A stretch of DNA of 64,000 nucleotides, taken from a virus. Within the stretch, counting starts at the first letter, position 1, and the number at the start of each line of letters is the position of its first letter. Where the stretch lies: the IMG/VR virus record IMGVR_UViG_3300010413_000025, positions 3,192 through 67,191 of that record; one strand, 5' to 3'. A program made the translations under genes and the position numbers. Under the pieces are notes generated by a model. The model was not told the DNA's origin and made no database searches. It saw nothing but the letters and a program-made list of their open reading frames with translations. Positions 1-64,000 of this stretch are shown here, piece after piece.

Positions 1-922
1 CCAGTGCGACGGAACCGATGCACGGCTGGTCGCGAAGGTTGTTTTCGACAGTGAACTGCACGTTCGTGAAACATGCGGCGGTATCGCTGACCGGAAGGCC
101 GTCCACCAGAATGTCGGTGATATTGTCGACCGCGTTCATCACATCCGCCACGGACACAGCCTGCGTGCCTGCGGCAGCGACCGACGCACTGGACGCCGTC
201 AGGTCCTTGCCTTGGAACGTGAACGAACCGCCGATGATCGCGCCCGGCGCCACGGTCAGTTCCATGGAACCGACACGCATCCCGGTGTAAAGCTGGTATT
301 CCAGCGGCGACAGGTCGCTGAACAGCTTTTCAATGGTGAAGGACTTCCGCGTGGTGCCGTTCTTGATGTAGGTCCCTTTCAGGGTACCCACGCCAGTGAT
401 CGTTTCGGCACTGGGCGGGGCCGGGGTAACCGTCAGGGTATGCGGCGAACCGGTGCCCTTTGCGGTTACCTTGTAGTACCCGTCGTTCGTCGGGGATGCC
501 GTCGAACCACCCATTTGCAAGAACTGACCGACAGCCACATTCCGCAGTGGGTCCGGGGAACCACCCGACACGATCAGCGTCGCGGTGTTGTTCAGCGGGG
601 ACGGCAGCACAATCTGGATCGTCAGACCGGTTTCGTTTACTGCGGTGGAAAAGTCGTCGTAAAGCCCGCCTGCCAGCAGTGCATCGTGCGAACCGTAGGA
701 CAATTCAATGCCCACGTCGCCACCTGCGCCGACCTGCGTGCGAACAATGTCGGAAACCTGCCGGTCACTCCGGATTTCTTCCGACTGCGTGGTTTGGATG
801 TTCTGGGTCAGGGATTCGTTTGTGAAGCGAAGTTCATTGATCACATCCGGGCTATTGTCCGGCGTGACGCCCCACTGCGTTTCCTCGACATAGAACAGTT
901 GTACAGAACTAGAATCAGACAT
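1..922 (-). CDS. Major tail tube protein (3' end truncated by window)
   Basis: Not in the ORF track. Hand translation from ATG at 922: MSDSSSVQLFYVEETQWGVTPDNSPDVINELRFTNESLTQNIQTTQSEEIRSDRQVSD...KSFTIEKLFSDL...YTGMRVGSMELTV, a typical tail-tube pattern. GGGAG SD upstream; follows the tail terminator gene. Confidence 0.85.
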   Translation of the reverse strand, partial: MSDSSSVQLFYVEETQWGVTPDNSPDVINELRFTNESLTQNIQTTQSEEIRSDRQVSDIVRTQVGAGGDVGIELSYGSHDALLAGGLYDDFSTAVNETGLTIQIVLPSPLNNTATLIVSGGSPDPLRNVAVGQFLQMGGSTASPTNDGYYKVTAKGTGSPHTLTVTPAPPSAETITGVGTLKGTYIKNGTTRKSFTIEKLFSDLSPLEYQLYTGMRVGSMELTVAPGAIIGGSFTFQGKDLTASSASVAAAGTQAVSVADVMNAVDNITDILVDGLPVSDTAACFTNVQFTVENNLRDQPCIGSVAL

Positions 923-952
923 TTAGCTGCACTCCCTGTTGCAGTGAAAACA

Positions 953-1378
953 TTATGGTGTAGGGTTCAAAACAAGGCTGTCCGACTGGAAAGGTGTCGA
1001 ACAGTTCCATTGCACCCATGCACCTGTCACACCGACGCGATTCAAAGCCGTTCCCCGGAAGATCACGCCGCTTACTGTTCGCCCTTCGAAAATGTCGGTG
1101 ACGCTGTCCGCCAGTTCCCGGGCTACACCGTCCCCACTCCCGGCGGGGACAAAAATCTGGACTTCCACCAGTCCGATGCGGCGAAACCGCCTGTACTTGC
1201 CCATGCCGACCTGACGCTGGTCGCCGGACAGTACGTGCAGCACCACGTACGGTTCGTTTTCCGGCGGCGTGAACCCGTCTACATCGCCGAAAGTGTATGT
1301 TGCGGGAACCGGACTGGACGCCGTCCACTGCGCTTCGAATCGTTCCCGAATTGTCTGTGCGTCCGATGCGTATCCCAT
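953..1378 (-). CDS. Tail terminator / tail-completion protein (DUF4128-like)
   Basis: 141 aa with G..VQIFVPAGSG...LAD motif; lies just before the tail tube. Confidence 0.75.
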   Translation of the reverse strand: MGYASDAQTIRERFEAQWTASSPVPATYTFGDVDGFTPPENEPYVVLHVLSGDQRQVGMGKYRRFRRIGLVEVQIFVPAGSGDGVARELADSVTDIFEGRTVSGVIFRGTALNRVGVTGAWVQWNCSTPFQSDSLVLNPTP

Positions 1379-1414
1379 GTCGAATTGTCCCTTTTTCGCG
1401 CGAAAACCGCAAGT

Positions 1415-1846
1415 TTACGGAAACTGCGACTGAACTTCCGCGACGGTTAGCTTGACCATGCCCTGCGGCGCCTGTCCGCTGTGCCCATTTTCCAGCGCCA
1501 CGATATATTCCACGTTGTTATAGATCACGATGGTGGAACCCAGCTTGACGCTCGACAGTTTCCCCAGCCCGGCCGCGATAGCCGCCGACGAACTGGCGTC
1601 TAAGTGCGCTTCCGCTTCGCCGGACGGGTCCAGCAGTTCCACGGTACCGCCGCCAGCCGCGCCGACTGCGACCTGCCAGTTCCCCCGGGCGCGCCCCGTA
1701 TCGACGGGGGTTTTCTCGACGACGCCGGTCAGGACTTGCAGCGCGACTTTTTTCAGCAGCTTGATCCCTTCAGCTTCGGTCAGCTTTTCGAAATCCTTCA
1801 GCTGGACCTTGAACTGGTTCAGGTTCTTGAACTTGGCTTTCATCAT
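1415..1846 (-). CDS. HK97 gp10-like neck / tail-completion protein
   Basis: TPVDTGRARGNW and NNVEYIVALENGHSGQAPQGMV motifs. Confidence 0.85.
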   Translation of the reverse strand: MMKAKFKNLNQFKVQLKDFEKLTEAEGIKLLKKVALQVLTGVVEKTPVDTGRARGNWQVAVGAAGGGTVELLDPSGEAEAHLDASSSAAIAAGLGKLSSVKLGSTIVIYNNVEYIVALENGHSGQAPQGMVKLTVAEVQSQFP

Positions 1847-2199
1847 AGCCGCAGCTGCAATTCATAGAACGCAATCACCGTGCCCGCCGACTGGGGCCGG
1901 ACGCCGACAATCTGGTATTCGACCCCGCCATAAATCAGGCGGTCGCCGGTGGCCGGGGACAGGCCCTTGCCCTTGACCAGTGTCGACAGGTCCGTGCTGC
2001 GGATCACATCGCCGTCGATCCGCCCCTGTTTGAAGGGTTCCGGCGGCGTGGCATAGCAGGCCGTATCCGTGGGCGTTTCGGTGACCTTCCCTGTCGTCGC
2101 AGAAAATGCGCGCGATACCGTCCGCAGCGTGGCCGCCGCGCCGAAATCCTGTATCAGCGTGGTGGCGACCCCTTGAAGGCTGTCCAGCTTCCCGGGCAT
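1843..2199 (-). CDS. Head-closure (head-tail joining) protein
   Basis: 118 aa beta-rich protein between adaptor and neck genes; ends ...FYELQLRL. Confidence 0.7.
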   Translation of the reverse strand: MPGKLDSLQGVATTLIQDFGAAATLRTVSRAFSATTGKVTETPTDTACYATPPEPFKQGRIDGDVIRSTDLSTLVKGKGLSPATGDRLIYGGVEYQIVGVRPQSAGTVIAFYELQLRL

Positions 2200-2200
2200 G

Positions 2201-2791
2201 TCAGCGCCTTGCCAGCGTGCCGACGATGCCGGACGACGGGTTGAAGAACGGCTGAACGCGCTTTTCCGCGTCCCAGTAGTACGTGGTCATGCGGGCATCG
2301 CCGCCGTTCTGCGGTGTCATGTACTCGACTTCCAGCGAACCGGCCTTTTCCCGCTTCGTCTGGCGGCCCAGCGCGCCCTGTAGGCTGCCGCTGATCGCGC
2401 CGCTGTCGTCCATCTGCGCCCGGGCCAGCAGGCACTGGGCGTCGATCACTTCCTGCGGGACCGTATCGGTGCCGATGAAGTACGAATCCGAAAAGTTCAG
2501 GGGAACGTCGGGCTGCGGGGTAAAGAACGGGTCGAAAAAGTCGGGGACCGGGACGCCGTTCCGTGGCCACGGCAGGGGCTGGGTCGCATCGACCAGCGAC
2601 GCCCGCCACTTCAGGCGCCACGCCTGCGTCATGTAGTCGCAGGCCAGCACCAGCACGCGTTCCTTGTCGTTCGTAGCCGCAGCGGCCCATCCGTCGTCGT
2701 GCCGGACCAAAAAATACGCGTCGGCGTCAGCCACCGAAATGAAACTGTTCGCCCCCGCCACAATGCTGCCGTCTTCGACTGTCAATGCCAT
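2201..2791 (-). CDS. Head-tail adaptor (DnaT-like family)
   Basis: MALTVEDGSIVAGANSFISVADADAYF...QPLPWPR...VPQEVIDAQCLLA...REKAGSLEVEY signature. Confidence 0.8.
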   Translation of the reverse strand: MALTVEDGSIVAGANSFISVADADAYFLVRHDDGWAAAATNDKERVLVLACDYMTQAWRLKWRASLVDATQPLPWPRNGVPVPDFFDPFFTPQPDVPLNFSDSYFIGTDTVPQEVIDAQCLLARAQMDDSGAISGSLQGALGRQTKREKAGSLEVEYMTPQNGGDARMTTYYWDAEKRVQPFFNPSSGIVGTLARR

Positions 2792-2831
2792 GTCCGTGTC
2801 CCCGTGTTGTCCCTTCCGTCGATTTTACGCG

Positions 2832-3227
2832 TCAGCCTAGTTCCACGCAAACCCAGTCGCTGAACCGGTTCAGAATGAAGAACTTGCGGCCCCGCAGGTG
2901 CGCCTTGATCGCGCCCAGCGGCCCCATGATCCGGGCGCCCGGGACCGGGTCCGGGTAGATGCCCGGAATGTCCCGAAAAATCACGACGGCGCCGTACTGG
3001 CCAGCGGGTCCGGCCTTCAGGGCGACGTTGCCCGGCAGGGTCGGCGGTTTCTTTCTTGCCACCCCTTCAATCATGGGGTGCCGGATAAAGTTCGTTTCGA
3101 ACAGGTGCGCGTCGCGCGCCCGGTCCGCTACGAATTCGATTGCTGGATGCCACCCGACCACCGCGACAGGACCGCCCTTGAAGGCGGCCCCGCGCAGGTT
3201 CCCGTAAAGGAAGTCAGGGATTGACAC
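2832..3227 (-). CDS. Hypothetical protein
   Basis: Probable GTG start at 3227 overlapping the upstream stop; fills the gap in the head operon. Confidence 0.5.
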   Translation of the reverse strand: MSIPDFLYGNLRGAAFKGGPVAVVGWHPAIEFVADRARDAHLFETNFIRHPMIEGVARKKPPTLPGNVALKAGPAGQYGAVVIFRDIPGIYPDPVPGARIMGPLGAIKAHLRGRKFFILNRFSDWVCVELG

Positions 3228-3669
3228 CGTCGCCGGTATCGCCTTCGGGATGCCCTTCCGAAAGGCCCGCAGGTCCGTCGGTGTCGGCTTCGTCGGTTCC
3301 GTCGGTTCCGGTGGTTTCGGCCACAGGTTCCTGAACGGGCTGCGGCTTGAGAGTAATTTTTTCAGGTTCTGGTTCGTCATCTTCGGCCACGTCCCCTTCG
3401 TCATCGAAAAACACGATTTCGACGCCGTTGCTTCCGAACTTCTGATACATGGACGCAATCAGCTTCGATTTCGCTGCGCTTTTCTGGATCAGCACCAGCG
3501 CGCAGGCTTCCACGTCGTTTTCATCCGTGAAAAACTGCTGGTCGATCAGGTTGCAGGTGCGATTCTGGTCGCGGATATGGGCGGCGATTCCTTTCGCCAG
3601 ATCAGCGAAAGCCGTTTTGAAATACAGTTTCGCCAGTCGTTTGGTGTCTGGTTCTTCGACGTTAAGCAT
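3214..3669 (-). CDS. Hypothetical protein with acidic C-terminus (post-capsid gene)
   Basis: ORF with GGGAG SD directly after the capsid terminator. Confidence 0.6.
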   Translation of the reverse strand: MLNVEEPDTKRLAKLYFKTAFADLAKGIAAHIRDQNRTCNLIDQQFFTDENDVEACALVLIQKSAAKSKLIASMYQKFGSNGVEIVFFDDEGDVAEDDEPEPEKITLKPQPVQEPVAETTGTDGTDEADTDGPAGLSEGHPEGDTGDGVNP

Positions 3670-3696
3670 TCTGTGTTCACTCCCATTTCGTCAATC

Positions 3697-3728
3697 AAAA
3701 AGTGCGGCCGGGGTTGCCCCCGGCCACG
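3697..3728 (-). terminator. Rho-independent terminator after major capsid gene
   Basis: Minus strand GC hairpin (GGCCGGGG arm, GCAA-type loop, CCCCGGCC arm) followed by ACTTTTT; a near-identical hairpin occurs at 47065-47093. Confidence 0.75.
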
Positions 3729-3739
3729 GTTCGTTGCTT

Positions 3740-4768
3740 TTAGAAGGACTTGATAACGACACCGGCCAAGTCTTTGACCGAATCCATTACGCTGTCCCAG
3801 TTGGTGCTGGTGGCCAGCGCCGCGTCGGTGGGGTTTACGCCGCCGTTGGTAACGTCCCACTTGAAGCCTTTCACGCCCACGTTGTAGGCATGTTCGCCCT
3901 GAAGGCGGGCAACAAGGTTTTCGTTACCGGTGACGACTTCGCTGTACATCAGCGGGCTTTCGCTGTCTTCCAGCACGCAGGCGCCTTCGACCAGACCCAG
4001 CGTCAGGTACTGATTGCGCAGCGGCGAATCAGTCTGCTGGATCAGGGCGGCCGAATCGGTGACCAGAACCGGGCGGTTCAGGGTGACCGGGGTCGCGCTT
4101 GCGATGTTGAAGTTCGACAGGCCGTCGATGTTGCGGGTGATCTGATCCTTGACAAGATCGTAATACACCTTGCTGTGCATGACCCACAGGCCGACACGGT
4201 TCGCGGCATCACCGAACAGCGCCAACGCATTGACAAGGTCGATAGTGTCCAGCGTGGTGGGCGGCGAAGCTTCACCATCGGCAATCAGCGCGGCCTGACC
4301 CTGCAAGGCGGCCTGAATCGAACGCAGACCTGCGTCCAGCTGGTCGACCTGCATTGCTTTCGCAATCTGGCCACCCAGAAGGAAGGACAGCGTCTGGAAA
4401 TCGGCATTCATGCCCAGTTTCTTGAAGCTGTCAATCGTCTGGTCGATAGGACCGATGCGCCGGTTCAGCTTGACGCTGATCAGTTCATCACCAGTCACCG
4501 CGCTGGCGGTCACTGCCGGGTTCGACGGCGAAGTGGAAACCTGCCGACGGTTGATCAGGCTGGACACGTTCTTGAAGAACGATTCCTGATGAAAGTCACC
4601 CATCCGCATGGCGGTGACCAAACGAATCGTGTTCAGCGACGCGGCGTTGAATGCGTCGGTATTCTGAACAAGCGTTTCGACCATACCGCTGTGGACCAGT
4701 TCCGGATAAATCAGACCTTCCGGAAGGCGGCCGCTGCCAGCAAAACTTTCGCGAGTACCAGTAGTCAT
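3740..4768 (-). CDS. Major capsid protein
   Basis: About 342 aa from ATG 4768 with GGGAG SD; WVMHSKVYYDL, LNRPVLVTDS, GVKGFKWD...NPTDAALATSTNW motifs; follows the scaffold gene. Confidence 0.9.
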   Translation of the reverse strand: MTTGTRESFAGSGRLPEGLIYPELVHSGMVETLVQNTDAFNAASLNTIRLVTAMRMGDFHQESFFKNVSSLINRRQVSTSPSNPAVTASAVTGDELISVKLNRRIGPIDQTIDSFKKLGMNADFQTLSFLLGGQIAKAMQVDQLDAGLRSIQAALQGQAALIADGEASPPTTLDTIDLVNALALFGDAANRVGLWVMHSKVYYDLVKDQITRNIDGLSNFNIASATPVTLNRPVLVTDSAALIQQTDSPLRNQYLTLGLVEGACVLEDSESPLMYSEVVTGNENLVARLQGEHAYNVGVKGFKWDVTNGGVNPTDAALATSTNWDSVMDSVKDLAGVVIKSF

Positions 4769-4803
4769 TGTATGCAAACTCCCTATGCTTGCGGTTCAGT
4801 AGG

Positions 4804-5610
4804 TTACAGGGGCAGGGCCATGAAGGCGTCGTGCCCGTGTTCGTTGATAAATGCGACCTTTTCGTTCGGCTTCATGCTGCCGCGCTTCAGGTCCGAAGGT
4901 ATCCCACCTTTGCCGCCTTTACCGCCCTTTTCACCAGCGCCCGGCGGGGTCCCGCCCCCCGAACTTCCGGTACCAAGGAAGGCACCTGCGAAAGTTTCCT
5001 GATCGCGCAAATCCTTCACGTAATCGGAAACAGAAAGGTACTGACCGTCGCCGTTCATGCGCGCGCTGCCTGCGTCATCGACTACGCGGGTCACGAACAT
5101 GCCGTTGTCGTCCCTTTCGATCTTCAGCGCCGCCAGAACGTGCGGTTTCAGCAGCGCCGTGTTGCCCTTGTTGTCGGAAATCGCCTGAAGTGCGGCGGTT
5201 TCCTTCATCTGACGGCCGAAGGCGTCCAGCAGATCGCTTTTTTCCTTGTCCCACGCCGACCGATCTTCATTGTGCTTCGTGACCAGCTGATTTTTCAGCG
5301 AATCCCATTCGCCCGCCTTCCGCTGCCGGTCTTCTTCGGCCTTCGCCTGTGCTTCGCGCAGTTCCTTCAGTTCGTCCAGATCGAAACCGCTATACTGTTC
5401 CTGAATCTGGCGAATCTTGCGCTGGGCTTCGCGGGCCGCGTCGCGCTCTTTGTTCAGCGCGCTTTTCAGGCCGCTTACATCCTCGACCTGATCGCTGGGC
5501 ACGTAACCTTCCAGTGCCTTCAGTACAAATTTTCCGTCCTTTTCCACGTAGTCTTCACGCAGGCTTTCCGGAACAGAATCCAACGAATCCACGATTGCTT
5601 CGATTGCCAT
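4804..5610 (-). CDS. Capsid scaffolding protein
   Basis: SLDSVPESLREDYVEKDGKFVL...DVSGLKSALNKER coiled coil, Gly-rich linker, terminal helix. Confidence 0.85.
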   Translation of the reverse strand: MAIEAIVDSLDSVPESLREDYVEKDGKFVLKALEGYVPSDQVEDVSGLKSALNKERDAAREAQRKIRQIQEQYSGFDLDELKELREAQAKAEEDRQRKAGEWDSLKNQLVTKHNEDRSAWDKEKSDLLDAFGRQMKETAALQAISDNKGNTALLKPHVLAALKIERDDNGMFVTRVVDDAGSARMNGDGQYLSVSDYVKDLRDQETFAGAFLGTGSSGGGTPPGAGEKGGKGGKGGIPSDLKRGSMKPNEKVAFINEHGHDAFMALPL

Positions 5611-5670
5611 AGGTCCTTTACTCCCTAAAGGTAAGTGCGACGCCTGCCGCTAATTAGTGTTCAGACTGAT

Positions 5671-5699
5671 ATTGTGGTGGACTCTAAAAATTTTTGCAA
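5671..5699 (-). promoter_or_regulatory. sigma70-like promoter for scaffold/capsid
   Basis: TTGCAA-N17-CACAAT in an AT-rich intergenic gap. Confidence 0.45.
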
Positions 5700-5761
5700 G
5701 TGCAATTAAATTTTAATTCGCTGGACCGCCTTAAAATTTCCCGGCCCGGACTTTAATCCGG

Positions 5762-5944
5762 TCAGGTGGTCACTTCCCCGTCCTTCGCGCCGGGAACTTT
5801 CGGCGTGTCGTCCATGGGCCGCCCGGTTTTTATCGCCCGGGCCATGCCTTCCAGCGCCGCCGCCTGCGTTAAACTGTAAATCGGCGGTTCGTCCCCGAAT
5901 GCGGCCTTGTAGTCGGCCCGTAACTGCTGAAAATTTCCGTTCAT
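5762..5944 (-). CDS. Small protein, candidate immunity partner of the MuF toxin domain
   Basis: 60 aa ORF overlapping the MuF stop (ATGA). Confidence 0.5.
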   Translation of the reverse strand: MNGNFQQLRADYKAAFGDEPPIYSLTQAAALEGMARAIKTGRPMDDTPKVPGAKDGEVTT

Positions 5945-7650
5945 TGATAGACACCCTTGTTTTTCAATAAGATTTCGACCTGATCAAGGAACTGGCTGTG
6001 TCCCAGTGCCCGGATCACCTTCGCCCAGCCGCGTTCCCCGCCCAGTATCGCGGTGACGTTCGCAAATCCTTCCGTTGTCCGGAACGCGTAGCCGTTCTTT
6101 TTGTAGTACGACAGGCTGTGGCCATACCCGATTTCGTTCAAAGTCTGGGCGCCGTACAGGTCCGCAATCGTTCCTTCGATCCCGTTATAGAAGAACCGGC
6201 CATTTTCCCAGACCTGATTCAGGTAGTAGTACGGGTTCTGCGTTTCCAGCGCCACCAGCAGGTGAACCATTTTGTTTCGCATGGCCACGTCGTTGGCTGA
6301 ATCCATGGCCGTGGTGCCCATGTGCTTGTAGTGCAGGTCGCGCATTTCCCGGTACGTCAGCCCGTATTCTTTCAGGCGGCTGTCTATCCAGTCAACACCC
6401 TTCCCGTCCCGCACGATTCTTTCCATGTGGCGCCGGAACAGGGCCTGCCCTTCGGCGTACCGCTTGGCGGCTTTCTTGACCGACCGCCCGTCGGCCTGAA
6501 ACGCCGATTTCAGCTTGCCCACGTTGCTGATGTAGCCTTTCGACGCCGCATACTGGGCCGGGGTCAGGTGCTTGGTAAAGTCGTTGTCGATATGGTGGCC
6601 GTATTCGTGCCGCCACACGACCTGCGCCCGCAGATCGCCGCGCTTGTAGTCTTCGGTCATGTTGATAAGGTTCCCGCCGCGCCAGTGGTAGGCGCCTTCC
6701 TTCGTGCGGGTGACCTGCGACAGCGGCTTGCCAGCGTCCAGCGCCGGGCCGATGTAGCCGGGCGCATCTTCCCAGCTTTGGGCGTGCCACTTGTTCGCTT
6801 CCGCCGGTTCCTGCGGGTTCTGGTACTTCGGCGGTGGCGGCGCGACCACGGCTGCCGTCCCAGCTGCTGCCGCGCGCTTTTTCTTCGACAATGCCAGAAG
6901 TTCTTCCGGCGACAGCGGCTGGCCCCTGAAGTCCAGCATCTGCTGCAAGGAAATTTTCCCGCTACGCCACAGCCGGGCGCGCACCGGTCCCAGCAGCTTG
7001 TCCTGAAACGCCGTGCCCTTTTTCTTCAGGAAGGCGTCGAAGGTGGTATCCGCCGGAACTTGCCCGTCCATGCTGGCCCGGGTCGTCGGGGTCAGTTCCT
7101 TGAACGGCAGGCCCAGTTCTTCCCAGCTTTTTAGGATCGGGACCAGCGTCGACCGGCAGTTGAAGTGCCGTGGCGGGCCGCCGTTAAAGGGAAGGGTAGT
7201 CGGTGCAATGGGGGTGTAGTCGGGCAGCGACCACTGTTTGTTGCTGTAGGCGGCGCAGATCACGGACGTGCGGTTGTCCAGCGTGGAAACTTGCTTGACG
7301 CCCTTCACCACGTCGTCGTTCGCTTCGAACGTGCGCAGCCGGGCTTCGTTCGTGATCTTGTTCACGGCGGTGCGGCCCAGTGCTTCGGCGTTGTGCTTGG
7401 CGGCCTTCATGATGCCGGGGACCTGCGCGCCGTCGATCACGCCGCCGCCGATCCGCTTCCGTAGCTTGTCGATGCCTTCCCCGGCTTCCATGGACTGCCG
7501 GACGGTGTCCATGAACTTGTTGTGCAGGTCAGTTCCTTGCCGCTTCCACCACGTAATAGGCCGGGCGCCCTGCACCAGTACGTCGTCGACTATGACTTTC
7601 GCGGTGGTGGGGTCCAGTTCCTTGCCATTGAAGGGGATTTCCTTCGCCAT
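5941..7650 (-). CDS. MuF/SPP1 gp7-type minor head protein (C-terminal part) with C-terminal zincin metallopeptidase extension
   Basis: STLDNRTSVIC...GPPRHFNCRS MuF core; Ala/Pro linker; WRHEYGHHID (HExxH) and downstream TEGFAN. Confidence 0.85.
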   Translation of the reverse strand: MAKEIPFNGKELDPTTAKVIVDDVLVQGARPITWWKRQGTDLHNKFMDTVRQSMEAGEGIDKLRKRIGGGVIDGAQVPGIMKAAKHNAEALGRTAVNKITNEARLRTFEANDDVVKGVKQVSTLDNRTSVICAAYSNKQWSLPDYTPIAPTTLPFNGGPPRHFNCRSTLVPILKSWEELGLPFKELTPTTRASMDGQVPADTTFDAFLKKKGTAFQDKLLGPVRARLWRSGKISLQQMLDFRGQPLSPEELLALSKKKRAAAAGTAAVVAPPPPKYQNPQEPAEANKWHAQSWEDAPGYIGPALDAGKPLSQVTRTKEGAYHWRGGNLINMTEDYKRGDLRAQVVWRHEYGHHIDNDFTKHLTPAQYAASKGYISNVGKLKSAFQADGRSVKKAAKRYAEGQALFRRHMERIVRDGKGVDWIDSRLKEYGLTYREMRDLHYKHMGTTAMDSANDVAMRNKMVHLLVALETQNPYYYLNQVWENGRFFYNGIEGTIADLYGAQTLNEIGYGHSLSYYKKNGYAFRTTEGFANVTAILGGERGWAKVIRALGHSQFLDQVEILLKNKGVYQ

Positions 7651-7653
7651 TCA

Positions 7654-8196
7654 TTACGCGCCCGGTTCGTACCACGTCGCCAGAAGGTGCGCGTCCTGCG
7701 CCTGCCCGGAAATATTCTGCAACACCAGCAGATATTCGTTCGCCGGGTCCAGAATCCGTTCATGGTTGAAGTCCAGCGCGGTTCCCCGGGACAGGCCGCC
7801 ACTGCCGCCGAATACTGGCAGCCGGGCGCCCCACTGCGTGCCGGTCGACGAAATCGACGGGTCCTGCGTCACGGTCATGCCGGAAGTCTTGCTGGACAGG
7901 TCGTTGTGCTGTTCGGGCGTGATGATCTGGTTCGGGCTGGCCACGGCCCACGTCGGGTTCCGGTACAGCCACACGTGGGAATCGCCGCCGCAGAATCCGG
8001 TGTACCGCAGGTGCGCGGCCCGGCTGGGTTGCAGCAGCATGTACAGGTACCCATTGTTCGCAATGGTCTGGTTTTCGGCCACGGCCGTGAACAGCTTCCC
8101 CTTGTGGATCATTCCGTGCACGCTGTCCATCGAAAATATCGAACGCGCAATGTCGTCGATTTCCAGTGAGTTGCCGTCCTTGTCGAAAAGTAACAT
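7654..8196 (-). CDS. Hypothetical beta-rich protein, possibly virion-associated
   Basis: 180 aa ORF with GGGGA SD, between the two MuF halves. Confidence 0.65.
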   Translation of the reverse strand: MLLFDKDGNSLEIDDIARSIFSMDSVHGMIHKGKLFTAVAENQTIANNGYLYMLLQPSRAAHLRYTGFCGGDSHVWLYRNPTWAVASPNQIITPEQHNDLSSKTSGMTVTQDPSISSTGTQWGARLPVFGGSGGLSRGTALDFNHERILDPANEYLLVLQNISGQAQDAHLLATWYEPGA

Positions 8197-8211
8197 GTCC
8201 CTGTCCCCCGG

Positions 8212-8406
8212 TTAGCCGATAGTGATCCGCTTCAGTAGCTTCCGCAGTCGGGAACAGTGCCTGCTGATGTCCGAAAAAATTGCTGCATTGCTGTTCGTCT
8301 GGCGCAGCTTTTCGTACCGGTTGTTCGACGCGTTGCCCACCACGTAGGCCCAGTCGTCCATCGACAGGTCGTCCAGCTGCTGAATCAGTTTGGCGTTTTC
8401 CATCAT
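8212..8406 (-). CDS. Hypothetical protein
   Basis: 64 aa, overlaps the upstream stop. Confidence 0.55.
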   Translation of the reverse strand: MMENAKLIQQLDDLSMDDWAYVVGNASNNRYEKLRQTNSNAAIFSDISRHCSRLRKLLKRITIG

Positions 8407-8735
8407 GGTATGTTTGTTTCCAGTGCGGTGACCACGGCCATGGATTCAACCCCGACCATTTTCATGGACTGTCCACGGGTGATCGTATTCAGATCGGCGT
8501 ACGCTTGCCGGATCGCTTCACGACTGGCCTTTTCCAGCTTGGCCAGCCTTCGAATTTGTGCATCCCTGCGCGGCGTCCCTGCCGGGTCGATTTCATCCGC
8601 CAATCGCCGAAGTTCCTTTTCCAGTTCGTCCATGCGCGCCGCTACCTTGCGACGCAGGTCAGCTTCGACCTTTGTCTTTTGTACATCATGTTCGGTCAGG
8701 TCGTCAAGTATTTGGGTCGCGATATTGTCAGCCAC
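8403..8735 (-). CDS. N-terminal helical part of a MuF-type head morphogenesis protein
   Basis: GTG start; (M)ADNIATQILDDLTEHDVQKTKVEADLRRKV...RLAKLEKASREAIRQAY resembles long-MuF N-termini. Confidence 0.6.
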   Translation of the reverse strand: MADNIATQILDDLTEHDVQKTKVEADLRRKVAARMDELEKELRRLADEIDPAGTPRRDAQIRRLAKLEKASREAIRQAYADLNTITRGQSMKMVGVESMAVVTALETNIP

Positions 8736-8850
8736 GGTCGGTCGCCCCTGTATGCGGTTCGCGAATAGCATACGCCGCCGGTTTGGGCGGCCGGGGCTTC
8801 GGTACCGAATTCGGCTTGCCGTTCTTGCTGCCGCTGCATCCACAGCCCAT
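8728..8850 (-). CDS. 40-aa MGCGC- peptide
   Basis: Hand-translated MGCGCSGSKNGKPNSVPKPRPPKP...; fills the gap exactly. Confidence 0.35.
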   Translation of the reverse strand: MGCGCSGSKNGKPNSVPKPRPPKPAAYAIREPHTGATDRG

Positions 8851-8852
8851 GG

Positions 8853-9056
8853 TCATTTCCCCAGTAGTGATTTCGTTTTGCGTTTGCCGACGCGCGCTGC
8901 CAGCGAACCCGGCTTGCCACTACTATGCGACAAGTTCTTGAAAAACACAACTTGCCGTTCCCGTTTCTGGGCCTGTTTCTTCGTGGGATAGCATCCCAGA
9001 TCGCGGCCCGTGGTGCGTGAAACCACGCAGAATTTACTGCCTTTGCGCTTGATCAT
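8853..9056 (-). CDS. Small basic hypothetical protein
   Basis: MIKRKGSKFCVVSRTTGRDLGCYPTKKQAQKRERQV; overlaps the portal stop. Confidence 0.6.
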   Translation of the reverse strand: MIKRKGSKFCVVSRTTGRDLGCYPTKKQAQKRERQVVFFKNLSHSSGKPGSLAARVGKRKTKSLLGK

Positions 9057-10756
9057 TGCGGTGTCCCTGTATCGGTGGCCGACGGGGTACCGCCCTGTGC
9101 GGCCTGATTAGGGGCCGCCGCTGGCTGCGGCTTCACGGCCCCGGGGTCCCGTGGGGTAACCCCCAGCGGGTGCTGGTGCGGGGGATCGCCAGCCGTGCCC
9201 GTGGCATCGCCGGTCGGTTCCCACTTGTGGCGGTGGCCATCGACAAGGTTCGTCCAGCCATTCGCCTGTAGCACGTGTGTGTGCCCTTCAGCTTCCCCGG
9301 TTTCATCACCGGCCATATTGCCCTGTTCCAGTTCGGCTTCGGTCAAGCCTTCCCGGTTCGGGGCTTCCAAATCCAGCAGGTCAACTTCCGTTTCTGCGTC
9401 GAATTCGTCCGACAGCAGGCCCCGCCGCTTCATTTCCTCCCAGTACGTCAGCTGGGAAATGTCACCACGCGCCCGCATTTCGCCCAGCGCCTTGATGTCT
9501 TCAGCGTCGCGCATGGTCAGGCTAAAGTCAGTGAATACGGCGACCGTGCCGCCCTGATCTTCGCCCAGACCCAGAAAGACGCCGAAATAATCCAGCATCT
9601 TCGCCAGTGCCTGTTCCAGTTCCCGGGCAAACATGCCCAGCGGGCTGTCGGATTCGGCCTGATCCAGAACGCGCGCGGTGGCCGTTGCCGTGCCGGATTT
9701 TCCCTTCACCAGCATGTTCAGGCCCATCTGCGACATGCGTGATTCAAGGTCCTGCAAATCCTGCCGCCCGGCTTCGATGCCCTTGCCGTTGTGTTCGACG
9801 TACTTCAGGTCGGACCCGGACTGGCCCTTGATGAACGTAGTCGCGCCGATATTTAGCTTCGTCACGGGGGCTTCGCTGTCGCCCAGTCCAGCGGCGAACA
9901 GGATCGGGACCCGGGCCACGTGCAGGATGTTTCGCTGGTCGCTGTCCGACTGCCAGTGGGTCACGTTCAGGTCGGCAAGGTCCATCATGGCCGGTTCGGC
10001 GGTCATGTAGCCGGTCTTGTTCGAATAGACGCCGATCAGTGGAATGAAGTCCAGCGCGACGCCCTTCACGGTCACTTCATAGCTGTCGATCAGGACCCAG
10101 TCCTGTTTGCCTTCGCCCACTTCCCGCAGTTCGAACAGGCGGTAAAAGCCCGGTTCCAGTACCCGGATTCGGTGCACTTCGGCCTGTTCAAATTCCCCGG
10201 TGTCTTCGTAGGATTCTTCTGCGATGCGGACCTGCGTCAGGACGCGTTTCCCGTTCCGGACTTCGGTCTTCCAGCCGATCACCTGCGTGGCCGAATAGTT
10301 CACGGCGTACGGGCGAATGTTGTTCGCCTTTTCTTCGGCAATCGTCGCGTCGGGATTGTTTCGCGGGAAGTCGACCAGAATGTACGACACCCCGTGGTTC
10401 AGGGAATCTTCGCCCAGTTGCTTGGCGAACACGTCCAGATCGGTGCCCTGCCCGTCGATGTTGTCGCGGTACTTTTCGATGCTGGCTGGCACGTCGTCTT
10501 TCAGCACGACCGGCTGTTTCAGGGGCTTCGCCACCAGCTTTTCGATTGTGTCGCGGTAGTAGTTCGTCAGGACCGACTGTTTCAGGCGCGCGTTGTAGGC
10601 GGCTTCGGGTTCTTCGGTCATGGGCGGCAGGTACTTTTTGCCAGCCTTGCGCATGGCCCGGGTGCCGCCCCACAGTGTGTCGACCATGTTCCAGTTCGGC
10701 CGCATTTCGGCGTACTGGTGGACGGGTACCGCTACGGGATTCGTGTTTTCGGTCAT
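9053..10756 (-). CDS. Portal protein (DUF4055 type) with His-rich C-terminal extension
   Basis: LWGGTRAMRKAGKKYLP...YNARL; DLADLNVTHWQSDSDQRNILHVARVP; follows TerL. Confidence 0.9.
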   Translation of the reverse strand: MTENTNPVAVPVHQYAEMRPNWNMVDTLWGGTRAMRKAGKKYLPPMTEEPEAAYNARLKQSVLTNYYRDTIEKLVAKPLKQPVVLKDDVPASIEKYRDNIDGQGTDLDVFAKQLGEDSLNHGVSYILVDFPRNNPDATIAEEKANNIRPYAVNYSATQVIGWKTEVRNGKRVLTQVRIAEESYEDTGEFEQAEVHRIRVLEPGFYRLFELREVGEGKQDWVLIDSYEVTVKGVALDFIPLIGVYSNKTGYMTAEPAMMDLADLNVTHWQSDSDQRNILHVARVPILFAAGLGDSEAPVTKLNIGATTFIKGQSGSDLKYVEHNGKGIEAGRQDLQDLESRMSQMGLNMLVKGKSGTATATARVLDQAESDSPLGMFARELEQALAKMLDYFGVFLGLGEDQGGTVAVFTDFSLTMRDAEDIKALGEMRARGDISQLTYWEEMKRRGLLSDEFDAETEVDLLDLEAPNREGLTEAELEQGNMAGDETGEAEGHTHVLQANGWTNLVDGHRHKWEPTGDATGTAGDPPHQHPLGVTPRDPGAVKPQPAAAPNQAAQGGTPSATDTGTPQ

Positions 10757-12162
10757 AGGTATAGCAACTCCGATGTCGCGCCGGTCTTGCGAACCGGGAA
10801 TTCCTTCACAATGTAGTAGCCCAGCCCGTCAGACAGGTGGGTAAGCTTCGGGTCGTGTTTCTTGTCGATTTCGCCCGATCCGCCTTCCAGCAGTCGGACG
10901 CCTTCAAAATCTTTCACTGTCATGGGGGCCGTCACCGGGTCGACCATCATGTGCAGGCTACCATCCCCGCCCTTCAGGCGGCTGTTCATCGCGTTGACCC
11001 GGGACCGTTCGCTGGGGTTAGCCGGGGGAACACGGAAAAATATCCGTTCGGTGCCGAAATGCGCGTACAGGTCGCGCTTTACCAAGTCCCAGTCACTGCC
11101 CGATTCGGCCGATGTCTTGCGGCTGCCGCCTGTCGCGTCGCCGTATATGAAAATCCGGCCTTCGTGCTTGCCCCAGTCGGCGATAAATTTCCGGATCACT
11201 GCGGGCGTGTTGCTGTTGCTTGGAATATGCACTTCGCCGATAACCCCCGTTCCAAATTCCGGCGGCGCTAATACGTTGCCCATCAGCTGTTTGCCGCCTA
11301 AATTGATCGGTGCCAGTCCAGCTTTGCGCAGCGGCAGTTCCATTTCCTGCGCAATGACCGCCGTCCCGGGGTTCACGTTGAAGTCAAGGCACAAAATCAG
11401 ATCACCTTTCGGATTATACCTGTCGCGCAGATTTGCGCAATGTGCGTTTTCGTCGAACGGGTAGTACGCCCGGCCTTGGAAGTTCACAAAGCTGGCTTCG
11501 TATTCCTGTTCGAACGACAGCGGGTCCAGTTCCTGCATTGCTGCGGCGATTTCCGCCGGTGGCAGGACCGTGGACGACTTCCACGTGAAGGTGGCCCAGT
11601 CTTCAAGTGTCTGGGCGCGCTTGTAAAGTTCGTAGTAATGGTTCCGGCCTTCGGGCACCCCCGTGAATATGCAGAATCCCATGCGGTCAGATAGCGCCGG
11701 GCGGACGTTTTCCTGCCACGCCTTCGGCTTCATGTTCGCGTATTCGTCAAGAATTCCCCCGTCCCACGGCGTGCCTTCGATACGTTCCGGCTTGTCCATG
11801 CCCACGACCCACAGCGTCGCGCCGTTGATCAGTTCAATGGACAGTTCGGTTTCGGACGGCTTGCGCGCGTACAGCGACGGGTGAACCATCGCCTTTAAGT
11901 CCTTCCAGAATATGCGTTTTGCCTGATCGCGGGTCGGTGCCCCGAAAAAATAATTCGGCGGTTTGGTGGACGCGGCCCGGATAGCCCGGTGGATCAGCTT
12001 CCGTTTTCCGATTTCGGTCTTCCCCGACCGACGCCCGGCTGGAACGACAATGAATCGCTTTTCACAATGCCAGAACGCGTTCTGGTCTTCGTGATCGCGA
12101 AGTTTTTCCCATCGGTCAGTGAGTAGTGAAGCTGCCACCGGCGGTTGCCCCTTCCATTTCAT
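10753..12162 (-). CDS. terL: Terminase large subunit
   Basis: AGRRSGKT Walker A, ILDE Walker B, FEQEYEASF, LDFNVNP nuclease, HLSDGLGY. Confidence 0.95.
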   Translation of the reverse strand: MKWKGQPPVAASLLTDRWEKLRDHEDQNAFWHCEKRFIVVPAGRRSGKTEIGKRKLIHRAIRAASTKPPNYFFGAPTRDQAKRIFWKDLKAMVHPSLYARKPSETELSIELINGATLWVVGMDKPERIEGTPWDGGILDEYANMKPKAWQENVRPALSDRMGFCIFTGVPEGRNHYYELYKRAQTLEDWATFTWKSSTVLPPAEIAAAMQELDPLSFEQEYEASFVNFQGRAYYPFDENAHCANLRDRYNPKGDLILCLDFNVNPGTAVIAQEMELPLRKAGLAPINLGGKQLMGNVLAPPEFGTGVIGEVHIPSNSNTPAVIRKFIADWGKHEGRIFIYGDATGGSRKTSAESGSDWDLVKRDLYAHFGTERIFFRVPPANPSERSRVNAMNSRLKGGDGSLHMMVDPVTAPMTVKDFEGVRLLEGGSGEIDKKHDPKLTHLSDGLGYYIVKEFPVRKTGATSELLYL

Positions 12163-12640
12163 CGGCCAGCTGGCGCAGCAGCTTGGCCTTGTCTTCGGCG
12201 GTTTCGTTGTCGCTGTTGTCTTCGAACAGCTTCAGGATTTCCGCCAGCTTATCGTTCGCGCGCTGGGCGTCGTGCAGTTCCAGTTCGATGCCATGCTGCG
12301 TCGGCTTTATTTTCTTGATGCGCCGCCGCTGCTCCGGGGTCAGGTCGTCGATGTTCTTCAGCTGGAACCAGCCCCCGCCCGCTTCGTCGCCACCGCGCTT
12401 AAAATATTCTGTGATGTCGCCGTTCGCGATTTCCGCATACCGCGCAATGACCCGTTCCCGGGTTTCCATGGCGGTGGTCAGCCCGGCCCGGCGGTCGTGC
12501 ACCATGATTTCGTTCACTTCCGGGTCAGCGAACCATTCGGCAGCCGTCGCGTCGTCGATCCCCACGAAGTCGGCAGCTTTCTTCAGGTTCCCAGTCGTCA
12601 CGACTTGGTAGGCGAACCGGCGTTTCTGTTCCGTCAGCAT
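12116..12640 (-). CDS. terS: Terminase small subunit
   Basis: MLTEQKRRF HTH start; IKKIKPTQHGIELELHD motif; overlaps terL. Confidence 0.8.
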   Translation of the reverse strand: MLTEQKRRFAYQVVTTGNLKKAADFVGIDDATAAEWFADPEVNEIMVHDRRAGLTTAMETRERVIARYAEIANGDITEYFKRGGDEAGGGWFQLKNIDDLTPEQRRRIKKIKPTQHGIELELHDAQRANDKLAEILKLFEDNSDNETAEDKAKLLRQLADEMEGATAGGSFTTH

Positions 12641-12655
12641 CCCGCAGACCTTCCC

Positions 12656-12723
12656 TATAAACACGTATACCGGGACATTTTCCAGTTTTGAAACTTGGGG
12701 TCAACCCTAAATTCCTAGCGACA
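12656..12723. repeat. Bipartite motif copy 1 (TATAAACACGTATACCGGG ... CCTAGCGACA)
   Basis: Identical 19-mer and 10-mer with identical spacing recur at 50591-50658. Confidence 0.8.
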
Positions 12724-12947
12724 CCGTAAGTTAGGGTAACCTGTTGATTTACAGCGGACAATAATTTTAGAGTAAACCCCAAAATATCCAGCCGAACGGA
12801 AATACTATTGCATTCTAGCTGGTATACAAAAGAAAGGATCGTAAGCTGCGGATAAGTAAATAGAAAGGATAGGTCATATACCATATACCTACCCAAATAT
12901 GAAACCTGCCCAGATAGGGGACTAATGATTTGACCCTAGTATGCTAG

Positions 12948-13292
12948 TTATAGGGAAAGTCCTACCCGGTAGGTGTTGTCCACGTCCGTTAAATCGCGAT
13001 AAATCATAGACTTCTGATCGTTTTCCAGCTGCGAAAGCGTACATACTGGGATGTCCAGAAGGGCCGCCGCTTCCCGCTGCGACAGCGCGTGCCGCCTGCG
13101 CATCAGCCACAGTTCTTCCCCCGGCGATGCCATCACCGGCAGGTACCGATCTTCGATGAACTGGTACGGGGTTAGAATACCGCGTTCGATCAGCCGCACG
13201 TGATGCAGCCCGACCCCGAAAGTCCGGCCCGCTTCCAGTTGCGACAATTTATTTCGACGGCGCCAGATCAGCCAGCGTTCGACCAGCGTCAT
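12948..13292 (-). CDS. XRE-family protein with two HTH units
   Basis: WRRRNKLSQLEAG...IERG and MRRRHALSQREAAALLDI...LSQLEN. Confidence 0.75.
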   Translation of the reverse strand: MTLVERWLIWRRRNKLSQLEAGRTFGVGLHHVRLIERGILTPYQFIEDRYLPVMASPGEELWLMRRRHALSQREAAALLDIPVCTLSQLENDQKSMIYRDLTDVDNTYRVGLSL

Positions 13293-13458
13293 TCCCGGCC
13301 CCTTTGAAAATTGATAATGTCAGCCGTTCCCGATGTCCGCTTTTTTGTCCGCTTTGCCGCGAACCGAATCGCCTGATTCGCCTGTGCAAATTCGGCGGTG
13401 GCCGCCCGTAGGCGCGCGCAGGCGTCCCGTAGAATGTCCGCTTGCCGTCGCAGGGCCT

Positions 13459-13806
13459 TCATGGGGCCTTGTACCCAGCCAGCGTTCTATAGATCACAGG
13501 GCGCCCCACAGCCTGCGCAGCTTCGATGCCCAGCATCATTCCCGGGGAAATCCCCCGGTCGGTATACACCACCGTCGCGTCCGCCAGTGCGACATATTCC
13601 AGCCCGGCGTTGATCCCCAGCTGGCGTTCGATCTGTTTCTTGTCGTCCAGCAGTCCCGGCTGGTCGTACAGCAGGTGCGAAGCAAAAGGGGCTTCGCCGT
13701 ACACAATCAGGCATTCCCGGCAGCAGGCCCGCGCGTACACGCGGTTCGACTCCCGTTCCTGATCCGTATCCGCCGCTAACGGCGATTCGACCACGACGCG
13801 TTTCAT
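13459..13806 (-). CDS. Nucleoside deoxyribosyltransferase-like phage protein
   Basis: VVVESPLA...YARACCRECL..GEAPFASHLLY...VVYTDRGISPGM. Confidence 0.6.
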   Translation of the reverse strand: MKRVVVESPLAADTDQERESNRVYARACCRECLIVYGEAPFASHLLYDQPGLLDDKKQIERQLGINAGLEYVALADATVVYTDRGISPGMMLGIEAAQAVGRPVIYRTLAGYKAP

Positions 13807-13824
13807 GGCGTCCCCCTGTCATGT

Positions 13825-14004
13825 TCAGAACACTTCCCGCAGGTCAGCTTCGATGCTGGTTTGAACGTCGACCAGTTCGTGCCCGCCGGAAAGTATTCGT
13901 GCCAGTGTCCATTCCACGTCGATTCGCTTCACCACGACACCCGATGTCCTTGCATAGTTCCGCAGCAGCAGGTCCAGCTGCCGGTGAAAGTCTTTGTCGC
14001 TCAT
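13825..14004 (-). CDS. Hypothetical protein (59 aa)
   Basis: Hand-translated MSDKDFHRQLDLLLRNY...; ATGA overlap. Confidence 0.5.
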   Translation of the reverse strand: MSDKDFHRQLDLLLRNYARTSGVVVKRIDVEWTLARILSGGHELVDVQTSIEADLREVF

Positions 14005-14192
14005 TTCGTCACCTTTTCAATAAACAGGATTCGGCCCGGCGGTATCCAGTACCGGGCGTCGCTTCCCCACGTGTATTCCATGTCTTCGTTCAGCCAGAAC
14101 CCTTCCGTGAATCTGTCGAACTGGTCCGCCGTAACGTACTTCCGGACGTAGCCCCACATGAACCAGCACAGGTATTCAGTCGTCGTCGTCAT
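14001..14192 (-). CDS. Hypothetical protein
   Basis: ORF fits the gene packing. Confidence 0.45.
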   Translation of the reverse strand: MTTTTEYLCWFMWGYVRKYVTADQFDRFTEGFWLNEDMEYTWGSDARYWIPPGRILFIEKVTK

Positions 14193-14403
14193 GCTGCCGC
14201 CCCTGCGCAGGTTTGCAGAATCCCCCGGGCATATTCGCCGCGCGTTCTTCCAGCGTCGGCTGCCGCGCGAACGGGTTCTGGTCCCCCGGCCCACGAATAG
14301 CCACCCATTCGTCGCCCTTGTGCGTTTTGCGCCACAGGGTCCCGTCTTCGGTCAGTGCCCACACGTACGCACTGGTCGATTGGAACTGTTTTATCTTCCG
14401 CAC
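14176..14403 (-). CDS. Hypothetical protein
   Basis: GTG start; YVWALTEDGTLW motif. Confidence 0.45.
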   Translation of the reverse strand: MRKIKQFQSTSAYVWALTEDGTLWRKTHKGDEWVAIRGPGDQNPFARQPTLEERAANMPGGFCKPAQGRQHDDDD

Positions 14404-14726
14404 AGTTCCACCATATAGCCACCAGTCGCCAGATCGTGCGTTTCCTTCGCTTCCAGATCGTATTCGCTGATCGCCGCCAGTATGACCCACGCCGTCGACA
14501 TGCGCGGCGAATGGACAGACCGGCCCGAGTACGCGAAAGCCCCGATCAGTGCCCGGCACTGTGCAATCGTCAGGTCGCGTGCTGCCCCCGGCGGCCATGC
14601 AAAGAACTGGTCGGCCCGTAGGGTCCAGCGGCCGTCGCCGTAGGCCATGTAGTTGGCGAATGTCGCTGGCAGGGGATTTCCCAGCCGATCCGACACAGCC
14701 CAGTGCATACCGTCGCCCGCGTACAT
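14391..14726 (-). CDS. Hypothetical protein
   Basis: ORF directly after the SSB-like gene. Confidence 0.5.
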   Translation of the reverse strand: MYAGDGMHWAVSDRLGNPLPATFANYMAYGDGRWTLRADQFFAWPPGAARDLTIAQCRALIGAFAYSGRSVHSPRMSTAWVILAAISEYDLEAKETHDLATGGYMVELCGR

Positions 14727-14727
14727 G

Positions 14728-14979
14728 CTAAAACGGAATATCTTCGTCGATGCTGCCAGCAGGCGGCGTCCGGCCGGACGGTGCACCGTCGTCGTCGCGT
14801 GGCGCCTTCAGGCTGACGGAAAAGAACTTGCCGTTCTTGCCTTCCTTCAGCCAGCAGGCCACGTCCAGCAGCTGCCCGTCGGGCGTGCGGACCTGTCCCT
14901 TGTAGTCCGGGTGTTTGTCTTCCTTTTTGTACTGGTTCCGGAAAATTGACCCATTCCCCGGTTTGATTTCGTACGCCAT
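14728..14979 (-). CDS. Small ssDNA-binding-like protein (DUF736-like)
   Basis: GSIFRN..K..KHPDYKG...VACW.K...GKFFSVS and SSB-type DEDIPF tail. Confidence 0.7.
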   Translation of the reverse strand: MAYEIKPGNGSIFRNQYKKEDKHPDYKGQVRTPDGQLLDVACWLKEGKNGKFFSVSLKAPRDDDGAPSGRTPPAGSIDEDIPF

Positions 14980-15599
14980 CACTTCGCCCCTTTCCAGTCG
15001 TCGTATTTGTGGATGCCCCAGACTATCGCCCGCAGCACCCAAATGAATGAGTAGCTATACCGTTCTGTCCCGCCACCGTCGAAAAAGTCCTGAAACTGGA
15101 AAAACTTCCTGCGTTCCGACGGGCCATACCGAAATTCGAAATCCTGTACAGCGTGATAAGCTTCCCATTCATTGTCGGCCCTGTCCAGCACTGATTCCTT
15201 GACTTCCACGCGGCATTCGTCGCGGGCGTCCGGGTAGTCGGTGTCTTCCCAGTAGTCGCGAAAATATTGTTCGACACGGTCGCGAAATTCCTTTTCGTCG
15301 AATTCCCGGTACCCGCCGTTCGTCGCCACTGCCTGAAGCTTTTCGCCCCAGTAGCCCGGATTGATTGATTCGTGCCGAAAGAACGTGAACATGTCGCGCA
15401 CCCGGCTGAACACGTATGTTCCCATGTCCCCCGAAATGCACAGGTGCCCCGGCCATGTTGTCAGGTCAAACCAGTAGGTCCCCGACTCCGGTCGCTTGAA
15501 CCGGATGTGACGATATGCGTCGTTGCCGTCCATGATCACTTCGATTCCGTGCGTCGCCACGTCGGCCAGAAACCGGTCCTGATCGGGTTCGTACTTCAC
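14979..15599 (-). CDS. Conserved phage hypothetical protein
   Basis: YRHIRFKRPESGTYWFDLTTWPGHLCISGDMGTYVFSR; GTG start. Confidence 0.65.
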   Translation of the reverse strand: MKYEPDQDRFLADVATHGIEVIMDGNDAYRHIRFKRPESGTYWFDLTTWPGHLCISGDMGTYVFSRVRDMFTFFRHESINPGYWGEKLQAVATNGGYREFDEKEFRDRVEQYFRDYWEDTDYPDARDECRVEVKESVLDRADNEWEAYHAVQDFEFRYGPSERRKFFQFQDFFDGGGTERYSYSFIWVLRAIVWGIHKYDDWKGAK

Positions 15600-16297
15600 A
15601 GCAGCGTCGCCCGGCGCAACCCACGCCACGGGATGATTTTCACGGTCTGCGTGTCCGGTGAAATCGGCGACCGTTCGCTGCTTTGGATTCGCACGTACCG
15701 GATGCCAGCCGACAGGATCACGCCGGATACAGTTCCGCCGACGAATTCGAACCGCATCGGGATTCCCGGGTGTTCGTCCACAAAGTCGAAAATTTCCCCT
15801 GCGGCAGCGTCGGCCGTGCATTCAAACATCACGTCGCCCGGCTTCGGGCCAACTGGTACAAACACGACTTCCCCCGGGCGCATCACTGTCGGCGCGTCGA
15901 ATTCCAGATAGTCACTGATTGACTGATTCGCGGCAGCCACAGCGCGTTTCGCTTCCCCGCTGTCGATCACCACACGGCCGCTTCCGAACAGGTCGACCAT
16001 CGTCTTCAGTGCGTCCAGTGCCGAAATGTACCGCGCCCGCATCGCCTCATAGTCGGCCCGCTGTTCCAGCAGTTCGTTGTTCAGTTCCTTGTTCGCGCGT
16101 TCCGACATGGTCAGATTATATTCGGCCGCGTCGTACGCGCTGCGCGAAGTCTGGGCGTCGCGTTCGGCGTTTTCGGCCCGGCGCCGCTGGTCGTAGTAGT
16201 CGCGGCGCGCGCTGTCGCGTTCCTTGCGCGTGATCGCTTCCTGCTTTTTCCAGTCCACTTCGCGGACGTTGTGTGCGTCGGTGTATTCGGTGGTCAT
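15596..16297 (-). CDS. Coiled-coil hypothetical protein
   Basis: ORF track; heptad-rich N-terminal half. Confidence 0.6.
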   Translation of the reverse strand: MTTEYTDAHNVREVDWKKQEAITRKERDSARRDYYDQRRRAENAERDAQTSRSAYDAAEYNLTMSERANKELNNELLEQRADYEAMRARYISALDALKTMVDLFGSGRVVIDSGEAKRAVAAANQSISDYLEFDAPTVMRPGEVVFVPVGPKPGDVMFECTADAAAGEIFDFVDEHPGIPMRFEFVGGTVSGVILSAGIRYVRIQSSERSPISPDTQTVKIIPWRGLRRATLL

Positions 16298-16668
16298 GCC
16301 TGCGCTTCCTTATCCTGATTGATGTAGGGATAGTTCGACGGCCGCAGTTCTTCACGGCCAGTCGCCGGGTGTTTGTGACTGGTCTGTTCGCGAATCCGGA
16401 AAAATCCTTTGTACTGCGGATATTTTTCCATGAACCACCGCGCATAGAACGGACGATAGTTGTTGTTCAGAACAAATTCGTCTTCACCGGCAAGCCGCGC
16501 CGCGTCGGTTTCCCAACGAATGCGCTCGAAAATGGCATAGGCCGAATAGTTCTTGAACCCGCGCGCGATGCGGTCGAATGTGAACCGCACGAACATTTTC
16601 CAGATTTGCGGGTGCGCCTTGTTATATTCGTTGGCGGCCTTCAGTAGTTCATCGTATCGGGTAGCCAT
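16294..16668 (-). CDS. Conserved phage hypothetical protein
   Basis: HPQIWKMF...YSAYAIFERIRW...LNNNYRPFYARWF. Confidence 0.65.
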   Translation of the reverse strand: MATRYDELLKAANEYNKAHPQIWKMFVRFTFDRIARGFKNYSAYAIFERIRWETDAARLAGEDEFVLNNNYRPFYARWFMEKYPQYKGFFRIREQTSHKHPATGREELRPSNYPYINQDKEAQA

Positions 16669-17021
16669 CAGTCTTCCCCGCAGAAAGAACGAACCAGCTT
16701 CAGGGCCTGTTCGGCATCCCCTAGCATGATTTCGTCAATGGTTCGGCGCATCGTTGTTTCGATGCGGGCTTTGCGTCTTGCGAACGACGGGTGCACCTTC
16801 TGTTCGAACGGCTTGAAGTCGAATGCGTTCACCACGTCGGTGTAGTTCGAAATTTCCTTGACGGTGCGGCGCATCTTCACCTTTCCCGTGCGCAGCAGTT
16901 CGGCCCGGCGTTGACTGGTCAGCGGTTCGCCCACCGTGCATTCGTCCTTCAGCCGTTTGATCATATTCGCCGCGTGTTCTTCCACGCGGGACACGGCATA
17001 ATCTTTCTGTGCCTTGTTCAT
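16668..17021 (-). CDS. Hypothetical protein
   Basis: ORF with AAGGGGA SD. Confidence 0.6.
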   Translation of the reverse strand: MNKAQKDYAVSRVEEHAANMIKRLKDECTVGEPLTSQRRAELLRTGKVKMRRTVKEISNYTDVVNAFDFKPFEQKVHPSFARRKARIETTMRRTIDEIMLGDAEQALKLVRSFCGED

Positions 17022-17032
17022 CGCTGTTCCCC

Positions 17033-17254
17033 TTAGTCAGTGGCAGCGGGCGCCATAGCGGCCCGGCCTTCGTCTTCCGGCAGTTCTACCAGTGCCGGTT
17101 CGGGCGCGATGTCTTCCACGTACACGCTTGACCCCGATATGTAGGAAATTTCCAGCGCCTTGCCTTCCAGCGCGGTTCCTTTCAGCAGGACCGTCCGCAC
17201 GTAGTGTTCGACGGCCTTGTTCATGTCGCTACTATTCAGTTCGATTCGCATCAC
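17033..17254 (-). CDS. Hypothetical protein
   Basis: ORF fits the gene packing. Confidence 0.5.
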   Translation of the reverse strand: MMRIELNSSDMNKAVEHYVRTVLLKGTALEGKALEISYISGSSVYVEDIAPEPALVELPEDEGRAAMAPAATD

Positions 17255-17715
17255 AGCACCTTTACCAAAAGGCCCAGCCAGTAGAACTTCCCGCCTGTGG
17301 TTGTATCCAGAACGGGACCTGTCAGGCCGTCAATGTCACGACCGGCCGGACAGTGTTCCAGCTGGTCACCTTTACAAATTACAGTGTGGGCCACCCCCAG
17401 CGTGCCCTGTGCAGTCACGATGTACCGCTGGTCGTCCCCGATGTACGCTGCCGCGCTTTTCAGGAATTCGGCCGGGCTTATATCGTCACTTGTGAATGGC
17501 ATTTCAACGAACTTCAGGCCCCACACGTCGCCCAGCCACTTGTTCATTCGTGCCAGTGCCGTGGCCGCCTTCGCATCGTCGTCGACGCCGTGCATGACAT
17601 GCGGGACCTGCATCGGACAATCAAGGTCCAGCAGACACGCGATACACGTCCGGAAACAGTCGCCCCAGTTGTCGTTTTCGGGGTCGTGTCTGATCATTTG
17701 GTGGTGATACTTCAT
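17251..17715 (-). CDS. Papain-fold (C39-like) hypothetical protein
   Basis: Q...GDCFRTCIACLL and later HTVI...HCP, consistent with a Cys-His dyad. Confidence 0.5.
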   Translation of the reverse strand: MKYHHQMIRHDPENDNWGDCFRTCIACLLDLDCPMQVPHVMHGVDDDAKAATALARMNKWLGDVWGLKFVEMPFTSDDISPAEFLKSAAAYIGDDQRYIVTAQGTLGVAHTVICKGDQLEHCPAGRDIDGLTGPVLDTTTGGKFYWLGLLVKVL

Positions 17716-18002
17716 GCCAGCCCCTGCCTGATCCGACGCGCGCATTCCCGCTTGCCTTGATGCGGCATGTACTTCGACCGATCCCCGGCGTACTTCAGGC
17801 GCCACGTGGGCCGCATACCCGGAACCGGGACGCCTGTCGTCTTGTCCGTGCGGCCGGTCATGTAGCCGTTCCACTGCGGCTTGTCGGGTGCTTCCCAGTT
17901 CGGACCGCGCTTGCGCTTCGACTTCACGGGTTCAGACCGCATCGACGGCAGCCGCTTGACCAGTGCCAGCGTGACCATGTTCATCAGTTCCGAAATTTTC
18001 AT
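17712..18002 (-). CDS. Basic hypothetical protein
   Basis: RSKYMPHQGKRECARR motif. Confidence 0.55.
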   Translation of the reverse strand: MKISELMNMVTLALVKRLPSMRSEPVKSKRKRGPNWEAPDKPQWNGYMTGRTDKTTGVPVPGMRPTWRLKYAGDRSKYMPHQGKRECARRIRQGLA

Positions 18003-18054
18003 GCTTTACCCTTTCTGTAGTGTGCGTTCAGTTTCCGATCTGGCGGGTGCCCTG

Positions 18055-18480
18055 TCAACACCCTGCCGACAAAATTTTTCCCAGTTCTTCCCAGTCCATG
18101 CGCGAAATCCAGACGCGTGTCGCGATGTCCATCAGTTCGTCTTTCGGCAGCTGCCCGAATTCCTGCGCCTGCCGCCAGTCGAACAGGAAATGATCCCGGC
18201 CGATCTGCGCGAACAGCCACGCGTTCCCAGCCTTGCTTCCCTTTGCCTTCAGGAAATTTTTCTGTTCTGGCGTGTAATGCGGACAGCGAACAATAGTGCC
18301 CGGCCGTTTCGGGTACGCCTTCAGGTACTTTAGTTCCATCCAGCCGTGTTTCCCGCCGCAGCAAAACGACACGTCGGAAACGCCCGGCGTCAGCTTTTCT
18401 TCATGCCGGGTCGCTTCGTCCCAGTGTCGGCCCCGGCCCATGCCCTGCCGTATCTTGTGCCACAGGCTATTTTCAGACAT
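18055..18480 (-). CDS. PD-(D/E)xK nuclease, VRR-NUC/Holliday-junction resolvase-like
   Basis: MSENSLW...TPGVSDV...GWMELK...TPEQKNF. Confidence 0.75.
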   Translation of the reverse strand: MSENSLWHKIRQGMGRGRHWDEATRHEEKLTPGVSDVSFCCGGKHGWMELKYLKAYPKRPGTIVRCPHYTPEQKNFLKAKGSKAGNAWLFAQIGRDHFLFDWRQAQEFGQLPKDELMDIATRVWISRMDWEELGKILSAGC

Positions 18481-18721
18481 GGCGGCGCGCGGCTTCCACT
18501 TCGTCTTCGGTTTCGACGGGTGCCTTCAGCCACGAAATACGCAGGCTGGCCACCAGCAGGGCAAAGATCACCGTCCGGCCACCAGCTTGGAAACCCAGCT
18601 TCCAGTTCCAGCCACCACCGAACCGCCCCATGAATCCGTCGGCTTTGCGCATTGACAGTTCGACCAGTAGCCGCCCGATGTATGCGCGCTTGCAGAATGA
18701 ATACGTGCTGAACCAGTTCAT
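18473..18721 (-). CDS. Hypothetical protein
   Basis: ORF track; overlapping neighbours. Confidence 0.5.
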   Translation of the reverse strand: MNWFSTYSFCKRAYIGRLLVELSMRKADGFMGRFGGGWNWKLGFQAGGRTVIFALLVASLRISWLKAPVETEDEVEAARRHV

Positions 18722-19173
18722 CGCATGTTCACCTTTTTGCGCATGATTCGCGCTTCCGCCAGCATCTGCTGGGCGTACTGTTGTTCGGCTTCCCAGTGGT
18801 CACCTTTGCCGGGGAATTTTTTATTCGGTCCGATCACCTGCGCGATGCCCGACTGGATAACGGCCTTCGTGCATTCGACGCACGGGCACGGTTCCCAGTT
18901 CAGGTACATGCGGGCGCCTTTCAGGCGGATGCCTTGCCGGGCTGCGTTGTATATCGCGTTCCGTTCGGCGTGTTCGACGTACTTGTATTTCACCGGCCGT
19001 TCCCAGCGTGTCACGCTGCCTTCGTCCACGCCCCGGGGAAATCCATTGAAGCCTGTCGACAGCACTTCGTTGTCTTCGCCCACGATCACCGCGCCGACCT
19101 TCGTCGACGGGTCCTTGCTTTTCGTGGACACAAGCTGCGCCATCTTAATAAAGTATTTGTCCCAGCTGTTCAT
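18718..19173 (-). CDS. dCMP deaminase
   Basis: SKDPSTKVGAVIV, GFNGFPRG, HAERNAI, PCVEC zinc motifs. Confidence 0.92.
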   Translation of the reverse strand: MNSWDKYFIKMAQLVSTKSKDPSTKVGAVIVGEDNEVLSTGFNGFPRGVDEGSVTRWERPVKYKYVEHAERNAIYNAARQGIRLKGARMYLNWEPCPCVECTKAVIQSGIAQVIGPNKKFPGKGDHWEAEQQYAQQMLAEARIMRKKVNMR

Positions 19174-19370
19174 CAGTAGTCCCGAATATCAATGTGCAGG
19201 TTATGCGGCGCCGTCCGGCCGTCGGAAACTTCGCGGTACCGGCCTTCGTCGATCTGCGGTCGCCAGTTCGGTGTCCGGGGGTCTTCGCAATCGCGGCGAT
19301 TCTCGACGCCCTTCGGATGTCTGGGCCGGTCGTCGTCCAGCATCAGGTTCAGCCAGTGTCCGCTGATCAT
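19173..19370 (-). CDS. Hypothetical protein
   Basis: ORF fits the gene packing. Confidence 0.4.
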   Translation of the reverse strand: MISGHWLNLMLDDDRPRHPKGVENRRDCEDPRTPNWRPQIDEGRYREVSDGRTAPHNLHIDIRDY

Positions 19371-19530
19371 AGCCGCTTAACCGCGTTCGCCAAGTGCCAC
19401 AGTAAGGCGCCGCCCGGCAGGTATGCGTACGCCGGGGCCGGACGGTCCTTGTCCGGAATCACCGCGAACGCCAGCAGGTCCAGCATCAGCATGATGTACA
19501 GCACCGCGATGTATGCCAGATATTCCACGG

Positions 19531-20661
19531 CTACACCTTCGGCAGTGTGACTTCGAACGTCGCTTTGCGGCGGCCTTCGGCCTTCGTCCAGCTGGCGCCC
19601 TTGACGTACTTCACCCACTTGATCCACGTCGGGAAGTGCTTCACGTCGACCAGATAGACGGCAGCGCCGTTTCGCGTGTACGTGTGTTCCCCGGAATCCG
19701 CAATGGGCTTCGTCAGGTTCAGTTCATCAGCCTTCAGCACGATAGACGAATGGACCACCACGTACGCTTCCTGCCCGGTTGCTTCGTATTCCGTGTGGTC
19801 TTCCATCGCGGGTTCCTTCACCTTGCGCACCTTGCCGTCGACTTCGACCTTGCGGCCGACAATGACCGGGTCGCCGGAACGGTTCAGCTTCTGTCGCTGT
19901 CGTGTCACCTGCGTGAACACTTCGCCGTTCACCAGTGCGATAGGATTTCGGCGCGACAGGGACGACGCGATGTCGTCGAAGTCAATATCCGCCGGGTTCA
20001 GTGATTTGAATTGCCATGTTTTCATATCGAATTTGCCTTTGTATTGGTCAGCAAAGCGGGCAAGGGTCTTTGTCCCTGCCCCATACATTGCGGCAAGATG
20101 CAGCGCCCTGTCCAGACTTTTTCCCATTTGCCGCGAAGGAACGGTGACGGCGTCCACAATTCGCCGTTCGACTTCCTTCAGGTCTATTTCCATTTTTGGC
20201 CCTGCGCGAACATCCACGCGCACGCCTTTCGGAATGCTTGCTTCGTCCAGCACAAACCTGTCGCCGCCGCGCCCATCCATGCCGAATTTGCGCGCGACTT
20301 CCATCACCTTTTCCATGGTCAATACGTCGTCGTCCCCGGATTGCTTCAGGCGGCCGGTCACTGTGCCCGCGAAATTGATCCCGTCCCACGGGTTCACCAT
20401 CATGTGTTCGGCCATCTTGCGCGACAGTTCTTTGCTTTCCAGCAGCTGCCGCAGTGCGCCGTCGCTGGTAACAGTGGCGCCCTGTACGTCGACCCGTGCA
20501 TGTGCCCCGTGCAGAATATCGCACGCTGGTTCGAAACGAACGATCCGGCCCTTGTACCGCTTGCCGTCAGCGTCGACGAATGTCGGCGTTCCGCGCAGGA
20601 ATGCGCCCCGCACGCGTTCGAATTCCGGGGTTCCAGCTTTGATTTTTACGGTCATGTCCAT
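19531..20661 (-). CDS. Hypothetical protein containing degenerate PolA-like motifs
   Basis: GTVTGRL, DLKEVERR and YGAG in PolA order; C-terminal HNH-less NUMOD-like/unknown region. Confidence 0.6.
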   Translation of the reverse strand: MDMTVKIKAGTPEFERVRGAFLRGTPTFVDADGKRYKGRIVRFEPACDILHGAHARVDVQGATVTSDGALRQLLESKELSRKMAEHMMVNPWDGINFAGTVTGRLKQSGDDDVLTMEKVMEVARKFGMDGRGGDRFVLDEASIPKGVRVDVRAGPKMEIDLKEVERRIVDAVTVPSRQMGKSLDRALHLAAMYGAGTKTLARFADQYKGKFDMKTWQFKSLNPADIDFDDIASSLSRRNPIALVNGEVFTQVTRQRQKLNRSGDPVIVGRKVEVDGKVRKVKEPAMEDHTEYEATGQEAYVVVHSSIVLKADELNLTKPIADSGEHTYTRNGAAVYLVDVKHFPTWIKWVKYVKGASWTKAEGRRKATFEVTLPKV

Positions 20662-20831
20662 GGTATCACCTGTGCACTGTGGGCATGTTTACCCGCGCCC
20701 GGTCGCAAAACGCCTGTCCGGCGGCCTTGTCTGCGCGGTCCTGTTCCCGTTTCGTGTCGTGGTGCGCCTTCGACTGAATTGTGTTGCCGTAGTGGCGCGC
20801 CGGTGCGTCGATCAATAAATTTTTCCAGTGT

Positions 20832-21254
20832 TTATCCACGTGGTCTTCCCCTTGTCGGTTGTTTAGCCCAGTCCTGCCACACGTGGACTTCCATCCCGCG
20901 TCGCAGTGCTTCGTCAATCATGTGCTTCGTGCCTTTCGATTCACCGTCCCAGAAGGCCAGCAACACGTCGCCCATTTTCGCCATTTCGATGTTGCGCAGG
21001 ATTCCAGCTTTCTTCCCGTGCTTGTCCCAGTCTGCGGCCGTTACCGGGAACCGGATAATGCCGAATCCCATGAATGCCGCCCACCGTTCCCCTAGTGTAT
21101 CGGCACCACGCGCGCATCCTGAAATAACATTCACGTCTGGCGTCGATGCCAGTGTACCGTACCACCAGCCCGCTTTGTTGAACAGCAGTTTTTCATTCGT
21201 GAATTCACGCGAACCCGCGATGATCACGTTCGGTCGTTCTAACTTTCTAGCCAT
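20832..21254 (-). CDS. SLOG-family (DUF2493/YspA-like) protein
   Basis: VIIAGSREF...ISGCARGAD..GE.WA...AGILRN.EM...AFWDGESKGTKHMI. Confidence 0.85.
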   Translation of the reverse strand: MARKLERPNVIIAGSREFTNEKLLFNKAGWWYGTLASTPDVNVISGCARGADTLGERWAAFMGFGIIRFPVTAADWDKHGKKAGILRNIEMAKMGDVLLAFWDGESKGTKHMIDEALRRGMEVHVWQDWAKQPTRGRPRG

Positions 21255-21856
21255 AAAATTTTACCTTCGAATTTCGGCACGTCGTTGACGTTATCATAAA
21301 GTCCCACGGAAGGGAACACAAAGTTGTCGAACTTCAGGCTGACGGGCGTCCGTACCAGACGGCAGCCGACCAGTCTTTTGCCCGGGTTGTACCACAGGTC
21401 GTCGATGTCGTAGCCGTTCAGCCGGGCCAGTTCCTTGAAGAACAGCGGGTGCGGATACCAGCGGCCGGGGAATCCCTTCGCGACGCCGTGTTTCTTCCAG
21501 CCACCGGGGGCCGGTAGGACGCAGCAGAGGCGCCCGAACGACGGGTGAACCATCTTGTGAATGTTCGCCCACGTTTCGGCCTGACGGTCCTGTACGTGTT
21601 CCGTGAACCCGAAATTCGTCACGATGTCGACCGGAATAATCCGTTCGATGTCCAGCGGCATCGGTTCGCGGATGTCCCACTGCAAAGCCCCGTCCTTCCC
21701 GTTGATGTCCGTCGACAGGTAGTTGCCGCCATGTGACTGGTACCAGTCACGATACAGGCCGGACGAATTCTTTTTGTTGCCCAGTTCCAGAATCCGTAAT
21801 GCGCGGAAATCTTTCGTCCCCAGCGCCCGCAGTTCGTCAATAGGGATTTCAGTCAT
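21239..21856 (-). CDS. Class I SAM-dependent methyltransferase
   Basis: ILELGN motif I, YLSTDING, DIVTNFGFTEHV. Confidence 0.7.
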   Translation of the reverse strand: MTEIPIDELRALGTKDFRALRILELGNKKNSSGLYRDWYQSHGGNYLSTDINGKDGALQWDIREPMPLDIERIIPVDIVTNFGFTEHVQDRQAETWANIHKMVHPSFGRLCCVLPAPGGWKKHGVAKGFPGRWYPHPLFFKELARLNGYDIDDLWYNPGKRLVGCRLVRTPVSLKFDNFVFPSVGLYDNVNDVPKFEGKILWLES

Positions 21857-22131
21857 GTGACACCAGCCACGCCAGAAGATAAAAGACACCAGCCACGAAT
21901 CCGGCCTGTAGCTGAACCATCGGGTCGAAACCCAGTATGGCCACGCCGCCGAAAAGGCCGCTGAACCACGTCAAAGTTAGTCGGGCCATTAGTGGATCAG
22001 CCCAGCCATGTTTTCGCGAAGGGTCAGCAGGACCTGAATAAAGCCCCAGCCCATGAATGCTACCAGTCCCAAATATATTTTAGTCATTTCAGTTCACCTT
22101 TCTGTAAGTTGTTTCGTTTGCCTTCCACTAT

Positions 22132-22160
22132 AGTATCGGACAGCCCGGCCAAAAGTTCAA
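22132..22160 (-). promoter_or_regulatory. sigma70-like promoter
   Basis: TTGAAC-N17-GATACT in an intergenic gap. Confidence 0.35.
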
Positions 22161-22163
22161 GGA

Positions 22164-22493
22164 TTATTTTGTGACAGCGTTCACGTTTCTGGTCACAAAT
22201 TCCACGTACATGGTGCACGGCGGTTCACTGCAAGTTCCGCGCCAAAGCTTGACCCACCACTGAAAACTTATGTCCGAATTTCCGGTGACGATGTGGTACG
22301 GCAGCCAGCGGTTTTCGTAGGATTCCAGCGGCCAGACACCTGACCACGTGATGATCGCCCGGCCTTCGTTCGTCTTGCGGTCGACGGTCAGCTTGTGGAT
22401 GTGCAGCCCGGCGATGCCGTCGGCGTACGCCGCGTCGATTCCTGCCGCCCCGATAATTATCGCGAATAAGATCGCGCCCAGTGTTCGTTTCAT
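22164..22493 (-). CDS. Exported hypothetical protein
   Basis: MKRTLGAILFAIIIGAAGIDAAYA signal peptide. Confidence 0.55.
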   Translation of the reverse strand: MKRTLGAILFAIIIGAAGIDAAYADGIAGLHIHKLTVDRKTNEGRAIITWSGVWPLESYENRWLPYHIVTGNSDISFQWWVKLWRGTCSEPPCTMYVEFVTRNVNAVTK

Positions 22494-22678
22494 AGCAAAC
22501 CTTCCTTCCTGCATTCAGTCAGATAATGTTCCAGCCTTTCCGCGCCGACGTAGAACATGCACGCCAGCCCGGCCGTTTCCAAATCTTCGTCGTCAGGTAC
22601 CGGGCCATCGAACAGCTTCTGGTACAGACAGCGAATTTCCGTTTCAGTCAGTAAGATTTTTCCGTTTTCTCGTTTCAT
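22490..22678 (-). CDS. Hypothetical protein
   Basis: ORF track. Confidence 0.5.
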   Translation of the reverse strand: MKRENGKILLTETEIRCLYQKLFDGPVPDDEDLETAGLACMFYVGAERLEHYLTECRKEGLL

Positions 22679-22849
22679 AAAATTTTCCTGCGGATTGACC
22701 AGTTACAGGTTATGAAGGGTCTTGGCTGCGGGCCAGTTTAGCAGACTAGCGCGCCCGGGTACCATCGACCGGCCATTTCAATTCACGTTACCGCTACCTG
22801 CGGACGCCGCAGGTCGCCCGGGAGATAACACCCGGTGCCACCCATTGTA

Positions 22850-23128
22850 TTAGGTTCTAACAAGGTTCGGGAACCGCCCGAACTTCATGTATAGGGTCAC
22901 TTCGTTTTGCACGGCCTGCGCGGCTGACTTCACGCTGGGGAACATTCCCAGCAGGGCCAGACGCGTGTCGGGCAGTGCTTCGAATCCGATTGTCCCGTTT
23001 TGGGGTTCGGACATGAACGCCATTGTGAATTCCCCCTGCGCCTTTACGGCCGCAATCAGGGTGCCGTCTTCGTCCCGTAGGGCTAGAAGGTTCGGCGCGC
23101 TTGTGGGCTTCCACAGGTACTTCATCAT
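22850..23128 (-). CDS. Hypothetical protein
   Basis: ATGA overlap with the upstream gene. Confidence 0.5.
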   Translation of the reverse strand: MMKYLWKPTSAPNLLALRDEDGTLIAAVKAQGEFTMAFMSEPQNGTIGFEALPDTRLALLGMFPSVKSAAQAVQNEVTLYMKFGRFPNLVRT

Positions 23129-23322
23129 GACAGCCCCAGATTCGCCCACGTCCGCTTCAGGATTTCGTCGGTCTTCCGACGATAGTCCAGCAGCTGCGTC
23201 AGGTAGTCCTGACCTTCGCCCAAGTGCGGCGGCAGTGCTTCGCGGATTTCAGCCAGCGCCCCGAACATCACGCGATGTTCACGGACGAAATCGTTTCGGT
23301 TCTGTTCTGCGTACTTGTCCAT
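23125..23322 (-). CDS. Hypothetical protein
   Basis: AGGGG SD. Confidence 0.5.
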   Translation of the reverse strand: MDKYAEQNRNDFVREHRVMFGALAEIREALPPHLGEGQDYLTQLLDYRRKTDEILKRTWANLGLS

Positions 23323-23576
23323 TTTTAGCCCCTGTTCGTGTTTCGTGTACGGTTAGTCTTCGTGTACAGTTTCGGATTCAGCCCGCGCCCTGTCAATGGC
23401 CTTCTGGCGGCGTTCCTGCGCGGCGCGTTTGATTGCGGCCAGCTTCCTGTGCGTGTCATTCCACGCGCGGACGAAACTGTTCCGGTCGCCTTCCCGGCAG
23501 GGGGACCCGTCAGGGTACCGCCCTTTCGCCAGATTCCGGTCAAAGGCGCGTTCGGCCCGGGTGCGTTCGACGGCCA

Positions 23577-23858
23577 TCAGTCGACCACCTGCATTTCGCC
23601 GTTCCCGATGTCCACTGCTACGGACAGATTCGTTTCCAGCCACGCCACGGCGCCACAGTTCAGCGGCTTTTCCGGCTGGTATACGAACGTCGCCACCACT
23701 TCCCCGGCGTCGTTCAGCAGCGCCACACGCTGTCCCACGTTGTTTCCGCGCGATGTCTTCACAGTATACACCGGTTCCGATTTGTCGCCCCGGCGCCTGT
23801 TGCGCGCGATGTTGTGGCGGTTCACGTGGATTCGCTTTTTCAGATGCCTGATTTTCAT
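23577..23858 (-). CDS. Conserved phage hypothetical protein
   Basis: IHVNRHNI..N...PVYTVK...VYQPEKPLNCGAVAWLET. Confidence 0.65.
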   Translation of the reverse strand: MKIRHLKKRIHVNRHNIARNRRRGDKSEPVYTVKTSRGNNVGQRVALLNDAGEVVATFVYQPEKPLNCGAVAWLETNLSVAVDIGNGEMQVVD

Positions 23859-23862
23859 AGGT

Positions 23863-24273
23863 TCACCATTTCAGTTCTAAGTTAAATGCCTGACCGAACC
23901 ATGCGACGCTGACGTGTTTCGTCAGGTCCAGTTCGGCCGCCACCAGCGGGACAATCCCCGCCGCTTTGCCTTTCACGCGACGCGTGTCGCTGTCGAAAGT
24001 ATAGCCGGAAATGATCCCGGCGCCTATCCTGAATCGTTCGCCCAGCGGCAGGAAAAGCGCGCCATAGACGGACGGTTTCTTATAGCTGTTGTACAGCGCG
24101 CCGATTCGTGCGTGTTCGGTCACGTCGTACCCCAGCCCCGGATTGAAGTTGTTCAGGTCGTCCACGTCCCGGCCGCCGGGCAGCTGCACGTGGTACGAAA
24201 CCGTGTGCAGGGTCCAGCCTTCGGCGTGTACGTTACCAGCCAGCAGGGCCAGAATCAGGGCTGCGCGCTTCAT
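23863..24273 (-). CDS. Putative outer-membrane beta-barrel protein (PagP-like)
   Basis: Signal peptide, SYH...NNFNPGLGY...GALYNSY, alternating beta strands, terminal aromatic (LELKW). Confidence 0.6.
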   Translation of the reverse strand: MKRAALILALLAGNVHAEGWTLHTVSYHVQLPGGRDVDDLNNFNPGLGYDVTEHARIGALYNSYKKPSVYGALFLPLGERFRIGAGIISGYTFDSDTRRVKGKAAGIVPLVAAELDLTKHVSVAWFGQAFNLELKW

Positions 24274-24524
24274 GCGTCACCCCCGAACAGGTCCATCGGG
24301 TCCACGCCAGTGCGCAGCGTTTCCAGTTCTTCGCAGCGGTTTTCGAACAGACCTTTGTAATGTCCCGCTTGATGCCGCGCGCACTTCAGCTGCGTGTACA
24401 GCTTCGCTATGATCTGGGCCGGGTCCATGTCCCCGTACTGTTCCGACAGTTCGTCGGCGCCAGCCCGCGACAGCAGTTCGCCTTCGCGGATTTCCAGAAT
24501 CAGTTTCGTGGTTTCGGTTGTCAT
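24270..24524 (-). CDS. Hypothetical protein
   Basis: AGAAAGGGGAAACGAAATG leader. Confidence 0.6.
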   Translation of the reverse strand: MTTETTKLILEIREGELLSRAGADELSEQYGDMDPAQIIAKLYTQLKCARHQAGHYKGLFENRCEELETLRTGVDPMDLFGGDA

Positions 24525-24555
24525 TTCGTTTCCCCTTTCTGTTGTTTAGGTTGTC

Positions 24556-24569
24556 GGCCGTCCGTGGCC
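24556..24569 (-). repeat. GGCCACGGACGGCC hairpin (CsrA/RsmA-type site), copy 1 of 7
   Basis: Also at 25094, 25708, 39132, 42128, 42641 and 42940; always intergenic. Confidence 0.75.
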
Positions 24570-24580
24570 GATCTTTAATT

Positions 24581-24988
24581 TTATTTTACGGTGTAGGGCT
24601 TGTTCCAGCGGCCCACGTTGATGTCGATGTACCACCCGACATGGAAATAGTCGGTCATGATGTCGGACTTGTCGAAGTTGCCCTGCATCATGGCGTCTTT
24701 CAGTTCGGTCAGGAACTGGCGGACTTCGCCGGTGTAGCCCCGGTCGATGTGGTACGTGTTCACGTCAATGTAGCCGTCGGCCAGATTCACTTCGTGGCCC
24801 ATCATTTCGGCCTGTTCCTTGCGGACCGCGTTAGCGTTCGCGACGATGTCCAGCTTGCCTTCCTTCAGGTTCACGACCAGCGTGCTGTGGTGGCGAACTG
24901 CGATGGTGCCCTTCATGCCGAATTTTTTCAGAACGGCCTTGATTGCAGGTGCCAGTTCAGCTTTGCGTTCTTGACTCATGTATGCCAT
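24581..24988 (-). CDS. Conserved phage early protein
   Basis: MAYMSQERKAELAPAIKAVLKKFGMKGTIAV...DKSDIMTDYFHVGWYIDINVG. Confidence 0.7.
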   Translation of the reverse strand: MAYMSQERKAELAPAIKAVLKKFGMKGTIAVRHHSTLVVNLKEGKLDIVANANAVRKEQAEMMGHEVNLADGYIDVNTYHIDRGYTGEVRQFLTELKDAMMQGNFDKSDIMTDYFHVGWYIDINVGRWNKPYTVK

Positions 24989-25025
24989 TTTCGTGTCCCC
25001 TTTCTGTGGTCGGTTTGTCGTGCTG

Positions 25026-25082
25026 TTACTTACCTTAACGACCATTATACAGAAACCTTTAGGCCCTGCAACAAAAAAATTT
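25026..25082 (-). promoter_or_regulatory. Repeated early promoter (sigma28 + sigma70 composite)
   Basis: TAAAGGTT-N11-GTCGTTAA overlapping TTGCAG-N16-TATAAT. Confidence 0.75.
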
Positions 25083-25093
25083 CATGTATTTGC

Positions 25094-25107
25094 GGCCGTC
25101 CGTGGCC
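25094..25107 (-). repeat. CsrA/RsmA-type hairpin
   Basis: GCGGCC-ACGGAC-GGCCGC. Confidence 0.7.
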
Positions 25108-25115
25108 GCCAGTTT

Positions 25116-25682
25116 TTAGTTGCAATCCAAGAACTTAGACAGCAGTTCCTTGTCAGCGCCCTGAACTTTCCGCACCTTGACCATCTTCGCGACGGTCAGC
25201 ATGTCGGCCAGTTTCGCTTCGTTCAGGTTCAGATCGGTGGCCTTTTCCAGCGCGGCCCGGATTGCCTTGAACGTGTCGCTGTTTGGGTCCTTGCACTGCG
25301 CGCGGAATGCCAGCTTCGCTTTTGTCTTCACCCGGCGGGCTGCCATGTCGGCGCAGTAGTTGGCGACGCCGTCATGGATGAACGTCCCGTGTGCGCCTTC
25401 GTATTCGTTCAGCGCGGCCCTGTACACGCGGTGCCCCAGCTTTTCCAGTGCCTTGTCGCCGCAGGACGCGTCGACCTTCATCCCGTACCGCTTGGCAAGG
25501 TGGCGCAGCTTCGACACCCAGCCGTCGCCGTCGTTGTAAACCCGGTAGTACGCGTTCTGGAACCGGCGCCAGTCTTCAAGCTTCGGGCGGTTCTTGTCCA
25601 GCACCTTGCCTTCGTGTGGAATGTCGATGTTCAGCAGTTCCACCATCGCTTCGCCAAAATTTGTATGCCAAAAAGAATTCAT
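25116..25682 (-). CDS. Hypothetical early protein
   Basis: NAYYRVYNDGD motif; SD present. Confidence 0.6.
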   Translation of the reverse strand: MNSFWHTNFGEAMVELLNIDIPHEGKVLDKNRPKLEDWRRFQNAYYRVYNDGDGWVSKLRHLAKRYGMKVDASCGDKALEKLGHRVYRAALNEYEGAHGTFIHDGVANYCADMAARRVKTKAKLAFRAQCKDPNSDTFKAIRAALEKATDLNLNEAKLADMLTVAKMVKVRKVQGADKELLSKFLDCN

Positions 25683-25707
25683 GTCGTTACCCTTTCGTTT
25701 AAGTTGG

Positions 25708-25721
25708 GGCCGTCCATGGCC
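25708..25721 (-). repeat. CsrA/RsmA-type hairpin
   Basis: GGCC-ATGGAC-GGCC. Confidence 0.7.
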
Positions 25722-25855
25722 GGGAAATTATCCTGTTGTTTAATCGGCCCAGACGTAGTCCGGGTGCGTTGCCAGCGTGATTTCGGTCACTTCCACGCCG
25801 TCTTCGTTGGTGTACATGTTTTCGTACCAGACAGTCCGGGTTATGCAGCAGTAGT

Positions 25856-26125
25856 TCATGCCAGCACCTGCACGCGGGCTTCGTCGGTGTAGTCGCTGTC
25901 TTCGTCGAAGATTTCCATCGGCACGTTGACGATCAGGCCGACGCGGTTGTGGTCGCCCAGAAACGTGGCGTCCTTCGTGCAGCGAACGGTCAGGAAGTCA
26001 GCAAACCCGTCGGTGGTGCGGCCTTCCACGACACCTTCGAAGTACATCGGGCGGCGTTCGGGGAACGGCGGATGGTCGAAAGCTTTGATCGTCTGGCCAT
26101 TCTGGATGTGTTCGTATTTCAGCAT
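25856..26125 (-). CDS. Hypothetical early protein (SH3-like)
   Basis: Repeated leader AGAAAGGGGACACGAAAATG. Confidence 0.6.
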   Translation of the reverse strand: MLKYEHIQNGQTIKAFDHPPFPERRPMYFEGVVEGRTTDGFADFLTVRCTKDATFLGDHNRVGLIVNVPMEIFDEDSDYTDEARVQVLA

Positions 26126-26166
26126 TTTCGTGTCCCCTTTCTGGTTTCAGTTGCCTTACAGTATGT

Positions 26167-26213
26167 TTAACGGCTGGTCGGGCTAATCCTTTAGCCCTAT
26201 TTCGAAAAAATTT
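26167..26213 (-). promoter_or_regulatory. Repeated early promoter (sigma28-type only)
   Basis: CTAAAGGAT-N11-GCCGTTAA with upstream A/T tract. Confidence 0.7.
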
Positions 26214-26537
26214 TTAGAATGTCCAGTTACCGTTTCCGTCGCTTTCGTAGAAGGCTTCGAAGCTTTTCACGTGCGGGTAGTTGGCGCCGATCAGGAAGGG
26301 TTTCGCTTCCAGATTCATGCCGGTCTGGCCGGGCACGATGCGGTCGTTCACCACAGGGTTGTCGACCCAGATCAGGCCCTTTTGCGTCAGCTGGCCCACA
26401 TAGCCCGCGTACTGACGGTCGGTCAGGCCCAGCGCCTTGTAGTCGATTTCGTCGGTAAAGCCGAAGTCGCCGCCGTTGTTCATCATGTTGTCAGCCAGCG
26501 CCAGCAGTACGTTCAGTTCGGTGGTGTTCAGTTTCAT
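26214..26537 (-). CDS. Winged-helix-like early protein
   Basis: LGLTDRQYAGYVGQLTQKGLIWV. Confidence 0.55.
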   Translation of the reverse strand: MKLNTTELNVLLALADNMMNNGGDFGFTDEIDYKALGLTDRQYAGYVGQLTQKGLIWVDNPVVNDRIVPGQTGMNLEAKPFLIGANYPHVKSFEAFYESDGNGNWTF

Positions 26538-26567
26538 TTCGTTTCCCCTTTCTGGTTTCGGTCGGTG

Positions 26568-26624
26568 TTACTTAACTTAACGACCACAGTACAGGAAACT
26601 TTAGGGCATTGCAACAAAATTTTT
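26568..26624 (-). promoter_or_regulatory. Repeated early promoter (sigma28 + sigma70 composite)
   Basis: TAAAGTTT-N11-GTCGTTAA overlapping TTGCAA-N17-TACTGT. Confidence 0.75.
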
Positions 26625-26725
26625 CTGTTGCACCGAATGCAGGGCGGTCGGGGTCGGCGGCGGGTCGGGAATGGGCAGGATGTCGCCGCACCCCGCCACG
26701 ATCAGAATTGCCAGCAGGGCGCCCA

Positions 26726-27037
26726 TCAGTGGCGCGTGGGCGGGTTTTCGAACCCGGGCGGCGTGTCGGTCCCGGTGTCCTTGATGTCGCCCCAGTCCAT
26801 CCCCTGCGCGGCGTGCGCGATAGCCTGAAGTTGTTCGAACAGGTCGGGGTCGGCGAATGCCTTCGCGATGCCTTCCAGCAGATACGCGTGCGGCGGCTGT
26901 TCTTCGCTGTCATCGACCGGGTACAGGGCCATCACGCCCACTTCGCCGTCAGCTGCGACCGTCAGGGCCGTTTCCTGCCGGTCTTGATCCAGCATGACGC
27001 CCACCTTGCCACCATCAAATTCAACCATCTTCGCCAT
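26726..27037 (-). CDS. Hypothetical protein
   Basis: ATG 27037 with GGGGGA SD. Confidence 0.5.
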   Translation of the reverse strand: MAKMVEFDGGKVGVMLDQDRQETALTVAADGEVGVMALYPVDDSEEQPPHAYLLEGIAKAFADPDLFEQLQAIAHAAQGMDWGDIKDTGTDTPPGFENPPTRH

Positions 27038-27038
27038 G

Positions 27039-27752
27039 TCAGTTCCCCCAGTTTTCGCGTACCCACGGGTCGGGCACTTCGTGCGGGTCCGGCTTGCCGT
27101 GGAACACGACCACGCGCGCGTCCTTCGGCAGGCCCTTTCCCCGGCAGTGGTACTTGTAGGACACCACAAACCGGCGTTCGAAATTGGCTATGCTGTCCCG
27201 CAGTATGCGCCAGATCGCGCACTGGTCGCCGTGAAGCTTCGCCATGGCGCGTTCATCGTTCGCTTCGAATGTCCGGAACAGCCTGTGAATGTCCGGGTCC
27301 GTTACGTCGAACAGCATCGCGGACGAATTGTGCGCGCAGTGCGCCTTGTTGGGCGAAAAGTTTTCGACCATGATCAGGGGCTGGTCAGCCACTGCCCGAA
27401 CAATCGGGTCCAGTGAACCGGTCAGGACCACGTCAAGGTCCAGATACAGCGTTTTCCCGCCGGGCATAATTTCCGGGTTGAACATGTTGAACTTTTGCCA
27501 CCATGTGCCCCATTCGTTCATCGGCAGGATTCGCGTCACGCCGTCCGGAACTTCGTCGTCGGTGATGCAAAACATGTCCCAGCGAACTGTCGCGGGCATA
27601 CAGCAGGCCACAGAATCGCGCAGCCGGGCGACATACTTCGGGGAATACTTCGGCCCCCACTTCACGCAAACGACGTTCACGTGGTAGGGCTGCGGCCCCT
27701 GTTCGGCCCAGATCGGCGGGTTAAGGTTCGGCAGCGTCAGGTCCATGATCAT
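27039..27752 (-). CDS. GT-A glycosyltransferase (GT8-like)
   Basis: VVCVKWG.KY...WWQK...LYLDLDVV (DxD), NSSAM, GDQ, VVFHGKPDP. Confidence 0.85.
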   Translation of the reverse strand: MIMDLTLPNLNPPIWAEQGPQPYHVNVVCVKWGPKYSPKYVARLRDSVACCMPATVRWDMFCITDDEVPDGVTRILPMNEWGTWWQKFNMFNPEIMPGGKTLYLDLDVVLTGSLDPIVRAVADQPLIMVENFSPNKAHCAHNSSAMLFDVTDPDIHRLFRTFEANDERAMAKLHGDQCAIWRILRDSIANFERRFVVSYKYHCRGKGLPKDARVVVFHGKPDPHEVPDPWVRENWGN

Positions 27753-28432
27753 TTCCCCGGGACAAAGATCAGGTCGCGGTGAATCGACGCGTGCAGCTTG
27801 TAGCCCATCACGTCGACCAGCCAGCGTTCGGATGCGCCCACGCGGTGCCCGGTTTCCCGGTCCTGCGGCAGCGCCTTTTCTTCGATCATAATCACGGGCT
27901 GGTTCGTTTCGATCAGTTTCCGCGCACCCTTCAGTGCCTTCAGTTCCAGTCCTTCGATGTCCAGCTGGATCAGGCCCACGGGTCCCACGATGTCGCCAGA
28001 CGCCACCAAATCGTCCAGTCGGTATACGGGGACCTTTTCAGCGCCCGGACTTGGGATGCCTTCCTTCACTTCCTTGATGTAGTAGGCGCCAGCGTTCGAA
28101 ATTTCACTGGGCGGCAGCTTCACTTCGCCGTAGCCCATGTGATCAGACAGCGCGCCACGGATCGGCGTCACGTTCGTGCGGTCTTCCAGATTCGTGGACA
28201 GGCACGCGAAGTTTTCGCGGTCGGGTTCGAACGTGTACACGTGGTGGAATTCTTTCGACATGACCCACGGCCACACGCCCATGGCCCCGCCCGCCTGAAT
28301 GGCGACCGATGCGCCCGGTTCTGCGACTGCGTCCATGGCCACGTTCAGGTCGTTAATCCAGCTGTTGACCTGTATCAGTTTCGTGTCTTCCTGATTCCAG
28401 CGCCACGATTTGCCTAAAAATGAAATCATCAT
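27749..28432 (-). CDS. FkbM-family methyltransferase
   Basis: IQAGGAMGVW, YTFEPD, IQLDIEGLELKALKGA...PVIMIE. Confidence 0.88.
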   Translation of the reverse strand: MMISFLGKSWRWNQEDTKLIQVNSWINDLNVAMDAVAEPGASVAIQAGGAMGVWPWVMSKEFHHVYTFEPDRENFACLSTNLEDRTNVTPIRGALSDHMGYGEVKLPPSEISNAGAYYIKEVKEGIPSPGAEKVPVYRLDDLVASGDIVGPVGLIQLDIEGLELKALKGARKLIETNQPVIMIEEKALPQDRETGHRVGASERWLVDVMGYKLHASIHRDLIFVPGK

Positions 28433-29082
28433 AATATTTCGTCCAGTTCTGCGGTTTCGAAAAAGTCCAGCGCCGAATCCGGCGTGCAGTTGATTATACG
28501 CACCCCTAGCGCGTCCGTGTCAATGGTCCGGAATACTTTCAGCAGGCCGGTGAATTCGCCGTTCGGCCCCACCTTCGGCCAGTGTTGCAGGGCCTTCGGA
28601 TATTCGCCGAAATAGTGGCGCCCCTGCCCCGCCTTGTGCTTCGCCCGGTCATAGCCCGGCAGGTAGCGCATGTCGTAGCCGATCAGGATGAAATTCCGGG
28701 CGCCGTAGTGGTAGGCCAAATTCAGGATTTGAAACCCGGACGCATGGCCGTAGTGGATGTAGCCGGGGTCGGTCGAAAAACTGTCGCCCCACTTGCCCGG
28801 AATGTAGTTGATCCCGTAGCGGTCGGCCGTTGCCTTGTCCCACGTCCACTTGTCAGCCTTCGAATCACGCAGGGCCGCGCTGTCCTTGTAGTGGTCCCAC
28901 CATTCGATGTTGCAGGCCATGTGCACGTCCAGCGGCGTTACCATAACAGCATTGTTCACCCCGAACACCCGGCACTGGTTCTGCTGCCGCGCGTAGCGCA
29001 CGCGTTCCAGCTGTTCGACGGTAAGGGAAGGGCCGGTGCCGATGATCACGGCCGGATAGTCAGCGAAATTTTTGAAGGGCAT
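28429..29082 (-). CDS. Maf/DUF115 (CMP-sugar transferase-like) glycosyltransferase
   Basis: IIGTGPSL, GVNN, SGFQILNLAY..GA..ILIGYDM, HYFG, IINCT. Confidence 0.75.
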   Translation of the reverse strand: MPFKNFADYPAVIIGTGPSLTVEQLERVRYARQQNQCRVFGVNNAVMVTPLDVHMACNIEWWDHYKDSAALRDSKADKWTWDKATADRYGINYIPGKWGDSFSTDPGYIHYGHASGFQILNLAYHYGARNFILIGYDMRYLPGYDRAKHKAGQGRHYFGEYPKALQHWPKVGPNGEFTGLLKVFRTIDTDALGVRIINCTPDSALDFFETAELDEIL

Positions 29083-29884
29083 CTGTCAGACTCATTTTAG
29101 GGAACATGTTCAGCGCCGTGTTCGGCGTCGCGTTGACGATTTCAATCCCGTAGTCTTCGGGCTTTATCGTCGCATAATTTTGAACGAATCCGGTGTATCC
29201 ACCGTTCCGCGCCAGTCCTTCAGGATGATCACCGAAAAAATGCTTTTTGTTGTTCACCACGCGCATGTTGTAGCCGCACAAAATAATTCGGTTAATCCCG
29301 AACAGGTAGGCCAGATTTATAAGCTGGTAGCCGCTGTTGTTTCCGAAATGGATCAGGTCCTGCTTTCTCGACAGTCCCTTTGCCCCGCAGCCTTTGATCC
29401 GCCGCAGGCCCGGGAACTGCGATTGCGGCATGTTCGGTTCCTGCGTCCACATTCCATGCGTGGTTTCGTATTCGCGGATATGTTCGAAGTGTTTCCGCCA
29501 CCATGCGAAATCGCAGGCATAGTGGACGTTCAAGTACGGCGCGATGCGATAGGCGTCATTGCACCCGAACAGGTAAAGTTCCTGCGTCAGCCGGGCGGCC
29601 ATGATTTCGTCCATAACTTCGGGGGTCAGGCCGGGGCCGGTCGCCATCAGGACGGCCGCCTTGCCTTCGAAATCCCGGGGAATGGTTTCCGGCTTGATGG
29701 GGTCCGGCGGTGGGCTGCGCCTGTGCTGTCCGCGAACGCCAGCGGCCTGACGGGGCTGTGCCTTCGCGGGAAGGTCCTTGATCAGGGAAACAGGCCCGGG
29801 CGCCGCAGACGGCCCCAGCTTCGGCCGCAGGTGGCGGTCTTCCGCTGTAGCACGAATATTTTTCAGTCGCTGCAAGCGAATCAA
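29060..29884 (-). CDS. Second Maf/DUF115-like glycosyltransferase (paralogue)
   Basis: LMATGPGL, GCND, NSGYQLINLAYLFG...LCGYNM, HFFGDHP, IVNAT. Confidence 0.75.
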   Translation of the reverse strand: MIRLQRLKNIRATAEDRHLRPKLGPSAAPGPVSLIKDLPAKAQPRQAAGVRGQHRRSPPPDPIKPETIPRDFEGKAAVLMATGPGLTPEVMDEIMAARLTQELYLFGCNDAYRIAPYLNVHYACDFAWWRKHFEHIREYETTHGMWTQEPNMPQSQFPGLRRIKGCGAKGLSRKQDLIHFGNNSGYQLINLAYLFGINRIILCGYNMRVVNNKKHFFGDHPEGLARNGGYTGFVQNYATIKPEDYGIEIVNATPNTALNMFPKMSLTDALQKFR

Positions 29885-31827
29885 TGTGCTTCCGCCCAGT
29901 TCGCGCCGTGGTCGCTGCTGACCAGCAGGGGAACCCGCAGCTGGTACACGTCTTTCATCATTCTGGCCGCTTCAGCGTGCGCCTGAACGGCTTGCGGGGT
30001 TTGGGGGACCGACCAGTTCAGTTCGTCGTGAACGGTCAGCAGCGGCGGCCCCATGAAGTCACACACGCCAGATTCCCAGATATTGACCATTGCAAGTTTC
30101 ATCAGATCGGCCGCGCTTCCCTGCATTAGTGCGTTCAGGGCTGCGTACCCGAACGCCCGTTTCACGCCATGTTTACCCCACGCCAGCACCGCGTCGTCGT
30201 ACAGCAGCGGGGTCGGCTTGTTGTCCTTGTAATTATACCCGAATTTTCCATAGTCGCGCGGTTCCCACAGATCGAACCGGCGGCGGCGCCCCAGCAGGGT
30301 CATGATGTAGCCCCGATTTTCGGCCACCCGGGACACATTCCGCATCAGTGCCTTGATGAACGGCAGCCGGGCGTGGTACATCGCAAAAATTTCTTCGGCT
30401 TTTTCGCGGGTTACGCCCAGCTGACGGGCCAGCTTTTCGATGCCCATCCCGTAGCCCAGCCCAAAATTGATATTTTTCGCCGGTTTGCGGTCGATCCCGG
30501 TTATGCTGGCGACGTAGTCGTGGAAATCGGTCGTCGGGTCTTCCCTGTATGCCCGCTGCGTAGCTTCGGCCGACTTTCCGGTGCCGTAGTGGACCAGTTC
30601 GCGGAATTCGATCTGCGACCAGTCGTCGCTGTACCAGACTTCGTCCGGTTCCGGAATAAACATGGACCGCATCAGCGGCCCCAGTTCTTCGTCCCGGGCA
30701 GGGATGTTTTGCAGGTTCGGGTTCGATGAACTGAATCGGCCGGAAACCGTCCCGTTGCTGTCGGTCTTCAGCTGGTGGAATTGCGTATGCACCCGGCCGT
30801 CGACGGCGTTTCCCAGCACCGCCCCCTGAATGAACGTGGTCACGGTCTTGTCATACTTGCGCGCTTCGACCAGCTTCCGCAGTCGCGGGTCTTCGTGCTT
30901 TTCCAGCCACAGCGCCGTGAAGGATGGTTTCTTTGTCTTCGCGGTCAGGGGGTATTCGATGCCGGACCTGTCGCACATTTTCGCGACCTGTTCCGCGTTC
31001 CAAATATCCGGAATGCCGATGTCCTTACAGATTTGAATTTTCCGTGCGGTCAGGTCGTCCGTCGCGCGCTGCGCGTTCGCTTCGTCGACTTTGACGCCAC
31101 GGCGCCGCATGGACAGCATCATAGGCATAAGCCGTTTTTCAATGTCCCAGACGCGCCCTAGTTCCTGTTCTTCGATGATCGCCAGCTGTTTGCGAATAAT
31201 CTGCTGCGGCAGTGTCACGTCGGCGATTGCATACGGCGCCGCTATTTCCGGCGGGCACCGATAGATATTTTTCCGCTGATCCCGTTCCTTGCCATAGGTC
31301 CGGTTCAGCCAGTCTTCCATGTCGGATTTTTCCTTGCCGATGCCCAGATACTTGAACGACTGCCGGTCCAGCGAAAAACTGTGCTGGTTTTCGTCAATCA
31401 GCGGTTCCGCAATCTGGATGTCGAAATATGGCCCCGGGACCTGCACGCCTTCTTCCCACAGGTAGTCCAGATCGTACAGCAGGTTCGCGCCGATCTTCGG
31501 GACGCCTTTCAGGCATAGATTCCGCTGTGCCCATGCCATAACGTGTTCGCGCAGGTAGCCGACGCCGTTCGGATTGTATTCAAGGTCGTGCCGTATCGGC
31601 AGGTAAAAGGCTGCGTCTTCGGTGGCCACGGAAATTCCGACGATATAGCCGCCAGTTCGCACGCCGGGTCCCTTTGTCTTCAGGTCCGGATCATACGTTT
31701 CGGTGTCAATGGTCAGTTCTTTGGCCGCTGCCAGATTGAAATCATTCAGCGACTGGAATCGCAGCTTGTTCGTCCACTCCCGATATTTTTCGGGGATTTC
31801 CTGATACCGGGGATGCTTAAACGCCAT
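29881..31827 (-). CDS. polA: Family A DNA polymerase with 3'-5' exonuclease
   Basis: IDTET ExoI, GTVSGRFSS, DWSQIEFR (A), KNINFGLGYG (B), TVHDE (C). Confidence 0.95.
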   Translation of the reverse strand: MAFKHPRYQEIPEKYREWTNKLRFQSLNDFNLAAAKELTIDTETYDPDLKTKGPGVRTGGYIVGISVATEDAAFYLPIRHDLEYNPNGVGYLREHVMAWAQRNLCLKGVPKIGANLLYDLDYLWEEGVQVPGPYFDIQIAEPLIDENQHSFSLDRQSFKYLGIGKEKSDMEDWLNRTYGKERDQRKNIYRCPPEIAAPYAIADVTLPQQIIRKQLAIIEEQELGRVWDIEKRLMPMMLSMRRRGVKVDEANAQRATDDLTARKIQICKDIGIPDIWNAEQVAKMCDRSGIEYPLTAKTKKPSFTALWLEKHEDPRLRKLVEARKYDKTVTTFIQGAVLGNAVDGRVHTQFHQLKTDSNGTVSGRFSSSNPNLQNIPARDEELGPLMRSMFIPEPDEVWYSDDWSQIEFRELVHYGTGKSAEATQRAYREDPTTDFHDYVASITGIDRKPAKNINFGLGYGMGIEKLARQLGVTREKAEEIFAMYHARLPFIKALMRNVSRVAENRGYIMTLLGRRRRFDLWEPRDYGKFGYNYKDNKPTPLLYDDAVLAWGKHGVKRAFGYAALNALMQGSAADLMKLAMVNIWESGVCDFMGPPLLTVHDELNWSVPQTPQAVQAHAEAARMMKDVYQLRVPLLVSSDHGANWAEAH

Positions 31828-33154
31828 TTTTTAACCTGCCCGCGCCGGGAACGATAATGGTTAGGTATTCTGTCGCACGGCTGGCGGCCGTGTAAAGCCA
31901 TCGTCGCCACTGCGCCGCGCCAACGACGCCCGGCTTGTCTGCGTACACAATCACGTGTGGCCATTGCGAACCCTGCGACTTGTGCCCTGTCATCGAATAG
32001 ACAAAGTCGGCCCGCATCCCATCCACGTGGTCGTCGAACGGTTCGTGCGTGTCGGGGTCAAGGTTCGCGTCGATCCGCGCGCAGTGAAACAGCTTGCGGT
32101 TCACCTGAACATGCGGCAGCAGGTACCCCCTGTCGATGTCTTGCAGGTCGTATGTCCCGTCCGCGTGTTCGGCCATGACCTTATAAACGAACCCGTTCCT
32201 GAATCGCCGCTGGCGTCCTTCGAATCGGTCCTGATATTGTTTATAGCAGCGGATCAGGTCGCCCACTGCCGGTTCCTTGTTCGGGGAAAAATAGTCGTTG
32301 AACTTGCGCACGTCGCTGACCTTGTACGCAATCACGGCGTCGTGGTTCGGGTTCAGGGAATTTTCCGCGTAGTAGTCTTCGACTTCGCCGCCGACGATCT
32401 TATACGTGGTCCCCTTGCCGACGCGCGGGACGGACCCGTTCTTGCGGATCAGGTGCAGTAGTTCCAGAAGTTCGCGGTCCTTCTGGCGGCATATTTCGTT
32501 CAGGGTGTAATCCATGGTCGTGAAAAACGGCGTGCCCTGCACTGGCGGCAGCTGGCCGTGGTCCCCGATGAAAACCACCGGGACCCCTTGCGCCAGAATG
32601 TGTTCGGCGTGTTCTTCAGTCATCATGCTGGATTCGTCGATAATGACCCCGCGCACGTGCCGCTTGTTTCCGCTTTCGTCTTCAGCGTCTTCGTCGTCTT
32701 CGCGCGGTCCGAACATCAGCGGGTAGCGCGCGTCCAGTCGGCGAAGTTCGGTTTCCTTCTGTTCGCGCAGCTGGCGCAGCACGGTCAGGTCGGCTTTCTT
32801 CATCTTCCCGGCTTCGGCCTTGAACTTGTCGACGATCTTTTGTTTTTCGTCCTTGTATTCGTCTTCGTTCGAACGGGACGGAATCAAAAAAACGCTGTGG
32901 TACGTCGCCACGTCGGTTTGCATTTCCTGCCCCAGCCGCTTGGCTGCGACCCATGTCGGCGCCGCGATAATGCACTGGTTCTTGAACGCGGTCGCAATCA
33001 CTGACGTTTTACCAGTTCCAGCCAGTCCGCCCACGCGAATAAATCGCCTGTTCTGGTAGTGCCGCTTTTCCAGAAACGTGTCGATAAATTCCAGCGCGCC
33101 CAGCTGCTGTTCCTTTAGCTTGAACGGGAACATGTCTTGAAATTTATTTGTCAT
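31817..33154 (-). CDS. SF1B (RecD/Dda-like) helicase
   Basis: GLAGTGKT, IIDESSM, IGDHGQLPPV, HKSQGSQW, LYTAASRA. Confidence 0.9.
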   Translation of the reverse strand: MTNKFQDMFPFKLKEQQLGALEFIDTFLEKRHYQNRRFIRVGGLAGTGKTSVIATAFKNQCIIAAPTWVAAKRLGQEMQTDVATYHSVFLIPSRSNEDEYKDEKQKIVDKFKAEAGKMKKADLTVLRQLREQKETELRRLDARYPLMFGPREDDEDAEDESGNKRHVRGVIIDESSMMTEEHAEHILAQGVPVVFIGDHGQLPPVQGTPFFTTMDYTLNEICRQKDRELLELLHLIRKNGSVPRVGKGTTYKIVGGEVEDYYAENSLNPNHDAVIAYKVSDVRKFNDYFSPNKEPAVGDLIRCYKQYQDRFEGRQRRFRNGFVYKVMAEHADGTYDLQDIDRGYLLPHVQVNRKLFHCARIDANLDPDTHEPFDDHVDGMRADFVYSMTGHKSQGSQWPHVIVYADKPGVVGAAQWRRWLYTAASRATEYLTIIVPGAGRLKNGV

Positions 33155-33400
33155 CTTTTAGCCTTTTCAGTTCTTCGCGTAGTTGTCGCACACGTTCCAC
33201 TTGCATTCGGTATACCTTGCCCAGATACCCGCCGCCTTCCATCAGGCATTCGTGCGCCTTCAGCAGTCGGGCCTTTTCGTCGTCATCGTCGTTCGTCGTC
33301 ATCTGGTGTCCCCGGGCACGGCTTGCGCGCCGCCTTCCGGGTCGCCTTGTTCTTCAGCAGGATCAGTCCGCATTTGCGGCAAACTGGCCAGCTGAAAATT

Positions 33401-34213
33401 TTAGTCGTCACAAACGTGTGTCGGTGCATTGAATTCAGCCAGTCGTGGCCCGCGCATAGGATTAAGCCGTTCCCAAAAGTACCCGCTTTCGATTTCCCGT
33501 GTAAAGTATTGGCAGTGCGCCAAGTACCGGAACAGCTGCATTCGGTCAGGTGTCAGCGTTTCCGCGATGGTCTTTCCCGCTACTGCGTGGGCCGGGTTGC
33601 CTTCGTCGAAGGAAATCACCGGCACGCCGCCCATCAGGGCGTCAACCGCCACCGTCGAATTCAGGACAGCGGCTGCGCGCGCCTGTCGCAGGTGCGTGGC
33701 CAGTGGGACCCGCTGCCCGTGGTTCGGATGCGGCCGGAACATCACAGGTTCGGCGACCGTTCCCTTCACGTAGTCGTACCATTCGCCGGGCGTCGCGTAC
33801 CTGCCGCAGCGGCCCAGATCAGCCTGCCCGCACAGCAGCAGATACCGGCCTTCCTTGCGCCACGGTTTCACGTCCTTGACCGGGTCGATGAACAGGCGCA
33901 GACGATCTTCGGCCGGGTCGTCGACGCAAAAGGTCCCGCGCCCGTTGAACCCGTTCCACGAAATCGCGACCACGTCGTGCACGTGCTGGGGGTCTTTCGT
34001 GATCAGGACCCGGTTCACCATGATGTAATCGCCGCCGTCCCGTTCGATATTTTTCCAGTAATTAGGGCCAAACAGCACCGCCACTTCGGATTCGCGGCGG
34101 GCCTTGTTCGAAACCGACGCGAAAATTCCGTGCTTTGCGAATCCGCGCCGAAAAAATTCAGTATAGCGTTTTTGCCATGCAATCGCTTTATTTGCGTGGA
34201 TTGTCACATTCAT
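33401..34213 (-). CDS. GT-B glycosyltransferase (KpsS/KpsC capsule-synthesis-like)
   Basis: LLCGQ, FRPHP, NSTVAVDALMGGVPV. Confidence 0.7.
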   Translation of the reverse strand: MNVTIHANKAIAWQKRYTEFFRRGFAKHGIFASVSNKARRESEVAVLFGPNYWKNIERDGGDYIMVNRVLITKDPQHVHDVVAISWNGFNGRGTFCVDDPAEDRLRLFIDPVKDVKPWRKEGRYLLLCGQADLGRCGRYATPGEWYDYVKGTVAEPVMFRPHPNHGQRVPLATHLRQARAAAVLNSTVAVDALMGGVPVISFDEGNPAHAVAGKTIAETLTPDRMQLFRYLAHCQYFTREIESGYFWERLNPMRGPRLAEFNAPTHVCDD

Positions 34214-34791
34214 GCGTTCACCGCTTCGTTGTAATAAGTCCAGAACAGTTCGACCGCTTCACCGTCAGGGTGTTGCTTGTACGGGTGCCCGGGTATCGGA
34301 TGCCACGGCTGCCGATCCAGATCGCTGTAGTGGATCAGCTTCGTGTCTGGAAATACTTTGTCGATCACGTTCCACTGTCCGGGGATGCTTGGCTGCATGA
34401 ATGACCGCAGCGCACTTCGAATCTGATCCTTTTTCTGCGACTGAATTCTTTCCGGTACCAGCCAGTCGAACCGGCTGCAATCAATCACAGACACGTCGTC
34501 ACGCATCGGGGTCGTACACCACGTGCCCGGCGTTTTATACGACCATAATTCGGCGATGTCGCCCAGCACCAGCATGTCCACGTCCAGATAAATAGCATAG
34601 CCTTCGAATCCACAAATCCACGGAATCAGGAAACGGTGATTCGTAAACCCGGTGCACCCTGATTTCCAGCCCGGCCGCATGAAATTAACCTGCACGTCCG
34701 GCGTCGACGAATTCTTTCGAATCGAATGTGCCAGCGCCTTTTCAGCCTTGCCGTGAATGTCGCTATCGGTGCCCACGAAAACCCTGATCAT
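34210..34791 (-). CDS. GT-A glycosyltransferase
   Basis: IRVFVG, TGFTNHRFLIP, AIYLDVDML (DxD), WN, LIHYS...PW. Confidence 0.85.
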   Translation of the reverse strand: MIRVFVGTDSDIHGKAEKALAHSIRKNSSTPDVQVNFMRPGWKSGCTGFTNHRFLIPWICGFEGYAIYLDVDMLVLGDIAELWSYKTPGTWCTTPMRDDVSVIDCSRFDWLVPERIQSQKKDQIRSALRSFMQPSIPGQWNVIDKVFPDTKLIHYSDLDRQPWHPIPGHPYKQHPDGEAVELFWTYYNEAVNA

Positions 34792-34985
34792 TGCGCGTCC
34801 CCCCGTCGTAGAATGTACCGAACGCAGCGAACCGGGCACTTGCACCGGCCGCCGCCACCGTCGCAGATTTCGATTGCCAGTGCGCGGGCTTTCTGCGGTT
34901 CTGTTATTCGGTCTTCATTGATCCACACGTGCGTTTCAGTATTGAACGGCGCGTGGTAGTGATAAATTGGCAGGCGTTCAGTCAT
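34788..34985 (-). CDS. Small Cys-rich protein
   Basis: C...RCKCPVRC; overlaps both neighbours. Confidence 0.45.
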   Translation of the reverse strand: MTERLPIYHYHAPFNTETHVWINEDRITEPQKARALAIEICDGGGGRCKCPVRCVRYILRRGDAQ

Positions 34986-35713
34986 GTGCTGCCCCTTTTT
35001 GGGTAGTCTAATGGCGGATATTTCAGGGCTTTTAGTAGCACCCGTCGTTCGCGTTTATCGCCGCCGTAAAAGTTGCAATACTTGTGTCGGACTGGTTCCT
35101 TGTCGCGCTTCCATCCTAACCCGGCCCAGTAGTCCCAGTCCAGTGGTTCACCTGTGTTTTTGCGTCGTCGGCGCCAGCTGCGACTGCTGACCTTTTTCCC
35201 TGTTTCGTCCCAGTATCTGAACCGACTTGGATTCTTTCCACGGCCCGGGCTACCGCCCAAATAGTGCCAGTTGCAGGCTTGATAAATCGTGCCGATTTCC
35301 CCAGCTTCCACGTCGCTGTACGCGTAAAAAATGCGCCACCCGTAGTCGTCGGCCGCCATTTTACACGCGTTCGCTACCAGAAAACTTCCAGCGTGCGGAT
35401 GTGCATAATGAACGCAGGCGCCGCGTTCCAGACAAATCGCTTTTGTTCTGTTTTCTTTTCCGCATAGATTGGCAGCCAGTGATCCGCCGCCGTTTCCGAA
35501 CACGGCTACGCCCAGCAGTTCGTGGCCGGGGGAAAACAGGCCATAACATGCGCGGACTATAGACGGCATTGTTCCCAGCCATTCGTAAACGAAAATCACG
35601 CTTTCGGCCTGTTCCCGCGTTATCTGTTCGACGAAACAACCGGCCAGTGGAATCACTGGCCGGTCATCCTTCGCCGCAATTTCATCCCTGATTTTGCGCT
35701 GGTGGCATTTCAT
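34982..35713 (-). CDS. Mom-like GNAT-fold DNA adenine modification enzyme
   Basis: YGLF...LLGVAVFG, LERGAC, SFLVA, YAYSD..AGEIGTIYQACNWHYLG, a Mu Mom family pattern. Confidence 0.75.
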   Translation of the reverse strand: MKCHQRKIRDEIAAKDDRPVIPLAGCFVEQITREQAESVIFVYEWLGTMPSIVRACYGLFSPGHELLGVAVFGNGGGSLAANLCGKENRTKAICLERGACVHYAHPHAGSFLVANACKMAADDYGWRIFYAYSDVEAGEIGTIYQACNWHYLGGSPGRGKNPSRFRYWDETGKKVSSRSWRRRRKNTGEPLDWDYWAGLGWKRDKEPVRHKYCNFYGGDKRERRVLLKALKYPPLDYPKRGST

Positions 35714-36714
35714 TGTGCTAACGGGACCCGCTTCAGTTTGCGGACGTTGCTGTTGAATGTCGCCTGCGTGACTTCCTTCCCTGCCCGTGCGTAATTCCAC
35801 GCGACAATGTAGGCTTTCATCAGTTCGCGAACATAGTCACGGTGCCGCCCTTTTGCGATAGCGCGCTGGTTTCTATCTTCCCGATGTTCTTCGGATTTAG
35901 CCTTAGACGCAGCGGCGTAGTCCCTAGCATACCGGAAACATGTGTTCGGACGATTGTCGTCTGTGGCCATCCAGTTGGCTACAATGTCGGTAAGTTTCGG
36001 GTCTATTTTGGTCCATTCGTACAGCAAAAACACCACTGCCGAATAAGGTCCGTTCCCGGTCTGACGATAGCGCAAGGCCGCGTCGTGGTACTTTTCACGG
36101 GTAGCCGGAAGATCATTGAACGACGCACGAATTGCGTCAGCAATATTTCCTTCCGATTCGCGCAGTCCCGCTTCCGGATTAGTCAGCGGGTCGCCAGTCA
36201 AGCCACGGCGCCACAGGTACCGACCAGTGCGTGCAAGGTCAGACGTGTACGTTTGCCAGCCGCCCTTGTTCCCCTGATCTTCGATGTACAAAATGTCCTT
36301 AACATCGCGTGAATTGCCTTGGTCAAAGTGCCGGAATGCGGCGTATGGAACATCGAATACAGCCCAAAATGATTGGGCCTTGCCAGCTTTGATAACAGCT
36401 TCCAGCCTGTGCTGCCCGTCGATCAGTATCTGCTTTCCGTCCAATATGCTGAATTTCAGCAGTTCGAATGTATCAGTGAACCACCGACCTTCGCGGATGT
36501 CATTCGCATACGTCGCGATACTTGCCCGTGCTTCTGCGCGATTATAAAACCCGGCTTCCGCTGTTTCCTTGAGTATTTTTTCAGCTTGTTCCGGTGTAAT
36601 AACTACAGTAAGGATCGTTCGCCTTTCACCGGCAGGTTTCAGGTCGTACGAATTGCCCCGACTGATAGGGGTCACGTTGTTAATAGGATTTATTTTGTCT
36701 TTCATCGTCAGCAC
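35710..36714 (-). CDS. ParB/Srx-like (DGQHR) domain protein
   Basis: ITPEQA..IL, NR, YANDIREGRW, LIDGQHRLEAV, DQG..R. Confidence 0.75.
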   Translation of the reverse strand: MLTMKDKINPINNVTPISRGNSYDLKPAGERRTILTVVITPEQAEKILKETAEAGFYNRAEARASIATYANDIREGRWFTDTFELLKFSILDGKQILIDGQHRLEAVIKAGKAQSFWAVFDVPYAAFRHFDQGNSRDVKDILYIEDQGNKGGWQTYTSDLARTGRYLWRRGLTGDPLTNPEAGLRESEGNIADAIRASFNDLPATREKYHDAALRYRQTGNGPYSAVVFLLYEWTKIDPKLTDIVANWMATDDNRPNTCFRYARDYAAASKAKSEEHREDRNQRAIAKGRHRDYVRELMKAYIVAWNYARAGKEVTQATFNSNVRKLKRVPLAQ

Positions 36715-36802
36715 TCCCGTGGTTTGACGTATTACAATATGGGCATTTATGACTGTGCGGATTCGCTGCGTCTAGCCCGGTTTATCCCTTTCGGGGAATT
36801 CT

Positions 36803-37375
36803 TTAGCGCCTTATCGCGCCTTTCGTTTTTTCTTCGTCGAACATCACGCCGCAGTATTCCAAAGCTTCGCGAATCTGCGTGAAGTCTCCCTGAATCAGTC
36901 GGTCGGTGTCAACCCAGACGCCGCCGTATTGCTGGTGCAGGATTTTCATTTGCAGGTACCGCCATTCGGCCGCCTTGCGCGCCATTTCCGGGTCGGCGTT
37001 TCGTCGCTTGTCGCAGATTGATTTCACCACGGCTTCGGGGTCGCGAACTATGAACACATTGAACGGATTCAGCGGACGGAATACATGGAAATATTCGATT
37101 CCGGTTTTCATCATCCACGGCCTGTCGCTGGGGGTTACCCCCTGAATATCGCGAAGGCACGGTGGAACATTCGGTTCGTCGATAGCTGGCAGGGTGCAGA
37201 ATGGCAGGCCGAAATACTGTTTCAGAATCGCCTTGATCTGCTGATTTTCGAACGTGTCATACCCGGCGGACTGCTGCTGCCGGTTTCCCCAGTACAGGCC
37301 GTGCGCGGCGAATATTGCTGCCACCATGCTAGATCGGCTGCGGCTTGTCATCCATAGCAAAATCGGGCTGTGCAT
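36803..37375 (-). CDS. Sulfotransferase-like protein
   Basis: LWMTSRSRSSMVA (PAPS 5'-phosphosulfate-loop-like), IVRDPEAVVKS. Confidence 0.65.
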   Translation of the reverse strand: MHSPILLWMTSRSRSSMVAAIFAAHGLYWGNRQQQSAGYDTFENQQIKAILKQYFGLPFCTLPAIDEPNVPPCLRDIQGVTPSDRPWMMKTGIEYFHVFRPLNPFNVFIVRDPEAVVKSICDKRRNADPEMARKAAEWRYLQMKILHQQYGGVWVDTDRLIQGDFTQIREALEYCGVMFDEEKTKGAIRR

Positions 37376-37661
37376 CGGGTCCCCCCATGTGCGCTATTTG
37401 ATTGTCCAGCTGTAACTGTGTGTCCTGAAACAGCTGCATGAAAGTGTCGGCAAATACTGGCAAGGTCAGGCGGCCCTGTCCAGTCTTCGACTGTACCTGC
37501 GTCATCAGGACGGCCAGTACGTCGACAGCCCCTGCCAGATAGTCCAGCCGCCGAATGTGGTAGTCGTCCGAATCCATGGGCGCCCCGTCCATTTGCGACG
37601 TTATGTGCCGATCCCATGCTTCGGCCAGTGTTTCCATTATCGGTCCGGTTGTCGCTGTCAT
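37329..37661 (-). CDS. Hypothetical protein
   Basis: ORF track. Confidence 0.55.
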   Translation of the reverse strand: MTATTGPIMETLAEAWDRHITSQMDGAPMDSDDYHIRRLDYLAGAVDVLAVLMTQVQSKTGQGRLTLPVFADTFMQLFQDTQLQLDNQIAHMGGPDAQPDFAMDDKPQPI

Positions 37662-37842
37662 GTTATAAAATCCCCGGAAAATATAACCTTTAAGGTATAA
37701 GCCCGGGTTCCATCCCGGGCCGATTTTAGTTAGGTTTCTGATCGGTTAGCTATTCATTCAAAGCCCCCCTGCGTGTAGTTCAACGGTTATTAAGGCAGCC
37801 ACCCGTTCGGACAGTAGGCGCCTTCCGTGGCGCCCCTGTCAA

Positions 37843-38592
37843 TTACGCGGCCAGTTCCACCACGCTGTCGGTCAGCAGGTGAAGCTTTTCCGTCTTGCGG
37901 ACGATGTCCACCACGTTCGTGCCCTTCAGGGCTTCGGTCGCGGCGTTGAACATGCGCCACGCCGACCGGCCTGTGCGGGTGAACGAATCGTGGTCGGGCG
38001 CGTCCCACTGCTGGACCAGCTTCGGGAACCGGTGGGCGTTCATGATGCCCTGACGCAGCATTTCGACCATGATGTGTTCGGCTTCGAACGTGGCCAGCTG
38101 GCGCGACTTATAGGCTTCGAACCGGGTGTTCTGGAATTCCGCCTTGTTCACCATCTGACCGATTGAACCAGCGACGATTTCGGGCAGGTCCAGAAGGATG
38201 TTGCCGGATTCGCCCGCCGTATGCTTGCGCACGGCCTTGACTTCGCCGCTGAACGACAGGTTGTCGCATACGAACACGCTTGCGCCGATTGCGATGCCAG
38301 CCCCGAACCGCTTCGAATGACTGTTACGCATTCCGACCATCAGGGCGTAGTCCTGCGTCGTCAGGTTTTTGCCTTCGACTTCGAACATGCCGAAATAGTC
38401 ACGGCCGCCGTTGTTCAGGCCGTGGACCTGATCGGCGATGGTGAAACCGCGTTCAGCCAGCTTGCTTTCGACCAGATCAACGAAATAGTCGTGGCCTATC
38501 GGCTGGTAGGTCTTCGTCGACGCGGGCAGCGTCGGGTTCGACAGTTCCGAACGATTCACCTTTTTCGAACCACAGTGCAGAATAATAGACAT
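37843..38592 (-). CDS. DUF932-family protein
   Basis: TYQPIGH, MRNSHSK, VFVCDNL, RKHT, SAWRMFNAATEALK. Confidence 0.8.
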   Translation of the reverse strand: MSIILHCGSKKVNRSELSNPTLPASTKTYQPIGHDYFVDLVESKLAERGFTIADQVHGLNNGGRDYFGMFEVEGKNLTTQDYALMVGMRNSHSKRFGAGIAIGASVFVCDNLSFSGEVKAVRKHTAGESGNILLDLPEIVAGSIGQMVNKAEFQNTRFEAYKSRQLATFEAEHIMVEMLRQGIMNAHRFPKLVQQWDAPDHDSFTRTGRSAWRMFNAATEALKGTNVVDIVRKTEKLHLLTDSVVELAA

Positions 38593-38623
38593 GTTGTTTC
38601 CCCTTTCTCAGTTGACGATTTGA

Positions 38624-38653
38624 AGTTTACAGCGGCATTCACGCTGCTGTCAA
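38624..38653 (-). promoter_or_regulatory. sigma70-like promoter
   Basis: TTGACA-N18-TAAACT with upstream A/T tract. Confidence 0.6.
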
Positions 38654-38686
38654 TAAATTTTTCGGCAGTACCACCGTTTCCTTTAG

Positions 38687-38908
38687 CTAAATCAGGAAAA
38701 AATGTTTGTCGTTGCGAATCTTCACCCAGCGCGATGCGCGGTCCCGACTGTCACCTTCCAGCAGTGAATCCGGCGCCACCAGTGCGTGCTGTCCCTTCGC
38801 GAATGCCACGTTGTCGACCCGCAGAATGGTCCAAATATCGCCCCATTCCTTGATGATCTGGCGGCCCTTCGCCGTTTTTGCTTCCAGTCGTACAGTGTTC
38901 GGTTTCAC
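38687..38908 (-). CDS. Hypothetical early protein
   Basis: GTG start overlapping the upstream stop. Confidence 0.45.
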   Translation of the reverse strand: MKPNTVRLEAKTAKGRQIIKEWGDIWTILRVDNVAFAKGQHALVAPDSLLEGDSRDRASRWVKIRNDKHFFLI

Positions 38909-39117
38909 GCGTTTTCCCCTTTCAAAAGTTTTTCGGCGACCGCGCGGCTGATATTGCGCGCGCCGATGCTGAAGTATGCCCGGGTCTTGTCCACGCCGTT
39001 TTTCGACCGCGTGATAAGCTGGCACTCCACGTTTCCGCAGGCTGAATGCTGGCGGTACCCATCGCAATGGATTCCCGGCTGTTTGCGTGCGGCTTCGATC
39101 ATTTCGGTAGTATTCAT
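38905..39117 (-). CDS. Hypothetical early protein
   Basis: Repeated SD leader. Confidence 0.55.
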   Translation of the reverse strand: MNTTEMIEAARKQPGIHCDGYRQHSACGNVECQLITRSKNGVDKTRAYFSIGARNISRAVAEKLLKGENA

Positions 39118-39131
39118 TTCGTTTCCCCTTT

Positions 39132-39145
39132 GGCCGTCCGTGGCC
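39132..39145 (-). repeat. CsrA/RsmA-type hairpin abutting the SD
   Basis: GGCCACGGACGGCC-AAAGGGGAAACGAAATG. Confidence 0.7.
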
Positions 39146-39152
39146 GGTCAGT

Positions 39153-39374
39153 TTAGATTTCGGTCCAGCTGTCTTTTTCCAGTTTGACGCCGTCGTTCAG
39201 CATTTCCTGAAGGACCATGGCGTTTTCGGCGGCGTTGCCCGGGCAGCCCCACAGGGCCTTCGCTGCCCACTGGCGCCCCTTGCGGTTCTGGACGACAGTC
39301 GCGAACATGTCGGCGTCGGCATCTTCGAAAATTTCCTGCGCGGGCCGGACGATCACTTTGAATTTCAGTTCCAT
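39153..39374 (-). CDS. Hypothetical early protein
   Basis: Repeated SD leader. Confidence 0.55.
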   Translation of the reverse strand: MELKFKVIVRPAQEIFEDADADMFATVVQNRKGRQWAAKALWGCPGNAAENAMVLQEMLNDGVKLEKDSWTEI

Positions 39375-39398
39375 TTCATTTCCCCTTTCTGGTCGGTG

Positions 39399-39455
39399 TT
39401 ACTTAATTTAGCGACCACCTTACAGGAAACTTTAGCCTGCCGCAACAAATTTTTT
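39399..39455 (-). promoter_or_regulatory. Repeated early promoter (sigma28 + sigma70 composite)
   Basis: TAAAGTTT-N11-GTCGCTAA overlapping TTGCGG-N17-TAAGGT. Confidence 0.75.
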
Positions 39456-39778
39456 CACTTTTCCCATACGTCGGTGGTCCCTTCGACCCAGCGGTGGCCG
39501 TAGCTGTCCACGAATGATACCCGGGCGGTCACGGTCCAGCGCACCGCGTATTCGTCGCGGCTGTATCCCGGTTCTGTGGTGCGAACCATCAGCCCGGCGT
39601 TCATCAGGTCGCCGAATGCCATGCTGCGCGCCCCAGCGACCCACAGGGCGGTCGTCACCGGCTGTTCCAGTGTCAGCGCAAGGATCACGCCCTTTCGCAG
39701 CAGACGCGCGGCCCTGCGCAGGCTGCGGGGGTGTTCCGGGCCGAAGTCGACCCATTCACCGTTCAGGAATGCAATCAT
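39455..39778 (-). CDS. Hypothetical early protein
   Basis: ATGA overlap. Confidence 0.5.
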   Translation of the reverse strand: MIAFLNGEWVDFGPEHPRSLRRAARLLRKGVILALTLEQPVTTALWVAGARSMAFGDLMNAGLMVRTTEPGYSRDEYAVRWTVTARVSFVDSYGHRWVEGTTDVWEK

Positions 39779-40023
39779 TTTTTGTCCCCTTCGAAAAACC
39801 ACAGGGCGTATACAGCGCCCTTTGTGTACGTCACGGTGCCCGTGTCGCCCACTTCCACGTCGTGCACCCCATTGAATGAACCGTTCACAAAAATGTGACC
39901 TTCACCCGCGTCGTCCACCGCCCGGGCGTACCCGGCGTAGTGCCGGGGATAGCCCCATTCGTCCTTCCGGGTCTGGTTCGGGACGACTTCGACGATTTCC
40001 GCCTTGCGCGTGGTGCCGATCAC
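39775..40023 (-). CDS. Hypothetical early protein (OB-like)
   Basis: ORF track. Confidence 0.5.
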   Translation of the reverse strand: MIGTTRKAEIVEVVPNQTRKDEWGYPRHYAGYARAVDDAGEGHIFVNGSFNGVHDVEVGDTGTVTYTKGAVYALWFFEGDKK

Positions 40024-40307
40024 GACAGCACCTGCACAGGGTAAAGTTCGCGGATTTTGTTCGCCATGGCGAATACGTGCTGGTCGTCGCTATCGCGAAC
40101 GTGCGACCAGTCCCACAGCAGGTCGGTCGACAGCCGGGCGCCTTTCAGGTCGCCGAACCCGTTCCCTTCCAGCCGGACTTTCGCCTGCTGCAAATCGTTC
40201 AGCAGCGTGCGGTGCTTCCCCTGATAGTGCAGGAAATCCACCACCAGCTGCCACGCTTCGTCGCGCTTGGTCATGAAGTCTTCCAGTTCTTTCAGTGTGT
40301 CGGTCAT
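40020..40307 (-). CDS. Hypothetical early protein
   Basis: AAGGGGA SD. Confidence 0.55.
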   Translation of the reverse strand: MTDTLKELEDFMTKRDEAWQLVVDFLHYQGKHRTLLNDLQQAKVRLEGNGFGDLKGARLSTDLLWDWSHVRDSDDQHVFAMANKIRELYPVQVLS

Positions 40308-40318
40308 GATCGTTCCCC

Positions 40319-40522
40319 TTAGTACAGGCCCGCCAGACGGCGGCGTTGCAGTTCGGCGTATGCGTAGTGCATTTCGTCGATGTAGTACCCGGCGTTTTCG
40401 CCTTCCGGGTTCGCTTCCGACGCTTCGCGCGCGTCCTGAATGATGAACCGCAGCTGGTCGATGCTTTTCCGCTTCAGGCCGCGCTGGTAGGCTGCGTGGT
40501 CCATTTTTTTCGCTGTTGCCAT
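40319..40522 (-). CDS. Hypothetical early protein
   Basis: MATAKKMD start after the repeated leader. Confidence 0.55.
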   Translation of the reverse strand: MATAKKMDHAAYQRGLKRKSIDQLRFIIQDAREASEANPEGENAGYYIDEMHYAYAELQRRRLAGLY

Positions 40523-40553
40523 GTCGTTTCCCCTTTCTGAATTTCGGCTGGTG

Positions 40554-40610
40554 TTACTTAACTTAGCGACCACCTTACAGGAACCTTTAGCCCGTTGCAA
40601 CAAATTTTTT
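40554..40610 (-). promoter_or_regulatory. Repeated early promoter (sigma28 + sigma70 composite)
   Basis: TAAAGGTT-N11-GTCGCTAA overlapping TTGCAA-N17-TAAGGT. Confidence 0.75.
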
Positions 40611-41179
40611 CAGTTTTCCCACAAATAAACCGCCGACAGCGCCCGCAGGAACAAATCCCGGTGTCCTTCGGTCAGGACTTCCAGCAGCTGCGCCTTTTCG
40701 CGCATGTACACCACCGCAAAATTCGGGTCGTACAGCGTTATCGACCGCGTGTTGTCCAGCAGGTCCGCCAGCTTGACCGTCTTCGCCATGGCCGACGCCT
40801 GCGCCGTGTGCGCCCGATCCAGTGCCTTGCGGGCTGCCCGGTTGCCGTCTTCCGGCGTACTAATATCGGTCAGCTGCTGAACCAGCCGGACCATGCTTGA
40901 CCCCAGCCCATGCTGTAACAGGTCAGTAGCGGTCACGTCGGTGTCTTCCAGCACGTCATGCAGGTAGGCCGCGCCTATCATATCCACGTCAGGGAAAACG
41001 CCCCCGACAAGCCGTGCGACAGCCACGGGGTGCGTCACGTAGGGTTCGCCGGTGTACTTGCGCACCTGCCCGGCGTGGGCTTCCACGGCGACCCGCAGGG
41101 CGGTGTCCAGCAGGTCCACCGAACGCGGGGCCACAGTGCAGTGCCATCCGTGGCCGTTCTTCAGTATATCGTCAGTCAT
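40610..41179 (-). CDS. HD-domain (p)ppGpp hydrolase-like protein (RelA/SpoT HD, small alarmone hydrolase)
   Basis: AHAGQVRKYTGEPYVTHP, AAYLHDVLEDT, LTD, VKLADLLDN. Confidence 0.85.
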   Translation of the reverse strand: MTDDILKNGHGWHCTVAPRSVDLLDTALRVAVEAHAGQVRKYTGEPYVTHPVAVARLVGGVFPDVDMIGAAYLHDVLEDTDVTATDLLQHGLGSSMVRLVQQLTDISTPEDGNRAARKALDRAHTAQASAMAKTVKLADLLDNTRSITLYDPNFAVVYMREKAQLLEVLTEGHRDLFLRALSAVYLWEN

Positions 41180-41190
41180 CAGTGTTCCCC

Positions 41191-41478
41191 TTAAATCAGT
41201 GCGTCCAGCGGGCCGCGCTTCATGTCGGCCACCACATTGTGATGGTAGCCGCTGCGGTCCTGATAAAAGCCCCGGCAGTCGTAGCCGTTGTTTCGGCGGC
41301 GGTCTTCCTGCGTGTGGTAGGTCTTCCCACCACAGCGAAAGCAAACCCCGCCCGGGCCTTTCGGCTTGCCGTTTTCCACGTACGTGATGAACTGGCCGGT
41401 GCCCGCACAGCGGCGGCAGTGGTGGTTCCCGGTCACGGTGTAGTCGTTGTCGATCACGCCTATGTTCTGAATTTTCAT
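41191..41478 (-). CDS. Zinc-finger protein
   Basis: CRRCAGTG...CFRCGG (DnaJ-like CxxCxGxG). Confidence 0.6.
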   Translation of the reverse strand: MKIQNIGVIDNDYTVTGNHHCRRCAGTGQFITYVENGKPKGPGGVCFRCGGKTYHTQEDRRRNNGYDCRGFYQDRSGYHHNVVADMKRGPLDALI

Positions 41479-41632
41479 TTCGGTTCCCCTTAGTACAGCG
41501 GTTTCATCGGACGGTTGCGGGCAGCCTTGAATTCGATCCAGAAAATCCCGGCTACTGCGGCGGTTCCGGCTACTACTGCAATCAGTGTCATGAATGTGGT
41601 CATTTCGTTTTCCTTTCTGATTTCGTGTGGTC

Positions 41633-41689
41633 TTACTTAACTTAACGACCACCTTACAGGAAACTTTAGCCCATTACAACAAATTTTTT
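41633..41689 (-). promoter_or_regulatory. Repeated early promoter (sigma28 + sigma70 composite)
   Basis: TAAAGTTT-N11-GTCGTTAA overlapping TTGTAA-N17-TAAGGT. Confidence 0.75.
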
Positions 41690-42104
41690 ACGCTTTGCGG
41701 CTGATCTTGTACATGCAGACGATTCGCTTCCGGCGGTTCTTTGACCAGTCTAGCACTTCGCTTCCGGCCACGGCGCCCAAGTGCCGCGAATAGCTGACAA
41801 TATAGCGGTCTGGGAATGCGCCCGGCTTTTCGGTCAGCAGGCGGTTCAGGGTCAGGCCGGTGCGGGCCGGGATTTGCGTCGCGTCGATTCGTTCCCATGT
41901 GTAGCCCAAAGATTCCAGCGCGTCCAGCGTTTGCCAGATAAAGGTCCCGTCCCGGGGCTTGCGGCCCTGACATTCCAGCGCGTAGTGGGCCATTTCGTAG
42001 CCTTCGCCAGTCGCTATCGCCAGCGCCTTTACTGCGCAGTCGTTGCGCTCGAAAAATTCGTTCGATGTTTCCATGACCTTTTCGTAAAGTTCGTAGGGTG
42101 TCAT
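41688..42104 (-). CDS. Papain-fold (C39-like) hypothetical protein
   Basis: NDCAVKALAIATG.GY...HLGAV...LDW. Confidence 0.55.
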   Translation of the reverse strand: MTPYELYEKVMETSNEFFERNDCAVKALAIATGEGYEMAHYALECQGRKPRDGTFIWQTLDALESLGYTWERIDATQIPARTGLTLNRLLTEKPGAFPDRYIVSYSRHLGAVAGSEVLDWSKNRRKRIVCMYKISRKA

Positions 42105-42127
42105 CTTTCTGTACCTTTCTGGTTTGG

Positions 42128-42141
42128 GGCCGTCCATGGCC
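42128..42141 (-). repeat. CsrA/RsmA-type hairpin
   Basis: GGGCC-ATGGAC-GGCCC. Confidence 0.7.
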
Positions 42142-42153
42142 CGGGGGTTCGTT

Positions 42154-42525
42154 TTAGGCTTCGTGGCGGTCGGCCATCCACTGTTTGTACCCGGCCTGCG
42201 TCTGCGGGTAACCGTCGGCCTTCAGCCACTTTTTGATGTGACTCAGGACGAAACCCTTCGACTGCACGATTTCCAGCGGGGTTTCACCAGCGGCCATGCG
42301 GCCCAGATATTCTTCGACGGTGAAGTTCTTGCAAAGGAAGGTGATCCACGGACCCTTGCTGCTGGTCGACGCGTACTTGAAGCGGGCAATAAAAGCGGGC
42401 TTCGCGATGCCTTCGCGGGTCGGGTGACAGGGCTGCGTGTAGTATTCAGTCATTTCGCCCTGTTCGCCGTTGTAGGTCAGGTAGCCGCCGTGGTAGCTGA
42501 AGTCGTCGCGGTTGAATTTGGTCAT
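42154..42525 (-). CDS. Conserved phage early protein
   Basis: F.YHGGYLTY...FIARFKY...FLCKNFTVEEY. Confidence 0.65.
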   Translation of the reverse strand: MTKFNRDDFSYHGGYLTYNGEQGEMTEYYTQPCHPTREGIAKPAFIARFKYASTSSKGPWITFLCKNFTVEEYLGRMAAGETPLEIVQSKGFVLSHIKKWLKADGYPQTQAGYKQWMADRHEA

Positions 42526-42561
42526 TTCGTTTCCCCTTTCTGATCTGGTTTGTGTTGCCGT

Positions 42562-42618
42562 TCACTTAACTTAACGGCAAGGTTACCGGAACCTTTAGGG
42601 CATTACAACAATTTTTTT
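42562..42618 (-). promoter_or_regulatory. Repeated early promoter (sigma28 + sigma70 composite)
   Basis: TAAAGGTT-N11-GCCGTTAA overlapping TTGTAA-N17-TAACCT. Confidence 0.78.
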
Positions 42619-42640
42619 CGTTTTTACCGAAAAAAGTTTG

Positions 42641-42654
42641 GGCCGTCCGTGGCC
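42641..42654 (-). repeat. CsrA/RsmA-type hairpin
   Basis: GGGCC-ACGGAC-GGCCC. Confidence 0.7.
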
Positions 42655-42663
42655 CGGTTCTTG

Positions 42664-42918
42664 CTACAGCCGGTCGATATTGTCCAGCAGCTTGCGGATC
42701 GCAGCCGTTCGGGCTTCGTCGCGCCGCAGCCAGACGCGTTCCGGCTTGTACCCGACGTGGTCGATGATCACGGCCCGGCCGTCGGAGTAGTATTTGTAGT
42801 CGCCGCGTGCGACACGTGTCACGCGCCCTTCCTTGATCTTCACGCCGCCGTCGCGGGTGTACACCATGACGTACACGGTCGTGCGGGGTTTCAGTTCGTC
42901 GAATTCTCTACCTTGCAT
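42664..42918 (-). CDS. Hypothetical early protein
   Basis: AAGGTGA SD. Confidence 0.55.
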   Translation of the reverse strand: MQGREFDELKPRTTVYVMVYTRDGGVKIKEGRVTRVARGDYKYYSDGRAVIIDHVGYKPERVWLRRDEARTAAIRKLLDNIDRL

Positions 42919-42939
42919 AGTATCACCTTTCTAGGTTGT

Positions 42940-42953
42940 GGCCGTCCATGGCC
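42940..42953 (-). repeat. CsrA/RsmA-type hairpin
   Basis: GGCC-ATGGAC-GGCC. Confidence 0.7.
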
Positions 42954-42960
42954 GTCAGGG

Positions 42961-43323
42961 TTAGTTTACGGGGTAGGTCCAGTCCAGCCCGTAGTCGTAA
43001 CGAAAATGGTCGTCGTCACGTGCGTGATATTCGTCGGCACTGCGCAGCCAGCGAATCGCGGTTTCCCGGGTGCGGGCGCCCATGGCCACCACGTCGGCCA
43101 CCAGCTTTTCGAACTTGGCGGCGTTGCGGGCGAACATTTCGCGTTCGTGCTGTTCCTGCCCGGCGCAGTCGTCGGAAACCTGCTGCGCCAGCACGCGCAG
43201 TTCGTCCATCGACATGGCGTCGAAGTTCACCCAGCGCGGGCGGATGCCGTGGGCCGACTTGTATTCGTCCCAGATATAGATTTCCAGAAATTCGCGGTCG
43301 TTGCAGGTGCTGAAGTCGTTCAT
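42961..43323 (-). CDS. Conserved phage early protein
   Basis: IWDEYKSAHGIRPRW...GARTRETAIRWL. Confidence 0.65.
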   Translation of the reverse strand: MNDFSTCNDREFLEIYIWDEYKSAHGIRPRWVNFDAMSMDELRVLAQQVSDDCAGQEQHEREMFARNAAKFEKLVADVVAMGARTRETAIRWLRSADEYHARDDDHFRYDYGLDWTYPVN

Positions 43324-43347
43324 TTTGTGTCCCCTTTCTGTTGTCGT

Positions 43348-43404
43348 TCACTTAACTTAACGGCAACTCTACAGGAAACTTTAGCCCACTGCAACAATTT
43401 TTTT
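43348..43404 (-). promoter_or_regulatory. Repeated early promoter (sigma28 + sigma70 composite)
   Basis: TAAAGTTT-N11-GCCGTTAA overlapping TTGCAG-N17-TAGAGT; overlaps the end of the upstream gene. Confidence 0.8.
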
Positions 43405-43905
43405 CGGTAGTGACACCAGAACCGTGAATTCCCCGTGCCCGGCTTCGACCATTTCAACCGAATCCCAGCGGTCCATCAGCTTCGAAAACCACCATTCCGG
43501 CGGTTTCACCAAAATGTGCGTATTCCGGCCGTCCGGCAGGGTTTTATGCGCGTGTCGGGTCGCGATGTTCAGCAGGGCACATTCCCGGGCCAGCTGTTGC
43601 AGGTGGTCCAGCACGTCGTCGATGTATTCCGGTTCGATGTGTTCCAAAACATCGGTACATACGACGATGTCCGCAGGTTCCGGTGCAGTGCAGTGTTTCG
43701 GAATGGCCGGGTCGTACTGATTGATATGGAACGGCAGGGCAGCCGCCAGACGGCCTTTGCCGCAGCCGTAGTCCAGCACGTCGTCCGTGTCGTACTCTGC
43801 GCACAGGGTCGACACTGCGGTGACCCAGCGGGCGCCGCCGGTGCCGTATCCGGGTTTCGTGTTGTGCAGGATTTCGTTTTGCTTGCGATAGTCGTCGCTA
43901 ATCAT
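43381..43905 (-). CDS. Class I SAM-dependent methyltransferase
   Basis: VLDYGCGKG, YDPAI, DIVVCTDVLEHIEP, H..VKPPEWW. Confidence 0.85.
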   Translation of the reverse strand: MISDDYRKQNEILHNTKPGYGTGGARWVTAVSTLCAEYDTDDVLDYGCGKGRLAAALPFHINQYDPAIPKHCTAPEPADIVVCTDVLEHIEPEYIDDVLDHLQQLARECALLNIATRHAHKTLPDGRNTHILVKPPEWWFSKLMDRWDSVEMVEAGHGEFTVLVSLPKKIVAVG

Positions 43906-45479
43906 GCTACTTTTGCCTTTTCGCTGAATTTAGGGAACGGGTACCCGTTCAGGGATTGTTTGTTGCAAATTATCAGGCGCCGACGTGCCCGGGACGCGCC
44001 GACATAAAAAACCCGATGTTCTTCGTCGGCCGCGCGCAGGTTGTGGGCGTACATGCGGTGGGTCTGGCGGGACATGTCCGTTAATAGTAGCACGTTGTCG
44101 GCTTCGCCGCCTTTGACCTTGTGAATCGTTGACAGCGTGACGCGCGGGTTTTTCAGTGATTCACCGTGCCGCCTGACGCGCCGATAATAGTCGACTTTGT
44201 GCTGCGGGATTTTTTGCAGGATGTCCCACCAGTTCGCCGCCGGATCGGTCAGCAGGGAAAACTGGTCGCGCAGTTCATCGAACGAAAACTGGTCGGTATC
44301 TTCGACGTGTTCCATGCGCGCTTTGCCACCGTAGCCGATGTGTTTCTGCGTCCGCAGCAGGGCGAACAGCTGTTTCGCGCGTAGGCCGGAAATTTGCTTG
44401 CCCTGCGCCAGATTCGCCCACGCATGAATAGCGCCCATTTCGTCCGGCTTTATCACGTCGTAATTGCTGAACTTGATCGGAACGCCTTTGTTCATCAGCC
44501 AGCCTTTGATTGTGTTCAGGTGGTGTCCGTTACGCGCCAGCACCAGCCAGTCGCCGCCTTCCACAATGTCGACCGCGTACTTCACGTCGGCGATGCGGTA
44601 CACTTCGCCTTCGGTCCCATTGTGGGACCAGTCCTTTTCGTACCGTTCGCTGATCCGGTTCGACAGGTGATTTGCGACCATCCACGGCCTGCGCGGCAGC
44701 CGGTAGGACTTGTTCAGCACCTGTTTTTCGCCGTCAAGGTGCAGGAACTGCTGCACGTCGGCCCCGTTCCATTCGTAAATCGCTTGGTCGTCGTCACCTG
44801 CAATGTACAGTTCTTTCACGTCGCGAAACATCCAGTGAATGAAATCCCACTGGACGGCGGTCAGGTCCTGCGCTTCGTCGATTATCGCCACGTCCACGTC
44901 AATGGCCGGATATTCCAGATACACGGGTTCAATCATCAGGTCGGTGTAGTCGCGCAGGCCGTAGGTCTTTTTGTACTGATCCAGCGCCACGACCAGCCGC
45001 TTCAGTTCCTTGCCATACCGCCCGATGCTGTACTGCCATTCCAGCTGCGACATGCTGCGAACGTAATCGCGCAGCGTCATTTTCATGTTACGCGCGACGC
45101 TGATCACAGACAGCAGGTGATTCCCCAGATTGTTAGCGCGCGTTTCGGTCTTGCTGTCCGCGCGTTCGCCGGTCAGGCCCGGCAGCCCGATCAGCTGGCC
45201 TATTTCCTTGTATTGCGGCTTGTACATGTAGTCGTCTTGTTTCATGCCCATGACCATGGACGCCAGCGAATGCAGCGTTTTGAAGTATGGCATGTCTTCG
45301 CGTTCGAACTTGAACCGATCAATGGCCCGGTCCTGTGCTTCGTGCGCGGCTTTTCGCGTGAACGACACGTACGCGATGCGCTGCGGGGAAATCCCCGAAC
45401 GCATCTTTTCGTCGACGATGTTCAGCAGTGTCGTCGTTTTGCCGGTTCCCGGCGGTCCCAGAATGATTCGCTTGCGCAT
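43902..45479 (-). CDS. UvrD/Rep-like SF1A helicase
   Basis: GPPGTGKTT, SFTRKAA, IIDEAQD, AGDDDQAIY, STIHKVKGGEAD, YVGASRA. Confidence 0.92.
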   Translation of the reverse strand: MRKRIILGPPGTGKTTTLLNIVDEKMRSGISPQRIAYVSFTRKAAHEAQDRAIDRFKFEREDMPYFKTLHSLASMVMGMKQDDYMYKPQYKEIGQLIGLPGLTGERADSKTETRANNLGNHLLSVISVARNMKMTLRDYVRSMSQLEWQYSIGRYGKELKRLVVALDQYKKTYGLRDYTDLMIEPVYLEYPAIDVDVAIIDEAQDLTAVQWDFIHWMFRDVKELYIAGDDDQAIYEWNGADVQQFLHLDGEKQVLNKSYRLPRRPWMVANHLSNRISERYEKDWSHNGTEGEVYRIADVKYAVDIVEGGDWLVLARNGHHLNTIKGWLMNKGVPIKFSNYDVIKPDEMGAIHAWANLAQGKQISGLRAKQLFALLRTQKHIGYGGKARMEHVEDTDQFSFDELRDQFSLLTDPAANWWDILQKIPQHKVDYYRRVRRHGESLKNPRVTLSTIHKVKGGEADNVLLLTDMSRQTHRMYAHNLRAADEEHRVFYVGASRARRRLIICNKQSLNGYPFPKFSEKAKVA

Positions 45480-47050
45480 CAGAATTCCATGCGTTCGTCG
45501 ACTTGCGGCACCGCGCTTTCCGGGTCTTTCGTCACGAAGTCTTCCGGAACCAGCCAGTAGTTCAGCTTTTTGTTGCCGGTAGTGGTCGTTTCTTTCTTTT
45601 CGACGCCCAGATTGTGCAGCTGCTGCCACAGCCCGCTGGCAGTCGTGTTCGGGAACCGCTGCTGCTGAAGATATTTCGAAAAAGCTTCGAAATGGAACAG
45701 GAATTTGTTGTTTTCGAAAAGTACCATTCCGGTCAGTATATCACGCCGCGACTTTGCTTCGGGCGCCGTTTCGATGAAGTCCTTCAGCATAGTGCCCAGA
45801 CTGGCGGTCGACGTGTATTCATACGGGATTTCGATCACTTCCCGATTCACAAGCCAGTGCTGAATCATCTGGTCCCACATTGCATTGTTCATTCGCGGCG
45901 GCATCTTGTCCAGAACTTCAAAAACCTTTTCGCGGAATTTCACATTATTGGTCAGTTCAGCCCGCTGAAACTTCACGTCCTGCCCGTTTATCGACATGAT
46001 GTACTGCGGCGGTTCGTCAGTAACGACAGCCCCGGCAGCGTTCACCTGCACGATCTTTCGGACGCCTTCAATGTTCCAGTCTTCCCAGACCTGAACTAGA
46101 CCGCCCATAACTCCGAATTCACGGGTCTGGCATAGTGGTTTGTTGCAGACTTCCATGCAGACCGCATCCTTGCACAGATAGCCGTACTCCCGGTCTGTAT
46201 CCAGTGACTTGAAGATGGTCGCAGTGATTTCGCGCATGGGCAAGGCCGGGCTGAAGTAGTCGCCGTTCCACTCTATGACCTTGTCCTGCCATTCGTCGGG
46301 GTATTTTTTCTTTGCGTATATGGCGAACTGGAACAGTGCTTTGTTCCGCCCGCCTTCGCCGACGCCATTGTGCGCCATGGTCTGAATGCACGGCGGCCCG
46401 TCACTGAATGGAATTTCCTGCTGGTGAATTTCCAGCTTGTCGAAATCGGCGGGACTGATCCGCTTGCTTTCCGCGTAGTCCAAGAATTTTTCGAAATCAG
46501 CAATCGGCTTTCCCGCGTCGTCGAATGCGTACCGCTGCGTCATTTCGGCGTCGAAGTACGGGAGGTTTATCCAGTTCCCGACTTCACCGTTCGCGGCGTC
46601 TAGCTTTTCCTGTTTCGGGAAGATTTCGATTTTCGGGTATCCCAGCATCCTAGCCAGTTCGCCCAGCTTCGCGCGAATTTTCGCTGCGTTCGCCGGTTCC
46701 GAAAAGAAAATGTAAAGGTGGGCGCCGCCAGACTTTGACTTTGCCCAGACGATAGGGAACCCGGACCGCTTTGCATCGGTCACGAATCGTTTCACTGTGG
46801 GTTCATCGTACACGTCGAAATCAATCGCTGCGAATTCGCACGTGCCGTCGTCGTGGATCGGAACTACGCCCAGACCAGATTTGCCCGTCAGGTGGGCTTC
46901 CCATTTTTCGGTCGTTACAGGTTCGGCGACTGTTTGCGCGCGACCGCCGATCTTTCCGGACTCTTTTTGCAGGTTCCGGTCTTCCCGGTATATACCATGC
47001 GCGCGCGTCAGGCCGCTAAACAGCCGACTGAATCGTTCTATCTTGTCCAT
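45479..47050 (-). CDS. AEP-family primase/primase-polymerase with PriCT-like domain
   Basis: AIDFD, SKSGGAHLYIF, EIFPKQ, GNWINLPY, PPC...EGGRN. Confidence 0.85.
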   Translation of the reverse strand: MDKIERFSRLFSGLTRAHGIYREDRNLQKESGKIGGRAQTVAEPVTTEKWEAHLTGKSGLGVVPIHDDGTCEFAAIDFDVYDEPTVKRFVTDAKRSGFPIVWAKSKSGGAHLYIFFSEPANAAKIRAKLGELARMLGYPKIEIFPKQEKLDAANGEVGNWINLPYFDAEMTQRYAFDDAGKPIADFEKFLDYAESKRISPADFDKLEIHQQEIPFSDGPPCIQTMAHNGVGEGGRNKALFQFAIYAKKKYPDEWQDKVIEWNGDYFSPALPMREITATIFKSLDTDREYGYLCKDAVCMEVCNKPLCQTREFGVMGGLVQVWEDWNIEGVRKIVQVNAAGAVVTDEPPQYIMSINGQDVKFQRAELTNNVKFREKVFEVLDKMPPRMNNAMWDQMIQHWLVNREVIEIPYEYTSTASLGTMLKDFIETAPEAKSRRDILTGMVLFENNKFLFHFEAFSKYLQQQRFPNTTASGLWQQLHNLGVEKKETTTTGNKKLNYWLVPEDFVTKDPESAVPQVDERMEF

Positions 47051-47064
47051 TCATTGCACCCGTA

Positions 47065-47093
47065 GAAAGTGTGGCCGGGATTGCCCCGGCCAC
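47065..47093 (-). terminator. Rho-independent terminator
   Basis: GTGGCCGGG-GCAAT-CCCGGCCAC-ACTTTCT. Confidence 0.7.
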
Positions 47094-47111
47094 CATCAAG
47101 CTTCCAGTTGC

Positions 47112-47921
47112 TTAATACTCGGGTTTTCCTTCCACCGTTGTACCACCTTCGGCGTCGTCCCCGCCGTTCAGTGATTCGGTCGCTTCCTTGACTTCGCCCG
47201 CGCGGATTCTGTTGTGGAAATCCACGGCCGCGTCGAACAGGTTCTGATCCTCGACCAGTCCCGAATAGTTGATGTCCCAGCCCCACCAGCTGTTGTCGTC
47301 CTTGCTTTCGCCGACCACGCCGATGCCGTACAGGAACGCCTGCATAAAGCGAATGCCTTTCGACTTTTTCTTTATGTCGATGTCACTGTTCAGTCGCTTG
47401 GACTTTTTGGTTTGGGTCCGTTCCATGGTGATTATTGCCGGTTCATACGTGCCGTCATTGCGGACAATGATCACGTAGTGGTACCGGGTGTCGGACAGCT
47501 GATTGCCATTCGGCAGGATGTCGCGATTCTTGTCGTCGCGTTCGGTTTCCTTCATCAGTTCCAGACCATCCAGAACACCGTGTTCGGCCACGTAGCCGCC
47601 GCCCTGTTCGCGGGTCTTCCATTCCATGAACGCGCGCCGGTAGTACACCGGGACCAGCTTCAGTTCGTCCTTTTCAAGGTCGAAGATTTCCTGCGTCACA
47701 GTGTTGATCAGCATTCCTTCCTGCGCGCCTTCGATGAAACTGCCACTGGTCTTTTTCACCTGCGGCGATGTACTCTGAAGGATTCGCAGAAAAGGAATCG
47801 CGAACGAATCAGCGTCGGCCTGTTCAAGGCCCGCGTCTTCGAAATCAGCATACGCGCCGTCTTTCAGGAATGCGGGCAGGCCCGCGTCTTTCTTTGTTGC
47901 TACAGCTTTGCCTGTTGCCAT
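47112..47921 (-). CDS. ssDNA-binding/annealing-like replication protein
   Basis: IPFLRILQSTSPQV..., acidic C-terminus, highly expressed position before a terminator. Confidence 0.6.
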   Translation of the reverse strand: MATGKAVATKKDAGLPAFLKDGAYADFEDAGLEQADADSFAIPFLRILQSTSPQVKKTSGSFIEGAQEGMLINTVTQEIFDLEKDELKLVPVYYRRAFMEWKTREQGGGYVAEHGVLDGLELMKETERDDKNRDILPNGNQLSDTRYHYVIIVRNDGTYEPAIITMERTQTKKSKRLNSDIDIKKKSKGIRFMQAFLYGIGVVGESKDDNSWWGWDINYSGLVEDQNLFDAAVDFHNRIRAGEVKEATESLNGGDDAEGGTTVEGKPEY

Positions 47922-48012
47922 GTCGTTGCACCTTAGTCGTTTTAACGGTTAGGGGGAAATATGCTGTTCCCCTTCAGCGGTTTCGAAAATTACGCCCCCG
48001 GGCTGACCCCTG

Positions 48013-48591
48013 TCAACCCTTGCCCTTTTTTCCCTTGCGTTCTTTGGGTAGCACGACTTTCGAAATGTCCAGTCGAAAAATGTTGATAACGTCTTCCGGA
48101 ATCGGGTCGTCGGTTTCCAGCTGGGCTTTTGCCCACGCCTTCAGGGTCTGCGGCGGGATGTTTTCCTTCAGGGTGTAATCGAACCCCTGCAATTCCGCGA
48201 ATTCCACGGCCACGTCCTTTTCGCTGTCCGAACCCATTCCGAATAGCATAGTGATCTGGTTTTTTATGATGTCGCCATGCCCGTGTTCACGCAGCCACCC
48301 GTATGCGGCTGGTCGATTGTCTTCCTTGATGTTCACGTTAATGTCGTCTGCGATAACGATCTTTGCGCCATTGTCTAGCGCCAGTTCGGTTAATCCGACC
48401 GACTTCATCGCTTCCGGCAAGGTTTCGGTCCGCATCTTCGTGTATTCCGCATTCACGTCTTCCAGCTGTTTTTTCAGGTCCAGCAGACGCTGTTCGATGC
48501 GGTATTGCTGCCGGGCCAGTTCCACGATGTCGGACAATTCCAGTTTCGTGGGTTCATCGGTCCCTTCGGCTTTGCTGTAATCAATGGCCAT
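48013..48591 (-). CDS. Conserved replication-module protein
   Basis: LPEAM..G..EL.L..G, WLREHGHGDIIKN, PQTLKAW. Confidence 0.7.
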   Translation of the reverse strand: MAIDYSKAEGTDEPTKLELSDIVELARQQYRIEQRLLDLKKQLEDVNAEYTKMRTETLPEAMKSVGLTELALDNGAKIVIADDINVNIKEDNRPAAYGWLREHGHGDIIKNQITMLFGMGSDSEKDVAVEFAELQGFDYTLKENIPPQTLKAWAKAQLETDDPIPEDVINIFRLDISKVVLPKERKGKKGKG

Positions 48592-48592
48592 T

Positions 48593-48940
48593 TCAGTTCC
48601 CCTTCAGGTCGAATTTCAGGTTCACATAGGCGCGACGTTTCTTGTCCCAGCGCAGGACGTTTACCCTGCCCAGATTGACTTCTGCGGCCAGTGCCATGGA
48701 CAGCCCGATTGCAGCCGGGTCACCGACCGCCAGAATAAAGTCGTCGTCGGTGTATTCCTTCAGCCGCTTGCGCACTTCGTGCACGTCGTTCTGCGTCATG
48801 AAGGACACGCCGGTACCCGGGAACAATGGCGAACTGAATTCACCGAATGTCGCTGCCGGGGAAATATCGACCACCGGGACAAGGCGCCCCGATTCAAGGT
48901 CGCGTCGTTTCGGTATCTGTACCACATACACTTTCGCCAT
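48593..48940 (-). CDS. Conserved hypothetical protein
   Basis: VYVVQ...A.FG...DFILAVGDPAAI...LRWD. Confidence 0.65.
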   Translation of the reverse strand: MAKVYVVQIPKRRDLESGRLVPVVDISPAATFGEFSSPLFPGTGVSFMTQNDVHEVRKRLKEYTDDDFILAVGDPAAIGLSMALAAEVNLGRVNVLRWDKKRRAYVNLKFDLKGN

Positions 48941-50437
48941 TTATAGCCACTCCGCTGGTTTATCTTTCGTAATTTCGTCTGCTATGTTCTTTTTTGATCG
49001 TAGCGCGTTAATTATTTTGCTGTCAACCGTCTTTTCCGCTTCGATGTCGATATACGTCACGTTCCGTTTCTGACCGATGCGGTGCGCGCGGTCTTCGCTT
49101 TGCAGTCGGGCTTCCAGCGAAAAATCATTGCTGTAATAAATCATCGTTGTGGCAGCTGTCAGGGTCAGGCCGTAGCCGCCCGAATGCTGCTGACCGACGA
49201 AAAACTGGCAAGTCGGGTCGTTCTGGAACCGGTCTATATTTTCTTCGCGCAGATGACGGTCGACGCCGCCATGGTAGGACACAGCCGCGCCCTTGCCGTA
49301 CTTTTCTTTCAGGACGTTTTCGATTGCTTCCAGTTCGGCCCGGAACCGCGCCCAGATAATTATTTTTCCGTCCGGGTTCGCTTCCTCGACGATGTTCAGT
49401 AGGGCTTCCATTCGCGGGTTTTTCCCGGGAATCGGTTCTGACGGCGCGAATTCGTCGGTCGGCAGGAAACCGCCCAGCACCTGCTGAAGCCGCAGCAGCT
49501 TCGTCAGGACGTTTTGCACCGTGACTTCCCCTTGTCCCAGTTCGTACAGGGCTTTCGTGCGGATGTCCTTGTACAGCTTTTTCTGTTCGGCGGTCAGTTC
49601 CACCGGGTAGCGTTCGTATATCTTGTCCGGCAGGTCCAGACATTCGTTTTTCGTGATCCGGAAACTGTACGCCTGAATGTTGTCCACCAGTTCGTCCAGA
49701 TTGCGATACGACACCAGTTCTTCGAATTCGCGCGGCTTGCCCGTCTTCGGGTCGATCTGTTTCAGCTGGCGCCGGACCCATTCCGCGTATCGGTGCTTGA
49801 ACGAATAAAAATTTTCGTACCCCAGTATGGCCGTGTTCAGGAACGCGAACTGCGCCCACGCATCCATGGGGCCGTTCGTGATTGGGGTCCCGGTCATGAT
49901 GCGGCGGTACTTGGCCCGCTTGCCCAGCCTGATCAGGGTTTTCGTCCGTTTCGACCCCGGCGTTTTTATCACGGTCGATTCGTCGATGATCAGCAGCGTG
50001 GGGAACGTGTTCAGGATGCTGGCCAGATATTTGGCAGCCTTGCCGGTCATGCCCTGCCCGAATGCTTCCACGTTCATGGAAATGATCCGCAGGCTGTTTC
50101 CGGCGTCCCAGATTTTGTCCAGCGCCTGCTGTTCCGGCTTGCGCAGGGTACTGGCCCACACTGCCGCCCGGTATCCGGTCCAGTCGGGCATGTGCGCGGG
50201 GACTTCGCGCAGTATCCAGTTCCGATGCACCCCGTTCGGCGCTATCACGACCACGGCCATGATTTCCCGGCGCGCCCACAGGTGCGCAGCCGTGTCGATG
50301 CCGACCTTCGTCTTGCCAGTTCCCATGCCCATTAGCAGGGCGAAGTCGGTTTTGTCGCGGCTTTTGTGGAACACTTCGCGCTGGTGGTCGAAGGGTTCGG
50401 TCTTGTAGTCATAATCGTGGTGCATTTCGGTCAGCAT
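48941..50437 (-). CDS. SNF2-family helicase
   Basis: MGMGTGKT, IIDES, MTGTP, LLRLQQ, GLTLTAA, QSEDRAHRIGQ. Confidence 0.92.
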   Translation of the reverse strand: MLTEMHHDYDYKTEPFDHQREVFHKSRDKTDFALLMGMGTGKTKVGIDTAAHLWARREIMAVVVIAPNGVHRNWILREVPAHMPDWTGYRAAVWASTLRKPEQQALDKIWDAGNSLRIISMNVEAFGQGMTGKAAKYLASILNTFPTLLIIDESTVIKTPGSKRTKTLIRLGKRAKYRRIMTGTPITNGPMDAWAQFAFLNTAILGYENFYSFKHRYAEWVRRQLKQIDPKTGKPREFEELVSYRNLDELVDNIQAYSFRITKNECLDLPDKIYERYPVELTAEQKKLYKDIRTKALYELGQGEVTVQNVLTKLLRLQQVLGGFLPTDEFAPSEPIPGKNPRMEALLNIVEEANPDGKIIIWARFRAELEAIENVLKEKYGKGAAVSYHGGVDRHLREENIDRFQNDPTCQFFVGQQHSGGYGLTLTAATTMIYYSNDFSLEARLQSEDRAHRIGQKRNVTYIDIEAEKTVDSKIINALRSKKNIADEITKDKPAEWL

Positions 50438-50538
50438 CCCGCCTTTGTGTTCTGTGAATGAATCGGGCGCCCGCACACTGGGGGGGCGCCCGTCCACCGG
50501 CCCGCATACGCTGACCCCATGGGCTATGCCCGACACTT

Positions 50539-50567
50539 ATTTTCTGGATCGGTCGACCTGCTGTCAA
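50539..50567 (-). promoter_or_regulatory. sigma70-like promoter for the replication module
   Basis: TTGACA-N17-GAAAAT. Confidence 0.5.
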
Positions 50568-50590
50568 ACCCCCGGCCCCTGAACTTCCCA

Positions 50591-50658
50591 TATAAACACG
50601 TATACCGGGCAGTTTTCGTTTTTCTTTCAGCAAATCAAAAACTTATTGCCTAGCGACA
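50591..50658. repeat. Bipartite motif copy 2 in AT-rich intergenic region
   Basis: TATAAACACGTATACCGGG plus CCTAGCGACA 58 nt later, as at 12656. Confidence 0.8.
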
Positions 50659-50894
50659 TTGTAGCCTTGACTGTATACCACGTGGTATATCGTAGTATAT
50701 AGCTTAAAGTCCTGATCTTGTTGAATAAAACACCTAAATATACCGGGTTCTAGGGTCCTGAAATATTTTGCCCCTGAAATATCACTTTTCGTTTTGCCCC
50801 TAGTATCCCTTTTTATAGGGCAAGTGTTGCGCCACGACGTTAAAAAGCCCCGGCGGCAGCTGGAAGCGTTACCACCACCGGGGAAAAACACGGA

Positions 50895-51179
50895 TTATTC
50901 GGCTTTGATGTAGTCGCGCAGCGCGCGGTGCTTGCGGCTGCATTCGTTCAGGGCTGCCACGTCGTCGGAATGCGCCCGCAGCACGTCCCTGACAGCTTCT
51001 GCGGCTGGCAGGTCCGGAAGGTCGGCTGGCAGCTGGGAAGGCTCCCTGCACGGCGTCAGGGCTTCCACAGGCTGCGCCCGTGGGATAGGTTCAATCGGCG
51101 GCGCCGGTACCGTTCCACAGCCGGACAAAGTCAGGCCCGAAAGGGTTACCGCTGCCGCCATCCTTGCAAATTTCGTCAT
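50895..51179 (-). CDS. o-spanin (Rz1-like lipoprotein)
   Basis: Lipobox LSGC, Pro-rich region; overlaps the i-spanin. Confidence 0.75.
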   Translation of the reverse strand: MTKFARMAAAVTLSGLTLSGCGTVPAPPIEPIPRAQPVEALTPCREPSQLPADLPDLPAAEAVRDVLRAHSDDVAALNECSRKHRALRDYIKAE

Positions 51180-51492
51180 GGGGCTTCACCACAGCCGCGC
51201 CACGCAGGGCGGCTTCCAGTTCCGTGCGTTGGGTTCGAATCCGTTCCAGATCGGACGACAGGGCTTCAGCGGCGGCCTGATCCCGGGCCTGCTGGTCCCG
51301 GTACTTCTGCATAAATAGTTCGTGCTGCTTCGCGTAATTTTTCGCGATTTCCGCCCTTTCGTGTTCCATCTTCGCCCGGTATCGCCACCCGTTTACCGTC
51401 CACCCGGCCCCGAAAATGAACACCAGCACCGCCACGATTCCGACGACGCGCAGGTTGACTTTGCGGAGTAATGCCAAAAGGGTTAAGTACAT
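51091..51492 (-). CDS. i-spanin (Rz-like)
   Basis: N-terminal TM helix, AGW.VNGWR, coiled coil. Confidence 0.75.
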   Translation of the reverse strand: MYLTLLALLRKVNLRVVGIVAVLVFIFGAGWTVNGWRYRAKMEHERAEIAKNYAKQHELFMQKYRDQQARDQAAAEALSSDLERIRTQRTELEAALRGAAVVKPHDEICKDGGSGNPFGPDFVRLWNGTGAAD

Positions 51493-51510
51493 AGCACTTT
51501 TTCGCCATAT

Positions 51511-52035
51511 TTAGGGCCACAGGTTATACAGATTTGCAGCTGATTCTGTCAGGTCTTCGATTGTACCACGATTCTGCACGATGTAATCGCAGTACCCGGG
51601 GTCCACGCCAGCTTCGGACGCGTGCCCGGCGTTGTCCATGGCCTGCGGGTCCGGGCGTTCCACGCGGACGATCACGCCGCCGTGTTCCCTGATCCACCGG
51701 GCTTCGTTGTCAAAACGGGCGTCTGGGATGATCAGGTTCGCGTGCTTCAGCACCGCCTGTTCGGCCAGTAACAGCCACAGGTCCGGGTGCACCTTTTCGC
51801 GGCCCCATTCGGTGCCCAGCGTCTGCGCCAGATAGCGCGGCGACTTTCCCAGCCACGGAATCGGGGCTTCCTTCGCTTCCCGGTCGTCCCATACGGACGG
51901 GTCCAGATCAAACGCAAGTTCGATCATTCGCTTGATCGGGTCAGCGAACGAATGCCGCGCATAGCCCCTATCGGTGAAAAATTTCGCAAAAGTGTCTTTA
52001 CCTGCCCCGGCTTTGCCAGTTACGCCAACTAACAT
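51511..52035 (-). CDS. Deoxynucleoside monophosphate kinase
   Basis: GKAGAGKDT, SFADPIK, SPR...QTLGTEWGR, PDARFDNE, HASE. Confidence 0.9.
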   Translation of the reverse strand: MLVGVTGKAGAGKDTFAKFFTDRGYARHSFADPIKRMIELAFDLDPSVWDDREAKEAPIPWLGKSPRYLAQTLGTEWGREKVHPDLWLLLAEQAVLKHANLIIPDARFDNEARWIREHGGVIVRVERPDPQAMDNAGHASEAGVDPGYCDYIVQNRGTIEDLTESAANLYNLWP

Positions 52036-52486
52036 ATTTTCGCACCCTTTCGTCTTTGTTTAGATTGATCACCGTCAGGCCGTTGCCGGTCCCGGTGTCG
52101 TGCTTGGCCGCTATCTCTACAGCGCGGACCGCGTCCACGCCAGCTTCCATCGCGCCCAGTGCAAAGTCGGCCCCGCTGCCCCACGCTTCGAACTTGTCGA
52201 ATACAGGCATCGGAACCATGTTGCTATCGTAGGCGGTGACCTTCCCCGTGACAAGGTTCAGCACCACCGCTTCAGAATCTTCGTCTAACGACCAGTCGTC
52301 GTCCTTGTTGCTGCCGTTCTTCAGCCATTCACAGAACCGGATACCGGCGGACAGCGACCCGGTGATTGCCACTGCGTAGTCAGTGCCACGCACGCGCCAC
52401 AGTTTTTCGCATAGCTTGCGCGCGCCCCCCGCTGTTGCCTGCCTGTCGGTGCACAGGACCCCGTCTTTCCACGCGACTGTTGTCAT
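51998..52486 (-). CDS. Ntn-hydrolase (HslV/proteasome beta-like) protein
   Basis: MTTVAW...TDRQ N-terminal Thr; AWGSGADFALGAM. Confidence 0.8.
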   Translation of the reverse strand: MTTVAWKDGVLCTDRQATAGGARKLCEKLWRVRGTDYAVAITGSLSAGIRFCEWLKNGSNKDDDWSLDEDSEAVVLNLVTGKVTAYDSNMVPMPVFDKFEAWGSGADFALGAMEAGVDAVRAVEIAAKHDTGTGNGLTVINLNKDERVRKYVSWRNWQSRGR

Positions 52487-54024
52487 CGCCGCCAGCGCCC
52501 CCCGATAATATGCAGCAGGGTTCGCTTGCCGTTCGCGTAAATCACTGCGTCGGAATGCAGCCAGTTCGACGGCCCCCGGTTGTACTGGACCCGCAGGCGA
52601 CTGTTCGTGCCGACCTGCATACAGCCTTCTTCGGTGCCCGGGCCATGGCCGTGGCCGATTATACTTTTGACGCCGATCCGCCGCAGGTTCATGATGCTTC
52701 CCCGGGACCCGTTCGGACCCAGATCGCCGTGCATCCCGGTTTCGATGCCCAGCACCATCAGGGATTCGTCCCGCTTCAGCAGGACTTTATTCACGGTCAG
52801 CAGGCGTTCGGCCCAGTAGTGGAACGGGTCGACCGTCCGGGCGCCCGCGTCGGTCATTTCCGTGTTCCGGACCATTTCCAGCGCGGTTTCCAGATAAAAT
52901 TCCATGTGCGACGGGTCCTTTCGCCAGTCGGTTTCCCGAATCCAGCGTTCCAGACCTTCGTTGTGGTTACTGGGGACCATCACGTTTTCGAACCCTGCGC
53001 CGTGCTTGTTCACGAACGCGCAGGTCAGTTCCAGTTCCTTCGGGATGCTGGCCATGCCTGCACGGTGCTTCGCCAGCTTTATAAACGGGTTGTCGCGGTC
53101 GTGATGGTTCTGCGAATAGTGGTCGTACACGTCGTGCCAGATCAGCTTTTTCGGCTTCAGAACGGCCGTGATTGATCCCGGGCCGTTGAATGTAGCCTTG
53201 ACCACGTCCGGGTCGATGAACTGCACGTGGGAATCGCCCATGATCAGGGCGGCGGCGGGCGGTGCATCTTCGACCCCGTCCGGCGTGTACTTTTTGTCCA
53301 GATCAATGAACGTCCCGTTTTGCAGGGCGGAAATCTGGCGCATAAAGAACATGTCGCCGTCGACTTCGACCACCACCGCCCCGATAGTGTGGTGGAATTC
53401 GCCGCGCTTGCCGGTCGCCGTATCGGTGTAATTTTCCACCGTAACAGCACCGGTCGTCGTCATGATTTTGGGAAGCTTGCTTTGCGGGGTCGCAATCGAC
53501 TTCAGCTGGACTTTCGGGTGCGGCAGGATGCCGGACTTGTCGCCGGTGATCGCTTCGAACCCGGTCAGGGGCTGCGTGTTCGTCGGCTGCGTGCGGATGT
53601 CACCCAGCAGGATCAGGTTCCGGTTAATGTCGGCTCGGCTGGAAAACAGGTATTCGTGCAGTTCAGGCGCCCACCAGTCGTCGTCCTGCTGCTTCTGGCC
53701 CCAGACGCTTGTCGGGTTCTTGTACCGTATCGGCACGACCACCAGCTGCGCGCCGTTGTGGGCACAGTAGTTTTCCAGTGTAGCAAGGAATTTTTTATGT
53801 ACTGGCGTCGCGTTCTGGGCGGCGGTGAAAACGTAGCGTTCGGCGGGCGGCAGTTTGCCTTCGTATTGTCGGTGGGTCGGTTCCTTGACAGGCTTCGCTT
53901 TCGACGGGTTCGCGGTCGTTTTGCCGCAGGATTTGCAGCGCCATCGGTTCTGGCGCCCCGTTTTGCGTTCCCGCCACCCATCCTTGACTAGCTTCCCCTG
54001 TTCACCGCAGTGCGGACAATACAT
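52483..54024 (-). CDS. Calcineurin-like metallophosphoesterase with N-terminal Zn ribbon
   Basis: CPHC...CKSC; MGDSH, HD, SNH, MHGD, GHGH. Confidence 0.75.
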   Translation of the reverse strand: MYCPHCGEQGKLVKDGWRERKTGRQNRWRCKSCGKTTANPSKAKPVKEPTHRQYEGKLPPAERYVFTAAQNATPVHKKFLATLENYCAHNGAQLVVVPIRYKNPTSVWGQKQQDDDWWAPELHEYLFSSRADINRNLILLGDIRTQPTNTQPLTGFEAITGDKSGILPHPKVQLKSIATPQSKLPKIMTTTGAVTVENYTDTATGKRGEFHHTIGAVVVEVDGDMFFMRQISALQNGTFIDLDKKYTPDGVEDAPPAAALIMGDSHVQFIDPDVVKATFNGPGSITAVLKPKKLIWHDVYDHYSQNHHDRDNPFIKLAKHRAGMASIPKELELTCAFVNKHGAGFENVMVPSNHNEGLERWIRETDWRKDPSHMEFYLETALEMVRNTEMTDAGARTVDPFHYWAERLLTVNKVLLKRDESLMVLGIETGMHGDLGPNGSRGSIMNLRRIGVKSIIGHGHGPGTEEGCMQVGTNSRLRVQYNRGPSNWLHSDAVIYANGKRTLLHIIGGRWRR

Positions 54025-54034
54025 GGCGACCCCT

Positions 54035-54415
54035 TTACTTTTCTTTCAATTCAAGCGCGCGAATCTTTTCCTCTGCGGCTTTCAGCCGGTCTTTCAGTGC
54101 CCTGTGTTCTTCCGTATCCGTGGCCTTGTGCGCGTCCACCTGCTGTTGCAGGAAATCAATCTGCTGATCCCGCAGGCGCAGGTCCTGCGTCGCAGTTTCT
54201 GTCTTGTACTGCGAACTGGCGGCCGCTGTCAAGGCGTCGCGCATCTGGCCCATTTGGGAAGTCATGGTGGCAGCCCACCACGCCCCGGACACCGTCACGC
54301 CTATGACCCAGATCAAAAAGGAAAACGACACAGCCGGGCGAACCCGTTCCTGTTTCGTGTGCAGTTCTTTCCAGATTTGGTCTAGTTCCTGTTTCACTTC
54401 ATCCAGATCAGCCAT
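54035..54415 (-). CDS. Membrane-anchored coiled-coil protein (lysis region)
   Basis: One TM segment plus coiled coil. Confidence 0.55.
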   Translation of the reverse strand: MADLDEVKQELDQIWKELHTKQERVRPAVSFSFLIWVIGVTVSGAWWAATMTSQMGQMRDALTAAASSQYKTETATQDLRLRDQQIDFLQQQVDAHKATDTEEHRALKDRLKAAEEKIRALELKEK

Positions 54416-54626
54416 TGTCGCTTCCACCACCCCTTCGCCATTTGAACAGGGCGACGGCGGCTGCCGGAACGCCCACTACAGTTCCCAGTGCACTGACGAC
54501 GGCCGCATTGATCAGCGAAATGTCATCGAACACGCGAAAAACGACCCACGTCAGAAGGCCATAGGTCCAAATCACTAGGATAGCGGACAGCAGCTTGTAC
54601 TTTTCCATGTACTCTATGATGTTCAT
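54408..54626 (-). CDS. Putative holin
   Basis: 72 aa, two TM helices, immediately after the endolysin. Confidence 0.6.
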   Translation of the reverse strand: MNIIEYMEKYKLLSAILVIWTYGLLTWVVFRVFDDISLINAAVVSALGTVVGVPAAAVALFKWRRGGGSDNG

Positions 54627-54627
54627 A

Positions 54628-55167
54628 TCAGAAAACCGCGCGCCGGAACCACCCTAGTTCAAACACCCGCAGATCGGGCTTGCTAGTCATTATACCTTCG
54701 TAAAAATTTTTCTGCATTTCGCGAAGGGTGATCAGCACCGCCCAGTCGACTTTTTCCAGTGCATTCAGGGCCGCGATGGTCTTCGGACCCACCACCCCGT
54801 CGTCGGTGCACGGGTGCCCGTTCGCGGTCATGGATCGCTGGGCAAGCTTCCATGCTTGTTTACTGCCCATATTTACAGCCATATCGAATATTTTCGTCGC
54901 AAGTAGCTGACTTTTAACGTCGCGGAAACGGTTCGGTGTCCAGAATGCGGCTTCATACACCTGCAAAGCCATCGGCCGGGTCATGGCCGCGATGTCGTCC
55001 GCGTCCACATCGCCGTCGCCGTCAAAATCGCCCAGCAGGTCGCCCCGCTTTTGCAGGTAGCGAAGCGAAATGCCGTACTTCGTGGCGCCGCCCGGGTCCC
55101 GTTTGTTGTTCACGTACCCGCCTTCATGTTCCAGAATATGCGGAATTGCTAAATTGAAATTTGCCAT
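54628..55167 (-). CDS. Endolysin, glycoside hydrolase family 108 with peptidoglycan-binding domain
   Basis: HEGGYVN..RDPGGATKYGIS, FDMAVNMG, DGVVGPKT, GWFRR. Confidence 0.92.
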   Translation of the reverse strand: MANFNLAIPHILEHEGGYVNNKRDPGGATKYGISLRYLQKRGDLLGDFDGDGDVDADDIAAMTRPMALQVYEAAFWTPNRFRDVKSQLLATKIFDMAVNMGSKQAWKLAQRSMTANGHPCTDDGVVGPKTIAALNALEKVDWAVLITLREMQKNFYEGIMTSKPDLRVFELGWFRRAVF

Positions 55168-55178
55168 GCCGTGTACCT

Positions 55179-58100
55179 TTATTCAGCCGTCGGAACGGTG
55201 CTTGTGAATGGTTCCATAACGCCCCACGCGTACAGTTCGCCGGTGGTGGTGTCTTGTATCCTGAAAAAGATCGGTCGACCCACCCGGTGAAAATGCAGGA
55301 TATTTACGTGGTGCCCAGCCCAGTTCGACGGGCTGCCGTTCTGCAAATTGTTGAAAATATATTGCGAATCTGGGGACGACAGGGAATAGTCGTGCACCAG
55401 CTGCGCAGGGGACCCATCATCGGACAGAATAAATAGCTTGCCCTGATCACCTGACCCCGTGCCTTCGTCGAACTGTGCGCCTACCGCGAACTTCAGTGTC
55501 AGGTTCGGGATCACCTGCGGACTTCCGGGCGAACCGGCCTTGAACACTTCAATGCCCGGCGACACGACTGTGCCGTACGGGATGCGACCCAAATATTTGT
55601 CTGGGGCATAGTCGGCGTCACTTACTAGCTGGAATTCATGAATGCACGCGTCGCGCGATTCCTGCCCCGGGCTGGTCAGGCGATGTTTCGCTAATATTTC
55701 GATGCGAAGCTGGGCGCCATTAGGCTGTAGAACCATCGCCATTAGATCATTAGGCGGAATGTTCTTGAGATAGTTGGTCGGATCATCGGCCGGGGTTTCA
55801 TATTCATAGATGAAATTCGGGCTGCCGATGTTCGGGCTTGAAATGTCGTACATGCGGATTATATAGGACAATCCGTCGCCTGCGTCGGTGGTGCCGGGAT
55901 TGAACGTGGTCCCGTCGCTGTTTTCACCCTTCACAGATTTTTGCGCGCCTAGTGTCCGCCAGTTCCGGCGTGTCCATGACACCTGCATATAGGACGACGT
56001 GGCGTACAGCGGCACCGATTTATTGTATCTACTGCTGCCTATTGTAATTTCATTCGGGCATAGCGGCGCGTTTACACGAAAGCCGTCATGGATTCGTGTC
56101 ACGTTCGTGATGGTGGCCGATCCCACGCCCAGCGCCCCGCTTTCCTGCGTCGACGGGCATATTTTCGCGGCCACGTAGAAGTTGTTCGTAAATTGTTCGG
56201 ACGAAATGCTGGCGCCGCCAAAAGATACGAACCAGACCAGCGAACCAGCGGGCCAGTCCTGCACGCGGGAATCAAGGGCGCCGCGCCAGCAATCGAACAG
56301 CCTAATGCCGGTAACTAGCGGGGACCCACCGACGCTTTCTACTGCCTGCGTGTACAGTATGAATTCACCAAAATCGCGCAGTTGATCCGGTGAATTCACA
56401 GTGGGCGGCGTTATGTATACCAGTGACAGCAGGTCGTCAATTTCACTTTCCGATAAGGCGTCCGCGTCGATCAAATCAGCCAGTGATTCACCGGGAAGCG
56501 GGTCCACATCATAATCGCCAGCCCCCTGCGTCGCGACGCTTCCGCTTAACGGGCCGGGCAAGGCTGACCGCAGCTGCCCCACCAGAACGAAGTTCGGATT
56601 CGTGCCGTTGTTTATGAATGTGCCAGTGATCGCACCGGACGCCGACGTTGCTTCATGCGTGTAAAGGTCGTATTCGTCGCCAGCGCCACCGGTAAGACGC
56701 GGCAAGGCTGTGATGCGCGGCGTTTTGTCCGGATTGTCCGGGTCTTGCAGCTGCATCAGTCGCGGCGTTTCGAATATCACTTGGTCTTCCGGGTCTTCGG
56801 CAGTAACTGTCTGCGTCGGTGCCGACCAGCTGCTGTCGATAGGGTCGTGGAAACTGGCCGCCTGCGTGGTGAACACGTCTTCAACTGCGTCGATGGTGAT
56901 TTTGTTATTCAGTAGTTCGCCGTAATTGACGCGCGTCGCGCGCATCAGCAGGTCGGTGATGCCGTACAAGTCCCACGACAGCAGGAACAGGTCGCCCGGC
57001 TTGATGGTGTACAGTTCGCGGTTCACTGTCAGGGTAGCTTTCGCCAGCGGCGTGGCCAGATTGCGCAGGTCCCGCCATGCGATGTAATTCGCAAGCGCGG
57101 CGTTCTTGACGCCCATAAAATTTTCGGTAACAGTGATGGGCGCGCCCTGAATGATTTTGTTCGCCATGTCCTGCGCCAGCCCGTAGCTTGTCGCGTAGTT
57201 CTTGCCGGGGTCAGCGTACTGAACCCGAACAATGTTTTTCGTTTCGGACCACGATCCACGGCTGAATTCGACTTTCTTGCAGTTGGTTTCGTCGATTGAC
57301 AGCAAAGACGACAGCGGGCTGGGAATATCCGCTTCGCGGATCAGTTTGAACGTGTACTGGCCGGTCGTGATGTCGCGCTGAAGAACGCCGTCGCACTGCC
57401 GTTCGATTTCCTGAATGATCTGTTCAGTTTTTTTCGGGTTATCCAGCAGCGCGGAAAATCCGTTTCCTTCCGCCGCCAGCGTAGCGCCCACAGCGGCCAG
57501 TGTCGTGGTGTCGATGTCGCCAGTCGACCGGGCCAGACCCCATTCGGTGTTCGTCAGGATTTCATACAGGACGTTCATCGGGTTCGCGTCAAAGTTATTT
57601 ATCAGCGCATCAGCGCCCAACGATAGGCCGTCGGGAATGCGGCGAACCACGAACTTGAACGGACGCAGCGACGGACTGTTGCCGATGTAAATTTGTTCCG
57701 CTACAAGGTACGCCGTCCCGCGATATGCGGGCAGGATGTCAGGGGAAAACGTCACGGCCCCTTCCAGATAGGTGCTTTTCACCTGCGTGCTACTGCCGGG
57801 AAACATGGTAAACGTGCCACTGATTCCGCCACTGTCCTGACCGAACAGGGTCGGTTCGTTGACTGTCACTGACCCGCTTGCGACCGCTGACAATGGGGAC
57901 GTATCGTAAATAGATTCGTCGTCGACAAGAATTTGCATCAGGCCGTCGTCGGCGCCAGTCATCGGACCACGGCAAAACGCGAACTGAATCCCGACGTAGT
58001 ATTTATAGCCGACCGTGACTTTCTTCGATGAAAACATGCCGGTTTTGATCTTTTCGCGAATGCGTTCCGTGCGCAGATCACCGTACCAGATAATATTCGG

Positions 58101-58274
58101 CGCCGACAGCTGGACCGTTCCCCACAGTAGTGGGACCACGCGCCCTTCAGTGGCGGTCGGAAAATTGAAATCGCCCAGTCCTGACGGCCGGGCGTTTTCG
58201 ACTTCGGGTTTCGGTGCGAACAGTTCGGAAAGAATGAACGACGCGACCCAGATCGCTAGATATACCCAAAACAT
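55179..58274 (-). CDS. Tail tip / central tail protein (Phage-tail_3-like)
   Basis: FPTATEGRVVPLLWGT, PAYRG, DANP..LYEILTNTEWGL; SP-rich C-terminal extension. Confidence 0.85.
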   Translation of the reverse strand: MFWVYLAIWVASFILSELFAPKPEVENARPSGLGDFNFPTATEGRVVPLLWGTVQLSAPNIIWYGDLRTERIREKIKTGMFSSKKVTVGYKYYVGIQFAFCRGPMTGADDGLMQILVDDESIYDTSPLSAVASGSVTVNEPTLFGQDSGGISGTFTMFPGSSTQVKSTYLEGAVTFSPDILPAYRGTAYLVAEQIYIGNSPSLRPFKFVVRRIPDGLSLGADALINNFDANPMNVLYEILTNTEWGLARSTGDIDTTTLAAVGATLAAEGNGFSALLDNPKKTEQIIQEIERQCDGVLQRDITTGQYTFKLIREADIPSPLSSLLSIDETNCKKVEFSRGSWSETKNIVRVQYADPGKNYATSYGLAQDMANKIIQGAPITVTENFMGVKNAALANYIAWRDLRNLATPLAKATLTVNRELYTIKPGDLFLLSWDLYGITDLLMRATRVNYGELLNNKITIDAVEDVFTTQAASFHDPIDSSWSAPTQTVTAEDPEDQVIFETPRLMQLQDPDNPDKTPRITALPRLTGGAGDEYDLYTHEATSASGAITGTFINNGTNPNFVLVGQLRSALPGPLSGSVATQGAGDYDVDPLPGESLADLIDADALSESEIDDLLSLVYITPPTVNSPDQLRDFGEFILYTQAVESVGGSPLVTGIRLFDCWRGALDSRVQDWPAGSLVWFVSFGGASISSEQFTNNFYVAAKICPSTQESGALGVGSATITNVTRIHDGFRVNAPLCPNEITIGSSRYNKSVPLYATSSYMQVSWTRRNWRTLGAQKSVKGENSDGTTFNPGTTDAGDGLSYIIRMYDISSPNIGSPNFIYEYETPADDPTNYLKNIPPNDLMAMVLQPNGAQLRIEILAKHRLTSPGQESRDACIHEFQLVSDADYAPDKYLGRIPYGTVVSPGIEVFKAGSPGSPQVIPNLTLKFAVGAQFDEGTGSGDQGKLFILSDDGSPAQLVHDYSLSSPDSQYIFNNLQNGSPSNWAGHHVNILHFHRVGRPIFFRIQDTTTGELYAWGVMEPFTSTVPTAE

Positions 58275-58276
58275 TT

Positions 58277-59098
58277 TTATTCCTTCGTCAGCTGTTGTTT
58301 GTTGAACGGGTTAATCGACGGCACGAACGGAAACCCGCCATAATTTAGCACATTATTGAACTTCTGCGCGCAGGTAGTCACGGAATGATCGCACCCCTGA
58401 TACGCGTACAGGGTGCCACCAGACACGTTTTGCTTGAACGGGTACAGGATGCGAACCTGCGTCCCTGACTGGTCGATGATCAAGCGCGATTCCGATCCGT
58501 CCGGCAGCGAAACATACCCACCGATGAACGGGGACCCGGTAGTTGGCAGCGCCTGAATGGTCAGCAACACGTCATCGGTTACGCCTAGCACCTTTCCGCT
58601 GTGCAGGTAGGACCCTTCAGACAGGCCGCAGCCGCTGTCGTACAGAATATGGTTGCACAACCCCTGAAAACTGAACCGTGGCATTTCCCGGGTGAACAGT
58701 TCGTTGTTCGGTATGCACCGCAATTCGCAGATTTCGTCCTTGAATGCGACACTGGCCACGTATCCCGCGAACATGATAATCGACGCGGTGGCCGGGACCG
58801 AATTCGGCTGGATGCGGTACACGGTCACGTTCATGATGTACGACGGTTGCACGGCGATGAAGTTCGTCGCAATTACGTCGTCGGTGGGAATCTTGATGGT
58901 GATCGAAGTCGACTTTTGTTCCTTCGCTTCCTGATATGCCGTGCGCTTTATGGCCACCGGCGTGTAGTCGACACCGCTGTATGTCACGGTCCCTTCGGAA
59001 CTGGTCCGACGGTAGGTCGTCCCCGAAATCTGGAATTCGTACAGTTCAATCGGGCGCGAATCTTCTATGCTGACTTCAAGCTGGTCTAAGGTACTCAT
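58277..59098 (-). CDS. Tail assembly protein (DUF2163/BR0599 type)
   Basis: PIELYEF, C..ILYD..CG, GCDH...C..KFNN..NYGGFPFVP. Confidence 0.85.
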   Translation of the reverse strand: MSTLDQLEVSIEDSRPIELYEFQISGTTYRRTSSEGTVTYSGVDYTPVAIKRTAYQEAKEQKSTSITIKIPTDDVIATNFIAVQPSYIMNVTVYRIQPNSVPATASIIMFAGYVASVAFKDEICELRCIPNNELFTREMPRFSFQGLCNHILYDSGCGLSEGSYLHSGKVLGVTDDVLLTIQALPTTGSPFIGGYVSLPDGSESRLIIDQSGTQVRILYPFKQNVSGGTLYAYQGCDHSVTTCAQKFNNVLNYGGFPFVPSINPFNKQQLTKE

Positions 59099-60978
59099 AC
59101 GTCATACGCCCCGCTAACCGGTACATTTATTTCGCTGTCGATCTGGTCGCCCATTAGATCGGTCCATTTATGTAACAGGTCCACGGTATCGCTGTCAAAT
59201 CGCGACTTGATCATGAACTGAATCGACAGGACGTTTGCGGCGGTGAAGTCCATCGGAAAGGTCGGCGAAACAGACAGCCGTTCCACATCGGTGGATACTT
59301 CAGTGCTGGAAACGATGTCTAAAAACATGTAAGTCTGACCGTCTTCCCAGTTGTGCGGACTGCCAATAGGAAACGGGCTGGCGACCGACGGCATGTTGTT
59401 CGGGTCAAACTGTATCACGATGGTGGTGTACGGTTCGCGCGACTTCATGAACTGCGTGTACCCGACGTTTGTCACGTCTATGGACCCTGACCCGACACTG
59501 ACGGCGGCCTGCAATTCCAAATCCTTGCCGAAAGTCGGCAAATAAAACGACGTTTGCTTGCCGTGCAGTGCATACAGCAGGTTCCGCACTTCCCAGCTTT
59601 TTTGTGCCGTTTCCACGTTCCAGCGTTTTTCGCTGGTGGGCGTCGACCTGTCTTCGGTGGACGACTGTGCAATTTCGCCGGTATCGCCGTCGATTCTGGT
59701 GATCTTTTTCCGGAAGTTTTCCCGAATTTCGTTGTCCATAAAGTTCAGGTCGTCGATCACAGTGCGGCCATTCCACGATTTGAACGCCGTCGCGTCTTCG
59801 GTAGCGCGCGCATCGTTGTCGACAGACAGGAACGACATTGTCACTTTTTGCTGTCCAGCTGGCAGGCGGGATCGCGCCACGCCATCGCTGACCACGCCCG
59901 GGACCACAGGGACCAGCACCGCCTGCCCGGCTGTATACGCGTTCTGAATGCCCGACGTGAACGTGACCTGCGCCGGGGACGCCGACACCGCGCTGATTTC
60001 CAGTGTGTCGGCAGTGCGATTCCCGTCCGCGTCGTATGCAATCAGAACCGCCAGACCGCCAACGCGGAATTCAGCAAAATCCGTCGACGTGATCGAAACC
60101 ACCGTGTCACTGATCACCGCATTAGCCGTCAGTAGTCGCGCATCCCACCACATCGGAACGCCGAAAACACGGCTGTGCCAGTCGAAAATAAACGAATTGA
60201 ATTCATTCCGATCATAATCGCGCGGCAGTAGTGCTTCGAATTCGATTTGCTGACGTGGAAACCGGCGAAGTGCCACGCGCTGTTCAGTGCCGTCGGCCGC
60301 CTTCATAATGTCGGTTTTCCATACCAGCCGTTCTTTGACGCTGCCAGTCGGCGAAAAACCGTACAAAATTATGCGCGTTCCGGTGATCGGAACGCTGACG
60401 CTAGTCGTGTCAAAGGCGAAGTCCAGTGTCCCGTTGATCGTAGGCGGACCCGACGGGGAAATTTGAACACTTACCACAAAAGACGTTTGCGCCACAATAG
60501 TTTTCGGTAAAGTGGGCAGGTTCAGGATAGTGATACCGCCGCCAGCATTGTTCGTGAATGTCGTCCATGTGCGGTCGTCAGTGCGGTAGGCACTGTACAG
60601 TTCAAGGTCCTTCAGAATGTTCGACACGACGTTGCCCAAGTCTAGCCGCTGCGGCTTAACGTGAATTCGTTCGAACCAGTCGAATCCGATCCCCTGCCCG
60701 TCGTATGGCGCCTTGCCTATATTCTTTTCGCGGGCGTGGCGGTTCCCCCGCTGCGTATTCGCAAACACGTCGACGATGTTCTGCGCACGAAGTTGTGTCG
60801 GCCGAAATACAGCGTTTGACACTTCAAACGGGCCAGACACATGCGGCAGGGGATCAGGGTAAGGTAGCACCATTGTTCCGGGCGCCACCTGTTTGACCTG
60901 TTGTGTCGGCCAGTGCGAAGTCGATTCCGCGAAAGTGATTCGCAGCGTCGACGAAAATGTGCCTTTGAATGTAGCCAT
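59095..60978 (-). CDS. Distal tail / virion structural protein
   Basis: ERL.WKTD.....GTEQR.ALR..PR; LYALHGKQ.SFYLPT. Confidence 0.75.
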   Translation of the reverse strand: MATFKGTFSSTLRITFAESTSHWPTQQVKQVAPGTMVLPYPDPLPHVSGPFEVSNAVFRPTQLRAQNIVDVFANTQRGNRHAREKNIGKAPYDGQGIGFDWFERIHVKPQRLDLGNVVSNILKDLELYSAYRTDDRTWTTFTNNAGGGITILNLPTLPKTIVAQTSFVVSVQISPSGPPTINGTLDFAFDTTSVSVPITGTRIILYGFSPTGSVKERLVWKTDIMKAADGTEQRVALRRFPRQQIEFEALLPRDYDRNEFNSFIFDWHSRVFGVPMWWDARLLTANAVISDTVVSITSTDFAEFRVGGLAVLIAYDADGNRTADTLEISAVSASPAQVTFTSGIQNAYTAGQAVLVPVVPGVVSDGVARSRLPAGQQKVTMSFLSVDNDARATEDATAFKSWNGRTVIDDLNFMDNEIRENFRKKITRIDGDTGEIAQSSTEDRSTPTSEKRWNVETAQKSWEVRNLLYALHGKQTSFYLPTFGKDLELQAAVSVGSGSIDVTNVGYTQFMKSREPYTTIVIQFDPNNMPSVASPFPIGSPHNWEDGQTYMFLDIVSSTEVSTDVERLSVSPTFPMDFTAANVLSIQFMIKSRFDSDTVDLLHKWTDLMGDQIDSEINVPVSGAYDV

Positions 60979-60979
60979 C

Positions 60980-61966
60980 TTAGGTCGTCACTTTTTTGTA
61001 CGCTACCCCGAAATTGTACGACTGTTCCTGATCATAGGATAACCCGTTGTTGCCTTTGCGCGTGATCGGGAAAACCACCCAAGTGTCAGCGCCTACCGTC
61101 ACTTCCTGCGCGGTAATTAGGCCGTACATGTTTATCCAGCGAATGTCGGGAACGTAACCCATTAAGGCGTAAGTGTCCGGCGCCACAAACGTGTTCGCGT
61201 AAAACAGGGGGATGGGGATCAGGGGCTTGAAGCCATTCAAGTCGCTGCTGCGATTAGCCATAAACTGCACGTGCGCGCCACCGCGCCAGCCGCCGGGCGC
61301 AAGTTGCCCTATCGCGTCGCCGTCATCGTCCGGCGTTGTGTATCCGCTGTAGTTGCGAAAATATTTCGTATTCGCATCGTATAGGCCAGTCATACCGGTG
61401 ACATGCAGTCCAGCGCCGCGAACCGTGCTGCTTAAATTCAGGCCGTCGAAGTGCGCTTGGTGCTGCGTGCTTGTTGGGTTGTCAATCGTCGATGCTGTCT
61501 GCTGCCAGTAGTGCGTGTAGGCGTACGCGCCACCTTTCAGGTCACCCAACAAAAACGCATTCCCGAAACCAAAATGCCGATATAGACCAGAACTTATTTC
61601 AACGACCACGTGGCAGTAGGTATCGTCTTCGAAAAAATGATACGACGGAAACGGCCCTGTCATGATGTTGCAGTATCGACAGGACGTGATCGTGCTGCTG
61701 GTAAATTCGCAAGCGGTCTGACTGGTCCATACCACGTCGCCGACATAGCCGCCGATCATAGCCACGCCCAAATATCCCGACGCGTTGTCCCACTGGACCT
61801 GTATCAAACGCGACATGGTTTCTGGCGATGTCGGTTTACTCCATACGGCGCGCCGGTTTGTCGCGTTGAACAAATTGTTCGTCCAGCCGGGCGTACCCGT
61901 CAGGAACGTGTTCAACTTCGACATTAAGTCGTCAAGGTCTGTCGCTGATCCGCTTTGATAACTCAT
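60980..61966 (-). CDS. Virion tail structural protein
   Basis: MSYQSGSATDLDDLMSKL...YRHFGFG...TWVVFP; ATG 61966. Confidence 0.75.
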   Translation of the reverse strand: MSYQSGSATDLDDLMSKLNTFLTGTPGWTNNLFNATNRRAVWSKPTSPETMSRLIQVQWDNASGYLGVAMIGGYVGDVVWTSQTACEFTSSTITSCRYCNIMTGPFPSYHFFEDDTYCHVVVEISSGLYRHFGFGNAFLLGDLKGGAYAYTHYWQQTASTIDNPTSTQHQAHFDGLNLSSTVRGAGLHVTGMTGLYDANTKYFRNYSGYTTPDDDGDAIGQLAPGGWRGGAHVQFMANRSSDLNGFKPLIPIPLFYANTFVAPDTYALMGYVPDIRWINMYGLITAQEVTVGADTWVVFPITRKGNNGLSYDQEQSYNFGVAYKKVTT

Positions 61967-61968
61967 GT

Positions 61969-63051
61969 TTAAGTGTCCCTTACTGCCATGAACGACCATG
62001 GGTCGGTTCGGTGTACGTTTTGGAAAATAAGATACCGCTGCGCTGGACTTACGCCGTAGTCCCATATTTCGTCTTCGGCGGTTATGCCGCCGTTGTTGTG
62101 CATCCAGTATATTCCGTCCAGTTCGCCCAGCATCTGATAACTTGGATCGTTCCAAAGAATCGACAGCGGCCACAGGGTTGTGATCGGGTCAGGGCTTCCG
62201 GGCGTCTGCACCAGATACGCGGTCGGCGTGCCGCCAGCACTCGTCGCATGGAATAGGTCGTAGAATGTTCGTGTCGTATCCGTGGTCCTGTCGTCCGTAT
62301 TGTATAGGGTGTAATTGTAAGAACATATCGGCCACATTTGCCGCTTGTATACTGCGCCGAAATTGGAACCAGTTCGATAGCCGTTTTTGATCGGGTACCA
62401 CTGACCATCGACAAATCGCACGTACAGACACGATTCACCAGTTCCCGGGACTTCGTCACTGTTACCCATCGGAATGGCGCCGGTGCTGAAGTCCAGTGAA
62501 TTGCTATTAAACGCAAACGTGTTCGTCCAGCTGCTACCCATGACAGCCAACGGATATGGGTACTCCGATTCCGTAGCGAATGGGTTAATGAACCCGGCGT
62601 ACATCCACTGGTAGGCGGTACCAGTCTTCACGACTATGATCACGCGGCGTTCGTTCGCCCAGAACCAATACGACATGGACGTGTTCTGCAAAGGGATGTA
62701 AACCGATTTGCTGGCGTCAGGCTGATCGGCGAACAGCACGGAACCTTCCGGGCTGCCGGGGCTAAATCCGGTGAAACCTTTCAGTGCCCAGCCATAAATA
62801 CTGCCGCCCGGGTCTTCATAAGACTGAATGCCGAAGTAGAAAAGCCGCGACGGGGACCCGCCGTTGCTGGCGTCCCCTTCAAAGATCATTTCCTGAACAT
62901 TCGGCGACGGATACACGACAGGGCTTCCCGCCGGGGTCGTATCGCGCACCGCCGTATATGGCGACGGCGACCCGACGGAACCCGTCAGGAAGTCCCGCAG
63001 GTGAATCATCAGGTCCAGATAATCAGTTGCTGTTCCAGTTGCTTTTGCCAT
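61969..63051 (-). CDS. Virion tail structural protein (SP-rich)
   Basis: MAKATGTATDYLDL...YPYPL.V.G...LGELDG; related to the downstream gene. Confidence 0.75.
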   Translation of the reverse strand: MAKATGTATDYLDLMIHLRDFLTGSVGSPSPYTAVRDTTPAGSPVVYPSPNVQEMIFEGDASNGGSPSRLFYFGIQSYEDPGGSIYGWALKGFTGFSPGSPEGSVLFADQPDASKSVYIPLQNTSMSYWFWANERRVIIVVKTGTAYQWMYAGFINPFATESEYPYPLAVMGSSWTNTFAFNSNSLDFSTGAIPMGNSDEVPGTGESCLYVRFVDGQWYPIKNGYRTGSNFGAVYKRQMWPICSYNYTLYNTDDRTTDTTRTFYDLFHATSAGGTPTAYLVQTPGSPDPITTLWPLSILWNDPSYQMLGELDGIYWMHNNGGITAEDEIWDYGVSPAQRYLIFQNVHRTDPWSFMAVRDT

Positions 63052-64000
63052 TAGCTTAATGCCCTTTTAACTGCGTCAGGATTCGTCTGAATCACGTTTA
63101 GAATCGCTTTTGTGCCCTGCGCGCTTTCGATTGCGCCGACCATAGACGCCGGGTCGACCACGTTCGTGATATTCACAGGAACGTCGACCTGCGGCGCCTG
63201 ACCGCCACCCATACCGCTGGTGGGAACCACTGTGCCGTCCTGTTTCGGAATGAACAGTTCCGGCTTTCCGGTTTCGCCCACCATGGCCGCCTGACCCGCC
63301 TGCAAGGGTCCGCCGTTTGCGCGCGCCGCGAAGGCACCCCCGATGCTTGTCAGAATGCTGCCGAATCCACCGCCAGCTGCACCGCCTGCCGCGCTGAAAA
63401 GTTTCTGCAATATCATATTCGACAGGGCTTCGGCTGCCATCTTCCGCAGCGAATCGGCGAATCCTTTCACCATGCCATCCAAACCGCCTTGGAACGGATT
63501 AAACAGAAAATCCGCGAAGGTGGACTGGATGTTGCGCGCCGCCTGTATGCCGAATTGTTCCATTGCTTTAGCGGCCGGGTCAAGTTTCTTTTTCGATTCA
63601 GCCAGATCGTCGTTCGCCTTCGTGACCGCACGACCGAAAGTTTCCGCGTTAATAGCGCCCTTGTTCAGCAGGTCCGTGTAATGGATTACGGTCGCGTTGT
63701 ATTCTTCCTGCGGCGTGCGCAGGGATTCCAGCAGGTCTTTCCCTTCCTGCATCAGTGCGATGCGCTTTTGTAGTTCGGGGTTCGCGGCGTTGTAAGCTTC
63801 GCCCGCCTTCGTGATCGCAGCCGCCGCCTGTTCTTCGCTGATCCGGTCGGACAGCAGCAGGGTATTGATCTTGTCCAGTTCCTTTTCGTACACGTACAGG
63901 GGGTCGACAGCGGCCTTCAGGGATTCCGCCTGCTGATCCAGCGCCTTCGCCAGCTTCGCCGCCGCCTTCGCTTCAGCGTCCAGTTCCGCCTGCGTCTTGC
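63051..64000 (-). CDS. Tape measure protein (5' part outside window)
   Basis: Ala-rich helical repeats; ARANGG...VGETGKPELFIP...NITNVVD C-terminus; frame open to the window end. Confidence 0.88.
   Translation of the reverse strand, partial: KTQAELDAEAKAAAKLAKALDQQAESLKAAVDPLYVYEKELDKINTLLLSDRISEEQAAAAITKAGEAYNAANPELQKRIALMQEGKDLLESLRTPQEEYNATVIHYTDLLNKGAINAETFGRAVTKANDDLAESKKKLDPAAKAMEQFGIQAARNIQSTFADFLFNPFQGGLDGMVKGFADSLRKMAAEALSNMILQKLFSAAGGAAGGGFGSILTSIGGAFAARANGGPLQAGQAAMVGETGKPELFIPKQDGTVVPTSGMGGGQAPQVDVPVNITNVVDPASMVGAIESAQGTKAILNVIQTNPDAVKRALS

Follow-up and report, generated by a model that had tools for sequence, protein, structure and literature searches.

Ser-Pro dipeptides are over-represented in the exterior virion proteins of a clade of uncultured siphophages and may mark sites of O-glycosylation

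The window analysed here is a 64,000-nucleotide stretch of the IMG/VR virus record IMGVR_UViG_3300010413_000025 (positions 3,192 to 67,191), and all features given with coordinates below lie on its minus strand. One end carries the baseplate genes. A 1031-aa baseplate hub or tail tip protein (55179..58274; Pfam Phage-tail_3; phrog_1101 over residues 1-796) is encoded next to a 273-aa upper baseplate protein (58277..59098; Pfam Phage_BR0599, phiJL001 Gp84_N; phrog_778), a 627-aa distal tail protein (59095..60978; phrog_1082), a 328-aa gp48-like partner of the lateral tail-fibre heterodimer (60980..61966; start placed at MSYQSG) and its phrog_687 paralogue, a 360-aa gp47-like lateral tail-fibre-forming protein (61969..63051). 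The 360-aa protein matched the solved JBD30 baseplate chain 8rk3_c over residues 1-174 (E=2e-20). According to the accessible part of the JBD30 account, the hub and the distal tail protein occupy the places of gp53 and gp49, respectively, in gene order. The C-terminal part of the tape measure protein (63051..64000; tape-measure PHROGs; 737 aa in the whole genome) served as the interior control. At the other end of the window are the genes for the N-terminal 307 of 401 aa of the tail tube protein (2..922; Pfam Phage_tube_2), for a 165-aa possible tail terminator just upstream of the tube gene (915..1412; no Pfam or PHROG match) and for the 345-aa major capsid protein (3740..4777; Pfam Gp13-like, E=3e-89). 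The host may be Gram-negative, as a GH108 / PG_binding_3 endolysin would suggest.

A preliminary description of this DNA had counted Ser-Pro (SP) dipeptides by hand and proposed that they mark exterior virion proteins. Its counts were reproduced exactly, with 15 SP in the hub, 9 in the 360-aa protein, where they are densest, 6 in the distal tail protein, 6 in the visible 307 aa of the tail tube (likewise 6 in the full 401-aa protein) and 4 in the capsid. We also confirmed that there are none in PolA, TerL, the SNF2 helicase (531 aa), a 513-aa protein, the scaffold (268 aa) or the visible tape measure, nor are there any in the full 737-aa tape measure. With the expectation calculated from each protein's own Ser and Pro content, the eight exterior virion proteins (3530 aa) contained 45 SP versus 16.4 expected (z=7.1), while the remaining 90 ORFs (16,906 aa) contained 30 versus 34.3 expected. 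Observed/expected values for individual proteins were 15/5.38 for the hub (p=5e-4), 9/2.48 for the 360-aa protein (p=1e-3), 6/1.47 for the tail tube (p=4e-3) and 4/0.97 for the capsid (p=0.017); the excess in the distal tail protein was weak (6/2.96, p=0.08). The 165-aa protein had 3 SP versus 0.65 expected, which were not conserved in that its L001 orthologue had none. Two of the eight proteins, the upper baseplate protein and the gp48-like protein, had one SP each, the former not being enriched. The SP excess is confined to exposed virion proteins.

One explanation is that the excess is an artefact, arising by chance or from the high Ser and Pro content of tail proteins. Virion proteins do have a higher proportion of Ser (8.4%) than the other proteins, and the set of eight exterior proteins was chosen partly after the counts were known. 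Against this reading, composition was taken into account protein by protein in the expectation, and none of 20,000 within-protein shuffles reached 45 SP (maximum 36). The reverse dipeptide PS was at expectation (17/16.4), as were TP (15/17.0), DP (13/12.1) and NP (10/9.5), which argues against a broad tendency of loop residues to cluster as the source of the SP excess. SP was the top outlier among dipeptides with an expected count of at least 3, and GP stood at 6/16.5. We saw no codon or hexamer bias behind SP; it is encoded by 12 different hexamers, and thus no DNA motif explains the excess. Among the matches listed, the excess recurred in 95 tube homologues of at least 50% identity, and it was repeated in the G001, G006 and G019 genomes, which differ in GC content. 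The shuffles, the observed/expected values of tube homologues by identity and the tube clade described below effectively refute the artefact, to which we assign a negligible probability.

Gly directly preceded SP in 16 of the 45 cases in the exterior proteins. When the motif context was examined, Gly was found at position -1 in 47 of 165 cases (3.1-fold) and Glu after the Pro was raised 4.0-fold, with Gln and Asp raised too. We take these preferences to resemble capping-box and SPXX turns, and they favour the main rival to glycosylation, a purely structural loop motif. In such a motif G-S-P-(E/D) would form a rigid self-capping turn in exposed loops, the Ser hydroxyl bonding the backbone and the Pro fixing the geometry, for stability or protease resistance. 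The enzyme cassette described below would then act elsewhere, on DNA, on host surface glycans or on a single virion protein, and would be tied to the motif by descent alone. The same turn and capping logic predicts that TP, DP and NP should rise as well, but none of them does.

The predicted structure of the tail tube also bears on this rival. In an AF2 model (pLDDT 89.8), for which the best Foldseek matches were 8xan_A and the P74-26 and T5 tubes, all six SP lie in inter-strand loops, one of them right before a short helix, as a structural turn would have it. Four of the six fall in a beta domain (about residues 84-178) that is inserted relative to PDB 8xan_B. The preliminary view of the motifs as short loop insertions was thus correct in part: it held for the tube as far as modelled loops are concerned, but for few sites of the 360-aa protein, in which SP arose mostly by substitution: in comparison with DMS3 and AchV4, one of its nine SP is in a 4-residue insertion, one is at an alignment gap and seven are substitutions. 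In the hub, 9 of the 15 SP lie in the C-terminal 235 aa, past the PHROG match.

We also examined the conservation of individual sites. The Ser of SP was invariant at 29 of 42 sites versus 67 of 244 other Ser residues (Fisher p=5e-7); the corresponding figures for Pro, 31 of 42 versus 88 of 143, did not differ significantly. The Ser of SP is therefore under unusually strong constraint. Positional conservation was strict in some proteins, which would suit a structural role: 14 of the 15 hub dipeptides were kept in all three relatives at 54-59% identity, and 6 of the 9 in the gp47-like protein were invariant in eight relatives at 60-74% identity. The same applies to capsid site 251, which was SP or TP in 15 of 15 capsids, even in the ones that fall outside the clade defined below; sites 83 and 171 in the table of these 15 capsids were SP inside the clade only. 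The Ser of SP in the distal tail protein was invariant in relatives at just one of six sites. At a greater distance, where the hubs are 40% identical, the window phage has 15 SP and G019 has 12, with just 3 in common, and the gp48-like protein has 1 SP in the window phage and 6 in G019. SP density is thus maintained by site turnover between distant relatives, and turnover at constant density is what one would expect if selection acts on how many motifs there are and not on individual turns.

In a tree of tail tube proteins, 106 leaves with 3-9 SP each formed a single clade (support 1.0), whereas the 79 leaves outside it had 0-3. Among the 120 matches listed, the observed/expected ratio was 3.0-3.6 in every identity band at or above 42% and 1.2 below 42%. 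The SP-high state thus has a single origin, on the branch leading to this clade. The clade is a large one of uncultured siphophages, the near-complete records of which are about 64-67 kb; we found no cultured member, and no tube protein in the phage collection matched with more than 35.5% identity. Exposed sites with SP in the clade are found on the capsid, the tail tube decoration domain, the lateral baseplate arms and the hub tip. The joint change of many non-homologous exterior proteins on one branch is left unexplained by a structural turn, as is the finding that homologous tails elsewhere (DMS3, AchV4) remain at observed/expected ratios of 0.7-0.8, and on balance we consider the structural reading rather unlikely. 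The SP motif, mostly G-S-P-(E/Q/D) in inter-strand loops, is best explained as a selected surface feature of the virions of this clade.

The preliminary description had assumed that the phage encodes its own glycosyltransferases, and Pfam, PHROG and fold matches bore this out: two Maf/CstII-like transferases and a GT-A glycosyltransferase belong to a four-gene cassette after PolA. Transferase A (274 aa; 29060..29884), directly after PolA, matched phrog_4603 (E=4e-33), is conserved in G006 and G019, and scored 16.5 bits against Pfam MptE-like PF01973, under the gathering cut-off; its nearest two ESM Atlas clusters have PF01973 on just 26% and 16% of members, which we treat as a lead only. Transferase B (217 aa; 28429..29082) matched phrog_4603 with E=2e-24 and PF01973 with 30.0 bits, below the gathering cut-off of 34.6, although a precomputed protein-database table assigns PF01973 to it and to many homologues. 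The top Foldseek matches to its AF2 model (pLDDT 94.7) were CstII 1ro8/1ro7, Maf 5mu5 and the MptE HPPK 8sd5 (probability 1.00, E 2e-4 to 1e-3, TMq 0.40-0.59), and it is predicted to belong to the Maf/CstII (GT42) fold superfamily, with a modified Rossmann fold. Four His residues (His113, His125, His156 and His167) were invariant in the alignment of the Maf/CstII-like family, and none of the 511 homologues of transferase B carried a functional name from its source. The third gene (27749..28432) encodes a 227-aa FkbM-family methyltransferase (TIGR01444, 75.2 bits versus a cut-off of 37.7; Methyltransf_21, 49.4 versus 22.7), and the fourth (27039..27752) a 237-aa glycosyltransferase of GT-A type (GT8 / nucleotide-diphospho-sugar transferase-like; phrog_1962 'glycosyltransferase', E=1.5e-24). 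The ESM Atlas contains viral proteins in which this GT-A fold is fused to MptE-like domains, and in G007-G009 and G013 homologues of the enzyme are encoded close to capsid genes. P1 PmgQ is related to it.

The order PolA, Maf-like A, Maf-like B, FkbM and GT-A was found in G000, G006 and G019 (GC 58, 50 and 50%), all of which have the SP excess in virion proteins only. Co-occurrence of SP loops with the glycosyltransferase set, which the preliminary description had named as a test, was seen to the extent that the cassette was present in 3 of 3 long SP-high genomes, whereas 0 of 16 SP-low records bearing a tube homologue had a Maf-like gene; the closest relatives, G001-G005, gave 0 of 5 cassette matches on contigs that end before the cassette region. 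Similarly, the homologous tails of DMS3 and AchV4, phages without a Maf-like gene, were not SP-rich (9/10.9 and 10/14.2). The co-occurrence failed in the other direction. G013 has Maf-like and GT-A genes right after its capsid gene and D3 and PAJU2 have a Maf-like gene and a methyltransferase in the head-tail module, yet SP is not in excess in any of them (D3 tail27 is marginal, 7/3.2); the existence of such Maf-bearing phages also speaks for the structural rival. Moreover, co-occurrence with the cassette amounts to a single clade-level event; it is indistinguishable from shared ancestry and is confounded with everything else gained on the stem branch.

O-glycosylation at G-S-P-(E/D) loops is in our view the best single explanation, tentatively held. 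The Ser of SP would be the acceptor, and the four-gene cassette would act in the host cytoplasm. A CMP-activated sugar, possibly a nonulosonic acid or one of Kdo type, would be attached by the two CstII/Maf-fold enzymes; it would come from the host because the phage lacks its own sugar pathway (among the window proteins scanned we saw no gene for nonulosonic-acid synthesis). Extension by another sugar would fall to the GT-A enzyme, and methylation of the glycan to the FkbM enzyme. If so, phages of this clade may sugar-coat their own particles. That proteins are substrates of the cassette in the first place, and that its enzymes recognise SP, we infer, as we do the donor sugar and the division of labour among them. 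With the exterior virion proteins taken as the substrates, SP is over-represented on the substrates and neutral elsewhere, as a sequon should be, and this together with the constrained Ser and the cassette in the clade partly supports the preliminary idea of SP as a glycosyltransferase sequon; the single origin and the Maf-bearing phages without SP excess (G013, D3, PAJU2) weaken it. That the Maf-like genes of these three phages lie inside structural modules suggests that enzymes of this type act on virion proteins. Several findings count against glycosylation. Both Maf-like proteins score under the PF01973 gathering cut-off. The gp48-like and upper baseplate proteins have one SP each, and the gp48 homologue is exposed in JBD30, by the accessible part of its description. 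To our knowledge Maf enzymes have no defined sequon and use both Ser and Thr, yet TP is not raised. In the window phage the cassette lies within the replication module, adjoining PolA, with a Mom-like DNA-modification gene nearby, and its target may be DNA or a host glycan. It is improbable, to our minds, that a different trans-acting factor works on the SP Ser, be it a host kinase or glycosyltransferase or another clade-specific phage protein, or that SP is recognised by some protein of the host or the environment. The exterior-only, clade-wide, Ser-constrained pattern needs a shared pressure and names no enzyme, and many clade-conserved ORFs are without annotation, but scans of 50 window ORFs with Pfam and 30 with PHROGs disclosed no kinase or other protein-modifying enzyme, and the cassette genes are the only conserved candidate enzymes.

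Maf enzymes catalyse cytoplasmic Ser/Thr O-glycosylation of a protein before its export and assembly into an extracellular polymer, and the substrate of CstII is lipooligosaccharide. The fold of Maf 5mu5 and of CstII and Cst-I (GT42; 1ro7, 1ro8, 2p2v) is matched by the 217-aa protein (E about 2e-4, TMq 0.54-0.59), but the window proteins are bare cores of about 220-270 aa with 13-14% identity to these structures. This fold also includes a pterin pyrophosphokinase (8sd5). The glycans of the mycobacteriophages compared here are reportedly located at C-termini. Virion glycosylation is described for Che8, Corndog and Myrna (Freeman et al. 2023, Cell Host Microbe, via PMC12363180). As far as that account is accessible, cytoplasmic phage glycosyltransferases are proposed or shown to decorate capsid and tail tube subunits there, as is here proposed for the window phage, and their genes need not lie inside the structural module. 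Unlike the window phage, Che8 has no SP excess in its capsid (0/0.44) or tube (2/1.17), its host is of a different type, and by BLASTP none of six window proteins showed similarity to its gp108, gp109 or gp110 (best E 0.5). D3 (orf7, orf12, orf13) and PAJU2 (gp10-gp12), which are Pseudomonas phages, share with the window phage a homologous Maf-like gene (E 1e-12 to 2e-20) and a methyltransferase, but the Maf-like gene is a single copy among head-tail genes, and for the methyltransferase and the middle gene no relationship to the window genes could be detected; we found no functional study of this cassette in the literature searched. A close parallel in tail architecture is the baseplate of JBD30 and DMS3 (Casadabanvirus). 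The DMS3 tail module differs in having neither an SP excess nor a Maf-like gene, and in the alignment neither DMS3-42 nor AchV4_0016 has SP where the 360-aa protein does; relative to DMS3-42, one of these sites is in the 4-residue insertion. In the accessible part of the JBD30 report (PMC11445458; PDB 8rk3), the tape measure, gp47/gp48-like pair, distal tail protein, upper baseplate protein and hub all have counterparts in the window phage, which matches this type of baseplate both in homology to 8rk3_c and in gene order.

The preliminary description of this genome had proposed that Ser-Pro (SP) dipeptides are the acceptor sequon of a phage-encoded virion O-glycosylation system. Each of its SP counts was reproduced, and expected numbers were calculated from the Ser and Pro content of each protein. 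Pooling eight exterior proteins (3530 aa) gave 45 SP against 16.4 expected, a number reached in none of 20,000 within-protein shuffles, with the qualification that the set was partly picked after the counts had been seen and that two of the eight proteins have just one SP each. Of all dipeptides expected at least 3 times in these proteins, SP was the top outlier (z=7.1). The other 90 ORFs contained 30 SP against 34.3 expected. Chance was excluded as the source of the excess.

The window spans bases 3192-67191 of a 67,191-base virus record. Because the ends of this record share a 144-base overlap, the genome is ~67,047 bases and circular or circularly permuted. Coding is almost all on the minus strand of the window. 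Pfam and PHROGs identified TerS, TerL, the portal, a Mu-F-like protein, the scaffold, a Gp13-like major capsid protein (4 SP against 1.0 expected) and the tape measure, all parts of a siphophage. The tail tube is 401 aa long, with 307 aa inside the window (6 SP against 1.5 expected), and Foldseek grouped its model with the 8xan, P74-26 and T5 tail tubes. Genes of the tail tip module are ordered as in Pseudomonas phages DMS3 and JBD30, and their products were named from the JBD30 structure paper (PMC11445458) and from the DMS3 annotation: a gp47-like lateral tail-fibre-forming protein (360 aa; PDB 8rk3_c, E=2e-20; 9 SP against 2.5 expected), its gp48-like partner (328 aa), a distal tail protein (627 aa; 6 SP against 3.0), an upper baseplate protein (273 aa) and a baseplate hub with an extra C-terminal region (1031 aa; 15 SP against 5.4). 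The 513-aa protein encoded at 52483-54024 (minus strand) had been called a phosphoesterase; it had no Pfam match and matched phrog_1745, annotated 'DNA transfer protein' (E=1e-148). A weak zinc-ribbon match lies at its N-terminus. An AEP-type primase of the replication module, carrying a TOTE-system AEP domain, adjoins Pam3 gp33-like and gp34-like proteins (45479-47050 and 47112-48591, both minus strand). The tube and tail chaperone genes are separated by an 800-base gap (genome bases ~2111-2907, just outside the window start) that is absent from G019, a long SP-high relative; its sole ORF (221 aa, 5 SP) has an implausible N-terminus and may be spurious, or the gap may contain an extra gene or an RNA.

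The excess in the eight exterior proteins was specific to SP. PS occurred 17 times against 16.4 expected, TP, DP and NP were at expectation, PG was near it and GP was depleted. Since PS, TP, DP and NP were flat and GP was depleted, the SP excess is not a by-product of Ser and Pro both favouring loops; with PG considered as well, general clustering of loop residues was ruled out. Twelve different hexamers encode SP in proportions close to codon usage, which rules out a DNA-level motif. Gly precedes SP in 16 of the 45 cases, and at 165 sites in 25 virion proteins from four related genomes Gly was enriched 3.1-fold at position −1 and Glu, Gln and Asp were favoured after the Pro, Glu 4-fold. Three relatives also have large, very SP-rich extra proteins between the capsid and head-tail connector genes (G001, 23787-26285 and 26344-28590; G006, 52149-53663 and 53982-55460; G019, 44555-46453 and 48003-50267) that have no counterpart in the window genome; one 492-aa example from G006 contains 15 SP against 2.95 expected. 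These are probably head fibres or decoration proteins.

All six tube SP dipeptides were placed in loops between strands by the structural model (pLDDT 89.8), four of them in an inserted, predicted beta-rich domain (~residues 84-178) that the solved tube 8xan lacks. Inserted tube domains face outward in solved phages, as in the decoration domain of the JBD30 major tail protein (PMC11445458). Helix N-capping was rejected as a general explanation, as just one of the six tube sites precedes a helix.

Six of the nine SP dipeptides of the gp47-like protein were invariant across eight metagenomic relatives (60-74% identity), and 14 of the 15 in the hub were present in all three relatives compared (54-59% identity). 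In all seven families of proteins that could be aligned, taken together, SP serines were invariant at 29 of 42 sites, compared with 67 of 244 other serines (odds ratio 5.9, p=5e-7), whereas prolines within SP (31 of 42) and elsewhere (88 of 143) were not significantly different. When the window was compared with the more distant G019, SP density was held and the positions shifted: the hubs contain 15 and 12 SP with just 3 in common (40% identity), the gp48-like proteins 1 and 6, and the gp47-like proteins 9 and 7 with 6 in common. Strong Ser constraint combined with turnover at constant density is the pattern expected of a functional motif. The main rival explanation is that the clade adopted SP as a turn motif with a purely structural role and that the enzymes described below act elsewhere. 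It accounts for the strict positional conservation of SP and for its capping-like context, but leaves unexplained both the lack of TP, DP and NP enrichment and the coordinated change across many unrelated exterior proteins, and we consider it rather unlikely. Even a purely structural motif would be unusual: a dipeptide signature that is clade-wide and compartment-specific, and whose serine is strongly constrained, offers a rare and testable example of non-homologous virion proteins evolving in a coordinated way.

Among the 120 tube homologues listed, the ratio of observed to expected SP was 3.35 at 80-100% identity, 3.55 at 65-80%, 3.59 at 50-65% and 3.03 at 42-50%, and fell to 1.23 below 42%. 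In a tree of 185 distinct tube proteins, 106 leaves grouped in a single clade on a long stem (support 1.0) and carried 3-9 SP each, compared with 0-3 in the other 79 leaves. Thus, the SP-high state is a single, old character that has been stably kept throughout a large uncultured clade. The tube of an SP-low sister lineage, P0222, is encoded on a 65-kb contig. Of 15 aligned capsids, SP occurred at sites 83 and 171 in the five clade members only, the outgroups having SA, SD, SG, AT, TA and the like; site 251 was SP or TP in all 15. The tail modules of phages DMS3 and AchV4, which have homologous tails, were not SP-rich (9 against 10.9 expected and 10 against 14.2), and in them the SP positions of the gp47-like protein are taken by other residues or, twice, by a gap. 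SP richness as a generic trait of this tail type was ruled out by these two phages. Searches found no cultured member of the SP-high clade: in the phage collection the tube's best match reached 35.5% identity, and the tail region had no Megablast match among cultured phages. Thr-Pro is scarce in most SP-high tubes (on average 0.1-0.8 copies in proteins of 50-80% identity, but 3.2 in the six closest) and commoner in many SP-low tubes, where it reaches 7; tube 166 is an example of a site that switches between TP and SP inside the clade.

Four genes on the minus strand immediately follow PolA: two phrog_4603 paralogues, Maf-like A (29060..29884) and Maf-like B (28429..29082), an FkbM methyltransferase (27749..28432) and a phrog_1962 glycosyltransferase, GT-A (27039..27752). 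The phrog_4603 family is annotated 'alpha-2,3-sialyltransferase', and the Pfam MptE-like/Maf matches of both paralogues were weak and under the cut-off. The model of the 217-aa paralogue (pLDDT 94.7) best matched the CstII sialyltransferase, the Maf glycosyltransferase 5mu5 and the MptE pyrophosphokinase (E ~2e-4, TMq up to 0.59). The FkbM methyltransferase exceeded curated cut-offs. In the ESM Atlas the phrog_1962 enzyme grouped with GT8 and nucleotide-diphospho-sugar transferases, and its fold was also found fused to MptE-like domains in viral proteins. PDB sequence searches with GT-A and Maf-like A returned nothing useful, and a pattern scan of viral contigs found no close relatives of Maf-like A. 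Gene order is retained in the long relatives G006 and G019, in which the listed proteins are 25-69% identical to those of the window (GC 50% versus 58%). The window proteins that were scanned included no sugar-nucleotide pathway, so the host would have to supply any donor. GT-A homologues also lie near capsid genes in distant phages (G013, 28291-30174; G007, 59292-60083; G009, 29577-30278), and phage P1 has a relative, PmgQ (~29% identity), whose annotation reads 'putative morphogenetic function'. Upstream of the cassette, a cluster on the minus strand contains a Mom-like DNA-modification gene (34982-35800; Pfam Mom E=2e-18, phrog_1384), with neighbours at 35710-36714 and 34210-34845 that encode proteins of 334 aa (faint DGQHR-domain match) and 211 aa (faint GT8 match). 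As tblastn found no homologue of the three genes in G006 or G019, they look like a genome-specific DNA-modification island, and by these sequence comparisons the Mom-like and weak GT8-like genes appear to lie outside the clade-wide pattern.

Both Maf-like genes are present in all three long SP-high genomes, this one, G006 and G019. None of the five closest fragments has a Maf-like gene, but their sequences stop short of the cassette region, G001 ending exactly before it. Maf-like genes were found in none of 16 records with an SP-low tube homologue (three rated 100% complete, the others 15-75%), in none of 11 records related via the capsid only, 9 of which were examined and had no SP excess, and in neither DMS3 nor AchV4, with phages D3 and PAJU2 as positive controls for the search. 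Since the SP-high character arose once, its association with the cassette is a single event. A distant phage, G013, has Maf-like and GT-A genes right after its capsid gene, and in the cultured Pseudomonas phages D3 (5951-9143) and PAJU2 (7780-9723) a Maf-like gene and a methyltransferase gene lie within the head-tail region (loci L126 and L127), together with a 275-aa gene without an assigned role. None of these three phages has an SP excess, only D3 tail protein 27 being marginal (7 against 3.2). SP as a universal sequon of Maf-like phage cassettes was thereby ruled out, and SP is not a general acceptor motif of the enzyme family; if it is the acceptor in this clade, it would represent a lineage-specific specificity. 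D3 and PAJU2 would provide an accessible system for testing the target of a Maf-type enzyme.

The sequon proposal stands in part: the observation was confirmed and considerably extended, and G013, D3, PAJU2 and the single-event association weigh against the interpretation. The analysis established the motif statistics, Ser constraint, turnover, enzyme folds, synteny and co-occurrence; the acceptor, donor sugar and enzyme roles are inferred. Our best single explanation, put forward tentatively, is that the cassette would O-glycosylate the serine of G-S-P-(E/D) loops. A broader reading is more doubtful: the whole clade would modify such serines over the capsid, tail tube, baseplate arms and hub tip, with the two minimal Maf/CstII-type enzymes, the GT-A enzyme and the FkbM methyltransferase acting as a portable unit on CMP-sugars supplied by the host. 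That the SP serines serve some other trans-acting factor is very unlikely.

Glycosylation of mycobacteriophage particles alters how antibodies see them and, to our knowledge, particle glycosylation has apparently been shown for a few mycobacteriophages only. A full-text literature search found no SP acceptor motif or Maf-type virion glycosylation described in phages. If the broader reading is correct, Maf-type enzymes would gain in SP their first defined acceptor motif, and the system would be the first for virion glycosylation outside actinobacteriophages. A common environmental phage lineage would then rely on an unrelated set of enzymes and on an acceptor motif that is simple and readable, sequence alone would predict the modified virion proteins, and the cassette would be a compact tool for site-directed protein glycosylation. 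According to PMC12363180, phage enzymes are reported to glycosylate the virions of mycobacteriophages Che8, Corndog and Myrna. The Che8 capsid and tube are not SP-rich, and Che8 gp108-110 have no similarity to the enzymes of the window; the system described here would thus be analogous, rather than homologous, to that of Che8.
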